Virus record (IMG/VR): IMGVR_UViG_2734482774_000007 | Location: 1 to 17,588 of that record | DNA length: 17,588 nucleotides | Strand: one strand, 5' to 3' | Source: a virus | Taxonomy: Duplodnaviria; Heunggongvirae; Uroviricota; Caudoviricetes | In this document: in pieces, positions 1-17,588 of the stretch | Position numbering within the stretch: position 1 is the first letter of the stretch | Layout: every line of letters begins with the position of its first letter | The notes under the pieces: model-generated | Seen by the model: only the letters and a program-made list of their open reading frames with translations | What the model was told of the DNA's origin: nothing | Database searches by the model: none | Translations under genes and position numbers: made by a program

Positions 1-1260
1 ATGAAGCTCAACGCCAGACAGGTCGAGACCGCAAAGCCAAAAGACAAAACCTATAAAATGGCCGATGGCGGAGGTCTGTATCTTGAGGTTTCGGCCAAGG
101 GTTCTAAATACTGGCGCATGAAATACAGACGCCCCTCAGACAAAAAAGAGGATCGCCTCGCTTTTGGTGTTTGGCCTACTGTGACGCTTGCTCAGGCAAG
201 AGCAAAGCGCGACGAAGCTAAAAAGCTTTTAGTGCAGGGCATTGATCCAAAAGCCGAACAGAAAGAAGCTCAGGCCGAGAATTCAGGGGCATATACTTTC
301 GAAACCATTGCTCGTGAATGGCATGCCAGTAACAAGCGATGGAGTGAAGACCATCGATCGCGCGTTCTTCGCTATCTTGAGCTTTATATCTTCCCTCATA
401 TCGGTTCGTCCGACATTCGCCAGCTCAAAACCAGCCACCTATTAGCCCCGATTAAAAAAGTTGATGCCAGTGGTAAACACGACGTCGCTCAGCGCCTACA
501 ACAGCGCGTCACGGCCATTATGCGGTATGCGGTACAGAACGATTACATCGACTCAAATCCAGCAAGTGACATGGCCGGTGCGTTATCGACAACCAAAGCA
601 CGACACTATCCAGCTTTACCCTCTAACCGTTTCCCTGAGTTTCTTGCACGTCTTGCTGCATATCGTGGCCGTTTAATGACACGGATTGCAGTCGAGCTTT
701 CCTTACTAACTTTTGTGCGTTCCAGTGAGTTGCGTTTCGCTCGCTGGGATGAATTCGACTTCGATAAATCTCTTTGGCGTATACCGGCAAAACGAGAAGA
801 AATTAAAGGTGTCCGTTACTCGTACCGTGGGATGAAGATGAAAGAGGAGCATATCGTTCCGCTTAGTCGGCAGGCGATGATTTTGTTAGAGCAGCTTAAG
901 CAGATTAGTGGTGATAAAGAGCTACTGTTTCCGGGAGATCATGACGCAACTAAAGTTATGAGTGAAAACACGGTTAACAGTGCTTTGCGCACAATGGGGT
1001 ATGACACAAAAACCGAAGTTTGCGGGCATGGATTCAGAACTATGGCGCGCGGTGCTTTGGGCGAATCAGGGTTGTGGAGTGATGACGCGATAGAACGTCA
1101 GCTAAGCCACTCTGAGCGTAATAGCGTTAGGGCTGCTTATATTCATACTTCAGAGCATTTGGATGAGCGTCGTTTAATGGTTCAGTGGTGGGCCGATTAT
1201 CTTGATGCTAACACTCAGGAATATATAACCCCCTACGACTTTGCAAAAAAAACTATCTAG
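1..1260 (+). CDS. intB: P4-family tyrosine integrase (site-specific recombinase)
   Basis: 419-aa ORF. N-terminal arm-binding region AKPKDKTYKMADGGGLYLEVSAKGSKYWRMKYR; catalytic region with VRSSELRFARW (Arg box), HGFRTMARG (H-x-x-R) and RAAYIHT (catalytic Tyr). ATG sits at nt 1, so the true start could lie upstream of the window. The symbol is inferred from leuX context and nanS at the far end. Confidence 0.85.
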   Translation: MKLNARQVETAKPKDKTYKMADGGGLYLEVSAKGSKYWRMKYRRPSDKKEDRLAFGVWPTVTLAQARAKRDEAKKLLVQGIDPKAEQKEAQAENSGAYTFETIAREWHASNKRWSEDHRSRVLRYLELYIFPHIGSSDIRQLKTSHLLAPIKKVDASGKHDVAQRLQQRVTAIMRYAVQNDYIDSNPASDMAGALSTTKARHYPALPSNRFPEFLARLAAYRGRLMTRIAVELSLLTFVRSSELRFARWDEFDFDKSLWRIPAKREEIKGVRYSYRGMKMKEEHIVPLSRQAMILLEQLKQISGDKELLFPGDHDATKVMSENTVNSALRTMGYDTKTEVCGHGFRTMARGALGESGLWSDDAIERQLSHSERNSVRAAYIHTSEHLDERRLMVQWWADYLDANTQEYITPYDFAKKTI

Positions 1261-1275
1261 CTTTAAAAATTTTAA

Positions 1276-1307
1276 AGTAGGGTCAAAGACCCTACTAATT
1301 ATTTTTT
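1276..1307. terminator. Bidirectional rho-independent terminator between convergent int and herA
   Basis: Perfect 9-bp stem agtagggtc / gaccctact (1276-1284 / 1288-1296) with loop aaa, T-run aattatttttt on the + strand and ttaaaattttt on the - strand. Confidence 0.7.
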
Positions 1308-3020
1308 CCATATATTGCAATAGCCTGGAGAATCAGATTCTGGTGGATATATTGGCTTATCTATCTGGATGGTCATAGGAATAGGGAAGTCAACCCCTAC
1401 AAGAGCAACTTCACCTTGTTTGAGACTTGGTAGAAAAGATGCTGCAGATTTATCAATTTCACCGCATGCACGCTCAACGACTTCTCGATCTCGGTCGTTT
1501 GTTAAGCGATGAACCAATAAGGTTCCAATTTGACTAAGCACACCTTCAGTGATATCTCTGGGTCTTTGAGTTGTTAAGCATATATTAAGGCCATATTTCC
1601 TGCCTTCTTTTGCAATCATCTCAAAAGCGTCAAGTTTAATTGCATGATCTTCAGAACCAACCCGTTTGCCAAGGAAGTTATGGGCTTCATCAACAATAAC
1701 TAACAGCGGTCTTGTTCTGAATTTTTCAAGCCTAGCTAAAGTTAAAAGTTTTCTGCCGATTACATTGGCTAAAATTTCTCTAGCATAAAACTCATAGCTA
1801 ACATCACTTAGGCATAACCTTAGGACTCGTTTATCAGATTGTAAAAAAGTTTCTAATATTTCACCTAGTGTGGATATATCCTCGTTACTATTAAAAACAG
1901 ACCTTAACGAGTTGGCATACGTTACTGCTTGAATTCTGGTTAACAAAGATGAGCAATAGCTTAAGTCTTGAGTTGCAGCGTTTCCCCAAGTATTATCTCC
2001 ATTATCGTAACAACATTCTTGTACAATCTGTTTTATAAGTTTTGTTATATCAAATGGTTGTGATGGATTATCAACAAGTTTAGAGTTGTCTCCAGTATTC
2101 ATTGCGCGTCGATAATCTGTTTTAGGTTGATTGATTTTTTTTAAAATACCATCGGTTGCTATTCTAGGTTCTAAAGCTACTAATCTAAGGCTTTTTATCG
2201 CTTCTTTTAGCTTAGGACCCTGTACTTTTCCAGAAGGATCGAACATGGCAATAAAGTCTGACTCAACAAAGTCGGTAGGTGGAATTCTAAATTCTAAAGA
2301 ATTTATGTTTTTATTTATTGGGGCACCTAAATGGTAATGTAAACAATAATCAGATTTAAACGATCTATACTCACTGGTTGCATCAATTATTATAGTTTTA
2401 GAGTTTTCGTAATTCGAACACTCTTCAATTAACTTGGAAGTTGTCCAACTTTTTCCACCGCCTGTAGCTCCTAAGATAGCACAATGACGACCGAAGAGTT
2501 TATCAGGTTCAACAGTTACTATACTTGTTGCCCCTCCAGATATAATGCCTAATACAATACCTATTCTTTCTTCCTCGTTATCTTTAATTCCTTTATTAAT
2601 TAATTCTGGTATTAAAGAAATAAAATCTAAGGGAGCAGAATAAACTCGATCTCCTAATCGAGGATATGATTTGATTCCTGAATCAATTCTAAAATTTGAA
2701 GGATCAATAGTTCCAAGAAGTTGTATAATGCCGATAGCATCAACTTTGAAGTTTCCTTGAGACCCGACAGATATTTCACCTCTATCTCGCTCTGGTAATT
2801 TAACCTCTATTAAACGGCCAAGAACAATAGATTGTTGTCCTTCTATTAATAATATTTCACCAACTTCTCCTTTTCCATATCTACAACCTTCTATATATGT
2901 TCCGCTGAGTTCCCCTGCATAGATTAAATTTGCTCTAACTGTTTGAGCAAAAATTGATGAGACTACTCCAACCTTAAGGTCGCCCCTCAAAATACCAAGC
3001 TGTAGTGTTGTATTAATCAT
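1299..3020 (-). CDS. herA: HerA-like ATPase, second gene of a SIR2-HerA anti-phage module
   Basis: 573-aa ORF. Walker A GATGGGKSWT and Walker B LLVIVDEAHNF. Start ATG overlaps the upstream gene's stop (ATGA at 3017-3020). Markedly AT-rich codon usage compared with flanking genes. Confidence 0.8.
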   Translation of the reverse strand: MINTTLQLGILRGDLKVGVVSSIFAQTVRANLIYAGELSGTYIEGCRYGKGEVGEILLIEGQQSIVLGRLIEVKLPERDRGEISVGSQGNFKVDAIGIIQLLGTIDPSNFRIDSGIKSYPRLGDRVYSAPLDFISLIPELINKGIKDNEEERIGIVLGIISGGATSIVTVEPDKLFGRHCAILGATGGGKSWTTSKLIEECSNYENSKTIIIDATSEYRSFKSDYCLHYHLGAPINKNINSLEFRIPPTDFVESDFIAMFDPSGKVQGPKLKEAIKSLRLVALEPRIATDGILKKINQPKTDYRRAMNTGDNSKLVDNPSQPFDITKLIKQIVQECCYDNGDNTWGNAATQDLSYCSSLLTRIQAVTYANSLRSVFNSNEDISTLGEILETFLQSDKRVLRLCLSDVSYEFYAREILANVIGRKLLTLARLEKFRTRPLLVIVDEAHNFLGKRVGSEDHAIKLDAFEMIAKEGRKYGLNICLTTQRPRDITEGVLSQIGTLLVHRLTNDRDREVVERACGEIDKSAASFLPSLKQGEVALVGVDFPIPMTIQIDKPIYPPESDSPGYCNIWKK

Positions 3021-4315
3021 AATTGATTGTTAACTCCTACTTGTTTTATTACCTTAGCCAACTGTTCTGCTGGGGTTAATGCTTTAAGATTGGGAACTAA
3101 TTTAACAAAATCACTGAAAGATGCATTTATGAAGTGAATGTCATAACCTGATAGTGAGAGTTGTTTTAGTAAATCCCAATATTTACTAGAACCGTCCCCC
3201 CCTTTATTCCGAATATGAGTTGCACATTTGAAATCTACTATAATCAACCTCATGCTTGGATTGGATTTTATTGCTGAGTAAATTGGTTCAGAAAGATGGT
3301 CATCATTGAAACCAAATCCAGATATAACTAAACAGTTATTTCTTTTTCTCAAGAAATCTAACAATCTTGAAAGTAATTCTAAGTGAGGTTGAATAAAGGC
3401 TTGCTGATATTTACCTTTCGCTGGATATATTAGACATGCGTTTGTTGCTGTTGGTTGGCTGGATTCATATATTTGCCCATCCTTTCTTATCCAACTTACA
3501 GAACCGTGGAGTTTAAATAACTGGAATACGCCCTCTACAAACTCATGCTCGTTTTCATCTCTTTTAACAACATCGTAGTTAAAATATTTACCATCGAATC
3601 TGCGAACTCCTGTATATGAAAGACCATCAACTACCATCATTCCTAATTCAGAAGCAGCTGTTTCAAAGGCTAAATCATAGTTAGTTGTGAAAACTTTTAG
3701 TCTAGGATCTCTGACTCTCCTCCTCCCCATTTTTTGTAATAAATTGATGTAAGCTGAAAGATCACAGTTGCCATCATCAATAAATGAGCGACATTTGTCT
3801 AAAATAATTGTTTTAACTTTATTTAAAAAATTCAACACTTCTTCATCATCATGAAATGCTAAATATGCTTCACAATTAGAAAGAAAGTGTTCTATGTTAG
3901 GATACTCTCGCTCTTTATATTTTACTTTATCACAAACAATTTGAGCATCAGGTTTTAATTGACCATCCTCGTTTATAGAAGATTCACTCCACATTGCACA
4001 CTTCCAGAGATCCCACATGCTTGGTCCTCCAACGTCCCCAAGCGAAGTACCACTCCCAGCGAAGAATGCAAGATTTGGGAATTGTAATGATTTTAGTAAT
4101 AGTTCGTTTATATATGCCTGATTGTCTTTCAACTCCTTCTTTTCACCATCAGTAAGAGATTGTGCTGGAGAAATAGAATCTCCTGACTCTTCTAAACTTT
4201 CATTCGTTATGTAGTCTCGCCAATAAATAAACGATTTACTATCTAATGCTTTCCAGTCGTTACTACCGGGTTTTAAAAATGAGATGTATCCGTCCGGATT
4301 TGTAGTCATAATCAT
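3017..4315 (-). CDS. sir2: SIR2-family (SIR2_2-type) putative NADase, first gene of the SIR2-HerA module
   Basis: 432-aa ORF. Rossmann-like FFAGSGTS, signature VFTTNYDLAFE (catalytic Asn) and FKLHGSVSW (catalytic His). Translationally coupled to herA. AT-rich. Confidence 0.8.
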   Translation of the reverse strand: MIMTTNPDGYISFLKPGSNDWKALDSKSFIYWRDYITNESLEESGDSISPAQSLTDGEKKELKDNQAYINELLLKSLQFPNLAFFAGSGTSLGDVGGPSMWDLWKCAMWSESSINEDGQLKPDAQIVCDKVKYKEREYPNIEHFLSNCEAYLAFHDDEEVLNFLNKVKTIILDKCRSFIDDGNCDLSAYINLLQKMGRRRVRDPRLKVFTTNYDLAFETAASELGMMVVDGLSYTGVRRFDGKYFNYDVVKRDENEHEFVEGVFQLFKLHGSVSWIRKDGQIYESSQPTATNACLIYPAKGKYQQAFIQPHLELLSRLLDFLRKRNNCLVISGFGFNDDHLSEPIYSAIKSNPSMRLIIVDFKCATHIRNKGGDGSSKYWDLLKQLSLSGYDIHFINASFSDFVKLVPNLKALTPAEQLAKVIKQVGVNNQL

Positions 4316-4872
4316 TATCCATTGATGTCATTAAGAGTTTGTTCCCAATAATTTACTACACCACGGCTGGAAGAAAAAGTAATCACAATCACTATCTTTG
4401 ACTACAGTGCGCACAATTATCTTCCCGCCACGCTTGCCCACCTTTAATACACGTGCATGTTTGATCTGAGGTCTTACGATATCTTGTACAGGTAGAGGTT
4501 ACAAGAGTGAGAACCATGCTCACTAAGGATGACAAATCTATAAATATTACCCGTAGCGCCGCTCAGTTTACGTGTGCTGCATCGATACACTGCAGTTCTT
4601 GAATCATTGCGGAGATTTCAGCAACTGCCAGCCAGTATCTCGTCAATCATTGTCACCGCCTGCGCGGCTGAGTTTGCTATTTTCTCCCTTAGCGCGAGCA
4701 GCCCCGCCCGCCTGCCCGCTTCGCTTAACAGACTGGTTTTCATGCACCCCGTAAATCGTCTCAGAAGCCACCACACAAGGGCTTTCGCGTCAAAAATGGC
4801 GCATGAGACTCATGCGTTTTCATGCGCCATAGATATGCACTCATACGCTCTCAGGCCAGCCAGGGAAAAGGC

Positions 4873-4899
4873 GTAAAAAATCCCGGTACTGGACCGGGA
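4873..4899 (-). terminator. Rho-independent terminator downstream of the sid-psu-ogr operon
   Basis: 7-bp stem tcccggt / accggga (4881-4887 / 4893-4899) with loop actgg, followed on the - strand by TTTTTTAC (4873-4880). Lies 22 nt past the ogr-like stop. Confidence 0.65.
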
Positions 4900-4921
4900 C
4901 TTCGTGGTCGTATTTTGCTAA

Positions 4922-5194
4922 TCAGACAGGAATTTGCTGACGGTTTGACAGCTTTGACGCGGAGCCATAGCGATTGAGAGTTTGCTGTTGTTTTTCCGGT
5001 ATTTTTGCTTTGTCTGATTCCTGTTCATTGCACCGAGGCTTCATAATTATCGTATCCACGCTTTCCAGTGCGGTAAATGTGCAGGAACATTCCAGATTCT
5101 GGCACTGATACCATGAGCGTTTAACCGACGGAGCTTCATAGGCGCTGGTTCTGGCGTGAGCGACCGCGCCACATTCAGGACACTTCAGGGCCAT
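4922..5194 (-). CDS. Ogr/Delta-family zinc-finger late transcription activator
   Basis: MALKCPECGAVAHARTSAYEAPSVKRSWYQCQNLECSCTFTALESV matches the P2 Ogr C-x2-C...C-x4-C zinc-finger pattern. ATG at 5192-5194 is preceded by AAGGAG with a 9-nt spacer, 1 nt after the psu stop. The ORF track's longer start at 5296 would overlap psu. Confidence 0.75.
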   Translation of the reverse strand: MALKCPECGAVAHARTSAYEAPSVKRSWYQCQNLECSCTFTALESVDTIIMKPRCNEQESDKAKIPEKQQQTLNRYGSASKLSNRQQIPV

Positions 5195-5195
5195 A

Positions 5196-5750
5196 TCAGC
5201 ACACTCCTTTTTCATTAAGTCGGTTAAGGCGGGCCAGGAAAACTTTATGTTGTGCCGGGGTGAAACTGGCTGAAGCATCAGCGCGCATTGATGCATCCAC
5301 CGTTAATCCGGTTTCGTCGATAATGCTCTTATATGCTGCTGAAATTACCGGAGTACGGACTTCCGTTTGTCGGGCTACAGCGGTTCGTAATATTTTCATT
5401 GCCGCCTCAAGCCCGTATGGTGCACAAAGAAAAGGAGCCAGAGCGTCAGTGAGTGCATCACCATGCTCGCTCATGAAGTTTTCAGTTGCGCTTGTAACAC
5501 AGCTTTCCAGCACAATCTGGTGAGCATAAAGACCATCCCGGGCGGCACAGTTAATCTGCCATTCGAGGAGTGCAAGACGCTCACGAAGATCCTCAAGTTG
5601 GCTGGCATATGCTGCGGGTTTTTCTTCAGTATCCAGCAAAGCAGCCAGACGAAGCTGGCTGGTACTTTGCACATTACGTAGTGTCAGCCAGCTTTTTATT
5701 GCCGCGCGGTAATCGTTGAGAGCTTCCTGAGTAATGGTTCCGGTATTCAT
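5196..5750 (-). CDS. psu: Psu-like polarity suppression protein
   Basis: 184 aa, close to P4 Psu size. Recalled similarity to P4 Psu (ALTDALAP..., ...FTPAQHKVF...). Start overlaps the sid-like stop (ATGA at 5747-5750). SD GAGAAGGA upstream. Confidence 0.7.
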   Translation of the reverse strand: MNTGTITQEALNDYRAAIKSWLTLRNVQSTSQLRLAALLDTEEKPAAYASQLEDLRERLALLEWQINCAARDGLYAHQIVLESCVTSATENFMSEHGDALTDALAPFLCAPYGLEAAMKILRTAVARQTEVRTPVISAAYKSIIDETGLTVDASMRADASASFTPAQHKVFLARLNRLNEKGVC

Positions 5751-6499
5751 TCCTTCTCGCCCCCTTTAGCCATGTCACGCTGTTTAAGCATCCGGGAACG
5801 TGCTGCAGGGCTGGGTGATTGTCTGGCATCCTGTATGGCTTTATCGTCCGCATAAATGCTGATCCCCGGCAGGGCAATATCATCCGTTGAAGATACGTTA
5901 CAGAACAGTGCCGGAGTGGTGAGTTGCTCGCTGATAAATTGCTTCAGCACACTTTCGGGGTCGTTTACGGTATGAACTACACCGATAACAGAAGATGCGC
6001 TTCGGCCCAGAGTCATTTTCAGCAGTCCAAGGATCTGAATAAGTTTCTGGCCGTGTTCCTTCATAAACTCATTCCAGAGCCACACTGCATGAGTTTCAAT
6101 CAGGTGATTATGTTCGCTGATGTAGCGGTTTGCAGCATCCGCAGTTTTCCATGGCAGGAATTCATTTTCTGCAGCCTGAGCAGCCAGCAAATCTTCGAAC
6201 TCATCTAGTGTTTCGCGTCCGAGGGCGATTTCTGCCCGCAGTTTTTTCATTCGTGGCGTCATATTCCCCTGATTCTCACGAAACAGGTTTCGCCATTCAT
6301 CATTAAGCGCCTGCGTCTCCGTTTTTGTATCTTCCTGACGTTTACGGATAGTTTCAGTCATTGCAGCAGCTTCGGTTTGTTTTCGCCGTTCTTCCTGCCA
6401 GACAGCTTTTGCTGCCTTAACTTTTTCCACCGCTTCGCGAATTTTCGGCGGGAGGGTGGGGGTAATGTTTGCATCAGAGATCTGGTTAACAGTTGTCAT
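5747..6499 (-). CDS. Sid-like capsid size-determination (external scaffold) protein, putative
   Basis: 250 aa from the ATG at 6499, which follows a GGAG SD; the track's start at 6532 is a TTG. Helical, charged sequence; position immediately upstream of psu as in the P4 late operon. Assignment is positional and compositional only. Confidence 0.5.
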   Translation of the reverse strand: MTTVNQISDANITPTLPPKIREAVEKVKAAKAVWQEERRKQTEAAAMTETIRKRQEDTKTETQALNDEWRNLFRENQGNMTPRMKKLRAEIALGRETLDEFEDLLAAQAAENEFLPWKTADAANRYISEHNHLIETHAVWLWNEFMKEHGQKLIQILGLLKMTLGRSASSVIGVVHTVNDPESVLKQFISEQLTTPALFCNVSSTDDIALPGISIYADDKAIQDARQSPSPAARSRMLKQRDMAKGGEKE

Positions 6500-6571
6500 G
6501 GCTGCTCCGGTAGTGTTTTGTTGTTGTGTCAATTGTGCCGGGGTCCATACAAGCGCACTACCGAGGAGGAT

Positions 6572-6589
6572 TGTGTCAGTGACTGAACA
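6572..6589 (-). promoter_or_regulatory. Candidate Ogr/Delta-dependent late promoter element (TGT-N12-ACA) upstream of sid
   Basis: TGTgtcagtgactgaACA, centred about 80 bp upstream of the sid ATG. This spacing suits a site centred near -55 with a short leader, as in P2/P4 late promoters. Confidence 0.45.
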
Positions 6590-6665
6590 ATGACCTTGTT
6601 CTGGCTAGCCAGAGAAAGGTGTCATGTCTGATCTACACGCTTCCTTTAATACATACTATTCACCA

Positions 6666-6757
6666 CTGTTCACTTCAATAAAAATATAGTAAATACATGT
6701 GGTTAAGTGGTGTAGTGTTTTAATTAAAGTGATCATCTACTGTTCATGACTGTTCAC
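6666..6757 (+). repeat. Three direct copies of CTGTTCA(C/T) in the divergent control region; the last two overlap a second TGT-N12-ACA (6741-6758)
   Basis: ctgttcac at 6666-6673, ctgttcat at 6740-6747, ctgttcac at 6750-6757. TGTtcatgactgttcACA at 6741-6758. Confidence 0.35.
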
Positions 6758-7404
6758 AGAGATAAAATTAAACATATATTTCTTTTTCATATAAGTCGCG
6801 ATATTTATTTCAGTTTATTACTGGATCTTTTCTCCTCACCAATATTCACCAGTATTCAATACATATTCTATGTAAAGAATAAAAGATGTCTTATATCTGT
6901 TTGATAATTGAACATTCAACCTCCCTGCACTCAGTTGCATTTCAGGAAAATATTCATAAAAATGAATTTGTCTGATGTTCATTAAACACATTCGGATACA
7001 TGCGGAAGTAAGATGGTAATTTAATTTCTTTAATCATCGGATTTATTGATACATATGGTGAGCTGTTTATTTTTGGCCGTTTTTGGCTCTTTTATTAATC
7101 AGGTGTTGTCTTAGTGCTTATGATGTAAAGCCCTGAATGATATGGGCTGGTTCAGATTTGAGCTGTGATCCTGCCTAGTGTAATAGACTTTTTTATTATT
7201 GATGCTCCTTATTATATTCCATAAAGGAATTGTTTGTTTTTGTTCGTTTCATACGGTTTTTAGCTGTTTTATTTTTTGAGAAATCAACATTTCACACAAA
7301 ATAAATAAAGCATGCGCGAGCCGCTTATATAAACATAATAAGGAGCTACCTGAATCCGCATGGAATTGCCCGGACTGTTGTAAACATATTAGAGAGGTAG
7401 CCAG

Positions 7405-7665
7405 ATGAATAGTATTTCCGTTTCCACCCCGGCACCAGCTGCTCCGGTGCTCCCGGTTCCGGCTCAGCAGGAGCGCTTCATACGATTACCTGAAGTGATG
7501 CACCTTTGCGGGCTATCCCGTTCAACCATCTACGACCTTATCAGCCGCGATGCCTTCCCGCAGCAGATATCCCTGGGTGGAAAAAATGTGGCCTGGGTAC
7601 AGTCGGAGGTCAGTGCATGGATGGCGGCGCGAATTGCTGCCCGCGAGCAAGGAGGCCATGCGTGA
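7405..7665 (+). CDS. alpA: AlpA/Vis-family phage transcriptional regulator (excisionase-like HTH)
   Basis: 86 aa. [47 protein letters not shown] fits the AlpA family HTH pattern. SD GAGAGG 7 nt upstream. Sits where P4 carries vis. Confidence 0.8.
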
Positions 7666-7759
7666 AACTTGCTTTGCAGTCTCATCTCCTTTTTTCTGGC
7701 TTGCGTCCTGATATCTTTTCCAGGTATAGTTTTCCCGCTGCCGCAAAATCGGCTGCCGG

Positions 7760-8007
7760 GCGTAGGAACCCGAGTTACTTATTGGCGACACCAGACGCGC
7801 CGTGCGTCTTTTTTTACGTCGTTGCTCAGGCACACCCATTTTTCGGGCTGCGGTGCTTATACCTTAGCCCCTTTCAGATAATGGTGGTCCGGGCGGGGCA
7901 GCCTTCGGGCTGGCCGGTTTCCAATAAGGCCGGTATTCCTACCCCCGTTCGGGTCACCACCCATGAGCGTAGGAACTCCGGTGGTGGCATTTACCGCTAC
8001 TTATTGG
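7760..8007 (+). promoter_or_regulatory. P4-type RNA immunity region: seqA-like (7760-7785), seqB/CI-like (7921-7942), seqC-like (7967-8007)
   Basis: A and C share the identical 10-mers gcgtaggaac and tacttattgg. B (ccaataaggccggtattcctac) carries the reverse complements ccaataag and ttcctac, so B can pair with either A or C. The region also holds several GC stems, including a UUCG-loop hairpin ggcagccttcgggctg near 7897. Confidence 0.45.
7793..7815 (+). terminator. Rho-independent terminator directly after the seqA-like element
   Basis: Stem agacgc / gcgtct (7793-7798 / 7804-7809) with loop gccgt, followed by a 7-T run to 7815. Confidence 0.6.
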
Positions 8008-8209
8008 AGGTTGCCCTTATGGCTACGATCCTCGCCCCGTCACATCCTCAATTTATATTTGTTTTTGCCGCCGTTCGTCGTGCAGAACGTAAACCACGTA
8101 TCAGTATGCTGCGTATCATCGCCAGCAATGAGCATCATGCACGTCTTTCACTGGTCCATGAGTATGTGCTTTGTCTTGCTGCTCGCCTGCCTGTCCGGGA
8201 GGTGATCTA

Positions 8210-8434
8210 ATGAATCACGCCGCAATCTCTTATGACGATATTCTCCGCCTGAAGCATCTTCGTAACGTGGGAGAGTTTGTCACTGGAATGGCTGTTCTTC
8301 AGGATTGCTACGAAAAACCTGCCAGTGCTCAATGTGAACAACTGGTTTCCCTGATTTATCTGATGACAGAGCAGCTTGATGGCGTGGTACAGCGTTGCCA
8401 GGATGACCTCATGAACATGGAGGTGGTGCAATGA
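8210..8434 (+). CDS. Hypothetical small protein in the satellite left operon
   Basis: 74 aa from the ATG at 8210, which follows SD GGGAGG with a 7-nt spacer. Stop overlaps the next ORF's start (ATGA at 8431-8434). Confidence 0.55.
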
Positions 8435-8754
8435 AATCACGCACTCTTTCCCTTTCACTTCGGGTAGCGTTGTATCGCCGCGCGGTAGCCTGCGCCTGGT
8501 TGAGTGCCTGCTATCAGCAAAACCGCCATCTGCAGCTCACTCTGGATGAAATTGAAACCGCTATTGCCCGTGAGCTTGAAGGATTTTATCTGCGACAGCA
8601 CGGGCAAACAAAAGGCATGGAAATCGCCTGCGCCCTGCTTTCAGACCTGATGGAATACGGCCCTCTAATGTCCTGTCCCGCACTCTCCCAGCTCGGAATA
8701 GCCGTAATGGATGAGTTATGCGTCCGTCACATCAAAAAGCCGGTTTTACACTGA
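8431..8754 (+). CDS. Hypothetical protein in the satellite left operon, immediately upstream of the primase
   Basis: 107-aa ORF, translationally coupled to the upstream ORF and ending 14 nt before the primase start. Confidence 0.55.
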
Positions 8755-8768
8755 GGGAGAACTGCGTC

Positions 8769-11102
8769 ATGTCAGGAATGAAAGTCAGTCAGGCCGTGAA
8801 GGCTGCCCGCGGTCACTGGGCTCAGATTCTGCCAGCGCTGGGCGTGAATATATTGAAAAATCGCCATCAGCCTTGCCCGGTCTGTGGCGGTAAAGATCGT
8901 TTTCGCTTCGACGATCAGGAAGGACGCGGAACATGGTTCTGCAATCAGTGCGGAGCCGGGGATGGTTTAGCGCTTGTCACCAGGGCACTGAATGTGGATA
9001 TCAGTGAAGCAGCTGACAGGATACATGGACTGACACATGATCTGTCTATAGTTAATTCCGAGGTCAGGACGTTAACCGCCGATACCGATAGCGGGAAAGA
9101 TGCAGCGGCAGCACTTGCCGCGCGACTGCTGCAAGCCTCGCGTGAATCTGCCGGAAACACTTATCTTACACATAAAGGTTTCCCGGAGCATATTTGCCAT
9201 GAGCTGACTTCAGCTCATAAGGCCGGTGGTGTGATGTTCCGCCCCGGTGATTTGATCGTCCCACTCTATAACGCTGACGGGGAGCTGGTGAATATTCAGC
9301 TTATCAGTGGCAATGGTAGCAAGTGTTTTCTTAAAGGAGGTCAGGTTAAGGAGGCCTATCATCTGATAGAAGGGGGCGGGAGTTCTGTAAGAAGGATTTG
9401 GATTGCGGAAGGTTACGCCACGGCGCTTACCATTCATTATTTGACAGGAGAAGCCGTCATGGTGGCATTTTCGTCGGTCAACTTTCTTTCTCTGAGCAGC
9501 GTTGCCCATAATAAGTATCCTGGATATCAGTTAATTATTGCAGCGGACCGCGATCTGAATGGTTCAGGCCAGAACAGGGCTGAAACTGCTGCAAAAGCGA
9601 GTCAGTGTGACATTGTGCTGCCACCGGTTTTTGGTGACTGGAATGATGCGCTTACCCAATACGGAGAGGAATCCACCCGGAAGGCAATTCTTGAGGCTTT
9701 GAAGCCACATAACGCCAGTCCTTTCGACACAATGAGTGAAGCAGAATTCACAGCGATGAGTGTCAGCGAAAAAGCTCAGAGGGTTCGGGAGCATTACAGG
9801 GATGCACTGGCGGTTGATCCGAACGGGCAGCTTTTATCCCGCTACGAGTCTGGAGCGTGGAAAGTTATTTCTCAGTCAGATTTTGCCCGAGATGTCGCAG
9901 CCCTTTTCCAGCGCCTCGGGGCACCGTTTTCCTCAGGAAAAATTGCCTCACTGGTGGAAACATTAAAGTTAATTGTTCCGCAGCAGCAAAATCCGTCACG
10001 TCATCTGATTGGTTTTCGTAATGGCGTTCTCGATACGCGAACAGGGCTTTTTAGTCCGCACTGTAAAGAGAACTGGCTGCGTACCCTGTGTGAAGTCGAT
10101 TTCACGCCACCGGTAAAGGGGGAAACGCTTGAAACTCATGCCCCGGCATTCTGGCGTTGGTTGGACCGGGCCGCCGGACACAAGCCAGCAAAACGCGACA
10201 TTATTCTTGCAGCGTTATTTATGGTGCTGGCGAACCGTTATGACTGGCAGCTCTTTCTGGAAGTGACTGGCCCTGGTGGAAGTGGCAAAAGTATTCTGGC
10301 TGAAATTGCGACCATGCTTGCTGGAGAGGATAACGCCACCTCTGCGACCATTGAAACGCTGGAGTCCCCGCGAGAACGTGCGGCTCTGATAGGTTTTTCT
10401 CTTATTCGCCTGCCTGATCAGGAGAAGTGGAGCGGCGACGGCGCCGGGCTTAAGGCTATAACTGGTGGCGATGCAGTATCTGTGGACCCCAAATATCAGA
10501 ATGCTTATTCAACACATATTCCGGCGGTTATCCTGGCCGTAAATAATAATCCTATGCGCTTCACTGATCGCAGTGGTGGTGTGTCCCGCAGGAGAGTTAT
10601 TCTGCATTTTCCTGAGCAGATAGCACCGGAAGAACGCGATCCGCAGTTGAAAGATAAAATTGCACGAGAACTGGCTGTGATTGTTCGTCAGCTCATGCAG
10701 CGTTTCAGCGATCCGATGAGCGCCAGAACATTGCTTCAGTCGCAGCAGAATTCTGATGAGGCTCTCACCATCAAGCGTGATGCTGATCCAGCATTTGATT
10801 TTTGTGGCTACCTTGAGGCATTACCTGACACCAACGGCATGTTTATGGGGAACGCCAATATTGTCCCGCGCCAGCCACGTACGTACCTTTACCATGCCTA
10901 TCTCGTATACATGGAGGCTAATGGCTTTAAAAATACCCTTAGCCTGACAATGTTTGGCAAAGGGCTACCAGTTATGCTGAAGGAATACGGGCTAAATTAT
11001 GAGAAGCGGCGAACTAATCAGGGAATGCAGACTAACCTCACTTTAAAAGAGGAAAGTAATGCAGACTGGCTTCCCAAGTGTGATGAGCTAACAATCAAAT
11101 AA
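8769..11102 (+). CDS. P4 alpha-type primase-helicase
   Basis: 777 aa from the ATG at 8769 (SD GAGGGAGA 9 nt upstream); the track's 8718 start is non-ATG. Zinc-binding primase motif CPVCGGKDRFRFDD...CNQCG; Walker A GPGGSGKS in the C-terminal helicase part. Length equals that recalled for P4 alpha. Confidence 0.9.
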   Translation: MSGMKVSQAVKAARGHWAQILPALGVNILKNRHQPCPVCGGKDRFRFDDQEGRGTWFCNQCGAGDGLALVTRALNVDISEAADRIHGLTHDLSIVNSEVRTLTADTDSGKDAAAALAARLLQASRESAGNTYLTHKGFPEHICHELTSAHKAGGVMFRPGDLIVPLYNADGELVNIQLISGNGSKCFLKGGQVKEAYHLIEGGGSSVRRIWIAEGYATALTIHYLTGEAVMVAFSSVNFLSLSSVAHNKYPGYQLIIAADRDLNGSGQNRAETAAKASQCDIVLPPVFGDWNDALTQYGEESTRKAILEALKPHNASPFDTMSEAEFTAMSVSEKAQRVREHYRDALAVDPNGQLLSRYESGAWKVISQSDFARDVAALFQRLGAPFSSGKIASLVETLKLIVPQQQNPSRHLIGFRNGVLDTRTGLFSPHCKENWLRTLCEVDFTPPVKGETLETHAPAFWRWLDRAAGHKPAKRDIILAALFMVLANRYDWQLFLEVTGPGGSGKSILAEIATMLAGEDNATSATIETLESPRERAALIGFSLIRLPDQEKWSGDGAGLKAITGGDAVSVDPKYQNAYSTHIPAVILAVNNNPMRFTDRSGGVSRRRVILHFPEQIAPEERDPQLKDKIARELAVIVRQLMQRFSDPMSARTLLQSQQNSDEALTIKRDADPAFDFCGYLEALPDTNGMFMGNANIVPRQPRTYLYHAYLVYMEANGFKNTLSLTMFGKGLPVMLKEYGLNYEKRRTNQGMQTNLTLKEESNADWLPKCDELTIK

Positions 11103-11110
11103 TTACAACT

Positions 11111-11137
11111 AACCCGGCTGATGCCGGGTTTCTTATT
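11111..11137 (+). terminator. Rho-independent terminator after the primase gene
   Basis: 8-bp stem aacccggc / gccgggtt with loop tgat, followed by tcttatt. Confidence 0.6.
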
Positions 11138-11453
11138 GGAAACGTACGAATGTAGAGATAGCAGTTCACTCTTCACCTAACTGTTAATACATAACCAATT
11201 GATATATAAATTAAAAGTTGCAGAGTGAATAGTGTGCATGGTTTTGCGAAAAAAAAGTATTTTTTGTTGAGTCAAGTCCCGGTTTGGATCCGTTTAACGG
11301 AACCTAACTGGATTGACTATTTCTTCGATAATTTTTGGATAAATAATCAACAAAAATCAAAATGTGAACAGCGAATGGAGGGGGCACAAAAGGGGGCATA
11401 ATTGAATTAATTATTAATAAAATCCATTTTTTACAACAATTTAAATGAATATG

Positions 11454-11473
11454 CGAGTCCGGCCTTCGCACCA
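11454..11473 (+). repeat. attR: direct repeat of the 3' end of tRNA-Leu (leuX)
   Basis: cgagtccggccttcgcacca resembles the recalled leuX 3' end (T-loop end, T-stem, acceptor stem, CCA) with one G missing. Upstream sequence is not tRNA-like, so only the 3' core is duplicated. Confidence 0.6.
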
Positions 11474-11489
11474 CACCGTATGCAAATCG

Positions 11490-11513
11490 AGCCGCTCAAG
11501 AGCGGCTTTTTTT
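11490..11513 (+). terminator. Rho-independent terminator following the tRNA-3'-end repeat (displaced native tRNA terminator)
   Basis: Stem agccgctc / gagcggct with a short loop, followed by a 7-T run. Confidence 0.6.
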
Positions 11514-11697
11514 GTGTCTGAAATCCGTTAGTTACCTATCTTTCTCGCTATTTTAACTCTCTCAGGGCTAACCAATTCCAACCCATCGCAAACGAAAAAT
11601 GTTGGTACAGGCGTTGGTATTTTCGGTTCGACATTAATTTGTATTAGCTCAGTCCTGATCTGACAGCTATCTGCCAGATCAGGTTCGGATTAATACA

Positions 11698-12548
11698 TTA
11701 TATCTGCCCGCCTACACCTTTAAACTTCTCAATAAACGCGACGATCTTCTGGAAAACCGTCTGTTTTTTCGTCTTATATTGCGGATTTAACGGACTGAGT
11801 TTTGGCAATGTCTCGTTTAATTCCGTGCCATTTTCGGTGGCGTATTCGCGTTTTAAAGACGTGCGAATATAGCGTTTCGCCGCCTCTTCATTGAGATTTT
11901 CTTCTTTGATCAAGGCTTCTGCTTCACGTTGCTGTTCGCGTTGAGCAAAGGTAAAAAACGCGTCAATGATGCTGGCTTTATCCGGCAAATCATCCAGGTT
12001 CGTTTGCTGAATAAAATCGACCACCAGACCTTCTTTGGCACGGTTACCAAGGCTCGAACGAATTAAGCGCTTGACCTCTTCGGTCATTTCGCCCTTACCT
12101 TTGTTTTGTCTGTTGTGTTCGAAAATCAGTCCAAGGATATAATCCAGGTTTATTTCCTGAGACTTCAGCAAATCGACCTCAAAAACCACGTCATCCCAGT
12201 CGGTGGTTGATTTTTCTTTTTTGTCAGCTTCTTTCTCACGGCGCTGCCAGTCACGAATATCGTTATAGGCTGAACGATAATCCTGAATCTTGCGATCAGC
12301 AGGGAGACGAATTATTTGCAATTCAGCGAGCTTTTCATCATCCACATAATGTTCTGCTTTGAATTTTTCTACTGCAACAGGATCACTAAGATCGATTTGT
12401 TGCAGGGCTTTCAGCGTGGCAAATTCATCATAGTTTTGCAGGATGTTCTCGGCACGCAGGTATTCACCAAACAGTTTTACGAAGTCTTTCTTCTCTTTTT
12501 CACTTTCAATATTGGCAGGGTCAGGGAACCGTTGTTCCAGTTCTGAAA
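11698..12548 (-). pseudogene. Type I restriction enzyme R subunit (HsdR) C-terminal fragment
   Basis: The frame is open from about 12545 to the stop at 11698 (about 283 codons) with no plausible ATG/RBS at its 5' end. Helical sequence ([10 protein letters not shown]..., [43 protein letters not shown]) resembles the conserved HsdR C-terminal domain as recalled. No helicase or nuclease motifs are present. Confidence 0.5.
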
Positions 12549-12803
12549 CTAGATGAAGTAGCCTTTGGTTTTGATGGCATCGTCTTTAATGTCATCAGTT
12601 ATTACGCTGTCATCCAGTTTCGCATAACAGATACTGTCATCACCGGCTTCAATATAGCTGGAAAAATTTTCGCTGATAAAACGGTAGAAAAGCGCGCCCA
12701 GAACGTATTGCTTAAAGTCCCATCCATCGACCGAACCTCTGACATCGTTAGCAATTTGCCAGATCTGGCGATGAAGCTCCGCGCGCTGCTGAAGACTGGT
12801 CAT
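12549..12803 (-). pseudogene. Type I R-M methyltransferase (HsdM) N-terminal fragment, truncated after 84 codons
   Basis: LQQRAELHRQIWQIANDVRGSVDGWDFKQYVLGALFYRFISENF is a typical HsdM N-terminal domain signature. Good RBS (AAGGA, 6-nt spacer) at the ATG at 12803. The frame ends in TAG and continues in another frame into the HsdR-like sequence, with no methyltransferase motifs. Confidence 0.65.
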
Positions 12804-13109
12804 TTTTTATCCTTTGAATGTGTTTTTAACGTCGGCTTTTGCCGGGATTTTACCGGAAGTTTTTTGGTTTTTCAGATTTGTATGATGGTGAGGAGGGGAT
12901 TCAGCACCAGATTGTTAGTGCATCTTACTCAGCATTCACCGCTTGAGTCAGGAGGCTACTTTATATGTCCATCGTCCATCCGTAGGTGATCAGATAATTT
13001 ATTGCGAGTCACCTTCCCGATTTTCAATCTCATTATTTACCCAATCTTTCACCAGTGGATAATTCGTCTGCTACTAACGGCGAGTGTATTTTTTTACGGA
13101 TGAAAGATT

Positions 13110-13943
13110 ATGCAAACAGAAGCTGAAGTCTTAACCGATCATAACGAACTAATTTGCTCGACCAGTATTGAGCGTATCGTCACAGGACGTGATAGTGCAC
13201 TGAACCAGATAGCGGCGTTAATCCAAAAGCTTGATGATATCTCCAGCCTGACATCCAGTATTGGCGGTGATGTGGCTGGAACCTGGGCAATGCGTAATGG
13301 ATATGCCTTTGATTGCTGGCTGATGCAGCCAACCGACAAAGCGATGCCGGTGATCACCCGAAATATCGATCGCAGTATCTGGCGCGATCTCATGCTGAAG
13401 TCCGGGATGTTGACTCTGATGGATGCCGAAGCCCGCAGTCAGTGGGCAAAGAACCTGGAGGAGGGCGATCTCCCGGCGATTAGCGAAGCCAACATCCTGA
13501 GTACCTTTGAACAACTTCACCACAATAAGCAGGACGTTTTCGAACGTGGGATTATCAATGTATTTAAGGGATTAAGCTGGGACTACAAAACCAATAATCC
13601 CTGTTATTTCGGTAAGAAGATTATCGTTAACAATCTGGTGAAGCATGACAGATGGGGCTACAGCCTGAACTGGGGCTGGCGGCGAGATCAGCTTGCCGAT
13701 CTGGAACGGATGTTCTATCTGCTGGATGGGAAGACCATTCCCGATAACCGGCATGATGTTGCGATTCGGTTTATGGACTTCGTTAGTGCTCACCCGCATG
13801 AACAGGTATTTGATGACGATTTATTTGTCATCCGCTATTACCAGAAAGGCAGTGGGCATATCACTTTCAAGCGACTGGATCTGGTGGATAAGATGAATGA
13901 TATCGTGGCGAAGCACTTTCCGTCAGCGTTATCAGCAAAATGA
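13110..13943 (+). CDS. Hypothetical protein (277 aa) immediately upstream of the AbiE pair
   Basis: Long ORF with ordinary codon usage and no motif I can assign by eye. Ends 70 bp before the AbiEi-like start on the same strand. Confidence 0.6.
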   Translation: MQTEAEVLTDHNELICSTSIERIVTGRDSALNQIAALIQKLDDISSLTSSIGGDVAGTWAMRNGYAFDCWLMQPTDKAMPVITRNIDRSIWRDLMLKSGMLTLMDAEARSQWAKNLEEGDLPAISEANILSTFEQLHHNKQDVFERGIINVFKGLSWDYKTNNPCYFGKKIIVNNLVKHDRWGYSLNWGWRRDQLADLERMFYLLDGKTIPDNRHDVAIRFMDFVSAHPHEQVFDDDLFVIRYYQKGSGHITFKRLDLVDKMNDIVAKHFPSALSAK

Positions 13944-14012
13944 ATGTCGTATGTTTGCTATCTAAAATGTCGTATTTTTGCTACTCTTTATGCAATGACT
14001 CTGGAGGCGAAT

Positions 14013-14408
14013 ATGACGATAAAAGCACGCATTCAGTCACGACTGAAACGTTCTAAACGTTACGTATTCACTCGTGACGACTTTAAAGATATTGCAGGCT
14101 ACGATCAGGTTGGTCGGGTATTGCGCGAGCTTGTCAGGGAAGGGCAACTGTTGAAGGTTGGTTATGGCGTGTATACCAAAGCACGGCGGAACGGTATTAC
14201 AGGCAAGGTAATGCCAGCGGCTCCCGGAGGCTCTTCAGCGGTGATTGTCGAAACGCTGGAACGCCTGAAAGTACGCTATCGTTTTGCTGGCGCAACGCAG
14301 GCATACAATAGCGGTACTTCTACGCAGATCCCAGCTTCACCCGAGATAAAAACCCCCCGGCGTTTTAAACGCGTATTATCTGTAGGGAACAGCAGATTAA
14401 ATGGATGA
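14013..14408 (+). CDS. AbiEi-family antitoxin / transcriptional regulator (type IV TA, abortive infection)
   Basis: 131 aa from the ATG at 14013 (SD GGAGG, 5-nt spacer). N-terminal RYVFTRDDFKDIAGYDQVGRVLRELVREGQLLKVGYGVYTKA fits the AbiEi winged-helix pattern. Stop overlaps the AbiEii start by 8 nt. Confidence 0.7.
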   Translation: MTIKARIQSRLKRSKRYVFTRDDFKDIAGYDQVGRVLRELVREGQLLKVGYGVYTKARRNGITGKVMPAAPGGSSAVIVETLERLKVRYRFAGATQAYNSGTSTQIPASPEIKTPRRFKRVLSVGNSRLNG

Positions 14409-15348
14409 TTTAACCACTCTTTTTTCTGAAGTGGCTGACGCGCTTGGTATTGAGTCTGTCGCAATTGTGGAAAAAGATCACTATATCGTTGAGCTTTTGC
14501 AATTGCTTAAACCTCTGGTGTTCGATACTCATCAATTGGTATTTGCCGGAGGAACCGCTCTGGCAAAATCAGGTGTCGCACTTAATCGCATGTCGGAAGA
14601 TGTGGATATCAAACTGGTGCCTAAGGATGCATTTCAGGCACTTTCCCGCACTCAGCGAAAAAATACCCGTAAAGAAATTGTTCAGGCAGTTTCCAGTGCA
14701 ATAGCTTCATCGGGTGTGTTCAATTTTGATGATGATTACCCAAAAGTGACGCGGGATGAATATCGTTATAATGACATACCTGTTCGTTATCCACAGCGAG
14801 TAGTGCAGGCACCTTGTTTGCGTCCTTTTATCCGGCTGGAATTGATGGAAGCGAAGTTACTGGAGCCTTCTGAATTACGGGATATTCATTCACTGGTAAC
14901 AGGGATCACGGGAAAAGCGGCTATTGTTTCAGCGTTTCCATGCGCAACTATCATTAGCTCACAGGCAGAAAAGCTGGTGGCGATGTTACGTCGTACTGCG
15001 GCAGTTGTGCGAGATGTTGAGCGATTTGATGATGCATCGCTGGTACGTCATATCTACGATACAAACTGTATTGTTGAGACGAGTCATGTTGATATGAGTC
15101 TGCTCGTTGATTTTGTTCAACAAACTATTGAGCAGGACATTCAGCGTTACGGCAACCAGTACCCGCAGTTTTGCGCGTCTCCAGTTGATGAGCTAAAAAT
15201 GGGACTGGATGAGTTGGCGAACAATCCTCTCTACGAGATGCGCTATCAGCAGTTTGTTTCGCCAATGGTGTATGGAGAGCGAAAGATCACATGGGATGAG
15301 GCTTACTCCAGGTTTAGGAGCTTAGCGCTAGCCATCCTGAATGCTTGA
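14401..15348 (+). CDS. AbiEii-family nucleotidyltransferase toxin (type IV TA, abortive infection)
   Basis: 315 aa. Nucleotidyltransferase motif LVFAGGTALAKSGVALNRMSEDVDIKL (GG...S-E-D-x-D) near the N-terminus. Confidence 0.8.
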   Translation: MDDLTTLFSEVADALGIESVAIVEKDHYIVELLQLLKPLVFDTHQLVFAGGTALAKSGVALNRMSEDVDIKLVPKDAFQALSRTQRKNTRKEIVQAVSSAIASSGVFNFDDDYPKVTRDEYRYNDIPVRYPQRVVQAPCLRPFIRLELMEAKLLEPSELRDIHSLVTGITGKAAIVSAFPCATIISSQAEKLVAMLRRTAAVVRDVERFDDASLVRHIYDTNCIVETSHVDMSLLVDFVQQTIEQDIQRYGNQYPQFCASPVDELKMGLDELANNPLYEMRYQQFVSPMVYGERKITWDEAYSRFRSLALAILNA

Positions 15349-15385
15349 TATGCAGCATTGTCTTTACTTGAAATTCTGAAATTCT

Positions 15386-15571
15386 CTAAACCATAGAGAT
15401 GATTTTTATGATCCAGTCTTTCTCTTGTTGAGATAGTTCCAGTTTGCTCACTCGTGTTAAGAAGGTATTGATCACCTGAACATCCGAATTGGTGAGCCTA
15501 TTTAATAGAGCGGGTGGTATACCTTTACTAACAATCGCTTTGCGGTGACTTTCGTAGTTTTTATTACTCAT
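15386..15571 (-). CDS. Small hypothetical protein (61 aa)
   Basis: ATG at 15569-15571 preceded by GAGGA with a 6-nt spacer. AT-rich. No recognisable motif. Confidence 0.4.
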   Translation of the reverse strand: MSNKNYESHRKAIVSKGIPPALLNRLTNSDVQVINTFLTRVSKLELSQQEKDWIIKIISMV

Positions 15572-15636
15572 TGTTGATCCTCAAATATCATTGTATGGCG
15601 GCATTGATCGTTTCCAGCAACCTTTACTTACTCACT

Positions 15637-15813
15637 TCAAACTGCATCCTCGTAGACTGTTCCACTACAATAATCGAAAAGGCGTGGATGTCCATTCAGG
15701 TATCCCGCTAATACGTATAGCAATAACAATGGTTTATGCGGTGCGCGCTGTTCACCCTTATGCCAGATTTTTATATTGGCAATTGCCTGCTGTAGCGATT
15801 TACTGGAAGCCAT
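15637..15813 (-). CDS. Small hypothetical protein (about 58 aa from the internal ATG)
   Basis: The track ORF starts at a TTG (15870). The internal ATG at 15811-15813 (MASSKSLQQ...) is preceded by AGGGA with a 5-nt spacer. Could be a fragment. Confidence 0.3.
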   Translation of the reverse strand: MASSKSLQQAIANIKIWHKGEQRAPHKPLLLLYVLAGYLNGHPRLFDYCSGTVYEDAV

Positions 15814-15949
15814 TGATATCCCTGGCAGTGAAATAATTGCGATCATGCTCGCAAATTTTCTGCTGTTCAAGCCTGCAAGTGAAGATATATTACTTTGATC
15901 TCATTTGTTTTTTTGCTGCTTGTTCTGAGAACGTATAAGGACATTCTCT

Positions 15950-16600
15950 ATGAATAAACTCCCCGATCATCTTCCGCGGCGGTATATCATCGAAGCTATT
16001 CATTTATGGGATGCGGGAGAAACTCATCAGTTCCAGCCTGCACGGTTGTATGAAATTGAATATCATGGCCGACGTTACCCCTCGAAGGCGATTGCTGGCA
16101 TCGCAGCGACATTGATGACGGGGACGCAATTTACCCCTGCGGATTTCACCGGCGGAATAAAATCTAAATGTGTCAAGCTACTCATAGAGCAGGGATTTCA
16201 TATTCATCAGGATAAAGCCGCTGCGGCTCCCATAGCCGACGTTCTGTTCCCGGATGAGCTGCCGTCGCAGGGGACCTACGTTGAAGGTGCGGCGATAAAG
16301 GTGACAGTAAACCGCTATGAACGCGATAAAAAGGCCCGAGATAAAGCGGTCGAACATCATGGATGCCAATGCAACGTATGCGGCGTTGATCTGGTGAAGA
16401 TCTATGGTGATATCGCTGAAGGCTTTATCCATGTGCATCACCTGGTGCCGCTTTCAGCCATTAAAGAGGATTACCAGCTGGATCCAGTTAATGATTTGCT
16501 TCCTGTGTGCCCTAATTGCCATGCGATGCTGCACCGACGCAAACCACCGTTTACGCCGGAGCAGTTAAAAGCGCTAATGGATGCGAATAAATCAAATTAA
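15950..16600 (+). CDS. HNH endonuclease family protein with an uncharacterised N-terminal domain
   Basis: 216 aa. C-terminal HNH/zinc-binding motif CQCNVCG...HVHHLVPLS...NDLLPVCPNCHAMLH. SD AAGGA upstream. Stop is 7 bp from the convergent nanS stop. Confidence 0.8.
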   Translation: MNKLPDHLPRRYIIEAIHLWDAGETHQFQPARLYEIEYHGRRYPSKAIAGIAATLMTGTQFTPADFTGGIKSKCVKLLIEQGFHIHQDKAAAAPIADVLFPDELPSQGTYVEGAAIKVTVNRYERDKKARDKAVEHHGCQCNVCGVDLVKIYGDIAEGFIHVHHLVPLSAIKEDYQLDPVNDLLPVCPNCHAMLHRRKPPFTPEQLKALMDANKSN

Positions 16601-16607
16601 TGAACGC

Positions 16608-17588
16608 TCACCTTTCGCGCCAAAACTGCAAAATTGCTTCTACAAACCTGTCAGAAATAATCCCCCGACGGGCTGCCGCGCTGAAATGACTGCTTCGCAG
16701 TGCCGTCGTCCAGTTCTCCGGTGACCGGTACGCTGAACCGTAATATCCCATGATTAAATCGTCCGGGTCTTCATCAGGCGCGTTCGTCAGTCCTCTTTCA
16801 CCTTGTTGCTGGAAGTCGACGAAAATAATATTAGCTAAAACATTATTTTGATAATTGCCATAAATAGCTTCATACGCATGAGGGAAATTTTCTTTCCAGT
16901 ACCAGGTGGTATCGCCGCAAAACCACGGCGCGTCAGTAATTTTATTAAGCTGAGAATGGTATTGTTTTAGATCCCTACGAAAGGCTTCAACCATATGATT
17001 AAAGTGTTGAGGGTGTGACGAGTAGTCACAGGTCATTAAGTCAAATTCGCCTTGCATCCAGCATACGCCGAGGAATTTGTTCTGCGGATTTTTTGCCAGT
17101 GCGGCTCGCGTTCTGCTGACTAAATCCTGGTATAGCGGAGTATCCGTTCCCCAACGACAAGCATCATGGCTGGCTCCGTGCCGTTCTGAATATGTCCCTT
17201 CGCTGCCTGCGATAAAAGCCGAGCCGCCACGACAACATGGAACGATGAGAACCCCTGCATTATCAGGAATGAAGGGCAGTAATTTCCGTGCAATATGCAG
17301 TGCCTGGCCAACGGTGCCGTACTGTGTTTGATGATTCGTTGCCAGAGGATGGTGATAACCCTGCATATCCTGAACATCGTGTGGGCAGTGAGTCAGTGGA
17401 ATAATGTCGTTAAAGTGACATGACGGGCCTCCGGGATGCGTATGCGCAAATCTTGCTAATTGTTTAATTCTGGGATGAGGCGCATCTTCCCTGTCCGGTA
17501 ATGGCAGTCCTTCGCCATACGCCATGGCATTAGACTGACCAGCAACGGTAAGAACATAGTAATAATCGGGCGATATTATTGCGTCCAT
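16608..17588 (-). CDS. nanS: Sialate O-acetylesterase NanS/YjhS (SGNH-type hydrolase)
   Basis: 326-aa ORF starting with an ATG exactly at the window end. Recognised from recalled E. coli YjhS/NanS (MDAIISPDYYYVLTVAGQSNAMAYGEGLPLPD...FWRER). Higher GC than the cargo, consistent with a core gene. Confidence 0.8.
   Translation of the reverse strand: MDAIISPDYYYVLTVAGQSNAMAYGEGLPLPDREDAPHPRIKQLARFAHTHPGGPSCHFNDIIPLTHCPHDVQDMQGYHHPLATNHQTQYGTVGQALHIARKLLPFIPDNAGVLIVPCCRGGSAFIAGSEGTYSERHGASHDACRWGTDTPLYQDLVSRTRAALAKNPQNKFLGVCWMQGEFDLMTCDYSSHPQHFNHMVEAFRRDLKQYHSQLNKITDAPWFCGDTTWYWKENFPHAYEAIYGNYQNNVLANIIFVDFQQQGERGLTNAPDEDPDDLIMGYYGSAYRSPENWTTALRSSHFSAAARRGIISDRFVEAILQFWRER

Follow-up and report, generated by a model that had tools for sequence, protein, structure and literature searches.

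A P4-like satellite with SIR2-HerA cargo at the 3' end of leuX in Escherichia coli

Gene content and comparison with P4

The window, i.e. the whole stretch of 17,588 nucleotides analysed here, contains the following features of the element and its right border (strand in brackets):

1-1260 (+): int, P4-type tyrosine integrase, 419 aa (Pfam Arm-DNA-bind_3, Phage_int_M, Phage_integrase; 96% amino acid identity to P4 Int)
1299-3020 (-): HerA-like ATPase, second gene of the SIR2-HerA pair (PADLOC HerA 1.7e-166; Pfam DUF87/HerA_C)
3017-4315 (-): SIR2-family protein, first gene of the pair (PADLOC SIR2 7e-82; Pfam SIR2_2)
4692-4747 (-): predicted cos packaging site, unlike the P2/P4 type in sequence, colinear with P4 cos
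4875-4899 (-): terminator-like hairpin and T-run (TCCCGGT-CCAGT-ACCGGGA-TTTTTT) at the end of the sid-psu-delta operon, seen by eye and unlisted in the pattern scan
4922-5194 (-): delta, single-domain Ogr/Delta late-gene activator, 90 aa (Pfam Ogr_Delta 7.3e-17)
5196-5750 (-): psu, polarity suppression and capsid decoration, 184 aa (Pfam Psu 2.7e-35; 27% to P4 Psu)
5747-6499 (-): sid-like capsid size determination gene, 250 aa (Pfam Psu family 4e-8; position equivalent to P4)
6534-6637 (no strand assigned): three TGT-N12-ACA dyads just upstream of sid (four of the five matches in the window lie within 6534-6758)
6657-6859 (+): ori-like cluster of P4 type-1 octamer iterons, T[GAC]TTCA[CT] (5 in 300 bp)
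7405-7665 (+): vis/alpA excisionase-regulator, 86 aa (Pfam Phage_AlpA 4.2e-20; 64% to P4 orf88/Vis)
7662-8210 (+): annotated Ash/Icd-like ORF overlapping the RNA genes (Pfam Phage_ASH; NCBIfam phage_ICD_like, aa 131-178)
7737-7814 (+): isrK-type leader RNA with terminator (Rfam isrK, 72.1 bits)
7877-7964 (+): CI (C4-family) immunity RNA with seqB-like segment 7917-7947 (Rfam C4, 83.4 bits, full length)
7969-8008 (+): seqC-like downstream target complementary to the CI RNA (inverted repeats 7930-7942/7969-7981 and 7920-7928/8000-8008)
8210-8434 (+): 74-aa ORF in the position of P4 epsilon/orf151 (no Pfam/NCBIfam match)
8431-8754 (+): DUF5375 protein, P4 orf106 homolog (Pfam DUF5375 2.4e-48; 70% to P4 orf106)
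8769-11102 (+): alpha primase-helicase, 777 aa (Pfam Zn_Ribbon_Prim, Toprim_3, D5_N, DUF5906, Pox_D5)
11111-11130 (+): alpha terminator (pattern scan)
11164-11451 (no strand assigned): crr-like region with four type-1 iterons (4 in 351 bp, P about 0.003)
11379-11401 (+): two Int arm-type sites, AGGGGGCACAA and AGGGGGCATAA, in the alpha-side att arm (aligning with the P4 arm repeats 4151-4174)
11455-11473 (+): attR core, equal to the 20-bp core of P4 GAGTCCGGCCTTCGGCACCA except for one missing G
11489-11508 (+): native leuX terminator, hairpin and T-run, directly 3' of leuX in unoccupied sites; chromosomal flank, outside the element

Seven components define a P4-like satellite, namely integrase, psu, delta, sid, alpA/vis, epsilon and alpha (PMC8628076, Moura de Sousa and Rocha 2021). 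In the window they lie within 11.1 kb in the order int-(cargo)-delta-psu-sid-alpA-Ash-alpha. Integrase, psu, delta, alpA/vis and alpha are present, as is sid, whose homology is weak (187 aa aligned with P4 Sid at 23% identity, colinear, pairwise E 4e-7). The remaining component, named 'Ash (also called epsilon)' in PMC8628076, is represented by the Ash-family ORF 7662-8210, but this overlaps the CI RNA. The P4 'cI ORF' matches the same Pfam family, whereas P4 epsilon belongs to PF25738. A real protein is probably encoded only by the C-terminal, Icd-like part of the ORF (about 8052-8195). No homolog of P4 epsilon (PF25738), the helper derepressor of P4, or of orf151 was found in the window.

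The initial annotation described the named reading frames as intact and in P4 order. All of them are indeed present, uninterrupted and matched in Pfam, each core gene being assigned to its expected family, but psu and delta are swapped: the late operon reads sid-psu-delta instead of sid-delta-psu as in P4. Delta (90 aa) contains a single Ogr domain and is 43% identical to the first half of P4 delta, which has two (166 aa). The proposed comparison with the P4 genome (NC_001609) showed int, alpha, vis, the CI RNA and the att sites to be shared, while epsilon, orf151 and the P2/P4 type of cos are not. Alpha has 777 aa in P4, too, and is 73% identical over 773 aa; orf106 is likewise common to both. 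P4 epsilon and orf151 are replaced by the 74-aa ORF. This may be the 75-aa family, absent from P4, which occurs in 61% of P4-likes (PMC8628076), judging by size and position. The same study places the family of the P4 cnr gene at the DUF5375 position, and by this position we identify the DUF5375 protein (8431-8754) as cnr.

An RNA immunity region had been predicted as well, and Rfam matched both the C4/CI RNA and isrK. The CI RNA region shows 74% nucleotide identity to the P4 cI region. A seqA-like target of the CI RNA at 7757-7786 lies inside the isrK-type leader and is complementary to 7920-7947.

Type-1-like iterons occur at the ori and crr positions in P4 and in the window element. The ori-like cluster holds 5 iterons in 300 bp, compared to 1.6 per kb elsewhere (P about 1e-4). 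Type-1-like octamers are thus enriched at both positions, although the octamers are degenerate and the crr-like region is about half as long as that of P4.

The SIR2-HerA cargo

In both elements cos lies between the late operon and an accessory slot, which contains gop/beta/cII in P4 and a SIR2-HerA pair (1299-4315) in the window. The SIR2 and HerA genes are adjacent, located on the same strand and overlap by 4 bp. The GC content at the HerA gene is 34-40%, compared to 48-52% in the backbone. This slot between cos and int is a known hotspot of P4; SIR2+HerA has been described as one of the systems in the hotspot that adjoins cos between psu and int (Rousset et al. 2022, PMC9122126). The variable part starts directly left of cos, the backbone being conserved in 860 genomes from about 4686-4701. 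With respect to the E. coli P4-likes with defence hotspots described previously (PMC9122126, PMC8628076), which have the same components and SIR2+HerA in the psu-int slot by cos, we found no substantive difference.

By sequence and PADLOC the pair is the same two-gene system as in the solved SIR2-HerA complexes (PDB 8j4u, 8su9, 8wld and related). HerA matched PDB entries with E values of 1e-23 to 3.5e-31, mostly in the C-terminal ATPase part, and SIR2 with 2.3e-20 (8j4u-type). Both proteins are, however, distant relatives of the solved complexes, and the anti-phage activity with NAD+ depletion expected of such a system is a prediction here. If it holds, the integrated element would protect its host via SIR2-HerA.

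Late operon, cos and helper

The TGT-N12-ACA dyads upstream of sid presumably represent P_sid and the binding sites of Ogr/delta. The cos site differs from the P2/P4 cohesive end GGCGAGGCGGGGAAAGCAC, for which neither exact nor fuzzy search gave a convincing match in the window; it was therefore located through the colinear alignment and matches to P2-family prophages. This candidate cos agrees at 93% over 55 bp with the cos of a P2-family prophage in E. coli Z1323PEC0014, located 155 bp behind the portal gene there. A helper with the matching cos was seen in this E. coli genome only, and the other P2-like prophages inspected have different cos variants. The spacer between cos and hotspot matched nothing in phage records at E<1e-3, and a short cos query matched there only partially, to a Klebsiella P2-like cos. 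Scanning species-representative genomes with a cos 22-mer revealed no helper, but two P4-likes (Scandinavium, Pseudocitrobacter) and one chance match.

The integration site at leuX

Since no tRNA gene was found in the window, leuX as the target was confirmed via near-identical genomes and a test for the empty site. In two RefSeq genomes (L001 and L002), carrying an element 99.5-100% identical to that of the window, a tRNA-Leu of the CAA isotype is located 163 bp upstream of int, where attL lies. The upstream tRNA in these genomes is the tRNA-Leu that had been postulated. About 163 bp of the element, comprising the int-proximal att arm and attL, lie to the left of position 1. The reconstructed empty site (leuX joined to the right flank of the window) is contiguous with 99% identity in 2363 of 5426 E. 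coli genomes. Compared to the unoccupied site the insertion is precise, and its total length of about 11,636 bp is near that of the P4 genome (11,624 bp), as had been estimated.

At the right end, the near-copy of the tRNA-Leu 3' end postulated previously occurs once in the window, at 11454-11473, 352 bp past the alpha stop codon (chance expectation 0). The hairpin and T-run noted behind it belong to the native leuX terminator, which together with a truncated hsdR forms the right junction of the window. The collection of complete E. coli genomes searched, which does not include that of the window itself, lacks this junction; no match there spanned the satellite and the right flank of the window.

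With the integrase 96% and alpha 73% identical to P4, alignable att arms and the empty site found, the initial assignment as a P4-like satellite at leuX with an attR is well founded. We regard it as very probable from these comparisons that the 3' end of E. coli leuX carries a P4-like satellite (window 1-11473 plus about 163 bp to the left) with a P4-type integrase and a SIR2-HerA cargo, which would provide host defence and move with the aid of a helper.

LeuX is a stacking site of islands, and relics of other islands lie directly downstream. The cryptic leuX element of K-12 (intB, PR-Y) uses the identical target tRNA, and its spacer between leuX and intB is homologous to the window flank 11474-11650 (three-way alignment, mean column identity 72%). 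Unlike the window element, it is an integrase pseudogene remnant without satellite genes. Such stacking would also suit a generic integrase-borne leuX island that carries a primase by chance and does not depend on a helper. This is contradicted by the gene content, i.e. sid, psu, delta, cos, the CI RNA and the P4 gene order (with psu and delta swapped), and by the seven satellite-defining components, the Ash-family ORF taken as epsilon, so that we give this explanation practically no weight.

A G-less core at most P4-like attR sites

The integration site and att architecture are those of P4, the core belonging to the same 20-bp family and both arms carrying GGGGGCA repeats; arms and core can be aligned with P4 attP. 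The only GGGGGCAY sites in the window are the two at 11379-11401. The attR core, however, lacks one G of the P4 core and thus differs by one base from attL.

The same G-less core was detected at 39 sites in IMG/VR, in combination with a wide variety of alpha-side arms and right flanks. An alpha homolog is located upstream at 33 or more of these sites, and at least 15 have a second integrase gene about 190 bp downstream. When the scan made no selection for the right half of the core, sites without and with the G occurred at a ratio of about 40 to 3. Of the 40 E. coli sequences that best match the P4 arm, about 36 are one base shorter than P4 over this stretch. Phage P4 has the intact 20-bp core, as do a minority of prophages. 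Because the G-less core is general at P4-like attR sites, the missing G is their norm and not private decay. Random decay of attR was rejected on the same grounds (39 IMG/VR sites, about 40 to 3 in the scan), and a sequencing error in the G run was rejected because the same state is present in many independent assemblies.

The usual reading of a tRNA island assumes an identity block from the crossover to the 3' end of the gene and a displaced fragment that is free to mutate. The repeat would then be a displaced leuX 3' fragment, generated by a crossover in the T-loop region and afterwards hit by a private one-base deletion. The deposited attP core of P4, a perfect 20-bp copy, fits this. The same deletion beside so many arms and flanks, the ratio in the scan and the shorter spans of the best matches speak against it, and we consider such a history very unlikely.

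The element might also be a locked-in, domesticated P4-like remnant serving as a SIR2-HerA defence island, in which the one-base heterology of attR blocks excision. The deletion would be recurrent at the cleavage site, and prophages carrying it over-represented since they are unable to leave. This would agree with the difference between attR and attL, the absence of epsilon, the rarity of a helper with matching cos and the dominance of the G-less core at prophage attR sites, with P4 and few prophages intact. Moreover, some attR sites show a 2-5 times expansion of the 8-bp unit TTCGCACC, indicating that this spot is mutable. On the other side, genes and cis sites are all intact and the size is kept at the packaging length of P4. 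The near-identical element occurs at three different right-hand junctions (window, XDL and ES4), all of them G-less, so that an independent identical deletion would be needed each time. The G-less core also precedes flanks which once adjoined a functional tRNA end: it stands before the K-12-type flank, to which an intact leuX is joined in K-12 itself, and before a P4-type int arm at 13 metagenome sites. It furthermore stands ahead of flanks that do not continue with CCA, continuing TCA rather than CA. These flanks would fit an element-borne sequence better than a recurrent deletion. Domestication is in our opinion improbable, though less so than the displaced fragment.

For the G-less core as the element's own attP sequence, strand exchange would take place 3' of the position of the missing G, within GCACCA. 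Excision would then regenerate an intact leuX, and the mismatch at attR would be no defect. A search for an excised or packaged attP of the element in IMG/VR, GenBank phages and PLSDB yielded only P4, tandem hybrid sites and a mis-filed chromosomal fragment; the metagenome attP matches are hybrid sites beside another integrase and no demonstrable circles. In the literature we found nothing usable on a mapped P4 crossover site. We see about an even chance that the following reading is correct as a whole: the attR near-copy is the satellite's own attP core, G-less in most natural P4-likes; P4-family integrases exchange strands within GCACCA, the final 5-6 bp of the tRNA gene; P4 represents a minority variant with its '20-bp identical core'; and the cos type ties the lineage to a rare P2-family helper instead of P2/186.

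Mobility and significance

At least 20 complete E. coli RefSeq genomes carry the same element with 99.5-100% identity, which together with the three right-hand junctions supports recent mobility. Inside the element, neither of the RefSeq copies looked at (L001, L002) carries a pseudogene flag, and protein lengths agree with P4, as in the 777 aa of alpha. Considering the intact genes, the cos site, the iterons, the targets of the immunity RNA and the three junction contexts, the element may still be mobilisable, and all findings are consistent with this.

By its sequence the element has a complete satellite toolkit, in which int and vis would serve integration and excision, alpha with the ori- and crr-like iterons replication, and the CI RNA with its seqA- and seqC-like targets immunity. 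The sid-psu-delta late operon behind the TGT-N12-ACA dyads would redirect capsid size and activate late genes of the helper. An active P2-family helper of the same cos type might trigger excision and replication of the satellite, and its 11.6-kb genome would be packaged into small capsids built from helper proteins.

The SIR2-HerA cargo (1299-4315), the psu/delta swap, the absence of epsilon, the non-P2 cos and the nature of the attR difference were missing from the initial annotation.

Almost half of E. coli genomes have been reported to contain P4-like satellites. The element described here is an ordinary, intact-looking P4-type satellite, and its type and cargo are already known. Our analysis adds little in this respect, because P4-like satellites and their defence hotspot including SIR2+HerA have been described (PMC9122126, PMC8628076) and the same element is present in RefSeq genomes. 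It can serve as a checkable example: the insertion boundaries are exact, the cis sites are listed in full, and the cos type points to the likely lineage of the helper. For the P4-like family, an imperfect attR repeat is the usual state and no sign of decay. If strand exchange indeed takes place within GCACCA, the att sites of P4-family integrases would have to be read in a refined way when islands in tRNA genes are mapped.

Gene content and comparison with P4

The element (window 1-11473) comprises the following features, and all of its ORFs are uninterrupted.

1-1260, plus strand: int
1299-3020 and 3017-4315, minus strand: two large genes
4922-5194, minus strand: Ogr/Delta protein (90 aa), in one operon with psu and the Sid-like gene
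5196-5750, minus strand: psu, same operon
5747-6499, minus strand: Sid-like gene, same operon
between this late operon and the plus-strand vis/alpA: AT-rich spacer of 870 bp
7405-7665, plus strand: vis/alpA, followed by the RNA region
7737-7814: isrK (Rfam, 72.1 bits)
7877-7964: C4/CI RNA, full length (Rfam, 83.4 bits)
8210-8434, plus strand: 74-aa ORF
8431-8754, plus strand: DUF5375 gene
8769-11102, plus strand: primase-helicase (alpha, 777 aa)
11379-11401: two GGGGGCA arm repeats, the only two in the window

For every core gene the expected Pfam family was found. In the comparison with the P4 genome (NC_001609), which the initial annotation had called for, tblastn identities were 96% for Int, 73% for alpha, 70% for orf106, 64% for Vis and 63% for the cI region. 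Psu exhibits 27% identity, and the two-domain Delta of P4 matches the Delta of the element with 43% over one domain only. P4 Sid, epsilon, orf151, gop, beta and cII gave no tblastn match in the window; Sid was recovered by direct pairwise comparison with its P4 counterpart (23% identity over 187 aa, E 4e-7). The core genes had been described as intact and in P4 order. They are intact, but the order does not hold for the late operon, which reads sid-psu-delta with a single-domain Delta instead of sid-delta-psu as in P4. This gene order is shared by a further P4-like element, in an E. coli O157 strain.

The true epsilon of P4 belongs to PF25738, whereas the Ash family matches the obsolete cI ORF of P4. 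No epsilon homolog is present in the window, although there is an Ash/Icd-like ORF overlapping the RNA genes. This ORF, publicly annotated as a 182-aa "Icd-like/Ash" CDS (7662-8210), looks doubtful, as it crosses the isrK and CI RNA genes; the Icd-like domain match is confined to its last ~48 aa. The 74-aa ORF resembles, by size and position only, a family absent from P4 and present in 61% of P4-like elements (PMC8628076). The longest ORF for alpha begins at 8718 (794 aa); the start used for P4 alpha and in the RefSeq models corresponds to 8769 (777 aa).

As putative replication sites, octamers similar to P4 type 1 are enriched roughly 7- to 10-fold over the remainder of the window at 6657-6859 and 11164-11451. 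Furthermore, 4/5 of the window's TGT-N12-ACA dyads, putative elements of the late promoter, are located within 6534-6758, upstream of sid. Two blocks of the CI RNA (7917-7947) are complementary to 7757-7786 upstream and 7969-8008 downstream, an arrangement that corresponds to seqA, seqB and seqC in P4 immunity.

The minus-strand genes at 1299-4315, overlooked in the initial annotation, are by sequence a predicted SIR2-HerA defence pair (PADLOC, HerA 1.7e-166, SIR2 7e-82), and solved SIR2-HerA complexes are distant matches to both proteins. Their GC content is 34-40%, compared to 48-52% in the backbone. P4 holds gop, beta and cII in this slot. This psu-int hotspot adjoining cos has been described, with SIR2 and HerA among its listed contents (PMC9122126).

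Insertion at leuX

The 20-nt repeat at the right end occurs once in the window (0 expected by chance). As the window contains no tRNA gene, the location at leuX had to be tested in other genomes. A search with a 12-kb query detected the same element, with 99.5-100% identity and 96% coverage, in at least 20 complete genomes of E. coli. Two of these were inspected; in both, the tRNA-Leu(CAA) gene ends 163 bp before the start of int, and none of the element genes is flagged as a pseudogene. For the empty site, the sequence following 11473 in the window was attached to leuX from a near-identical genome, and this junction was searched; of 5426 genomes, 2363 contain it contiguously, in one piece and with 99% identity. 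In strain WAT, leuX ending in GGCACCA directly abuts CACCGTATGCAAATCGAGCC..., the right flank of the window with its hairpin terminator. Thus, the "tRNA-type terminator" reported past the repeat is the native leuX terminator, and the boundaries of the insertion are exact. From attL core end to attR core end the insertion measures 11,636 bp, bearing out the claimed closeness to the P4 genome (11,624 bp).

P4 attP can be aligned with the att arms, and the 163 bp preceding the window contain three further GGGGGCA arm repeats. Within the 300 bp upstream of the window we expect leuX ending in GGCACCA, followed by TTAGTACTTCC... with these repeats. Gene content, att arms and the empty site together confirm the observation of a P4-like satellite at leuX and support its interpretation.

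The missing G in attR

The core reads GAGTCCGGCCTTCGGCACCA in P4 attP, leuX and attL, and GAGTCCGGCCTTCG-CACCA in the window attR, which lacks one G. E. coli XDL and ES4, carrying a near-identical element, exhibit the same G-less attR, with right flanks differing from that of the window and from one another. The G-less core was found at 39 IMG/VR sites with diverse arms and flanks; none of the 39 is preceded by a tRNA body, and an alpha homolog lies upstream of at least 33. Six IMG/VR contigs contain both core forms, the intact one in leuX and the G-less one at a distance of 10.6-12.7 kb. An intact core with the same TTT left context was detected at one site only, and a scan without selection on the right half of the core yielded about 40 G-less sites, 3 G-containing sites and a few other variants. 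Of the 40 top E. coli matches to the alpha-side arm of P4, about 36 are one base shorter than P4 and 4 are full length; two of these four were inspected and both have an intact core. Private decay of the window attR was rejected in view of this recurrence across many sites, arms and flanks.

At many G-less sites the junction is a hybrid one, with another integrase gene following after about 190 bp; others have the flank type of K-12, where it comes directly after a functional leuX. Had the crossover occurred in the T-loop region, these core halves would have served as functional tRNA ends when integration took place, and should therefore be intact. The most economical interpretation is a G-less sequence carried along by the element, with strand exchange taking place 3' of the missing G, within GCACCA. 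Alternatively it might be that the cleavage site of the integrase repeatedly loses the G and that the deletion locks prophages in place. This is less parsimonious, because the near-identical element has three junctions and every one is G-less. No excised attP of the element was found in IMG/VR, GenBank phages, PLSDB or metagenomes.

Five sites continue CGCAC-TCA instead of CGCAC-CA. Such P4-like attR sites have TCA..., not CA..., after GAGTCCGGCCTTCGC(A/C)C (compared loci L078 12402, L106 10744, L138 13093, L161 7972 and L169 3585); the flanks within this group are homologous but diverged. At attR sites with a chromosomal flank starting ATCGGAACATC, the number of tandem copies of the 8-bp unit TTCGCACC ranges from 1 to 5 between genomes (RefSeq E. 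coli genome L002 at ~17466-17505, also loci L028, L031 and L034; five copies in ES4). These copies could be due to replication slippage or be a by-product of integrase action.

Right flank and neighbouring genes

The flank 11474-11650 is homologous to the K-12 leuX-to-intB spacer (L084 291-470; mean column identity of 72% in a three-way alignment), including the terminator with compensatory stem changes and the shared segment GTTGGTACAG...GGTATTT.CGGTTCGA. It probably represents the arm next to the integrase of an older leuX island.

Beyond it lies a remnant of the type I restriction protein HsdR, its C-terminal 215 aa only (11698-12345, minus strand; PADLOC REase_I, 2.6e-69). WAT carries an intact hsdR-hsdS-hsdM directly after leuX at this locus; the window lacks ~4.85 kb found between WAT locus positions 7778 and 12629, the junction being near 12550. 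A further defence-type cluster is located downstream of the satellite (13110-16600):

13110-13943: DUF4942 gene
13944-15348: AbiEi/AbiEii (PADLOC, 3e-53 and 1.3e-126)
15950-16600: HNH endonuclease

As to the ORF at 16608-17588, sialate O-acetylesterase (nanS) is one of the annotated features that the match covers in the best-matching genomes.

cos site and likely helper

The canonical P2/P4 cohesive end is absent from the window. The region downstream of delta is colinear with P4 cos. In E. coli Z1323PEC0014, a P2-family prophage has a 55-bp counterpart of window 4693-4747 (93% identity), located 155 bp beyond its portal gene. The cos of this type reads ...GGCAGGCGGGCGGGGCTGC.... The canonical variant is found at the same place in a Klebsiella P2-like phage, and a third one in two other E. 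coli P2-like prophages. The cos 22-mer of the element also occurs in P4-like elements of Scandinavium and Pseudocitrobacter. Conservation of the backbone across 860 genomes begins at ~4686-4701, i.e. at cos; the hotspot to the left of this point is variable. The 41-aa "hypothetical protein" annotated in XDL looks doubtful, as it spans the cos site (window 4618-4743).

From these cos matches, the likely helper is one particular P2-family lineage, neither P2 nor 186, which looks rare in the collections searched. Past the portal gene, P2-family prophages and phages have at least three different cos core sequences in one and the same place (compared loci L006 4001-4055, L082 and L083 ~800-860, L004 3411-3433), and P4-like satellites have one or other of these cores. 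This suggests a matching of satellites and helpers by cos type.

Judged by its sequence, the element looks complete and belongs to a well-described family; its cargo type has likewise been described, and the element itself is already present in public genomes. Given a helper with matching cos, and provided that the lack of a P4-type epsilon is tolerated or compensated, the sequence would give no reason against mobility.

What the first reader, a model, noticed from the sequence alone, without database searches (positions are those of the whole stretch)
1299..4315. SIR2-HerA two-gene anti-phage module in the integrase-proximal cargo slot of a P4-like satellite
Two translationally coupled minus-strand genes (ATGA overlap at 3017-3020) encode a SIR2_2-type protein (TTNYD and LHGS catalytic signatures, GSGTS Rossmann loop) and a HerA-like ATPase (Walker A GATGGGKS, Walker B VIVDEAH). 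They are far more AT-rich than the flanking int and ogr/psu/sid genes and sit where P4 carries its variable genes, a location known to hold interchangeable defence systems. SIR2-HerA pairs are reported to defend by NAD+ depletion. This is the clearest defence cargo in the window.
Basis: partly seen in the sequence, partly recalled or inferred. Interest (0 to 1): 0.8.

Follow-up and report, generated by a model that had tools for sequence, protein, structure and literature searches.

The report
SIR2-HerA phage defence in P4 satellite

Summary

Profile searches give full-length matches to the PADLOC SIR2 (7e-82) and HerA (1.7e-166) models. SIR2 N212 and H270 align with the mutationally validated catalytic N226 and H287 of S. 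aureus Sir2. Predicted folds match only SIR2 and HerA subunits of solved defence complexes.

The host element is a P4-like satellite at tRNA-Leu, with int, sid, psu, delta, alpha, C4 RNA, a cos-like core and attR. The 3.4-kb cargo lies exactly between cos and int. About 860 E. coli genomes share the backbone there, but only about 22 carry this cargo.

Rousset et al. 2022 already list SIR2+HerA among the systems of this hotspot, although their catalogued representative is a different lineage. This clade is about 23% identical to the characterised E. coli system and falls below NCBIfam equivalog cut-offs. I found no report that it has been tested experimentally.

The likely mechanism, by homology only, is a HerA hexamer activating a SIR2 oligomer to deplete NAD+ and abort infection. 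Verdict: supported, a new member of a known kind, low interest.

The parts
3017..4315 (-). SIR2 gene, 432 aa from the ATG at 4315 (RefSeq WP_001402808 starts at 4309, 430 aa). Rossmann loop GSGTS is at 4043-4057. The catalytic Asn212 codon is 3680-3682 and the His270 codon is 3506-3508.
   Evidence: Pfam SIR2_2 3.4e-11. PADLOC SIR2 PDLC04075 7e-82 over aa 55-430. Closest solved chain is 8j4u_A, the E. coli Nezha Sir2, at 2.3e-20. N212 and H270 align to SaSir2 N226 and H287. The Foldseek top 36 hits are all SIR2 subunits of SIR2-HerA complexes.
1299..3020 (-). HerA gene, 573 aa (WP_001402807, annotated 'ATP-binding protein'). It has an N-terminal beta-barrel region and a RecA-like ATPase. Walker A GATGGGKS is at 2448-2471 and Walker B VIVDEAH at 1680-1700.
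   Evidence: Pfam DUF87 6.7e-19 and HerA_C 9e-06. PADLOC HerA PDLC04103 1.7e-166 over aa 15-573. Closest solved chain is 8wiv_A at 3.5e-31. The AF2 model has pLDDT 81, and Foldseek gives 5e-34 with TM 0.69-0.71 to Paenibacillus SIR2/HerA HerA.
3017..3020 (-). ATGA overlap between the SIR2 stop codon and the HerA start codon. Translational coupling is inferred, not shown.
   Evidence: Read directly from the sequence. The same 4-nt overlap occurs in Pseudomonas putida and Paraburkholderia homologues.
1276..1296 (.). GC-rich hairpin flanked by A and T runs, lying between the convergent int and herA stop codons. It is a likely bidirectional intrinsic terminator.
   Evidence: Terminator scan: 9-bp stem, 5 GC pairs; sequence read.
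4316..4680 (-). Cargo-specific leader upstream of SIR2, presumed to hold the module's own promoter. Only the last ~46 bp (4316-4361) are shared with the Serratia copy of the module.
   Evidence: E. coli backbone homology stops at about 4678-4701. Serratia homology starts at 4361. No consensus sigma-70 site was found on the minus strand here, so the promoter is not located.
4702..4724 (-). cos-like core of the satellite. It marks the backbone edge of the hotspot.
   Evidence: A 21/24 match to the joined P4 cos sequence GCAAAGCGGGCG|GGCGAGGCGGGG. The exact 19-nt P2/P4 cos was not found within 3 mismatches, so this assignment is tentative.
1..1260 (+). P4-type tyrosine integrase, the other edge of the hotspot.
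   Evidence: PHROG integrase 1e-59. RefSeq context places it directly after tRNA-Leu.
4922..6532 (-). Satellite late operon: sid (5747-6532), psu (5196-5750) and ogr/delta (4922-5194).
   Evidence: PHROGs 6165 and 6366, and Pfam Ogr_Delta; RefSeq annotation.
11455..11474 (+). attR, a repeat of the 3' end of tRNA-Leu with one base missing. It marks the right end of the ~11.6-kb satellite.
   Evidence: Comparison of the L001 tRNA-Leu 3' end with the window sequence.

Best explanation
The module is a functional SIR2-HerA (Nezha-type) abortive-infection defence system, carried as cargo in the cos-int hotspot of a P4-like satellite integrated at tRNA-Leu in E. coli.

Shown here:
- The gene pair is intact, overlapping and under purifying selection.
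- SIR2 keeps the NAD-binding loop and the catalytic Asn and His.
- HerA keeps Walker A and B and the full HerA fold.
- The cassette is one of many alternatives at this position in related satellites.

Inferred from characterised homologues that are only about 20-25% identical:
- HerA forms a hexamer whose N-terminal beta-barrels dock an N-terminal helix of a 12- to 14-subunit SIR2 ring.
- Assembly, together with an unidentified phage cue, opens the SIR2 active site.
- NAD+ is then hydrolysed to ADP-ribose and nicotinamide, stopping phage replication.
- HerA ATPase/helicase activity and a complex-associated nuclease activity may contribute.

Expression is presumed to come from a promoter in the cargo-specific leader (4316-4680). 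The two genes are presumed to be translationally coupled through the ATGA overlap.
For: - Motifs and ORFs.
- Pfam SIR2_2, DUF87 and HerA_C above gathering scores.
- Full-length PADLOC SIR2 and HerA matches.
- Sequence matches to solved SIR2-HerA complexes, with catalytic residues aligned.
- Fold matches restricted to defence SIR2 and HerA subunits.
- The SIR2-HerA pair is conserved with a 4-nt overlap in Pseudomonas and in Paraburkholderia, there beside a type I R-M system and an AAA_15 gene. It also sits in the same slot of Serratia satellites.
- Catalytic and ATPase residues are invariant across 35 and 32 homologues.
- dN is 0.10-0.13 against the Serratia copy, with synonymous sites saturated.
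- Module identity is 99.7-100% in the 20 listed of 22 complete E. coli genomes, and at least 99% in all 22.
- Satellite identity and hotspot boundaries.
- Literature: SIR2+HerA in the P4 hotspot; mechanism.
Against: - No experiment exists for this clade. No paper mentions WP_001402807 or WP_001402808.
- Identity to tested systems is only about 20-24%.
- Both proteins score far below the NCBIfam anti-phage equivalog cut-offs: 123 against 500 and 150 against 800.
- The AF2 model of SIR2 is poor in the catalytic core, with pLDDT below 50 for most of residues 186-311. Active-site geometry was therefore not checked structurally.
- No promoter was identified in the leader.
- The phage trigger is unknown even for the characterised systems.
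Confidence: 0.85

Rival explanations
1. The pair defends mainly through DNA-directed activities: HerA translocase/helicase plus a nuclease activity of the complex. On this reading NAD+ depletion is secondary or absent in this clade.
For: Characterised SIR2-HerA complexes show ATPase, helicase and nuclease activities in vitro besides NADase. The HerA fold matches DUF4297(nuclease)-HerA systems almost as well as SIR2-HerA ones.
Against: The SIR2 NAD-binding loop and the catalytic Asn and His are invariant in 35 clade members. In V. cholerae and Paenibacillus, single catalytic SIR2 mutations abolish protection. No nuclease domain was detected in either protein.
Confidence: 0.08
2. The module serves the satellite rather than the cell. 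It might exclude competing phages or satellites only while the satellite is active, or interfere with the helper. On this reading it is driven by read-through from the co-oriented sid-psu-delta late operon rather than by constitutive expression.
For: The cargo is co-oriented with the late operon, as gop/beta are in P4. No sigma-70 consensus was found in the leader. Rousset et al. frame hotspot cargo as inter-viral competition.
Against: Terminator-like hairpins lie between delta and cos, at 4800-4816 and 4892-4909. The same gene pair sits in non-satellite chromosomal defence islands in Pseudomonas and Paraburkholderia, so it does not depend on satellite regulation. This reading differs from the main one in regulation and beneficiary, not in mechanism.
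Confidence: 0.05
3. The cargo is inactive or decaying, or is a SIR2/HerA pair with a housekeeping role in DNA repair or deacetylation, and is not a defence system.
For: It is not annotated as defence in RefSeq, where it appears as 'SIR2 family protein' and 'ATP-binding protein'. It scores below the NCBIfam equivalog cut-offs.
Against: Both ORFs are intact and all motifs are present. Purifying selection is strong. The module is mobile, AT-rich and sporadic, found in 22 of 5426 genomes, and it sits in a defence hotspot and in defence islands. The best solved-structure matches are defence complexes, not sirtuin deacetylases or archaeal HerA-NurA.
Confidence: 0.02

Closest known systems
SIR2-HerA / Nezha defence system: E. 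coli NCTC 11129 (PDB 8j4u, 8su9), Paenibacillus sp. 453MF (8wld), S. aureus (8yhx), V. cholerae classical biotype
   Same: - Two-gene SIR2-then-HerA operon.
- SIR2_2 domain with a GxGxS loop and catalytic Asn and His in register.
- HerA with an N-terminal barrel and a RecA-like ATPase.
- These complexes are the best and only significant solved-structure matches for the SIR2 protein.
   Different: - Identity is only about 23% for SIR2 and about 20-23% for HerA. Characterised members are similarly far from one another, at 23-28%.
- The proteins score below NCBIfam SIR2_antiphage and HerA_antiphage equivalog cut-offs.
- SIR2 has about 55 extra N-terminal residues relative to EcSir2. These are conserved within the clade (P16 and W21 invariant) and confidently modelled as a hairpin plus helix.
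- I found no experimental test of this clade.
P4 psu-int (cos-adjacent) defence hotspot, Rousset et al. 2022 (PMC9122126)
   Same: The cargo lies between the integrase and the cos/late-operon edge of a P4-like satellite at tRNA-Leu. The backbone is shared by about 860 E. coli genomes, with this cargo in about 22. The paper lists SIR2+HerA among the known systems of the hotspot.
   Different: The paper's catalogued representative (Table S1B system 25, 'SIR2_2 | DUF87', 64 loci) is a different lineage. It shares about 30% identity with this SIR2 only around the motifs, and the HerA proteins align only around Walker A. The hotspot therefore holds at least two distant SIR2-HerA lineages. The stored copy of the table is truncated, so I could not tell whether this lineage is also listed.
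DUF4297-HerA (Cap4-like nuclease plus HerA) defence system (PDB 8xau, 8ziq, 9c1m)
   Same: The HerA partner is of similar length and fold, with comparable sequence and structure scores.
   Different: The effector here is a SIR2 NADase, not a DUF4297 nuclease.
P4 gop-beta-cII accessory genes
   Same: Same position, and for gop/beta the same orientation relative to cos and int.
   Different: The proteins are unrelated. The window cargo is a replacement, not a homologue.

Membership tests
SIR2-HerA (Nezha) defence system | Adjacent, co-oriented SIR2 and HerA genes in one operon | tested here: met
   SIR2 at 3017-4315 and HerA at 1299-3020, same strand, 4-nt overlap. The same arrangement is seen in four homologous loci.
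SIR2-HerA (Nezha) defence system | SIR2_2-type domain with catalytic Asn and His at the positions validated by mutagenesis | tested here: met
   Pfam SIR2_2 scores 43.8 bits against a cut-off of 24.5. N212 and H270 align with SaSir2 N226 and H287 (alignment; residues defined). Both are invariant in 35 homologues.
SIR2-HerA (Nezha) defence system | HerA-family ATPase with an N-terminal barrel, a RecA-like core and Walker A/B | tested here: met
   Pfam DUF87 and HerA_C. K190, D444 and E445 are invariant. The full-length fold matches HerA of SIR2/HerA complexes, with TM 0.69-0.71 for the best.
SIR2-HerA (Nezha) defence system | Recognition by defence-catalogue profiles | tested here: met
   PADLOC SIR2 PDLC04075 7e-82 and HerA PDLC04103 1.7e-166, both near full length.
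NCBIfam equivalogs SIR2_antiphage (NF042942) and HerA_antiphage (NF042943) | Score at or above the curated equivalog cut-off | tested here: not met
   123.3 bits against a cut-off of 500, and 149.6 bits against 800. The pair belongs to the broad family but not to these curated equivalog groups.
SIR2-HerA (Nezha) defence system | Assembly of a SIR2 12- to 14-mer on a HerA hexamer, with assembly-dependent NADase | not testable with these tools
   Only monomer models could be made. Needs co-purification or cryo-EM.
SIR2-HerA (Nezha) defence system | Phage protection with NAD+ depletion | not testable with these tools
   Needs plaque and NAD+ assays. No literature mentions these accessions.
P4-like phage satellite | Core gene set (int, sid, psu, delta, alpha) plus the immunity RNA and a tRNA attachment site | tested here: met
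   PHROG and Pfam hits. C4 and isrK RNAs above Rfam gathering scores. tRNA-Leu lies next to int in the identical E. coli D6 locus, and attR is at 11455-11474. Element length is about 11.6 kb.
P4 cos-int defence hotspot | Variable cargo bounded by conserved cos/late-operon DNA on one side and int on the other | tested here: met
   Backbone homology in 858 genomes ends at about 4678-4701, and int homology in 552 genomes ends at about 1205-1254. Only 21-23 genomes continue into this cargo. A cos-like core lies at 4702-4724.

The most novel reading that the evidence does not exclude
This clade may differ mechanistically from the solved SIR2-HerA systems. Its conserved ~55-75-residue N-terminal extension of SIR2 lies just upstream of the helix that docks onto the HerA barrels in solved complexes. 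That extension could form a different SIR2-HerA interface or act as a sensor surface. The result could be a different stoichiometry or trigger specificity, possibly tuned to the satellite's lifestyle by sparing the P2-like helper while blocking competitors.
Probability: 0.12. Interest if true: 0.4.

Novelty: new member of a known kind. Interest (0 to 1): 0.2.

Why it matters
The finding adds one well-delimited example of a known defence system in a known satellite hotspot, and a divergent one for which I found no published experimental test.

Its practical value is modest:
- It gives exact cassette boundaries (about 1255-4680).
- It shows that the P4 hotspot holds at least two distant SIR2-HerA lineages.
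- It offers a natural E. coli SIR2-HerA variant, with an N-terminal SIR2 extension, for comparative structural work on how HerA activates SIR2.

It does not open a new question.

Tried and rejected
- The leader 4316-4960 was searched against the phage collection in distant mode and gave no match.
- The exact 19-nt P2/P4 cos was searched with up to 3 mismatches and gave no match. Only a gapped alignment to the joined P4 cos gave a 21/24 hit, so the cos call stays tentative.
- The sigma-70 scan of 1150-5000 found no more sites than shuffled sequence (10 against 11.7) and none on the minus strand in the leader. The promoter is therefore not located.
- A literature search for the RefSeq accessions returned 0 papers.
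- Rousset supplementary tables were searched for these accessions and peptides and gave nothing. The stored file is truncated, so absence is not shown.
- The AF2 model of SIR2 was mediocre (pLDDT 68, TM about 0.42 to EcSir2). It was used only for family assignment, not for active-site geometry.
- dS against all homologues was saturated, so only dN is informative.
- Small ORFs in the leader and the plus-strand ORF 2131-2337 inside herA were considered as extra components. They were dismissed as unsupported: they are short, start at alternative codons, and were not examined further.
Full report
**Observation**

The first has FFAGSGTSLG, KVFTTNYD and KLHGS. The second has GATGGGKS and VIVDEAH.

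The upstream stop and downstream start share ATGA at 3017-3020. RefSeq annotates the SIR2 start two codons downstream, at 4309, which is an immaterial difference.

The module is 35.5% GC. The flanks are 47.9% (int), 51.6% (cos-delta) and 49-50% (psu, sid, alpha). In DNA of this composition, stop-free runs of 432 and 573 codons have probabilities of about 1e-15 and 2e-20.

**What the proteins are**

Pfam places the first protein in SIR2_2 (3.4e-11) and the second in DUF87/HerA central domain (6.7e-19) plus HerA_C. All three are above gathering scores.

Against PADLOC, both match near full length. SIR2 PDLC04075 scores 7e-82 over residues 55-430. HerA PDLC04103 scores 1.7e-166 over residues 15-573.

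NCBIfam's anti-phage equivalogs are hit, but far below their cut-offs: 123 against 500 bits and 150 against 800. The pair therefore belongs to the broad family but not to the curated groups built around the characterised systems.

Against solved structures by sequence, SIR2's only hits are the Sir2 subunits of three SIR2-HerA complexes: E. coli 8j4u (2e-20), S. aureus 8yhx and Paenibacillus 8w9l. HerA's best hits are the HerA subunits of SIR2-HerA and DUF4297-HerA systems.

In the printed alignment, TTNYD and KLHGS of the window protein sit on TTNYD and K(I/L)HGS of the solved proteins. Counting along 8yhx_G puts window N212 and H270 on SaSir2 N226 and H287. The S. aureus paper names these as the catalytic residues.

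The predicted structures agree with this. The HerA model is good (pLDDT 81). It matches HerA of the Paenibacillus and E. coli complexes over its whole length, with E down to 5e-34 and TM 0.69-0.71 for the best matches.

The SIR2 model is mediocre (pLDDT 68, with the catalytic core poorly modelled). Even so, its 36 significant PDB matches are all SIR2 subunits of SIR2-HerA complexes. ThsA, DSR2, SPARSA and eukaryotic sirtuins are not significant.

**Conservation**

There are at least 1,648 SIR2 and 3,129 HerA relatives among the scored candidates. The 120 best of each are mostly full-length and 52-100% identical, from Enterobacterales, Pseudomonas, Burkholderiales and marine gammaproteobacteria.

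The NAD-loop residues, N212, H270, the Walker A Lys and the Walker B Asp-Glu are invariant in alignments of 35 and 32 members.

In Pseudomonas putida and Paraburkholderia bryophila, the SIR2 homologue is followed by HerA with the same 4-nt overlap. In Paraburkholderia the pair sits directly after a type I R-M system and an AAA_15 gene pair.

In Serratia, the pair sits between ogr/delta and int of another P4-like satellite. Against that Serratia copy, dN is 0.10-0.13 while synonymous sites are saturated. This indicates strong purifying selection.

**Context**

The surrounding element is a P4-like satellite. It carries:
- a tyrosine integrase (1-1260);
- sid, psu and an ogr/delta zinc-finger gene (6532 down to 4922, minus strand);
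- an AlpA-type regulator and an Ash/Icd-like gene;
- DUF5375 and a P4 alpha-type primase (8718-11102);
- C4 antisense RNA and isrK, both above Rfam gathering scores.

In E. coli D6, which carries the module and its int-side junction at 100% identity, the integrase directly follows tRNA-Leu. A repeat of the tRNA 3' end, taken as attR, lies at window 11455-11474. That gives an element of about 11.6 kb, the size of P4.

A gapped alignment of the joined P4 cos sequence finds a 21/24 match at 4702-4724. The exact 19-mer is absent, so this is a tentative cos.

In P4 itself, the order in the integrated state is int, cII, beta, gop, cos, psu, delta, sid. The SIR2-HerA pair occupies the gop-beta-cII position and is oriented like gop and beta.

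**Cassette boundaries**

A search of 5,426 complete E. coli genomes shows the following.
- 858 genomes share the delta/cos backbone, but homology stops at window ~4678-4701.
- 552 genomes share the int 3' part, but homology stops at ~1205-1254.
- Only 21-23 genomes continue into this cargo. All are chromosomal, and the 20 listed are 99.7-100% identical.

The interchangeable cassette is therefore about 1255-4680. It consists of a hairpin terminator shared with int (1276-1296), herA, SIR2 and a 360-bp private leader. Only the last 46 bp of the leader are shared with the Serratia copy. I could not locate a promoter in it.

**Mechanism**

By homology only, the published picture is as follows.
- Sir2 alone is auto-inhibited.
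- HerA hexamers bind a 12- to 14-subunit Sir2 ring through the Sir2 N-terminal helix and the HerA beta-barrels.
- Assembly opens the active site, and NAD+ is cleaved to ADPR and nicotinamide.
- Catalytic Sir2 mutants, HerA ATPase mutants and interface mutants lose protection.
- ATPase, helicase and nuclease activities are also stimulated.
- The phage cue is unknown.

I commit to this mechanism for the window module at about 0.85. The conservation of the catalytic apparatus is shown here. The assembly, the NADase activation and the phage protection are inferred.

**Comparison with what is known**

Rousset et al. 2022 described the psu-int hotspot, adjacent to cos, and list 'SIR2 + HerA (Gao et al., 2020)' among its known systems.

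Their Table S1B system 25 ('SIR2_2 | DUF87', 64 loci) is a different lineage. It shares about 30% identity with the window SIR2 only around the motifs, and the HerA proteins align only around Walker A. The hotspot thus holds at least two distant SIR2-HerA lineages. The stored table is truncated, and I could not tell whether the present one is also listed.

Divergence of about 23% from EcSir2 is normal for this family. EcSIR2 and EcHerA are themselves only 28% and 23% identical to the Paenibacillus proteins.

The one structural peculiarity is an N-terminal extension of about 55 residues relative to EcSir2. It is conserved in the clade and confidently modelled. It precedes the helix that would dock on HerA.

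**Verdict**

The finding is a new, apparently untested member of a known kind in a known location. Interest is 0.2.

Noticed in passing
window 13944-15348 (+): An intact AbiEi/AbiEii pair with overlapping genes (PADLOC 3e-53 and 1.3e-126). It lies outside the satellite, beyond attR, and is preceded by a DUF4942 gene at 13110-13943. This is a second defence-type module in the window.
   Followed up: partly
window 11698-12345 (-) and 12549-12803 (-): Fragments of a type I restriction-modification system just outside attR: the C-terminal ~215 aa of HsdR (EcoR124_C) and the N-terminal 84 aa of HsdM. These are decayed remnants.
   Followed up: partly
window 11475-17588 compared with L001 26000-28400: The region to the right of attR differs between this window and E. 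coli D6, which carries the identical SIR2-HerA module. D6 lacks AbiE and the R-M fragments but shares the HNH endonuclease and a sialate O-acetylesterase gene, annotated as truncated in D6. This looks like a second variable region beside the satellite.
   Followed up: no
window 7737-7814 and 7877-7964 (+): isrK Hfq-binding RNA (72 bits) and C4 antisense RNA (83 bits), the P4-type immunity RNAs. They lie within or overlap mechanically listed ORFs 7506-8210 and 7963-8205.
   Followed up: no
window 4922-6532 (-): The late-operon order here is sid-psu-delta, whereas P4 has sid-delta-psu. Delta here is a single ~90-aa Ogr domain, against the 166-aa delta of P4. The listed ORF 4922-5296 is over-extended; RefSeq annotates 4922-5194.
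   Followed up: no
window 11455-11474: attR differs from the tRNA-Leu 3' end by one missing G (CGAGTCCGGCCTTCGCACCA against CGAGTCCGGCCTTCGGCACCA).
   Followed up: no
L004 7949-11202 and L005 5197-8450: Serratia P4-like satellites carry the same SIR2-HerA cargo. DNA homology of 75% runs through the cargo into the integrase 3' end but not into the leader or cos side. This suggests that cargo and int travel together, or that recombination occurs just upstream of SIR2.
   Followed up: partly
SIR2 protein residues 186-311 (window ~3383-3760): AlphaFold gave its lowest confidence (pLDDT 28-50) to the most sequence-conserved part of SIR2, including the catalytic Asn and His. The N-terminal extension, by contrast, was modelled at pLDDT 74-96. 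The cause may be the shallow alignment (35 sequences, all at least 54% identical) or a region that orders only in the oligomer.
   Followed up: no

Follow-up and report, generated by a model that had tools for sequence, protein, structure and literature searches.

In phage P4, a stable CI RNA of about 79 nt is processed by RNase P and PNPase, and CI-dependent termination takes place at t1, t4, and timm. Pairing of CI with a1/b1 was reportedly found by Briani et al. in 2000 to enhance termination at the leader terminator t1, thereby autoregulating CI. To our knowledge, the retronphage phiR73 represents the one other P4-like immunity type that has been studied experimentally. CI-dependent termination is the mechanism described for P4 (PMC4825925, PMC10111431), which is also covered elsewhere (PMC3632133), and the P4 CI RNA is identified in the literature with the C4 family and the seqA leader with the isrK family (PMC3632133, PMC4825925, PMC10111431). 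In P4, immunity acts on Kil, the first gene translatable on transcripts of the constitutive promoter; translation of full-length Eta occurs only on transcripts of an upstream late promoter, is coupled to the alpA homologue, and prevents termination (PMC10111431). The Rho-dependent terminator fragment timm corresponds to X51522 8365-8209 (PMC3177188). In Gifsy-1 of Salmonella, the read-through mRNA is the trans target of IsrK, the processed C4-like RNA STnc1160 lies downstream, and the growth arrest brought about by IsrK was not relieved when STnc1160 was co-expressed (PMC4825925). IsrK-like elements of P4-like prophages were required in a TraDIS experiment in S. Typhi (PMC3632133).

The locus examined here lies in IMG/VR record IMGVR_UViG_2734482774_000007, of which positions 1 to 17,588, the whole 17,588-nucleotide stretch analysed, are called the window below; all features described are on the plus strand. 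The window is a P4-like satellite prophage of E. coli that adjoins tRNA-Leu, and its positions 7300-8700 are 100% identical to E. coli strain D6 (NZ_CP010148). Its genes are ordered as integrase, defence hotspot, delta/psu/sid, alpA, immunity region, DUF5375, and alpha primase. SIR2-HerA and AbiE genes are present as defence cargo. The alpA/vis homologue (7405-7665, 86 aa; Pfam Phage_AlpA, E 4e-20; 64% identity to P4 Vis/ORF88) sits directly upstream of the immunity cassette, and DUF5375 and the alpha primase span 8431-11102 downstream of it. From vis to orf106, the DNA is about 71% identical to phage P4 with gene order kept: vis/alpA, promoter, seqA, terminator, cI, seqC, kil nested in eta, and the replication genes (orf106/DUF5375 and alpha). 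A 311-nt portion comprising the cassette was found at ≥99% identity in 170 E. coli records, and 3038 of 5426 complete E. coli genomes contained some match to it, at up to 5 places per genome; the cassette is intact and common in this species. An Rfam scan of the whole window returned two matches above threshold, C4 and isrK, and the P4 immunity region gave the same two in the same order. Given these matches, the synteny, the sequence identity, and the equation of the families in the literature, the cassette is very probably a lysogeny-maintenance (immunity) unit orthologous to the PLE-seqA-t1-cI-seqC-kil/eta region of P4.

The cassette opens with a putative PLE-like promoter (7701-7730) made up of a −35 hexamer TTGCGT (7701-7706), an 18-nt spacer, and a −10 hexamer TATAGT (7725-7730). 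Because the −35 element is weak, a generic sigma-70 scan of the window called no promoter at 7701-7730, and the assignment was instead based on alignment to the annotated −10 of P4 and on conservation across loci. In the alignment, TATAGT exactly matches the position of the “−10 consensus” annotated in P4 record X02534. In 41 distinct loci, hexamers of the type TTGC.. and TA(T/C)AGT keep a constant spacing to the leader hairpin; in distant relatives, TTGACA takes the place of the TTGC-type −35.

Downstream of the promoter lies a SeqA/IsrK-like leader RNA (7737-7815) with two hairpins, boxes a1 and b1, and an intrinsic terminator. The Rfam isrK model (RF01394) matched 7737-7814 over its full length with 72.1 bits against a gathering threshold of 50, two hairpins and an intrinsic terminator included. 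The c4-a1b1 model (RF03163) matched 7724-7776 with 43.8 bits (E 1.2e-9), just below its gathering threshold of 46.7; this threshold does not separate true P4-type leaders, since P4 itself falls below it at 44.1 bits. Box a1 (GUAGGAA, 7762-7768) occupies the loop of leader hairpin 2, according to both the isrK structure line and the predicted fold, and box b1 (CUUAUUGG, 7778-7785) is single-stranded between hairpin 2 and the terminator; they are exact complements of boxes a′ and b′ of the antisense RNA described below. The terminator (7793-7815) comprises a stem-loop at 7793-7809 followed by six T (7810-7815). It was identified by a terminator scan, coincides with the terminal hairpin and U-run of the isrK match, and is near-identical in P4, where we take its counterpart to be t1.

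The second RNA is a CI/C4 antisense RNA (7877-7964) with a stem-bounded core of 78 nt (7882-7959). It matched Rfam C4 (RF01695) with 83.4 bits against a gathering threshold of 45 (E 1.8e-15), covering model positions 1-87 of 87; P4 CI scores 74.9 bits against the same model. As in the family consensus, the outer stem (7882-7959) encloses two hairpins. From the C4 structure and their complementarity, box b′ (CCAAUAAG, 7921-7928) is placed in the 12-nt loop that caps the second inner hairpin and box a′ (UUCCUAC, 7936-7942) in the single-stranded junction. Across 116 sequences, double-sided compensatory changes are found in 12 of the 24 consensus pairs of the CI stems; the invariant inner pairs were fixed by the search pattern and for that reason carry no weight. 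RNA folding, which had been proposed as a check of the region in a preliminary description of this DNA, agrees with expectation for CI, whose minimum free energy (−47.2 kcal/mol) has a z-score of −3.25 and whose minimum-energy structure is the family structure. The leader on its own folds no better than shuffled sequence (z −0.04).

The preliminary description had drawn attention to direct repeats at 7760-7785 and 7967-8007, to an element between them (7921-7942) that carries the reverse complements of both repeat halves, and to the terminator right after the first repeat, and each of these was recovered. The repeat GCGTAGGAAC occurs at 7760-7769 and 7967-7976 and the repeat TACTTATTGG at 7776-7785 and 7998-8007. 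Between the two copies of the repeats stand their reverse complements, CCAATAAG at 7921-7928 and TTCCTAC at 7936-7942, with exact complementarity of 7-9 nt. Within 7920-7947, CTTATTGG(A) pairs with (T)CCAATAAG exactly over 8 and 9 nt, and GTAGGAA pairs with TTCCTAC, with extended matches of 92% complementarity over 12 nt and 85% over 13 nt. At the RNA level, b′ and a′ are exactly complementary to both a1/b1 and a downstream pair, a2/b2. Box a2 (GUAGGAA, 7969-7975), recognized by its complementarity, forms the first half of the seqC-type downstream target. Box b2 (CUUAUUGGA, 8000-8008) is a 9-nt exact complement of UCCAAUAAG and is found at +53 from the core in Enterobacterales relatives. Between a2 and b2 lies a hairpin (7979-7996), followed by CUACUUAUU, that is terminator-like in the scan; it is a candidate counterpart of P4 t4, a terminator reportedly described by Briani et al. 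in 2000. The count of a single 10-mer is weak evidence, as two or more matches of GCGTAGGAAC arose in 37 of 200 shuffles, and the joint pattern of repeats and complements is far beyond chance. Since single-motif counts in one window are weak, the strength of the case comes from relatives and family models.

The complementarity is two-boxed (a and b), as in P1/P7 c4, which refines the earlier account of it. That account had likened the region to the seqA/seqB/seqC immunity system of the P4 CI RNA and had expected the same logic to operate with a different sequence. Both statements hold: the region is syntenic with P4, the C4 and isrK matches exceed their gathering thresholds, and the a and b boxes differ from those of P4 in a compensated manner. 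P4 has GUGAGAA / UUCACAGG / CCUGUGAA / UUCUCAC where the window has GUAGGAA / CUUAUUGG / CCAAUAAG / UUCCUAC, the changes are compensated at all three sites, and the flanks are conserved. To judge from the sequence, only the specificity allele of the RNA switch differs from P4. Because this a/b allele differs, the element in the window is predicted to be heteroimmune to P4. RNAduplex energies only loosely favour cognate over P4 targets and are given little weight, the values being confounded by flanking stem bases.

Comparison with relatives carries the argument that the boxes act as RNA. One genome per species was scanned for the conserved CI core with loop and junction left free, which yielded at least 120 stretches, although the pattern missed the phiKO2 copy. 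The boxes were compared in the 110 loci with complete flanks among the matches listed, drawn from many Proteobacteria, and complementarity was scored when at least 7 nt were exact to the locus’s own upstream or downstream flank. Among these 110 listed loci, the loop and junction sequences are very diverse, yet cognate pairing was found upstream for a1 in 95% and for b1 in 81% and downstream for a2 in 95% and for b2 in 90%; non-cognate pairings reached 7 nt or more in 1-5%. The boxes thus vary while remaining complementary to their cognate partners, a result of the covariance comparison that the preliminary description had proposed. In most Enterobacterales among the matches listed, the boxes keep constant offsets of −133, −117, +22, and +53. 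Among imperfect pairings, mismatches of the G·U type are more frequent than those of the A·C type (43 to 11), a count that serves as support and not as a p-value because the loci are phylogenetically non-independent. Such an excess points to pairing between plus-strand RNAs and not to symmetric DNA sites, and together the co-variation and the lean toward G·U indicate RNA–RNA pairing.

The same comparison gives a view of how the specificity alleles are distributed. Among the matches listed, the window allele CCAAUAAG/UUCCUAC is also present in genomes of Enterobacter, Ewingella, and Pantoea, and a and b boxes occur in many combinations, with four or more a′ boxes accompanying CCAAUAAG and nine or more b′ loops accompanying UUCCUAC. 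The possibility that non-satellite phages share this specificity was set aside for the Stx2a phage, whose C4-like RNA has different boxes. Viral contigs were also scanned for targets in trans with the a2..b2 pattern GTAGGAAC-N15-35-CTTATTGGAGG, which gave 22 matches. Eighteen of these are further copies of the cassette, each accompanied by its own CI and in one case (L144) with a point change in the b′ hairpin; the other four are isolated, lie inside unrelated AT-rich coding sequence, and were taken as chance matches. In viral contigs, the pattern scan hence gave no evidence of CI RNA targets in other phages beyond the cassette.

The downstream target adjoins the kil/icd-like gene (8019-8210, 63 aa), whose product matched NCBIfam phage_ICD_like with 70.4 bits (cut-off 25) and is 71% identical to P4 Kil (65 aa). 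Box b2 overlaps the kil Shine-Dalgarno sequence GGAGG (8006-8010), which serves the ATG at 8019, and the translation-initiation region of kil is predicted to fold shut unaided (z −3.1). By analogy with P4, kil would be the first gene translatable from the PLE transcript. The stretch 8019-8175 is homologous, by alignment, to the P4 fragment timm.

These elements can be placed in a scheme to which the locus contributes its RNA family membership and structure, the complementarity and co-variation of its boxes, its promoter and terminator motifs, and its nested ORFs. The activity of the promoter, the processing of the RNA, termination under CI control, and the translation of eta are carried over from P4 genetics. 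The constitutive promoter (−10 at 7725-7730) would start transcription near 7737, and part of the transcripts would end at 7793-7815 to give a leader RNA of about 79 nt. Processing of read-through RNA would yield the stable CI/C4 RNA, about 78 nt long (7882-7959). Its a′ (junction) and b′ (loop) would pair with a1/b1 of the nascent leader, leading to termination in the leader and autoregulation of CI. The same two boxes may also pair with a2/b2 just upstream of kil, and kil would then stay untranslated because b2 overlaps its Shine-Dalgarno sequence. Transcription would end before the replication genes, at the hairpin 7979-7996 and/or by Rho within 8019-8175, and the downstream DUF5375 and alpha primase genes would stay silent. 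When the late promoter upstream of alpA is activated by a helper, coupled ribosomes would translate the eta-like ORF through the RNA targets, and late transcripts would be insensitive to immunity as a result.

Two other accounts are variants within the same known system. The first holds that silencing is purely translational, as in the c4-icd type of P1/P7: the antisense RNA would only mask the ribosome-binding site of kil/icd, silencing further downstream would be polarity, and a1/b1 would have no direct role in termination. It draws on the overlap of b2 with GGAGG in front of an Icd-like ORF, on the two-box a/b layout, which is that of c4 (Rfam C4, c4-a1b1), and on the predicted self-closure of the kil initiation region. 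Against this, an intrinsic terminator immediately follows a1/b1, and P4, the isrK model, and relatives all keep the two together, which is hard to explain if a1/b1 are irrelevant to termination, and CI-dependent termination has been described for P4 (PMC4825925, PMC10111431). The ORFs 3′ of the Icd-like gene are a 74-aa ORF without a family, DUF5375, and the alpha primase, and Pfam and NCBIfam scans of these downstream ORFs detected no antirepressor (ant) domain; since no ant gene follows, the window is not of the P1 c4-icd-ant operon type. A purely translational mechanism is unlikely.

In the second account, the terminated leader (7737-7815) would work in trans as one half of an IsrK-type two-RNA switch, sequestering CI or opening the kil initiation region and so bringing about activation. 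The leader does match the isrK family, and a1/b1 are identical to a2/b2, which means that the leader could compete for CI; the trans action of Gifsy-1 IsrK (PMC4825925) and the TraDIS requirement in S. Typhi (PMC3632133) lend the idea further appeal. The decoy idea was not borne out in Gifsy-1, however, and the genes downstream in the window are P4 replication genes and not anrP/antQ. We consider such a switch improbable here and retain CI-dependent termination and translational silencing of the P4 type as the preferred reading.

The region had at first been regarded as purely non-coding, its long ORF being dismissed for want of a ribosome-binding site, and on this point the preliminary description needs revision. 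An eta-like ORF of 182 aa (7662-8210; PGAP CDS WP_000761643 in strain D6) passes through both RNA elements and ends as Kil, which corresponds to its last 63 aa from ATG 8019. Its Shine-Dalgarno sequence AGGAGG (7650-7655), read from the sequence, lies 6 nt upstream of the start codon GTG 7662. This codon overlaps the alpA stop (GTGA) and aligns with the ATGATGATG eta starts of P4 (a triple ATG), and the encoded protein is 53% identical to P4 Eta. The nesting is therefore that of P4 on both sides: the kil initiation region overlaps b2, and kil forms the C-terminal part of an eta frame starting at the vis stop. Upstream of kil, its frame is open for at least 330 nt in 34 of 36 P4-like loci, as against 11% and 0% for the other frames, and the two exceptions look like misassigned start frames. 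In non-P4 contexts that carry this RNA cassette, an opening of 330 nt or more ahead of the kil-like start is seen in only 24% of loci. These differing counts identify the RNA elements as the universally conserved unit, to which P4-like satellites add an overlapping eta frame that they keep open. The retained frame fits the P4 model of Eta (PMC10111431). It had also been held that a conserved protein encoded here would speak against RNA-based immunity; as written, this does not apply, because the nested eta/kil arrangement of P4 is part of the mechanism (PMC10111431).

Could the 182-aa “Ash/Icd-like” protein be all that the region encodes, with the repeats incidental or reflecting protein repeats? 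PGAP annotates a single CDS across the region, the frame is kept open in P4-like elements, and Pfam Phage_ASH covers aa 22-131 of the ORF. This family is the sole Pfam match to the RNA-overlapping part and appears to model the translation of RNA-coding DNA. In other Proteobacteria, the co-varying cassette persists without a long spanning ORF, the compensatory changes keep base pairs and not amino acids, the G·U bias points to RNA, and the covariance-model scores are well above threshold. The corresponding “cI/ash” ORF of P4, moreover, was reinterpreted as the CI RNA gene (PMC4825925, PMC10111431, PMC3632133). A protein without an RNA function is highly improbable and, like the one reading left to consider, is contradicted by the box co-variation, the CI stem changes, the G·U bias, and the frame data. 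That reading, in which the boxes are iterons or operators bound by protein in both orientations, is barely credible: direct and inverted short boxes are also typical of operators, and P4-type elements carry iterons nearby, but G·U is favoured on the plus strand, the inverted copies fall at loop and junction positions of an RNA whose structure co-varies, one of the targets coincides in part with a Shine-Dalgarno sequence, and no cognate variable DNA-binding protein is evident.

Taken as an RNA switch of the P4 type, the cassette is an ordinary and well-described system that is catalogued in Rfam. It counts as already known because the Rfam models detect it, it is very common, and IsrK/C4 pairs in P4-like prophages have been described; no new biological question is opened by it. 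Its main value lies in annotation, since RefSeq/PGAP give this stretch, in thousands of E. coli genomes, no other label than that of an “Icd-like” or “ash family” protein of 182 aa. Recognizing the cassette gives the immunity type of a satellite, and the allele could help to predict coexistence or exclusion among P4-like satellites, which often carry defence cargo. A more speculative proposal, and one that we regard as doubtful, replaces the single repressor by a two-RNA toggle, in which the leader (about 79 nt, ended at 7793-7815 and carrying a1/b1) would serve in trans as a decoy for CI or as an activator, in the manner proposed for IsrK. Separately, a and b boxes may reassort as independent modules across satellites and phages. 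Modular a/b reassortment would amount to a combinatorial immunity code, and in P4-like elements this code would also be constrained by the open eta frame at six box positions.

Several described systems share parts of the cassette. C4-like cassettes of the N15/phiKO2 type and of Stx phages gave blast matches over the isrK-C4 part. The Stx2a phage copy has its own set of a1/b1, a′/b′, and a2/b2, and in phiKO2 a terminator is followed downstream by Icd and AntA/AntB; these cassettes control antirepressors and not satellite replication genes. With Gifsy-1 IsrK/STnc1160 (RF01394), the window shares a leader that matches the isrK model over its full length, terminator included, and a processed C4-like RNA downstream of the leader in Gifsy-1 likewise shares complementarity with it. 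The output of the Gifsy-1 system is activation of orf45-anrP and then antQ, whereas the window has kil and P4-type replication genes. P1/P7 c4 (RF01695, RF03163) belongs to the same RNA family and has the same fold, boxes a′/b′, and target pairs up- and downstream, and in both systems the downstream pair lies over the ribosome-binding site of an Icd-like gene. In contrast to c4, the RNA of the window lies inside an eta-like ORF, a1/b1 are followed by an intrinsic terminator, and satellite replication genes are the ones controlled.

The closest counterpart is the immunity region of P4, which has the same position between vis/alpA and the replication genes and about 71% DNA identity. The −10 element, the leader hairpins, the intrinsic terminator, the CI stems, the kil Shine-Dalgarno sequence and ATG, and the position of the eta start all align, and the protein identities are 71% for Kil, 53% for Eta, 64% for Vis, and 70% for Orf106. 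Besides the specificity boxes, the differences from P4 are that the spacer from terminator to CI, which is not conserved, has 45 nt fewer in the window, that eta starts with GTG in the window and with ATG in P4, and that the epsilon/orf151 segment is replaced in the window by the unrelated 74-aa ORF. Every defining feature of the P4 region that can be examined here is present, apart from promoter activity, for which the evidence is at the sequence level.

The specificity boxes of the C4/CI antisense RNA, a' in the junction and b' in the hairpin loop, combine in many ways among loci L004–L123, which were retrieved from relatives in a scan for the conserved CI core. In these loci, UUCCUAC, the a' box of the window (7936–7942), is combined with at least nine different loops, and CCAAUAAG co-occurs with UUCCUAC, UACGCCAA, ACUGCAAA, UUCUCAC, and UUUCCAC. 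This distribution suggests that the a' and b' boxes reassort independently. Two C4-type cassettes lie 2–4 kb apart on some metagenome-assembled Pseudomonadota/gammaproteobacterial contigs. In L097 (189–239 and 2210–2260) both copies have the same a' and b' boxes, and in L035 (3641–3691 and 7566–7616) the boxes of the two copies show slight differences. A further variant is found on the minus strand of IMG/VR contig 3300013025_000066 (L144, approximately 9150–9250), where the cassette matches that of the window except for a G-to-A substitution: the 3' arm of its b' hairpin stem reads GGCCAGT, against GGCCGGT in the window. The L144 CI RNA may be a weakened or mutant version.

RefSeq/PGAP annotation has no ncRNA feature in the interval of the RNA cassette (7662–8210). 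The whole of it is labeled solely as one protein of 182 aa, named either "host cell division inhibitor Icd-like protein" or "ash family protein", and the same CDS is present in thousands of E. coli genomes. The Icd-like domain comprises only residues 131–178 of the product. Residues 22–131 match Pfam PF10554 (Phage_ASH), and this portion is the translated DNA of the isrK-like and C4 RNAs.

The satellite also carries defense cargo. A SIR2-like protein (3017–4315, minus strand; PADLOC E = 7e-82) and a HerA-type ATPase (1299–3020, minus strand; PADLOC E = 2e-166) constitute a SIR2-HerA anti-phage defense pair, located in the integrase-proximal hotspot. On the right-hand side of the alpha primase, a second cargo block (approximately 11700–16600) includes a fragment from the C terminus of a type I restriction R subunit (11698–12345, minus strand), a DUF4942 protein (13110–13943), an AbiEi/AbiEii pair (13944–15348), and an HNH protein (15950–16600). 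Since complete E. coli genomes cover at most 78% of the window, this second block is partly missing from the closest relatives.

The window holds five TGT-N12-ACA dyads, and four of them cluster at 6534–6758, just upstream of sid. In P4, sites of this kind serve Ogr/Delta activators at the promoters Psid and PLL; the predicted late promoter of alpA-eta was not located. Short TGTTCAC/TATTCAC-like repeats at approximately 6660–6860 resemble the P4 ori iterons. Downstream of kil, a 74-aa ORF (8210–8434), whose start overlaps the kil stop as TAATG, occupies the position of epsilon/orf151 in P4 but shows no similarity to either and has no Pfam or NCBIfam family. The satellite may lack an Epsilon-type helper derepressor or possess an unrelated one. 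The kil leader (7960–8025) adopts a closed predicted fold (MFE −26.8, z −3.1), with the Shine-Dalgarno sequence paired to CUCC (7976–7979) and the start-codon region to CCAUGAG, and in this form resembles the translationally inactive form of the isrK-orf45 mRNA.

Follow-up and report, generated by a model that had tools for sequence, protein, structure and literature searches.

MITEs of bacteria, such as the Correia elements of Neisseria and the enterobacterial ERIC/IRU sequences, are short non-coding elements with two terminal inverted repeats (TIRs) that lie in intergenic DNA and can fold into a long RNA hairpin. For the IS481 family of insertion sequences (IS), TIRs that end in TGT...ACA are a family trait (PMC10045372). 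We found no specific description in the literature of an IS481-derived MITE, of a corresponding mini-element family or of the TIR sequence described below (ISfinder was outside this comparison). The window analyzed here, i.e., the whole 17,588-nt stretch of viral DNA, carries a 13-bp palindrome directly downstream of a type IC hsdR fragment, and we consider it highly probable (roughly 85%) that this palindrome is formed by the inner boxes of the two TIRs of a 58-bp, transposase-less IS481-family derivative (11640-11697). Like the Correia and ERIC/IRU elements, the 58-bp element is short, non-coding and built of two TIRs, occupies an intergenic 3' position and can form an RNA hairpin; however, it is much shorter than these MITEs, is present as a single copy at one locus in E. 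coli, and shows neither sequence similarity to them nor an Rfam match. The main value of this finding is one of annotation: a stretch that is unannotated in RefSeq can be explained as IS481-family debris. The coordinates of the element and of its surroundings are collected in Table 1.

Table 1. Features of the window around the 58-bp element, and related elements in other taxa
Feature	Position or locus	Strand	Sequence or basis
P4-like satellite prophage	1-11454		Integrase, HerA/SIR2 pair, psu/sid homologues, C4/isrK RNAs, alpha-type primase
Duplicate of the tRNA-Leu (leuX) 3' end, attachment-site repeat of the satellite	11455-11475	+	Alignment to intact leuX of A35 and K-12
leuX-downstream segment: leuX terminator (11489-11508), then remnant of a P4-type integrase leader	11476-11639	+	
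Left terminal inverted repeat (IRR-like)	11640-11666		TGTATTAGCTCAGTCCTGATCTGACAG; matches the right-end repeat of the intact IS copy L020
13-bp palindrome: two conserved TIR inner boxes plus 4-nt spacer remnant	11654-11683		CCTGATCTGACAG ctat CTGCCAGATCAGG
Residual spacer CTAT, remainder of a 23-nt spacer	11667-11670		Comparison with plasmid hsdR alleles
Right terminal inverted repeat (IRL-like)	11671-11697		Reverse complement TGTATTAATCCGAACCTGATCTGGCAG; matches IS end repeats
Type IC (EcoR124-family) hsdR 3' fragment	11698-12551	-	Stop codon 11698-11700
IS481-type mini-elements of 70-77 bp, other Proteobacteria	L014, L018, L028, L050, L052, L061, L063		

The palindrome is the inner half of a longer inverted repeat

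The first-pass annotation had reported a near-perfect 13-bp inverted repeat with one mismatch and a 4-nt loop just downstream of the hsdR fragment, and both the repeat and its position were confirmed. The two 13-nt arms (11654-11666 and 11671-11683) are complementary at 12 of 13 positions around the 4-nt loop, and the TAA stop codon of the adjacent ORF (11698-12345, minus strand; Pfam EcoR124_C, E = 1.4e-52) abuts the outer end of the right arm. No other inverted repeat with at least 12/13 matches and a loop of 3-8 nt was found by a scan of the window, and in 300 dinucleotide-preserving shuffles of the window comparable repeats occurred at a mean of 0.087 per window, with 20 of the 300 shuffles containing any. 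The sole mismatch is A:C on the plus strand and becomes a G:U wobble on the minus strand; on that strand, folding energies of -22.6 kcal/mol (z = -6.5) for the 38-nt core and of -28.3 kcal/mol for the 78-nt segment were obtained, as compared with -16.9 kcal/mol (z = -3.8) for the core on the plus strand. A repeat finder showed, however, that the repeat reported previously continues outward on both sides and forms only the inner half of an imperfect one with arms of 27 nt each (11640-11666 and 11671-11697) and 74% complementarity; both arms start with TGTATTA and end with TGATCTG(A/G)CAG.

The earlier remark that no T-run adjoins the palindrome on either strand, and that it does not look like an intrinsic terminator, was upheld. 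The palindrome resembles Rho-independent terminators in being a stable stem-loop directly after a stop codon, but it lacks a U-tract on either strand and its stem is only moderately GC-rich; a terminator scan called the leuX terminator at 11489-11508 and made no call at the palindrome, and this identity was rejected. Origin from a tRNA or attachment site was also rejected, as a search of the whole window by ARAGORN did not reveal a complete tRNA and the palindrome lies apart from the leuX repeat. Similarly, the region 11400-11800 had no Rfam match at the gathering threshold, the only matches (C4 and isrK) being far away.

Both arms match the ends of an IS481-family insertion sequence

A sensitive sequence search of 5426 E. 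coli genomes with positions 11610-11700 recovered, besides the full stretch, many partial matches (30/32) on plasmids and chromosomes that covered 11640-11671 only. Three of these were inspected, and each lay exactly at the end of a gene or pseudogene annotated as 'IS481 family transposase'. The corresponding unnamed IS of E. coli is 1.2 kb long (e.g., NZ_CP148401.1, 986472-987671), and an intact copy (L020) encodes a 347-aa transposase, WP_024236841.1, ends in TGT...ACA and is flanked by the 7-bp target duplication CATTAAA. This transposase scores 292.6 bits against the NCBIfam model NF033577 for IS481 (cutoff 224) and has the Pfam domains HTH_29 and rve_3. The two ends of the IS, TGTATTAGCTCAGACCTGATCTGACAG (right end, IRR) and TGTATTAGTCGCGACTTGATCTGACAC (left end, IRL), follow the pattern TGTATTAG-(8 variable nt)-(C/T)TGATCTGACA.

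The left arm of the window element agrees with the transposase-distal right-end repeat of this IS at 26 of 27 positions, whereas the right arm agrees with the left-end repeat at 20/27 and with the right-end repeat at 21/27. The right arm has the same TGTATTA terminus and TGATCTG.CA box as the IS ends, and it is also found beside plasmid hsdR alleles. No closer parent IS for the right arm, which shows 74% identity to the known E. coli IS ends, was found in E. coli. The window element and the 1.2-kb IS thus share TGT...ACA termini (TGT at 11640-11642 and ACA at 11695-11697), TIRs of 27 nt with an outer TGTATTA block and an inner TGATCTGACA block, and spacer homology that runs through 59 nt at 83% identity (below). 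The window element differs from the IS in its length of only 58 bp without coding capacity, in its more divergent right arm, in a spacer of 4 rather than 23 nt, and in the absence of a transposase (tblastn with the transposase found no homologue in the window) and of a target duplication.

The first-pass annotation had named, as evidence against a role at this locus, the possibility that the palindrome is a common chromosomal repeat unrelated to it. This is essentially what we found: the arm occurs at the ends of IS481-family copies in numerous chromosomes and plasmids of E. coli, at sites without any link to R-M.

The inner box as a putative transposase recognition site

Across all relatives collected (below), the TIR consensus reads TGTATTAG.....AC.TGATCTGACA and covers exactly the arms of the palindrome, which identifies the 13-bp arm reported earlier as the conserved inner box of a TIR. 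Since this box is kept at both ends of full-length relatives from several proteobacterial classes, it is probably the part that the transposase binds. The earlier suggestion of a protein-binding site therefore fits the origin of the element, with the binding itself deduced from this conservation, and the best-supported reading is that the arms are former, possibly still competent, transposase recognition sites. Each inner box also contains a GATC (Dam) site (11657-11660 and 11677-11680), and the GATC is kept in every relative, including taxa where Dam methylation is not expected. Consequently, recognition by the transposase is a more likely reason for its conservation than control by methylation.

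Alternatively, the palindrome might be an operator for a regulator encoded by the host or by the R-M system, e.g., a protein that controls the expression of restriction, or a Dam-dependent switch. In favor of this hypothesis, the 13-bp site is symmetric, has a spacer of 4 nt and contains one GATC in each arm. The site, however, lies downstream of the gene and not at a promoter, no regulator gene is associated with it, the same box is found at the ends of IS copies in taxa and settings that have no connection with R-M, and the 4-nt spacing is peculiar to one lineage, whereas relatives have 17-23 nt. We consider this hypothesis very improbable. The palindrome, as an ordinary mobile-element relic, can be dropped as a candidate regulatory site of the restriction system.

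The element joins two unrelated segments

Both edges of the 58-bp element are homology breakpoints. On the right, hsdR alleles that lack the element (L008-L010) align with the window from 11699 onward only and diverge at 11697/11698. On the left, positions 11454-11631 are 76% identical to the leuX-intB intergenic region of K-12, an alignment that ends ~25 nt before the intB ATG, and homology to the leuX-intB-like leader stops at ~11638, a limit that is uncertain by ~5 nt because K-12 also reads TTGTA there. The element therefore joins two unrelated segments: on one side the leader of an integrase gene that is itself missing, on the other an R-M cassette with its 3' end. Its position marks the true outer boundary of a mobile type IC R-M cassette at the leuX hotspot. 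A true pre-insertion (empty) site was not recovered, the DNA downstream of the element-free hsdR alleles being unrelated.

The same breakpoints bear on the explanations that the palindrome arose by chance or is the scar of the deletion that truncated hsdR. While about 7% of the shuffled windows do contain a comparable inverted repeat, neither explanation accounts for the extended arms, the identity to IS ends and the two coincident homology breakpoints. Further, strain A35 has an intact leuX followed by the same intergenic DNA with an identical palindrome and a complete hsdR-hsdS-hsdM. The hsdR fragment in the window remains collinear with its intact counterpart in A35 as far as 12551; there, at the junction 12550/12551, it meets hsdM sequence as the result of a deletion of ~4.96 kb relative to A35. 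Three-quarters of hsdR (the 5' part), the whole of hsdS and the greater part of hsdM are lost by this deletion, and a 5' piece of hsdM is now fused to the 3' fragment of hsdR. We therefore regard chance or a truncation scar as scarcely credible, and the IS481-family derivative as the preferred reading. Of the two alternatives offered previously, the deletion-junction relic has to be relocated: the truncation junction is ~870 bp away, but the 4-nt loop is itself most simply the product of a 19-nt deletion within a gutted IS (below). The link to the R-M system or to the truncation of hsdR that this suggestion implied does not hold, since an intact hsdR (L001) carries the identical palindrome and many type IC alleles (e.g., L008-L010) have none.

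The full stretch 11610-11700 was present in 319 of the 5426 E. coli genomes, always at this hsdR and in one copy per genome; dispersed copies were absent in E. coli, and in the metagenomes, too, the 58-bp form was invariably bordered by the same flanking sequence. A contig (L054) that seemed to offer a second genomic context was rejected, as the difference is due to an IS1 that has inserted 5 nt left of the element. With a single, hsdR-linked copy only, the window copy gives no sign of mobilization. In addition, no target-site duplication was found at the element: the 7-nt flanks read ATTAATT and TTATATC, where 7 bp would be expected for the subgroup that includes L020, L052 and L061. This absence is consistent with a later (IS-associated) rearrangement, both flanks being homology breakpoints to unrelated DNA, but it still counts against the IS481-family reading. 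Hence, while the lack of coding capacity and the size of 58 bp against a parent IS of 1.2 kb agree with a MITE, and TIRs homologous to those of an IS with a bona fide IS481-family transposase agree with a derivative of this family, we file the element as a MITE-like relic and not as an active MITE, because target duplication here and multiple copies in E. coli are both lacking.

In some copies, the left terminus of the 58-bp form is damaged, with TGT replaced by AGTTGG in HH194M (L011, 1582-1590) and in two metagenome contigs (L074 and L079), and by TTT in two further copies (L042 and L049). Such changes are consistent with the decay of a non-functional end.

Related mini-elements occur in other Proteobacteria

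Relatives were gathered by a pattern scan of representative genomes and metagenomes, which retrieved three kinds of sequence: the hsdR-linked 58-bp form, full-length IS copies, and elements of 70-77 bp that consist of a TIR, a spacer of 17-23 nt and a second TIR. The full-length relatives L013, L043, L064 and L076 encode transposases 67-72% identical to the one from E. coli. The 70-77-bp elements came from MAGs of Legionellaceae and Burkholderiaceae and from a marine sediment metagenome, and in metagenomic Desulfobulbus assemblies from the dolphin oral cavity many copies with different flanks were found, i.e., the multi-copy pattern of MITEs. Perfect 7-bp target duplications flank L052 (CATTATA) and L061 (GATAAAC). 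One 77-bp element (L050) has arms that match both ends of the E. coli IS and a spacer that agrees with the IS spacer at 21/23 positions, in flipped orientation.

The window element shares with these mini-elements the TIR consensus and the layout of two TIRs around a short spacer; however, they have spacers of 17-23 nt and several of them have 7-bp duplications or many copies, as opposed to 4 nt and neither of these features for the window copy. The TIR-spacer-TIR architecture is thus recurrent, and at least some of the relatives look mobile. Direct observations in support of the probable IS481-family origin of the element are thus the homology to IS ends, the two breakpoints, the longer plasmid allele (below) and the same architecture elsewhere with target duplications.

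Between the same two arms, the short spacer of the mini-elements was found in either orientation (L061 vs. L038, and L050 vs. L020), which suggests inversion by recombination between the inverted repeats. Two Desulfobulbus contigs (L015 and L048) carry a 196-bp derivative of the related IS with ~110 nt of the transposase 3' end retained between the TIRs, an internal deletion whose breakpoints were not those of the 8-nt repeat described below; such other breakpoints, therefore, also occur.

A possible route from insertion sequence to palindrome

The structure of the IS right end suggests how the element could have arisen. Next to the right-end repeat lies a spacer of 23 nt, and beyond it CTGTCAGAT, which repeats the inner box in inverted orientation and overlaps the stop codon of the transposase. 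An 8-nt sequence, TGTCAGAT, is consequently present twice in direct orientation and brackets the whole transposase gene. A deletion between these two copies predicts a 77-bp IRR-23-IRL element; that is, in the first step of the proposed route the IS would have collapsed to two TIRs separated by 23 nt (~77 bp). In a second step, this mini-element would have come to lie directly downstream of a type IC hsdR stop codon, prior to the split between plasmid and chromosomal alleles, and in a third step the chromosomal lineage would have lost 19 nt between two TATCTGC repeats, leaving 4 nt between the inner boxes and creating the near-perfect 13-bp palindrome as the outcome.

The plasmid alleles carry a longer form. 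In two plasmid hsdR alleles (L006 and L007, ~90% identical), the sequence beside the stop codon reads ...TTGATCTGACAG-CTATCTGCAAATTGCACAGATAT-CTGCCAGATCTGGTTCAGATTAATACA, with a spacer (CTATCTGCAAATTGCACAGATAT) of 23 nt, equal in length to the spacer of the IS; the left arm of the plasmid copy has lost its outer 14 nt. Relative to this allele, 19 nt located between two TATCTGC direct repeats are absent from the window, and we infer a deletion in the window rather than an insertion in the plasmids because spacers of 17-23 nt are the norm in this family. When a 77-mer was rebuilt from the window and plasmid alleles, its positions 1-59 aligned at 83% identity (E = 5e-8) with the right end of the IS, comprising its repeat, spacer and inner box, on hundreds of plasmids. 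A complete 77-bp ancestor beside hsdR was not found in PLSDB.

It is tempting to generalize this route. An IS481 subgroup may repeatedly collapse through its 8-nt repeats into mini-elements of ~75 bp that are still mobilized, with the window copy being a decayed member that travels with type IC R-M cassettes and may serve as a 3' hairpin of the hsdR mRNA. We offer this proposal tentatively and at somewhat worse than even odds; its first part is based on the inverted inner-box copy just after the transposase stop codon, and continued mobilization on the 7-bp duplications and on the multi-copy expansions in the Desulfobulbus metagenome. If so, this IS481 subgroup would appear to be built to collapse into mini-elements that are among the shortest TIR elements, and synapsis by a transposase of two ends separated by only 20 nt would then need an explanation.

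Possible effect on the hsdR transcript

The IS481-family origin is compatible with the hypothesis that the element has since been co-opted as an RNA feature, the added claim being one of function only. Under this hypothesis, the element would form a stem in the hsdR 3' UTR that blocks 3' exonucleases or that pauses or terminates transcription before the convergent leuX. The minus-strand fold given above is in agreement with such a role, as the G:U pair makes the 13-bp stem perfect within a 27-bp imperfect stem in full and the element starts 1 nt after the hsdR stop codon. Its tie to this hsdR allele group is old, being common to the chromosomal and the plasmid alleles, and the few variants among ~40 copies all fall outside the 13-bp core. 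However, these variants are of only four kinds, for which the probability of all lying outside the core by chance is ~0.09, i.e., not significant, and they are too few to judge selection on the stem. Moreover, the arms of the plasmid alleles are unpaired at two more positions, and the loss of half of their left arm is uncompensated. Termination is further disfavored by the missing U-tract, most type IC hsdR alleles do without the element, and the hsdR in the window is a dead fragment. Hence, we regard co-option as unlikely and favor the reading of the element as an inert, non-autonomous IS481-family relic, whose present effect would be at most a stable 3' hairpin on the hsdR transcript.

A promoter-like match on the minus strand (11724-11697; TTTAAA, 16-nt spacer, TATAAT; 10/12) spans the end of hsdR, and its -10 hexamer extends into the first base of the right TIR. 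This match is probably due to chance, because the scan finds fewer such sites in the window than in shuffled sequence.

Genomic context of the element

Several other features of the window were noted. The leuX repeat that borders the satellite has one G fewer than the tRNA (CCTTC-GCACCA vs. CCTTCGGCACCA). Within the satellite, a HerA-like ATPase (573 aa; DUF87/HerA_C) and a SIR2_2-domain protein (432 aa) are encoded at 1299-4315 on the minus strand, adjoining the P4-type integrase (1-1260); together, they look like an anti-phage pair of the SIR2-HerA type that the P4-like satellite carries in its variable region. Upstream of the primase gene, at 7737-7964 on the plus strand, isrK (72 bits) and the C4 antisense RNA (83 bits) gave Rfam matches next to one another; this is presumably the immunity/CI-RNA region of the satellite. 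Finally, downstream of the dead R-M cassette, the genes at 13110-16600 encode a DUF4942 protein, an AbiEi/AbiEii toxin-antitoxin pair (13944-15348) and an HNH endonuclease (15950-16600), and constitute a small defence island at leuX.

Follow-up and report, generated by a model that had tools for sequence, protein, structure and literature searches.

Two truncated hsd genes on the minus strand

The window, that is, the whole stretch of 17,588 nucleotides analysed here (positions 1 to 17,588 of the IMG/VR virus record IMGVR_UViG_2734482774_000007), carries parts of two type I restriction-modification genes on its minus strand between positions 12803 and 11698. The first is an hsdM stump at 12549..12803 (−), which opens with an ATG at 12803 and comprises 84 codons of the HsdM N-terminal domain followed by a TAG stop codon at 12551-12549. 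Its 84-residue product matches the Pfam family HsdM_N (E = 1.9e-9) over positions 1-49 of the 135 in the profile as well as positions 1-84 of the NCBIfam model TIGR00497 (hsdM), and it equals residues 3-86 of EcoR124II HsdM (PDB 7bst_D) at 83 of 84 positions (E = 5e-52). Compared with hsdM of E. coli A35, which is intact, four synonymous changes and the junction stop at codon 85 are the only differences. The region upstream of hsdM at 12804..12880 (−) is retained whole and is ~98% identical to the sequence located 5′ of the intact A35 gene. It harbors a Shine-Dalgarno-like AAGGA 6 nt 5′ of the ATG and a weak sigma-70-like element—CTGAAA-17-TAAAAT at 12875-12847, detected by a promoter scan and representing a consensus match only. 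Since promoter region, ribosome-binding site, and start codon are all retained, an 84-residue N-terminal HsdM fragment ending at the junction TAG may still be produced. This peptide, which corresponds to less than half of the N-terminal domain, is expected to be inert.

The second stump, located at 11698..12549 (−), consists of hsdR codons 756-1038, encoding the helical C-terminal domain of the restriction subunit, and a TAA stop codon at 11700-11698. Its frame is offset by 2 nt from that of the hsdM stump and runs from the junction to the TAA without any stop or frameshift. The 283 hsdR-derived codons match residues 756-1038 of EcoR124I HsdR (PDB 2w00_A) over their full length (E = 4e-175), the residue-for-residue alignment showing 10 substitutions, and the Pfam domain EcoR124_C is detected with an E-value of 4.5e-68. 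In comparison with A35 hsdR, five synonymous and no non-synonymous differences are found in the 283 codons. The initial annotation, which had proposed an intact-looking start and ribosome-binding site leading into 84 HsdM codons and, in a different frame, about 283 codons resembling the C-terminal domain of HsdR, is thus borne out for both fragments, the matches being far too strong to be due to chance. The first codon at which the hsdR frame could start, GTG at 12345, lies 69 codons past the junction and opens an ORF of 215 aa; no Shine-Dalgarno motif was seen ahead of this GTG when the sequence was read. Given the frame offset and a GTG start that lies 69 codons in and has no ribosome-binding site, translation of the hsdR stump is unlikely, and the HsdR C-terminal coding sequence is therefore probably transcribed only by read-through and not translated. 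Directly after the hsdR stop codon lies an imperfect inverted repeat (11640..11697; repeat I2) with 27-nt arms that are 74% complementary. In A35, a collinear segment follows the intact hsdR; the repeat hence belongs to the native hsdR 3′ flank and may act as a terminator.

A functional type IC system requires an HsdM with an N6-adenine methyltransferase domain (N6_Mtase), an HsdS (Methylase_S), and an HsdR combining a PD-(D/E)xK nuclease with an SF2 motor (HSDR_N, ResIII/DEAD, SWI2_SNF2). The domain search revealed no N6_Mtase, Methylase_S, ResIII/DEAD, or HSDR_N domain in either fragment, in agreement with the earlier remark that methyltransferase and helicase motifs as well as hsdS are missing. 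Codons 85-518 of hsdM are deleted, HsdR residues 1-755 are absent, EcoR124_C being the only HsdR domain detected, and the two stumps directly abut with no room for hsdS. Genes of these types are not found near the remnant either: those tabulated for a contig that matches the window at 100% identity include none, and Methylase_S is likewise missing from the genes tabulated for contigs with 100% identity to window positions 4549-17588. By descent, the locus nevertheless belongs to type IC, as shown by its identity to the EcoR124 subunits and its collinearity with an intact hsdM-hsdS-hsdR locus. The closest characterized relatives, EcoR124I and EcoR124II (type IC, plasmid R124; PDB 2w00 and 7bst), agree with the window at 83 of 84 HsdM positions and are collinear with it over HsdR 756-1038. 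In contrast to these plasmid-borne enzymes, the window keeps 84 of ~520 HsdM residues, 283 of 1038 HsdR residues, and no HsdS; its remnant is chromosomal, resides in the leuX island, and cannot work as a system.

In type I enzymes, HsdR is inactive without the HsdM2-HsdS core. The joint loss of methylase and nuclease would be safe for the cell because HsdR depends on this core. From the domains that are left, a carrier strain would be expected to lack both restriction and modification by the type IC system of the leuX island. For annotation purposes, the two short ORFs are to be treated as one pseudogenised type IC locus, and carriers are to be scored as having no restriction barrier from it.

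The intact operon and the deletion junction

In E. coli A35 (L001), the locus comprises a divergent DUF4942 gene, hsdM (6789-8345; 518 aa), hsdS (8342-9616), which overlaps hsdM by 4 nt, a 121-nt spacer, hsdR (9738-12854; 1038 aa), and tRNA-Leu (leuX). The initial annotation had assumed an operon of the order hsdM-hsdS-(other)-hsdR. This order holds in A35, in AMSHJX01 (L002), and in a further E. coli allele (L004); the additional gene does not, for hsdS and hsdR are separated in all three by a spacer of ~120 nt containing no extra gene. The layout of AMSHJX01 resembles that of the window, a P4-like satellite at leuX being followed by intact hsdM-hsdS-hsdR, DUF4942/AbiE, and nanS. Intact leuX type IC loci, exemplified by A35 and AMSHJX01, share with the window the island, the divergent DUF4942 gene, 98-99% nucleotide identity, and a leuX gene or leuX-type att copy after hsdR, but they retain the 4.9 kb that the window is missing.

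Alignment of the window to the A35 locus yields two collinear blocks that overlap by 2 nt in the window. The hsdM-side block is 98.2% identical and ends at L001 position 7042; the hsdR-side block is 99.3% identical and starts at L001 position 12001. That these two blocks of the intact locus have come to lie next to each other, sharing 2 nt, argues for one deletion, as had been suggested before. The sequence missing from the window amounts to 4,960 bp relative to A35 and to 4,892 bp relative to AMSHJX01, whose hsdS is shorter. No intact locus identical to the window on both flanks was found, so that the ancestral hsdS allele and the deletion length of 4,892-4,960 bp are approximate. The comparison with intact type I systems places both end points in the same locus, at hsdM codon 85 and hsdR codon 755, and the comparison with the related strains A35 and AMSHJX01 identifies what was lost as the rest of hsdM, all of hsdS, and most of hsdR. 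More precisely, hsdM codons 85-518, the whole of hsdS, the hsdS-hsdR spacer, and hsdR codons 1-754 were removed and, with them, the methyltransferase core of HsdM, all of HsdS, and the nuclease and motor domains of HsdR. The hsdR promoter, which is sited in the hsdS-hsdR spacer in the EcoR124 family, is lost as well.

The junction itself is a TA dinucleotide at 12550..12551 (−) common to hsdM codon 85 (TAC) and hsdR codon 755 (GTA). In a three-way comparison, ...TTCATC-TA-CCCAAG (hsdM) and ...GGCAG-TA-GTTTCAG (hsdR) give ...TTCATC-TA-GTTTCAG (window). The G at 12549, contributed by hsdR Val756, completes TAG after the TA of the hsdM Tyr85 codon TAC; the stop codon of the hsdM stump is therefore a product of the junction. 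The predicted DNA fold at the intact hsdM site is unremarkable with respect to hairpin formation (z = −0.75), and a repeat search returned no direct or inverted repeat involving the junction. A deletion mediated by an insertion sequence was considered and rejected, as the junction bears neither an IS end nor a target duplication. It also gives no convincing match to the ends of IS1 and IS5. The YTAR motif, the target of IS5, is present only once the junction has formed, the intact hsdM reading CTAC at this position.

Taken together, the region is read as the inactive remains of a chromosomal type IC (EcoR124-family) operon left behind by a single microhomology deletion of ~4.9 kb (probability about 0.92). 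According to this model, the ancestor would have possessed a functional hsdM-hsdS-hsdR operon, from which a single illegitimate recombination between the TA in hsdM codon 85 and the TA in hsdR codon 755 would have removed ~4.9 kb. Replication slippage and microhomology-mediated end joining are both compatible with the junction. With 2 nt, the microhomology is too short to establish a mechanism. The surviving codons of both genes combined differ from those of A35 by nine synonymous and no non-synonymous changes, the junction stop aside. With only synonymous differences separating the remnant from an intact allele, a single recent event rather than gradual decay is indicated, and the description of the locus as 'decayed' in the initial annotation overstates the damage, which is limited to one lesion. 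The substitutions are polymorphisms between alleles, handed down from a gene that was kept under purifying selection, and no damage has been added since the deletion.

Alternatively, the operon might have been lost in two steps, with a nonsense mutation of Tyr85 (TAC to TAG or TAA) arising first and the region being deleted later; had it been TAG, the microhomology would extend to the 3 nt TAG. Precedents for the first step exist. The L004 allele, which is widespread in E. coli, carries TAA instead of TAC at codon 85 in an otherwise intact operon (rest of hsdM, hsdS, and hsdR; 11 of the 24 contigs read), another allele (L055) has a TAG nonsense codon at the same position, and the hsdR partner site reads GTAG. 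However, comparison of the left flanks gives 66 differences in ~1,400 aligned positions between the window and the TAA lineage L004 and 25 between the window and AMSHJX01, which has TAC and is thus the nearer of the two. Moreover, an intact, TAG-bearing intermediate of the window's haplotype was not seen, and the single-step model is cheaper by one event. A two-step loss is therefore considered unlikely.

Stumps of EcoR124-family loci are common. In strain 203740 (L008), hsdM is accompanied by a partial hsdS cut by IS1, unlike the clean microhomology deletion of the window, and in strain ES4 (L003) the whole block from hsd to AbiE is missing. P1/P7-like plasmids (L037-L044) carry a 215-aa HsdR C-terminal ORF that adjoins an IS, stems from IS insertion, and has end points unlike those of the window. 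Two further loci (L047 and L048) represent independent hsdM-to-hsdR deletions in diverged alleles, again with different end points. Internal deletion from hsdM to hsdR thus seems to be a recurrent route of type IC loss, also in other bacteria.

The leuX island and the spread of the allele

leuX anchors the hypervariable E. coli defence hotspot 37, in which type IC systems are present in ~4% of isolates (PMC12707154). The window belongs to this hotspot: on one side lies leuX with an integrase-bearing element, on the other side nanS/nanM/nanC, and defence genes are found in between. This placement is based on synteny with A35, AMSHJX01, and ES4, on the copy of the leuX 3′ end at 11455-11474, and on the description of the hotspot (PMC12707154). 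From position 1 to ~11450, the window consists of a P4-like satellite encoding an integrase, an ATPase and SIR2 pair, Ogr/Delta, Psu, AlpA, and a primase; next to leuX, numerous E. coli genomes carry a counterpart of this satellite with >99% identity. The degenerate copy of the tRNA-Leu (leuX) 3′ end, GCGAGTCCGGCCTTCG-CACCA at 11455..11474, represents the far att site of the satellite and marks the border between satellite and hsd-bearing island; in A35, the real leuX occupies that position. A tRNA scan of the window found no tRNA gene. The copy is one base shorter than the tRNA gene and the corresponding copy in a contig of another context, L046 (extra C at 11469). Beyond the hsd scar follow DUF4942, a DUF6088/AbiEii pair, a fragment of a phosphorothioate-sensing restriction gene, an HNH/ScoMcrA_N gene, and nanS.

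Some features of the neighboring genes are worth recording in their own right. The ATPase and SIR2 pair (1299-4315, −) lies directly after the integrase, at the place where the AMSHJX01 satellite has Dsr2 (L002 2802-6419), which looks like a swap of defence cargo between related P4-like satellites. A DUF4942 gene transcribed divergently from hsdM is common to all leuX type IC loci inspected (L002, L004-L008, and L049; in A35 as a pseudogene). In the window (13110-13943, +), it persists despite the loss of hsd and may be an accessory or an independent defence gene. A second damaged defence gene is represented by a 58-aa fragment of an SBD domain (ScoMcrA type, phosphorothioate-sensing; 15637-15813, −) beside a separate 216-aa ScoMcrA_N/HNH ORF (15950-16600, +). 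At the SBD position, A35 and two other E. coli loci (L006 and L007) have a single intact SBD-HNH restriction gene of 290 aa together with McrBC.

The deletion allele is not confined to the window. The exact 84-aa product was found in 72 contigs and the exact 215-aa product of the GTG ORF in 54, NCBI E. coli assemblies being represented in both sets; in the databases, the two products are labelled HsdM N-terminal domain protein, hypothetical protein, or 'type I restriction endonuclease', and one carrier strain is the source of KHG98589.1 and KHG98587.1. A 13-kb stretch of the window is matched with 100% identity by a contig from Logan. Of 24 contigs read for the 215-aa product, 20 show the context of the window, and four show a different one, exemplified by L046. 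In L046 and the three similar contigs, the scar and the right-hand island are free of differences from 17588 down to ~11470, and homology to the window ends at 11446-11470. Instead of the P4-like satellite, these contigs carry a leuX element with CbtA/CbeA, RadC, an antirestriction gene, DUF932, and a GTPase. The deletion is hence a real, inherited allele that is independent of the element at leuX. As judged from the shared right-hand sequence, leuX elements appear to be exchanged without disturbing the adjacent island, the hsdM-hsdR scar having stayed untouched while its neighbor was later swapped. The loss of a restriction-modification system in this manner is ordinary; the locus provides a clean, datable example of defence-system loss in the leuX hotspot, in which one microhomology deletion took both methylase and nuclease functions.

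The junction was not found by megablast in any of 5,426 complete RefSeq E. coli genomes, in hundreds of which the HsdM and HsdR parts occur without ever being so joined, and it was likewise absent from the PLSDB plasmids. Its absence from complete genomes might suggest that the junction is an assembly chimera. The chance of this is negligible: the junction was recovered independently in 54-72 contigs, which stem from many samples and from different assemblers (Logan and NCBI), the 2-nt overlap offers no repeat at which a k-mer assembler could mis-join, and the scar occurs in two distinct flanking contexts at leuX (L045 and L046) and is therefore not an artefact of assembly.

A further view would hold that the remnant has been kept for a function, the HsdM fragment or a free HsdR C-terminal domain made from the GTG at 12345 acting as a decoy in subunit assembly and thereby interfering with type IC enzymes, whether resident or incoming. 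The C-terminal domain of EcoR124I HsdR is reported to participate in complex assembly, and plasmid-encoded type IC hsdM is common in E. coli (709 plasmid places). Furthermore, the hsdM stump has kept its promoter, ribosome-binding site, and reading frame, the hsdR stump is open over 283 codons, and the allele is present in two genomic contexts. However, the open frames are fully accounted for by a recent deletion, since the differences from A35 are inherited synonymous polymorphisms. No ribosome-binding site serves the hsdR stump, whose frame differs from that of the hsdM stump, the 84 HsdM residues cover positions 1-49 alone of the 135-position HsdM_N profile, and the allele is rare, with 0 occurrences in the 5,426 complete genomes. 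A selected decoy is thus very improbable, and a remnant devoid of function is preferred.

Lesions at hsdM codon 85

The exact 84-aa product occurs in four DNA contexts, namely the window type and those of L004, L006, and L007. As mentioned, L004 carries a point mutation. In L006, the sequence ...TCTA/ (the solidus marking the break) runs into an IS3 remnant and in L007 into an esterase gene; over 1,400 nt, the left flank of both is identical to that of strain 203740 (0 differences), in which hsdM is intact, with TAC at codon 85. Neither the L006 nor the L007 junction was recovered in searches of complete E. coli genomes and plasmids. Comparable lesions are found in other alleles. L048 (240-1837) harbors an independent remnant consisting of an 84-aa HsdM and a 435-aa HsdR part joined at TCTA/G in an allele that is 82% identical, and L047 (149-577) encodes an in-frame 142-aa fusion of HsdM(1-83) to the last 59 aa of HsdR, with the break 4 nt upstream. 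In E. coli, the hsdM junction of L049 lies one base later than ...TCTA, and two metagenomic hsdM junctions (L053 and L054) lie at TCTA/, L053 being a probable case. In total, at least six independent rearrangements fall at this site or within one base of it: the window type, L006, L007, and L049 in E. coli, and L048 and L054 in diverged alleles. Two nonsense mutations of the codon (L004 and L055) add to the series. All of these codon-85 cases were gathered through exact lookup of the 84-aa product or by choosing 84-aa matches, so that ascertainment is heavy.

This series raises the question whether hsdM codon 85 (...TTCATCTA/C; ...TAYTTCATCTA/Y) is a genuine site-specific hot spot of breakage or recombination. 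Breaks after ...TCTA or one base later in E. coli (window type, L006, L007, and L049), breaks after ...TCTA in other alleles (L048, L053, and L054), and the L047 break 4 nt upstream would speak for it. If true, the deletion in the window would be one of many events that begin at a site-specific lesion instead of a random slippage, the site would reflect nicking of a specific sequence, stalled replication, or a pseudo-site for a recombinase or relaxase in a widely conserved gene, and breakage at codon 85 would be a preferred route for the loss of type IC systems; it is also the sole reading of wider interest. Against this stands, above all, the way in which the cases were found, i.e., through the exact 84-aa product or chosen 84-aa matches. 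A junction after the TA of a tyrosine codon gives a stop half the time. Other lengths are as frequent as 84 aa among 120 short HsdM_N proteins listed—123 aa eight times, 113 aa six times, and 95 aa five times—in a list that holds short proteins alone and is ranked in favor of lengths near that of the query, and the break points among the matches listed are scattered over residues 70-140. In complete genomes, truncated hsdM genes end not at nt 254, as at the codon-85 site, but at nt 225, 213, and 156. The site shows neither a hairpin (z = −0.75) nor a repeat, and the partner sites are variable, TA being their sole common feature. A genuine hot spot consequently seems unlikely, and the recurrence of lesions at codon 85 is probably explained by biased sampling. 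When the metagenome and species-genome collections were scanned with ACCAAAGGCTACTTCATCTAD, all matches (28 of 28) were intact hsdM genes with the synonymous codon TAT, which the pattern admits because the code D includes T.

Two observations concern truncated HsdM proteins in general. The metagenomic HsdM fragment P0116 has a tail, ...LSLIHISEPTRR, that resembles a translated Nextera adapter. Some of the short 'truncated' proteins in the large protein collection are therefore likely to be sequencing artefacts, which add noise to any census of break points. The E. coli HsdM fragments P0036 and P0042 end in the same IS5-family terminus (tail EGANKQVISSQADSLIKISRIWA), after residues 76 and 80, respectively, and thus represent two separate insertions of one IS type, 4 codons apart and near the break point of the window.

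Follow-up and report, generated by a model that had tools for sequence, protein, structure and literature searches.

The question raised by this locus is whether a 277-aa gene lying immediately upstream of an abiEi/abiEii pair is a working part of that pair or only its neighbour. The window, by which we mean the whole stretch of 17 588 nt that was analysed, carries the three genes in succession on its plus strand. The first (13110-13943, +) is an intact ORF with an ATG start; abiEi (14013-14408, +) encodes a predicted short DUF6088-type antitoxin/repressor of 131 aa with a pI of 11.1, and abiEii (14401-15348, +) a predicted DUF1814 nucleotidyltransferase toxin of 315 aa, the two overlapping by 8 nt (14401-14408). 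An earlier note on this DNA had described this layout, and the analysis agrees with it in strand, order, AbiEi length and overlap, although the spacer that it gave as 70 bp measures 69 nt (13944-14012). It had also regarded the 277-aa product as having no assignable motif, and had suggested that it might be a third AbiE component such as a sensor or regulator, or an unrelated defence gene.

The absence of a motif proved to be mistaken. An HMM search, which the earlier note had itself recommended, matches residues 83-271 of the protein to Pfam PF13708 (DUF4942) with an E-value of 5.7e-69, covering the profile almost whole (positions 1-189 of 190), and 2170 DUF4942 relatives were found among cluster representatives, the majority of them stand-alone proteins of 255-295 aa that align across the full query. 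Like these, the window protein has the length and the invariant residues of the DUF4942/YdiA family. The gene is intact and under strong purifying selection, with dN/dS values of 0.06-0.13 in comparison with eight homologues. For the structure-based search that was also recommended, the AF2 model is a confident one (pLDDT 90.8), helical in its N-terminal half and alpha/beta in its C-terminal half, and no solved structural relative was found. The family is a known one that is functionally uncharacterized, and not, as the note had envisaged for the contrary case, one with well-characterized homologues unrelated to defence.

Some members of the family are named 'methyltransferase domain protein' or 'restriction methylase' in the databases, and the 277-aa protein could accordingly be imagined as an orphan DNA methyltransferase, or else as a defence gene standing alone; we find both scarcely credible. 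Longer homologues do have a methyltransferase domain: in the few proteins of 460-560 aa an N-terminal DUF4942 is followed by (F/Y)xTP, LEPSAGxG and MNPPF motifs, and the C-terminal domain of such fused proteins is a gamma-class amino-methyltransferase (N6-adenine). The orphan 'DNA methyltransferases' of Pseudomonas phage phiPSA1 (gp22) and Aeromonas phage 56 (gp39), both in PHROG 6263, carry DUF4942 at the N-terminus in this way, and share with the stand-alone forms the invariant residues W91, D197, H250 and N263. The 277-aa protein, however, stops before that domain, lacks SAM-binding motif I and the catalytic (D/N)PP(Y/F) motif IV (seen as NPPF in the fused proteins), and has no Pfam methyltransferase match. 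As to defence, no family of PADLOC-DB 2.0 matches it at E<=0.01. The suggestion of an unrelated defence gene nevertheless comes closest to the truth of those made earlier: the gene is unrelated to AbiE, but the evidence assigns it to a mobile-element backbone, of the plasmid leading-region type, rather than to a defence system.

The two downstream genes are what they were taken to be. The AbiEi frame is open over 13944-14408 (+), its longest ORF, but the start is placed at the ATG at 14013, which has GGAGG ahead of it and agrees with the RefSeq annotation at identical loci; PADLOC profile PDLC02229 fits the same start, its positions 1-128 of 131 aligning with residues 24-153 of the long ORF. 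AbiEi matches that profile with an E-value of 3e-53, as well as Pfam DUF6088 and AbiEi_4, and AbiEii matches PADLOC PDLC02297 (E=1.3e-126) and Pfam PF08843 (E=5.3e-29) and keeps GGTAL...SEDVDIK, Pol-beta-type nucleotidyltransferase motifs. Judged by their sequences, the two are genuine members of the AbiE family and form a bicistronic overlapping pair, and the Pfam and PADLOC matches bear out their description as a typical two-gene toxin-antitoxin arrangement. They resemble AbiE of Lactococcus, Streptococcus agalactiae and Serratia and MenAT of Mycobacterium tuberculosis in the overlapping bicistronic operon, in the DUF1814 toxin with GG...DxD and in the helix-turn-helix antitoxin, but the window antitoxin is of the short 131-aa DUF6088 type. 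By analogy with other AbiE and MenT systems (PMC3985639, PMC7725324, PMC7450476, PMC11375011, bioRxiv 10.64898/2026.01.19.700257), AbiEi would bind repeats, repress its own promoter and neutralize AbiEii, and AbiEii would be a nucleotidyltransferase toxin that probably targets tRNA, with abortive infection or addiction as the outcome.

A repeat search found candidate sites for such binding in two 18 nt direct repeats, AATGTCGTAT(G/T)TTTGCTA, which lie 23 nt apart at 13943-13983 (+), upstream of AbiEi, and would suit autoregulation of the kind known for AbiE and MenAT. Across loci the repeats take the form (A/G)TGTCGTAT(G/T)TTTGCT with the same spacing of 23 nt, locus L104 having three copies; they precede AbiEi both with and without DUF4942, all inspected DUF4942-less loci retaining them, and in the majority of loci the second repeat shares bases with a TGnTATGAT extended -10 element. 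The repeats are probably the AbiEi operator, overlapping the abiE promoter, although they are direct, whereas the systems of S. agalactiae and M. tuberculosis have inverted repeats (PMC7319586). This predicted regulatory region belongs to the AbiE cassette, and since repeats and extended -10 element accompany AbiE into unrelated contexts, the cassette appears to be under its own control.

The same observations bear on the possibility that the DUF4942 gene is coupled to AbiE by transcription only, read-through from its promoter adding to abiE expression while its protein plays no part. The two genes are on the same strand, 69 nt apart, and nothing resembling a terminator was found between the DUF4942 gene and abiEi, so read-through is possible; moreover, in the window the abiE promoter matches only weakly (TGCTACTCT), with a -10 element weaker than that of its relatives. 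Against this stands the cassette's own regulatory region, which goes wherever AbiE goes, and we regard a merely transcriptional coupling as rather unlikely, though by no means negligible.

A further proposal gives this AbiE subclade a genuine third member in DUF4942, which would act as sensor, trigger-binding factor or regulator within a single three-gene defence unit. Seen from the AbiE side, the linkage is indeed close. All 134 copies of this AbiE in complete E. coli genomes adjoin DUF4942. In an AbiEii metagenome scan of 80 loci, 42 had AbiEii identity of at least 56 % and enough upstream DNA; in about 40 of these DUF4942 lies at a constant distance, -1290 to -1296 relative to the start of AbiEii and 69-70 nt ahead of AbiE, and it has diverged along with AbiE, to 55-72 % identity, although this divergent AbiE-linked clade is a biased sample in that its loci were fetched through AbiEii. 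Nothing speaks more strongly for the earlier note than this linkage at 56 % identity and above, and the shared strand and lack of a predicted terminator also fit a single unit. The association has its exceptions and its limit, however: L111 (61 % AbiEii identity) and L115 (64 %) are without DUF4942, and so is every sampled locus with AbiEii identity of 54 % or less (about 37 of the 80). At the DUF4942-less loci that were inspected, AbiE has neighbours as diverse as AraC/GyrI, NlpC/P60 with MotB, Rep3, GH30 and hsdM; there the pair has the same operator but is on its own. The AbiE systems characterized so far are, furthermore, bicistronic (PMC3985639).

Seen from the DUF4942 side, the linkage largely disappears. 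A DUF4942 gene is present in 544 complete E. coli genomes, only 134 of which have AbiE as well; in the others the homology ends about 30 nt past the DUF4942 stop codon. The neighbourhood was sampled at species level, with 80 loci drawn from different genomes of Enterobacterales. On the upstream side, and on the same strand, CbtA is found in 77 of the 80, RadC in 74 and YeeU in 68, whereas downstream there is AbiEi in six and AbiEii in three. A Pfam scan of the first two ORFs 3' of DUF4942 gave, among toxin-antitoxin and defence genes, RHH/ParE (11-13 loci), DarT with Macro (5), Mrr (4), PIN (3) and DUF6088 (3), together with integrases of the next element (5) and chromosomal flanks, namely rpoD with mug (7) and folD (4). 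Annotated examples have the order DUF932-RadC-YeeU-CbtA-DUF4942 followed by AbiE or by CopG-RelE/ParE, an alternative being hsdRSM on the minus strand and DUF4942 on the plus strand followed by McrBC or AbiE. These counts identify DUF4942 as the last conserved backbone gene of the island, with a variable cargo slot behind it; co-conservation with AbiE, which the earlier note had proposed to look for in gene neighbourhoods, is not seen. Co-occurrence is not reciprocal, being low from DUF4942 to AbiE and high from AbiE to DUF4942 only where AbiEii identity is at least 56 %.

The contents of the slot vary. Near-identical DUF4942 alleles adjoin McrBC or ParE instead of AbiE. Cassettes are also stacked in varying order, L061 having CopG and then AbiE, and AbiEi-only remnants occur in L014, L037 and L055. 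At leuX loci that are otherwise collinear with the window, an exchangeable segment (13974-15669, +; delimited by blastn comparison with L003 and L006 and by junction alignment) is replaced by McrBC and an intact gene for a phosphorothioated-DNA-dependent endonuclease. Alignment of the junctions shows repeat 1, together with 8 nt of repeat 2, still in place at the leuX loci that carry McrBC, a scar from which it follows that McrBC replaced an AbiE cassette there. We infer that cassettes are swapped by homologous recombination, for which DUF4942 and the right flank would serve as the arms.

The divergence of the genes tells the same story. When the window is compared with E. coli loci that have DUF4942 in its CbtA context, 45-65 of the 834 nt of DUF4942 differ (5.4-7.8 %), as against at most 10 of the 1405 nt of spacer and AbiE (0.2-0.6 %), a tenfold step that falls at the DUF4942 stop codon. 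The differences within DUF4942 cluster, in a mismatch histogram, in a mosaic patch (13710-13909, +) with two allele types about 20 % apart at the nucleotide level, and these types are shuffled relative to the cargo downstream: of two McrBC-linked loci, L004 has the L001 type and L003 the window type. In a tree of 121 DUF4942 sequences, the AbiE-linked ones are polyphyletic, falling in at least four places and mixed with McrBC-, ParE- and otherwise linked sequences. A history shared by all three genes is therefore not what is found, given the unequal divergence across the stop codon and this polyphyly.

For the third-component proposal the balance is now clear. The fixed spacing, the co-divergence and the complete linkage in E. 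coli have to be set against a DUF4942 gene that is far commoner without AbiE, being frequent on AbiE-less conjugative plasmids and in phages, and against AbiE pairs without DUF4942, the alleles beside McrBC or ParE, the divergence step, and the variable stacking and decay of cassettes; we consider it very improbable that DUF4942 is part of this AbiE system, and the proposal of the earlier note is in this respect not sustained. We attribute the tight linkage at higher AbiEii identities to the residence of both in a single family of islands rather than to a common function, because AbiE occurs without DUF4942 and owns its operator, and because of the McrBC scar, the divergence step, the polyphyly and the stacking of cassettes. 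DUF4942 and AbiE are demonstrably separate evolutionary and regulatory units, and it is highly probable that they are two independent modules lying side by side.

The surrounding genes make the window a patchwork of an E. coli island on the leuX/nanS side. An integrase (1-1260) and a SIR2-HerA defence pair (1299-4315) come first, P4-like psu/delta and primase genes are also present, and an HNH endonuclease gene (15950-16600, +; 216 aa, Pfam HNH) and nanS close the series. Between these lies the remnant of a type I restriction-modification operon (11698-12803, -), consisting of an HsdR C-terminus (11698-12345, -; Pfam EcoR124_C) and an HsdM N-terminus (12549-12803, -; Pfam HsdM_N). The operon, intact in L002 and L003, was broken here by a clean 4.9-kb deletion with its joint at 12550/12551, window position 12551 aligning by blastn to both 8710 and 13601 of L002. 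The window DUF4942 gene is divergent to this deleted operon and has lost its CbtA-side neighbours, an hsdM remnant standing in place of the upstream CbtA module. Downstream of AbiE, an ORF at 15637-15870 (-) is a truncated N-terminal fragment of a phosphorothioated-DNA-binding restriction endonuclease gene, its translation corresponding to the N-terminus of a 290-aa protein of L003; the gene is intact in related loci and annotated as a pseudogene in L002. The HNH gene, found also in L002, L003 and L006, forms the conserved right-hand border of this variable slot in leuX loci.

In the account that we favour, the 277-aa gene, a member of the DUF4942/YdiA family, is the last conserved backbone gene of CP4-like integrative islands of the order given above, and the window copy would be what survives, at the leuX/nanS locus, of the right end of such an island, now adjoining the decayed type I restriction-modification operon and a P4-like element. 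The variable slot directly 3' of it is occupied here by abiEi-abiEii, a self-contained cassette that brings a promoter and a probable direct-repeat operator of its own, and in relatives it holds McrBC, CopG/ParE, DarT-Macro, PIN or Mrr genes, or is empty.

The arrangement recalls one that Rousset et al. 2022 reportedly described, in which the hotspots of P4-like satellites have conserved flanking genes around variable defence and toxin-antitoxin content. The likeness lies in a conserved flanking gene with interchangeable cargo beside it; the window slot differs in that its anchor is DUF4942, at the end of a CP4-like island. No description of a DUF4942 cargo slot by name was found in the searchable literature. 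Both families are nevertheless already known, and the exact arrangement is annotated in RefSeq in more than 130 E. coli genomes, under the names 'DUF4942 domain-containing protein', 'DUF6088 family protein' and 'nucleotidyl transferase AbiEii/AbiGii toxin family protein'. A new three-gene variant of AbiE has no support, and the finding is in this sense an ordinary one. What interest remains attaches to the functionally uncharacterized DUF4942/YdiA family and to the cassette slot behind it, the 3' flank of the gene acting like a site at which toxin-antitoxin and restriction cassettes are exchanged. Such questions were already recognized for the family and are not discoveries from this window.

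The distribution of the family on plasmids gives some indication of what the protein might do. A tblastn search found it on 4451 plasmids, 4079 of them conjugative, although the plasmid members are only 36-40 % identical to the window protein. It is enriched in a survey of plasmid leading regions (Samuel et al., 2024; PMC11541004, Suppl. Table 1), where family 24, labelled 'Uncharacterized; DUF4942; Methyltransferase', has 2171 members (FDR p=0) and a median position of 1 from oriT, i.e. the first ORF. DUF4942 is present on thousands of conjugative plasmids and is typically the first gene to enter the recipient. From the fused architecture and the location near oriT, we suggest tentatively, and with rather less than even confidence, that DUF4942 is an early-acting establishment or anti-restriction factor. 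It would be the module for DNA recognition in a lineage in which the phage proteins also have a C-terminal gamma-class N6-adenine methyltransferase domain, and would transfer no methyl group when it stands alone. No structural relative was found to back the DNA-recognition idea, and the fused DUF4942-methyltransferase proteins have no further C-terminal domain able to serve target recognition.

More speculative, and in our judgement improbable as a whole, is a fuller version, in which the stand-alone protein represents the half responsible for DNA recognition in a lineage of orphan adenine methyltransferases of phages and plasmids. Having lost the catalytic domain, it would have been kept as an establishment or anti-restriction factor that is expressed first, its gene serving also as the recombination anchor of the toxin-antitoxin and defence slot at the ends of CP4-like islands. 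DUF4942 might then shield DNA or, much as Ral does, redirect or stimulate a gamma-class methyltransferase already resident in the cell, HsdM for example. The settings of its homologues are of two kinds, the plasmid leading region and, in pathogenicity and CP4-like islands, the place just behind YeeU-CbtA, the window itself being without the upstream CbtA module. On an IncI-gamma/K plasmid DUF4942 adjoins oriT and mobC/nikA, in a row with ardA, psiB and psiA, and on an IncL pOXA-48-like plasmid it lies amid klcA, ssb and a JAB/RadC-like gene.

Two E. coli leuX loci that carry McrBC (L003 and L004) retain, right behind the DUF4942 stop codon, the first of the direct repeats that form the AbiE operator together with 8 nt of the second (L003 8000-8022; L004 8000-8024). 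Since these partial operator repeats remain as a scar, the sequences indicate that McrBC took the place of an AbiE cassette at both loci. The operator itself varies among metagenome loci, with three direct repeats in L104 (approximately 4500-4612) and, in L115 (approximately 2150-2260), an extra inverted copy of the repeat, agcaaacatacgaca, upstream of the two direct ones.

Other cargo is found in the slot behind DUF4942. The first two ORFs 3′ of DUF4942 in Pectobacterium and relatives (L039, L041, L042, L043 and L059) are a DarTG pair, encoding DarT (215 aa) and a Macro-domain protein (about 350 aa), and in L041 DarTG, CopG and AbiE are stacked consecutively. AbiEi-like ORFs with no detectable AbiEii, adjoining CopG/RelE cassettes, lie downstream of DUF4942 in L014, L037 and L055, and each could represent an orphan antitoxin or what is left of a decayed AbiE cassette. 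Within DUF4942, the 3′ third contains a 200 nt mosaic patch (13710-13909) with two allele types that diverge by about 20 %, compared with 2-4 % across the remaining gene; these alleles show no correlation with the cargo downstream.

Comparison with L002, a leuX relative with an intact type I R-M operon, identifies a remnant of hsdR-hsdS-hsdM on the minus strand at 11698-12803, in which a clean 4.9 kb deletion (joint 12550/12551; missing stretch, L002 8711-13600) has one end within hsdM and the other within hsdR. This deletion has inactivated the operon, of which no more than the HsdR C-terminus and HsdM N-terminus survive. We note that in three marine and other metagenome loci (L167, L165 and L157) a type I hsdM gene lies directly 3′ of distant AbiE pairs (44-45 % identity), a further instance of AbiE located within R-M and defence clusters.

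To the right of AbiE is a conserved hypothetical ORF of 61 aa (15386-15571, minus strand), also annotated in L002, for which no family match was found. It adjoins a truncated 5′ fragment (15637-15870, minus strand) of a phosphorothioated-DNA-binding restriction endonuclease gene that is complete in L003 and L006. A SIR2-HerA defence pair occupies 1299-4315 on the minus strand, comprising a 572 aa HerA ATPase (PADLOC HerA, E=1.7e-166) and a 431 aa SIR2 protein (PADLOC SIR2, E=6.9e-82), and is flanked by an integrase (1-1260) and P4-like psu/delta-type genes; Dsr2 stands in its place at the equivalent position of L002, a close relative.

The record NZ_CP026085.1 (L001), labelled E. coli DH5alpha, contains two islands in addition to ISVsa5, one CP4-like and carrying DUF4942-AbiE, the other with integrase, HerA and kinase genes. 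As we take this content to be unexpected for a K-12 derivative, the label may be mismatched to the organism sequenced.

Follow-up and report, generated by a model that had tools for sequence, protein, structure and literature searches.

A minimal head-HNH restriction-type nuclease gene beside nanS in Escherichia coli

The 17,588-nucleotide stretch of DNA analysed here (the window) carries an intact gene for a small restriction-type nuclease of a known kind, which is an E. coli fixture next to nanS. Its product is an uncharacterised HNH nuclease of the McrA/ScoMcrA restriction-type class, found in an ordinary defence context and common in E. coli. We consider that this protein probably serves as a stand-alone defence nuclease in the style of type IV restriction enzymes, a reading to which we assign a probability of roughly 0.6. 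The preliminary description of this DNA was reasonable in proposing a candidate type IV or other defence nuclease. We searched the literature and found no experiment on any minimal head-HNH protein. The features on which the argument draws are collected in Table 1.

Table 1. Features of the nanS-proximal part of the window, and the end of the neighbouring satellite.
Feature	Position	Strand	Remarks
attR of the P4-like satellite	about 11454..11474	+	21-nt copy of the tRNA-Leu leuX 3' end; true mobile-element end
Partner stub, SBD-HNH phosphorothioated-DNA-binding restriction endonuclease pseudogene	15670..15813	-	48 N-terminal codons; profile, tblastn, HMM
Divergent intergenic region common to both nuclease genes	15814..15949	.	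contains the conserved palindrome
Palindrome TTGCGATCATGCTCGCAA	15837-15854	both strands	terminator-like scan
Head-HNH nuclease gene	15950..16600	+	216 aa; ATG start, TAA stop (ORF list)
ScoMcrA-type head domain (Pfam PF26345 ScoMcrA_N)	15950..16213	+	residues 1-88; alpha-beta-beta-alpha-alpha-beta fold
Direct repeat, 5' copy (CGATCATCTTCCGCG)	15964..15978	+	imperfect, 15 nt; window/K-12 pairwise alignments
Flexible linker and conserved pre-HNH motif (FPDE...EG...VNRYERD..AR)	16214..16321	+	residues 89-124
McrA-class beta-beta-alpha-Me HNH domain with CxxC...CxxC zinc site	16322..16597	+	residues 125-216; Pfam, invariant residues, 6ghc alignment
ythB-like ORF, antisense to the nanS 3' end	16600..16689	+	29 codons; ATG overlaps the HNH stop (TAATG)
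Direct repeat, 3' copy (CGCTCACCTTTCGCG)	16605..16619	+	641 bp downstream of the 5' copy, overlaps the nanS stop; window/K-12 alignments
nanS (sialate O-acetylesterase), convergent core gene	16608..17588	-	intact, 326 aa

The nuclease is identical to WP_001037971.1, labelled 'HNH endonuclease' in RefSeq, and its gene has a 100% DNA match in strain UTME-7. A Shine-Dalgarno-like AAGGA motif can be read in the sequence 8-9 nt 5' of the ATG, and a consensus scan for sigma-70 promoters found none on the + strand 5' of the gene. The stop codons of the nuclease gene and the convergent nanS are separated by 7 bp (16601-16607), so the tight spacing noted from the sequence at the outset is borne out by the ORF coordinates of the two genes. 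The possibility that nanS is disrupted in strains with the HNH gene was rejected, since the 326-aa frame is intact in all five of the five loci checked. PGAP labels nanS 'incomplete' in ESBL15 and SCZE5.

The C-terminal domain is readily placed. Residues 141-197 match Pfam HNH (PF01844) across the full profile (positions 1-47), scoring 22.9 bits against a cut-off of 21.4. Among 100 homologues, C141, C144, C190, H163, H164, N189, H191 and H195 are invariant and C187 is nearly so. The window's protein retains the catalytic His/Asn/His as well as both CxxC pairs (C141/C144 and C187/C190). By sequence, the closest solved HNH domain is that of EcoKMcrA (6ghc), which aligns to residues 123-198, the coverage reaching back to residue 100 with the pre-HNH segment, with an E-value of 4.9e-4 from the single sequence and 1.8e-5 from a profile. 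Because EcoKMcrA is the closest solved HNH domain and the invariant motif residues are present, the McrA-type layout of the C-terminal HNH/zinc-finger motif that had first been noticed from the sequence is confirmed by the Pfam match, the 100-homologue alignment and the EcoKMcrA alignment alike.

Profile searching and structure prediction of the N-terminus, which the preliminary description had put forward, identified a ScoMcrA-type head with a predicted 88-residue fold. AlphaFold2, run on a 100-sequence alignment, folded residues 1-88 into a compact domain, gave low confidence to residues 89-124 (pLDDT below 50 at residues 89-104 and 107-124) and placed the HNH domain from residue 125 onwards. 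When modelled alone, the N-domain reached a pLDDT of 87.8 and a pTM of 0.82 with the element order alpha-beta-beta-alpha-alpha-beta, and the predicted fold is that of the crystallised ScoMcrA head. The sequence also matches residues 4-94 of ScoMcrA (5zmm), with E-values of 2.7e-5 by phmmer and 2e-11 by profile. Precomputed annotations assign PF26345 to a 97%-identical protein and to about 110 homologues. With the local Pfam copy there was no PF26345 match to our protein, nor to proteins that have this precomputed assignment (e.g. P0001), so the identity of the head rests on the PDB sequence and fold matches together with the precomputed annotations. The domain that could not be named from sequence alone can therefore be called a ScoMcrA-type head, and the functional part of that judgement stands, as the head is without an assigned function even in ScoMcrA (PMC6224610). 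In that enzyme the head has a flexible attachment and contributes neither to dimerisation nor to the binding of phosphorothioate DNA (PMC6224610). The folded part comprises 88 residues and not the 120 initially supposed; residues 89-124 form a low-confidence linker with the pre-HNH motif, which is conserved among homologues and also where the HNH cassette follows a different N-domain.

The company that the two modules keep elsewhere suggests what kind of protein this is. An exhaustive profile search with the head alone recovered at least 1539 clusters (at 50% identity) at E-values up to 1e-3, and 328 at E-values up to 1e-10; a word-indexed search of proteins with the same query gave just 30 short fragments, without architecture information. 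Architectures were counted in the best 104 matches of at least 190 aa. Among these, the nuclease domains were HNH (51 of 104), HNH_2 (22) and HNH_5 (5), and further domains were EVE (14), SRA (3), DUF3427 (3), MrcB_N (1), Mrr_N (1), NOV_C (6) and McrB-type AAA_5 (2); most of the head-containing proteins were 300-420 aa long. Because it is fused to HNH, EVE, SRA, DUF3427, NOV_C and AAA_5 domains, the head is an accessory module at the N-terminus of modification-dependent restriction enzymes, most of which also have a recognised reader in the same chain. Head plus HNH, as in the 216-aa protein, is the minimal form. The HNH cassette (residues ~95-216) is in turn fused elsewhere to Mrr_N, EVE and DUF3427 at 50-58% identity. 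Each half also has a partial match to a PADLOC mREase_IV model: residues 25-87 only to PDLC03662 (E 5.7e-6) and residues 122-198 only to PDLC03656 (E 8.3e-6).

These fusion partners bear on the idea that the protein is a signal-activated effector, whose head would sense a small molecule or phage protein and trigger a non-specific HNH, leading to abortive infection as in SAVED-HNH Cap5-like systems. Such an idea draws on the nearest HNH folds found by Foldseek (CBASS Cap5 and Cas5-HNH, with Cas9 also among them), on weak PADLOC matches to SAVED_HNH effector models (E 0.005-0.03), and on the lack of a demonstrated DNA-binding role for the head (PMC6224610). However, the Foldseek matches are all weak (E above 1e-3) and, like those of PADLOC, cover the HNH core only, no cyclase or other signal generator recurs as a neighbour in the sampled contexts, and the fusion partners of the head are overwhelmingly DNA-modification readers and not signalling domains. 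We thus regard a signal-activated effector as improbable.

Several known enzymes invite comparison. ScoMcrA (Sco4631, PDB 5zmm), a type IV phosphorothioate- and 5mC-dependent enzyme of Streptomyces coelicolor, has the head domain in common with the window's protein, but is 561 aa long and has an SBD and an SRA domain between head and HNH, neither of which the window's protein has. Tested for an SBD, our protein scored 15.4 bits with NF045808 against a cut-off of 180 and is not a member; a Pfam scan found no SRA or EVE match, and 216 aa is too short to fit SBD plus SRA. In enterobacteria the SBD function lies in a separate divergent gene (degraded in the window), whereas in ScoMcrA it is fused. 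EcoKMcrA (6ghc), the 5mC/5hmC-dependent enzyme of the e14 element of E. coli K-12, is likewise a sensor-linker-HNH single chain and shares the pre-HNH segment, the HH...CPNCH motif and the Cys4 zinc site, while its N-terminal 5mC-reading domain (NEco) is absent from the window's protein. The EcoWI/SprMcrA-type SBD-HNH enzymes (NF045808) resemble it in their small sensor-plus-HNH design and in their defence context; they differ in combining the sensor SBD PF26340 with HNH_2 (PF13391), as opposed to head PF26345 with HNH PF01844. Finally, the EVE-HNH, SRA-HNH and Mrr_N-HNH enzymes (VcaM4I, TagI, ScoA3IV) have an HNH cassette 50-58% identical to residues ~95-216, and head+EVE+HNH and head+SRA+HNH architectures are frequent among head-containing proteins. 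In those enzymes the reader is a PUA-superfamily or winged-helix domain whose base pocket is known or predicted, in contrast to the window's protein, which has the head only.

The gene itself shows the marks of a maintained coding sequence. Against orthologues in seven other lineages, pN was 0.19-0.29 and pS 0.65-0.79, and where dS could be estimated dN/dS was about 0.1-0.2 in the head and HNH domains alike. Judged by these substitution rates, the ORF is real and both of its domains are under purifying selection. Within E. coli, the window allele differs from that of ESBL15 by a pN of 0.002 and a pS of 0.020, the differences being mostly synonymous. The gene is accessory and not core, occurring in 1237 of 5426 complete E. 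coli genomes (23%). Its cluster comprises 2133 full-length members and about 90 truncated ones, and truncated alleles form clusters of 161 aa and 123 aa. Across genera, nine of 12 sampled head-HNH contexts are defence islands, where the neighbours include type I R-M, AbiE, Kiwa, SIR2, GmrSD and STAND NTPases. A ~1175-aa helicase-PLD protein is also a recurrent neighbour, and in C. freundii there is a dnd-type cluster.

The chromosomal setting separates the nuclease gene from the mobile element in the same window. Positions 1 to about 11453 are a P4-like satellite with an integrase, a SIR2 plus ATPase pair, psu/sid-type genes and an alpha-type primase-helicase; the best satellite matches stop at about 11526. 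Its attR was placed by k-mer and BLAST matches to the leuX 3' end and to native downstream DNA (L001 and L002). A tRNA scan of the window found no tRNA, because attR is only a 21-nt partial leuX copy. Beyond attR, the window is colinear with the leuX-downstream DNA of satellite-free strains, and that stretch contains no integrase. The preliminary description had put the gene at the chromosomal edge of the island; lying 4.5 kb beyond attR, in DNA colinear with that of satellite-free strains, it is not at such an edge. It belongs instead to an older, integrase-free chromosomal stretch next to nanS and not to the cargo of the satellite. In ESBL15, the same stretch, again without an integrase, reads leuX - hsdR - hsdS - hsdM - DUF4942 - DUF6088 - AbiEii - (SBD-HNH stub) - HNH - nanS. 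Relative to this, the window has a 4.9-kb deletion that removed most of the type I R-M system, and in strain UTME-7 leuX and the HNH gene are separated by a single IS1. No cognate methyltransferase accompanies the nuclease: its flanking genes are the SBD-HNH stub and nanS, and the nearest methyltransferase gene is the type I hsdM, which belongs to a separate system and is deleted in the window.

Position and distribution also weigh on whether the protein is a nuclease of a non-defence kind, be it a homing or selfish HNH enzyme, a packaging HNH derived from a phage or a repair enzyme with a housekeeping role. HNH domains are found in all of those classes, and a P4-like satellite lies close by. 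Yet among 50,697 phage records there were no full-length homologues, the eight matching records covering the HNH cassette only, and a BFVD fold search with the head domain gave no structural match (best E 0.56). Moreover, the gene lies outside attR, is free-standing, with no insertion into a host gene or intron, and is accessory (23% of genomes). The family is also rare on true plasmids. We consider a non-defence nuclease highly improbable, and the phage results reject the homing-endonuclease or phage-structural origin that had been raised as an alternative at the outset. It had also been stated that the defence reading would fall if the gene were a common non-defence fixture of the nanS junction. 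A common fixture it is, present in 1237 of 5426 genomes with 1741 more scarred, but there is no sign of a non-defence gene.

Upstream of the nuclease gene lie the remains of a second, divergent nuclease gene. The ORF at 15637..15870 (-) opens with positions 2-45 of the 284 positions of NF045808 (E 1.6e-16), the NCBIfam family 'phosphorothioated DNA-binding restriction endonuclease', which describes EcoWI-type SBD-HNH enzymes. Strain SCZE5 has an intact 290-aa SBD-HNH gene, whose product is WP_000168553, at the same position, divergent from the HNH gene and with nanS adjoining; homology of the window to this gene ends at 15670, leaving 48 codons. The whole divergent pair is present beside nanS in 337 of 5426 complete E. 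coli genomes. It also occurs in Klebsiella aerogenes, Citrobacter farmeri and C. amalonaticus, with a spacer of 141-179 bp there and 136-179 bp overall. Since each host offers a different chromosomal neighbourhood (four, including E. coli), the cassette moves as a unit. On an E. coli ICE the two genes lie 4 kb from each other. The spacer contains a palindrome with the consensus TTGCGAT[C/G]ATGCTCGCAA, inside a 24-nt block that E. coli, C. farmeri and K. aerogenes share, the spacer being otherwise divergent. A general inverted-repeat search found nothing, and the terminator scan alone flagged 15837-15854. On this comparative evidence, the HNH gene is what survives of a cassette of two divergent genes, an old fixture between leuX and nanS.

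The pairing raises the question of whether the SBD-HNH enzyme is an obligate partner, such that the head-HNH protein acts only together with it, for example as a second nuclease on phosphorothioated DNA. With only a 48-codon stub of the partner left, the head-HNH protein would then be a functionless orphan in the window's strain. Head and SBD are indeed fused in ScoMcrA (PMC6224610), and the divergent pair, with its conserved palindrome, recurs in four neighbourhoods and moves as a unit, and the ICE has both genes. The two genes are nevertheless often found alone. Head-HNH genes without an SBD neighbour occur in Pantoea, Raoultella, Pseudescherichia, Shewanella, C. freundii and two metagenomic contexts, and SBD-HNH genes without a head-HNH neighbour occur in Salmonella, Enterobacter hormaechei, Buttiauxella and Enterobacter MGH24. 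Within E. coli, about 900 genomes have the HNH gene near full length and no intact SBD-HNH (1237 vs 337). In addition, purified EcoWI, itself an SBD-HNH enzyme, cuts phosphorothioated DNA unaided (PMC9521924), and Pfam places the two HNH domains in separate families (PF01844 vs PF13391). A search of the top head matches with a local SBD HMM found no head+SBD fusions other than ScoMcrA; the 26 NF045808 matches among them probably reflect HNH_2 and not SBD, because all of the SBD-HNH profile matches fell in the HNH_2 part. From these distributions the pairing of head-HNH and SBD-HNH is facultative, and we judge an obligate partnership to be improbable.

The junction with nanS also records how the cassette is lost. 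E. coli K-12 is without the HNH gene, but retains the SBD stub (89.5% identity), the spacer and codons 1-5 of the HNH gene (MNKLP), which are joined to sequence 3' of the HNH stop; the resulting fusion ORF is ythB (b4802, 32 aa). The K-12-type deletion measures 641 bp and is bounded by the repeats at 15964-15978 and 16605-16619, K-12 retaining the 5' flank and the 3' repeat copy. The same junction is found in 1741 complete E. coli genomes, K-12 among them. Complete genomes thus form a decay series at the nanS junction: the pair in 337, the HNH gene in 1237 and the scar in 1741. The opposite reading, with K-12 as the ancestral state and the HNH gene as an insertion, was rejected because K-12 retains the stub, the spacer and the five HNH codons, and because the N-terminal P5 is invariant across the HNH family. 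By these alignments, ythB originated as a deletion scar that joined the start of the nuclease gene to the antisense strand of nanS. The 29-codon ORF of the window is homologous to residues 6-32 of K-12 YthB, and carries the label 'hypothetical protein' in ESBL15 and SCZE5. Ribosome profiling detected YthB, an immunoblot with a tagged allele on the chromosome confirmed it (bioRxiv 10.1101/511675), and ythB-nanS is among the listed convergent excludons (PMC12288877). As YthB uses the start region of the HNH gene, we infer that this region is active and that the transcript runs into nanS as antisense.

Such a decay series could also mean that the gene is a neutral remnant of a cassette in decay, intact-looking but no longer used and headed for a K-12-type deletion. 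The stepwise losses (337, 1237, 1741), the truncated 161-aa and 123-aa alleles and the lack of a strong predicted promoter all agree with that view, and selection for the gene is not strong everywhere, because the gene body is deleted in 1741 genomes. On the other hand, the frame and the catalytic and zinc residues are intact, synonymous differences dominate within E. coli, constraint across genera is strong, and the start region is expressed in K-12 as part of YthB (bioRxiv 10.1101/511675). A neutral remnant is accordingly unlikely in our estimation.

Under the preferred reading of a stand-alone defence nuclease, the protein would work as a single chain consisting of the 88-residue head, a flexible linker of ~35 residues and the McrA-class HNH domain with its Cys4 zinc site. 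The head would anchor the chain to DNA entering the cell, and the HNH domain tethered to it would nick or cut that DNA nearby, probably as a dimer. The role would be anti-phage or anti-plasmid restriction, exerted without a partner. DNA binding by the head, dependence on DNA modification and a defence phenotype of the nuclease are what we infer from the homologies and contexts described above. E. coli makes both Dam and Dcm methylation. Because the host produces both marks, Dam- or Dcm-methylated DNA is ruled out as the target. Since most head proteins also have a reader (EVE, SRA, DUF3427) in cis, the head is perhaps not the specificity determinant, and the minimal protein may then be without an obvious sensor. 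It is doubtful that the head is itself a reader of some DNA feature, for instance a modified base or backbone foreign to E. coli; on that view the protein would be the minimal enzyme of a new type IV specificity class and the cassette a two-sensor restriction module, a 'split ScoMcrA'.

The significance of the locus is modest, and it leaves our understanding of restriction and of defence islands unchanged. The head domain, however widespread (at least 1539 clusters at 50% identity), has a crystal structure and no known function. No natural setting of the head is simpler than this 216-aa protein, which adds only an HNH domain to it and comes from a tractable host, and the protein is therefore an obvious construct for probing the role of the head. 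The locus also lets the natural decay of a small defence cassette be followed cleanly, stage by stage, at one fixed place in the chromosome, and it explains the origin of ythB, the gene of a validated K-12 small protein. Were the head a reader of DNA, its recurrent linkage with the SBD gene and with dnd-type clusters would suit a head target related to phosphorothioation.

ythB (b4802), a validated small protein gene of E. coli K-12, is a deletion scar of the HNH gene that lies convergent with nanS in the window (see table for coordinates). It consists of the region upstream of that gene and its first five codons, fused to the strand antisense to the 3' end of nanS. We found the underlying deletion to be 641 bp long and bounded by imperfect 15-nt direct repeats; 1741 of 5426 complete E. 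coli genomes have the scar junction. Where the HNH gene is present, RefSeq (PGAP) labels nanS as "incomplete, missing C-terminus" and instead calls a 29-codon ythB-like ORF. The 326-codon nanS frame was unbroken in all loci checked, and the label looks like an annotation artefact.

Features of the window and of comparison loci from other genomes (L-numbers; L099 is the K-12 locus)
Feature	Location (nt)	Strand	Remark
P4-like satellite	window 1-11474		integration site leuX
Satellite integrase	window 1-1260
SIR2-family protein and ATP-binding protein	window 1299-4315	-	occupy a defence-hotspot position
Satellite primase-helicase	window 8718-11102
Satellite attR	window ~11454-11474
hsdR, C-terminal part	window 11699-12551	-
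hsdM, first ~84 codons	window 12550-12803	-	fused directly to the hsdR part
DUF4942 gene	window 13110-13943
DUF6088/AbiEi-like antitoxin gene	window, within 13944-14408		after the DUF4942 gene
AbiEii/AbiGii nucleotidyltransferase toxin gene	window 14401-15348		after the DUF6088/AbiEi-like gene
Palindrome TTGCGATCATGCTCGCAA	window 15837-15854		within the divergent spacer of the SBD-HNH/head-HNH pair
ythB and its window counterparts	window 15950-15965 + 16600-16689; L099 8598-8696
nanS annotated "incomplete"	L100 11082-11426; L002 18472-18816
Helicase-PLD gene	L093 3054-6575; L011 8252-11788; L104 10297-12645
Phosphorothioation-associated cluster, Citrobacter freundii	L097 8115-14651
Three adjacent HNH genes, Klebsiella aerogenes	L008 6260-8636
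Element with second E. coli head-HNH allele	L003-L007 2245-16654

The HNH gene, which encodes a ScoMcrA-type head domain joined to a McrA-class HNH (head-HNH), diverges from a stub of an EcoWI-type gene for a phosphorothioated-DNA-binding HNH protein (SBD-HNH). E. coli, C. farmeri and K. aerogenes all retain a 24-nt block holding the palindrome, amid a spacer that otherwise diverges; K-12 has lost the palindrome. The palindrome may serve both genes of the pair as a common operator or 5'-UTR element.

In K. aerogenes, Mrr_N-HNH, SBD-HNH_2 and head-HNH genes are adjacent, encoding three small HNH nucleases whose N-domains are all different, and the trio adjoins a type I R-M system. Residues 97-210 of the window protein match the Mrr_N-HNH cassette at 55% identity, which is a clear instance of domain shuffling. 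E. coli has another head-HNH allele as well, with 58% identity and occurrences on more than 500 contigs. It rides an integrative conjugative element (TraI, TraG, TraU, AbiEi) at the same ahr/leuX-side locus, with the element's own SBD-HNH_2 gene 4 kb away.

A fusion of an AAA_11/AAA_12 helicase and a PLD nuclease domain (~1175 aa) recurs within a few kb of a minimal head-HNH gene in three separate lineages, namely Pantoea ananatis, Pseudescherichia and a metagenomic enterobacterial contig. Pantoea (L093) has DUF1493 genes and DUF8209 nearby, and the metagenomic contig (L104) has DUF1493 genes. At a leuX-type locus of C. freundii, the head-HNH gene adjoins a cluster of dnd_rel_methyl, a DndA-like desulfurase, dnd_assoc_4, a DndD-like ATPase and dnd_restrict_1. 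If phosphorothioated DNA in the same sequence context were a target of head-HNH, carrying the two together would be self-harming.

Upstream, the P4-like satellite carries psu/sid-type genes, and window positions 1-11526 are common to the closest genomes at 99.6-99.9% identity. Between satellite and HNH gene, positions 11699-12803 are what is left of a type I R-M system; relative to ESBL15, a satellite-free E. coli strain with the HNH gene beside nanS, a 4.9-kb deletion has removed the remainder of hsdR, the whole of hsdS and most of hsdM. The AbiEii ORF of the window exceeds the annotated ESBL15 AbiEii by 14 codons. At the equivalent Salmonella locus, the SBD-HNH gene also has DUF4942 nearby.
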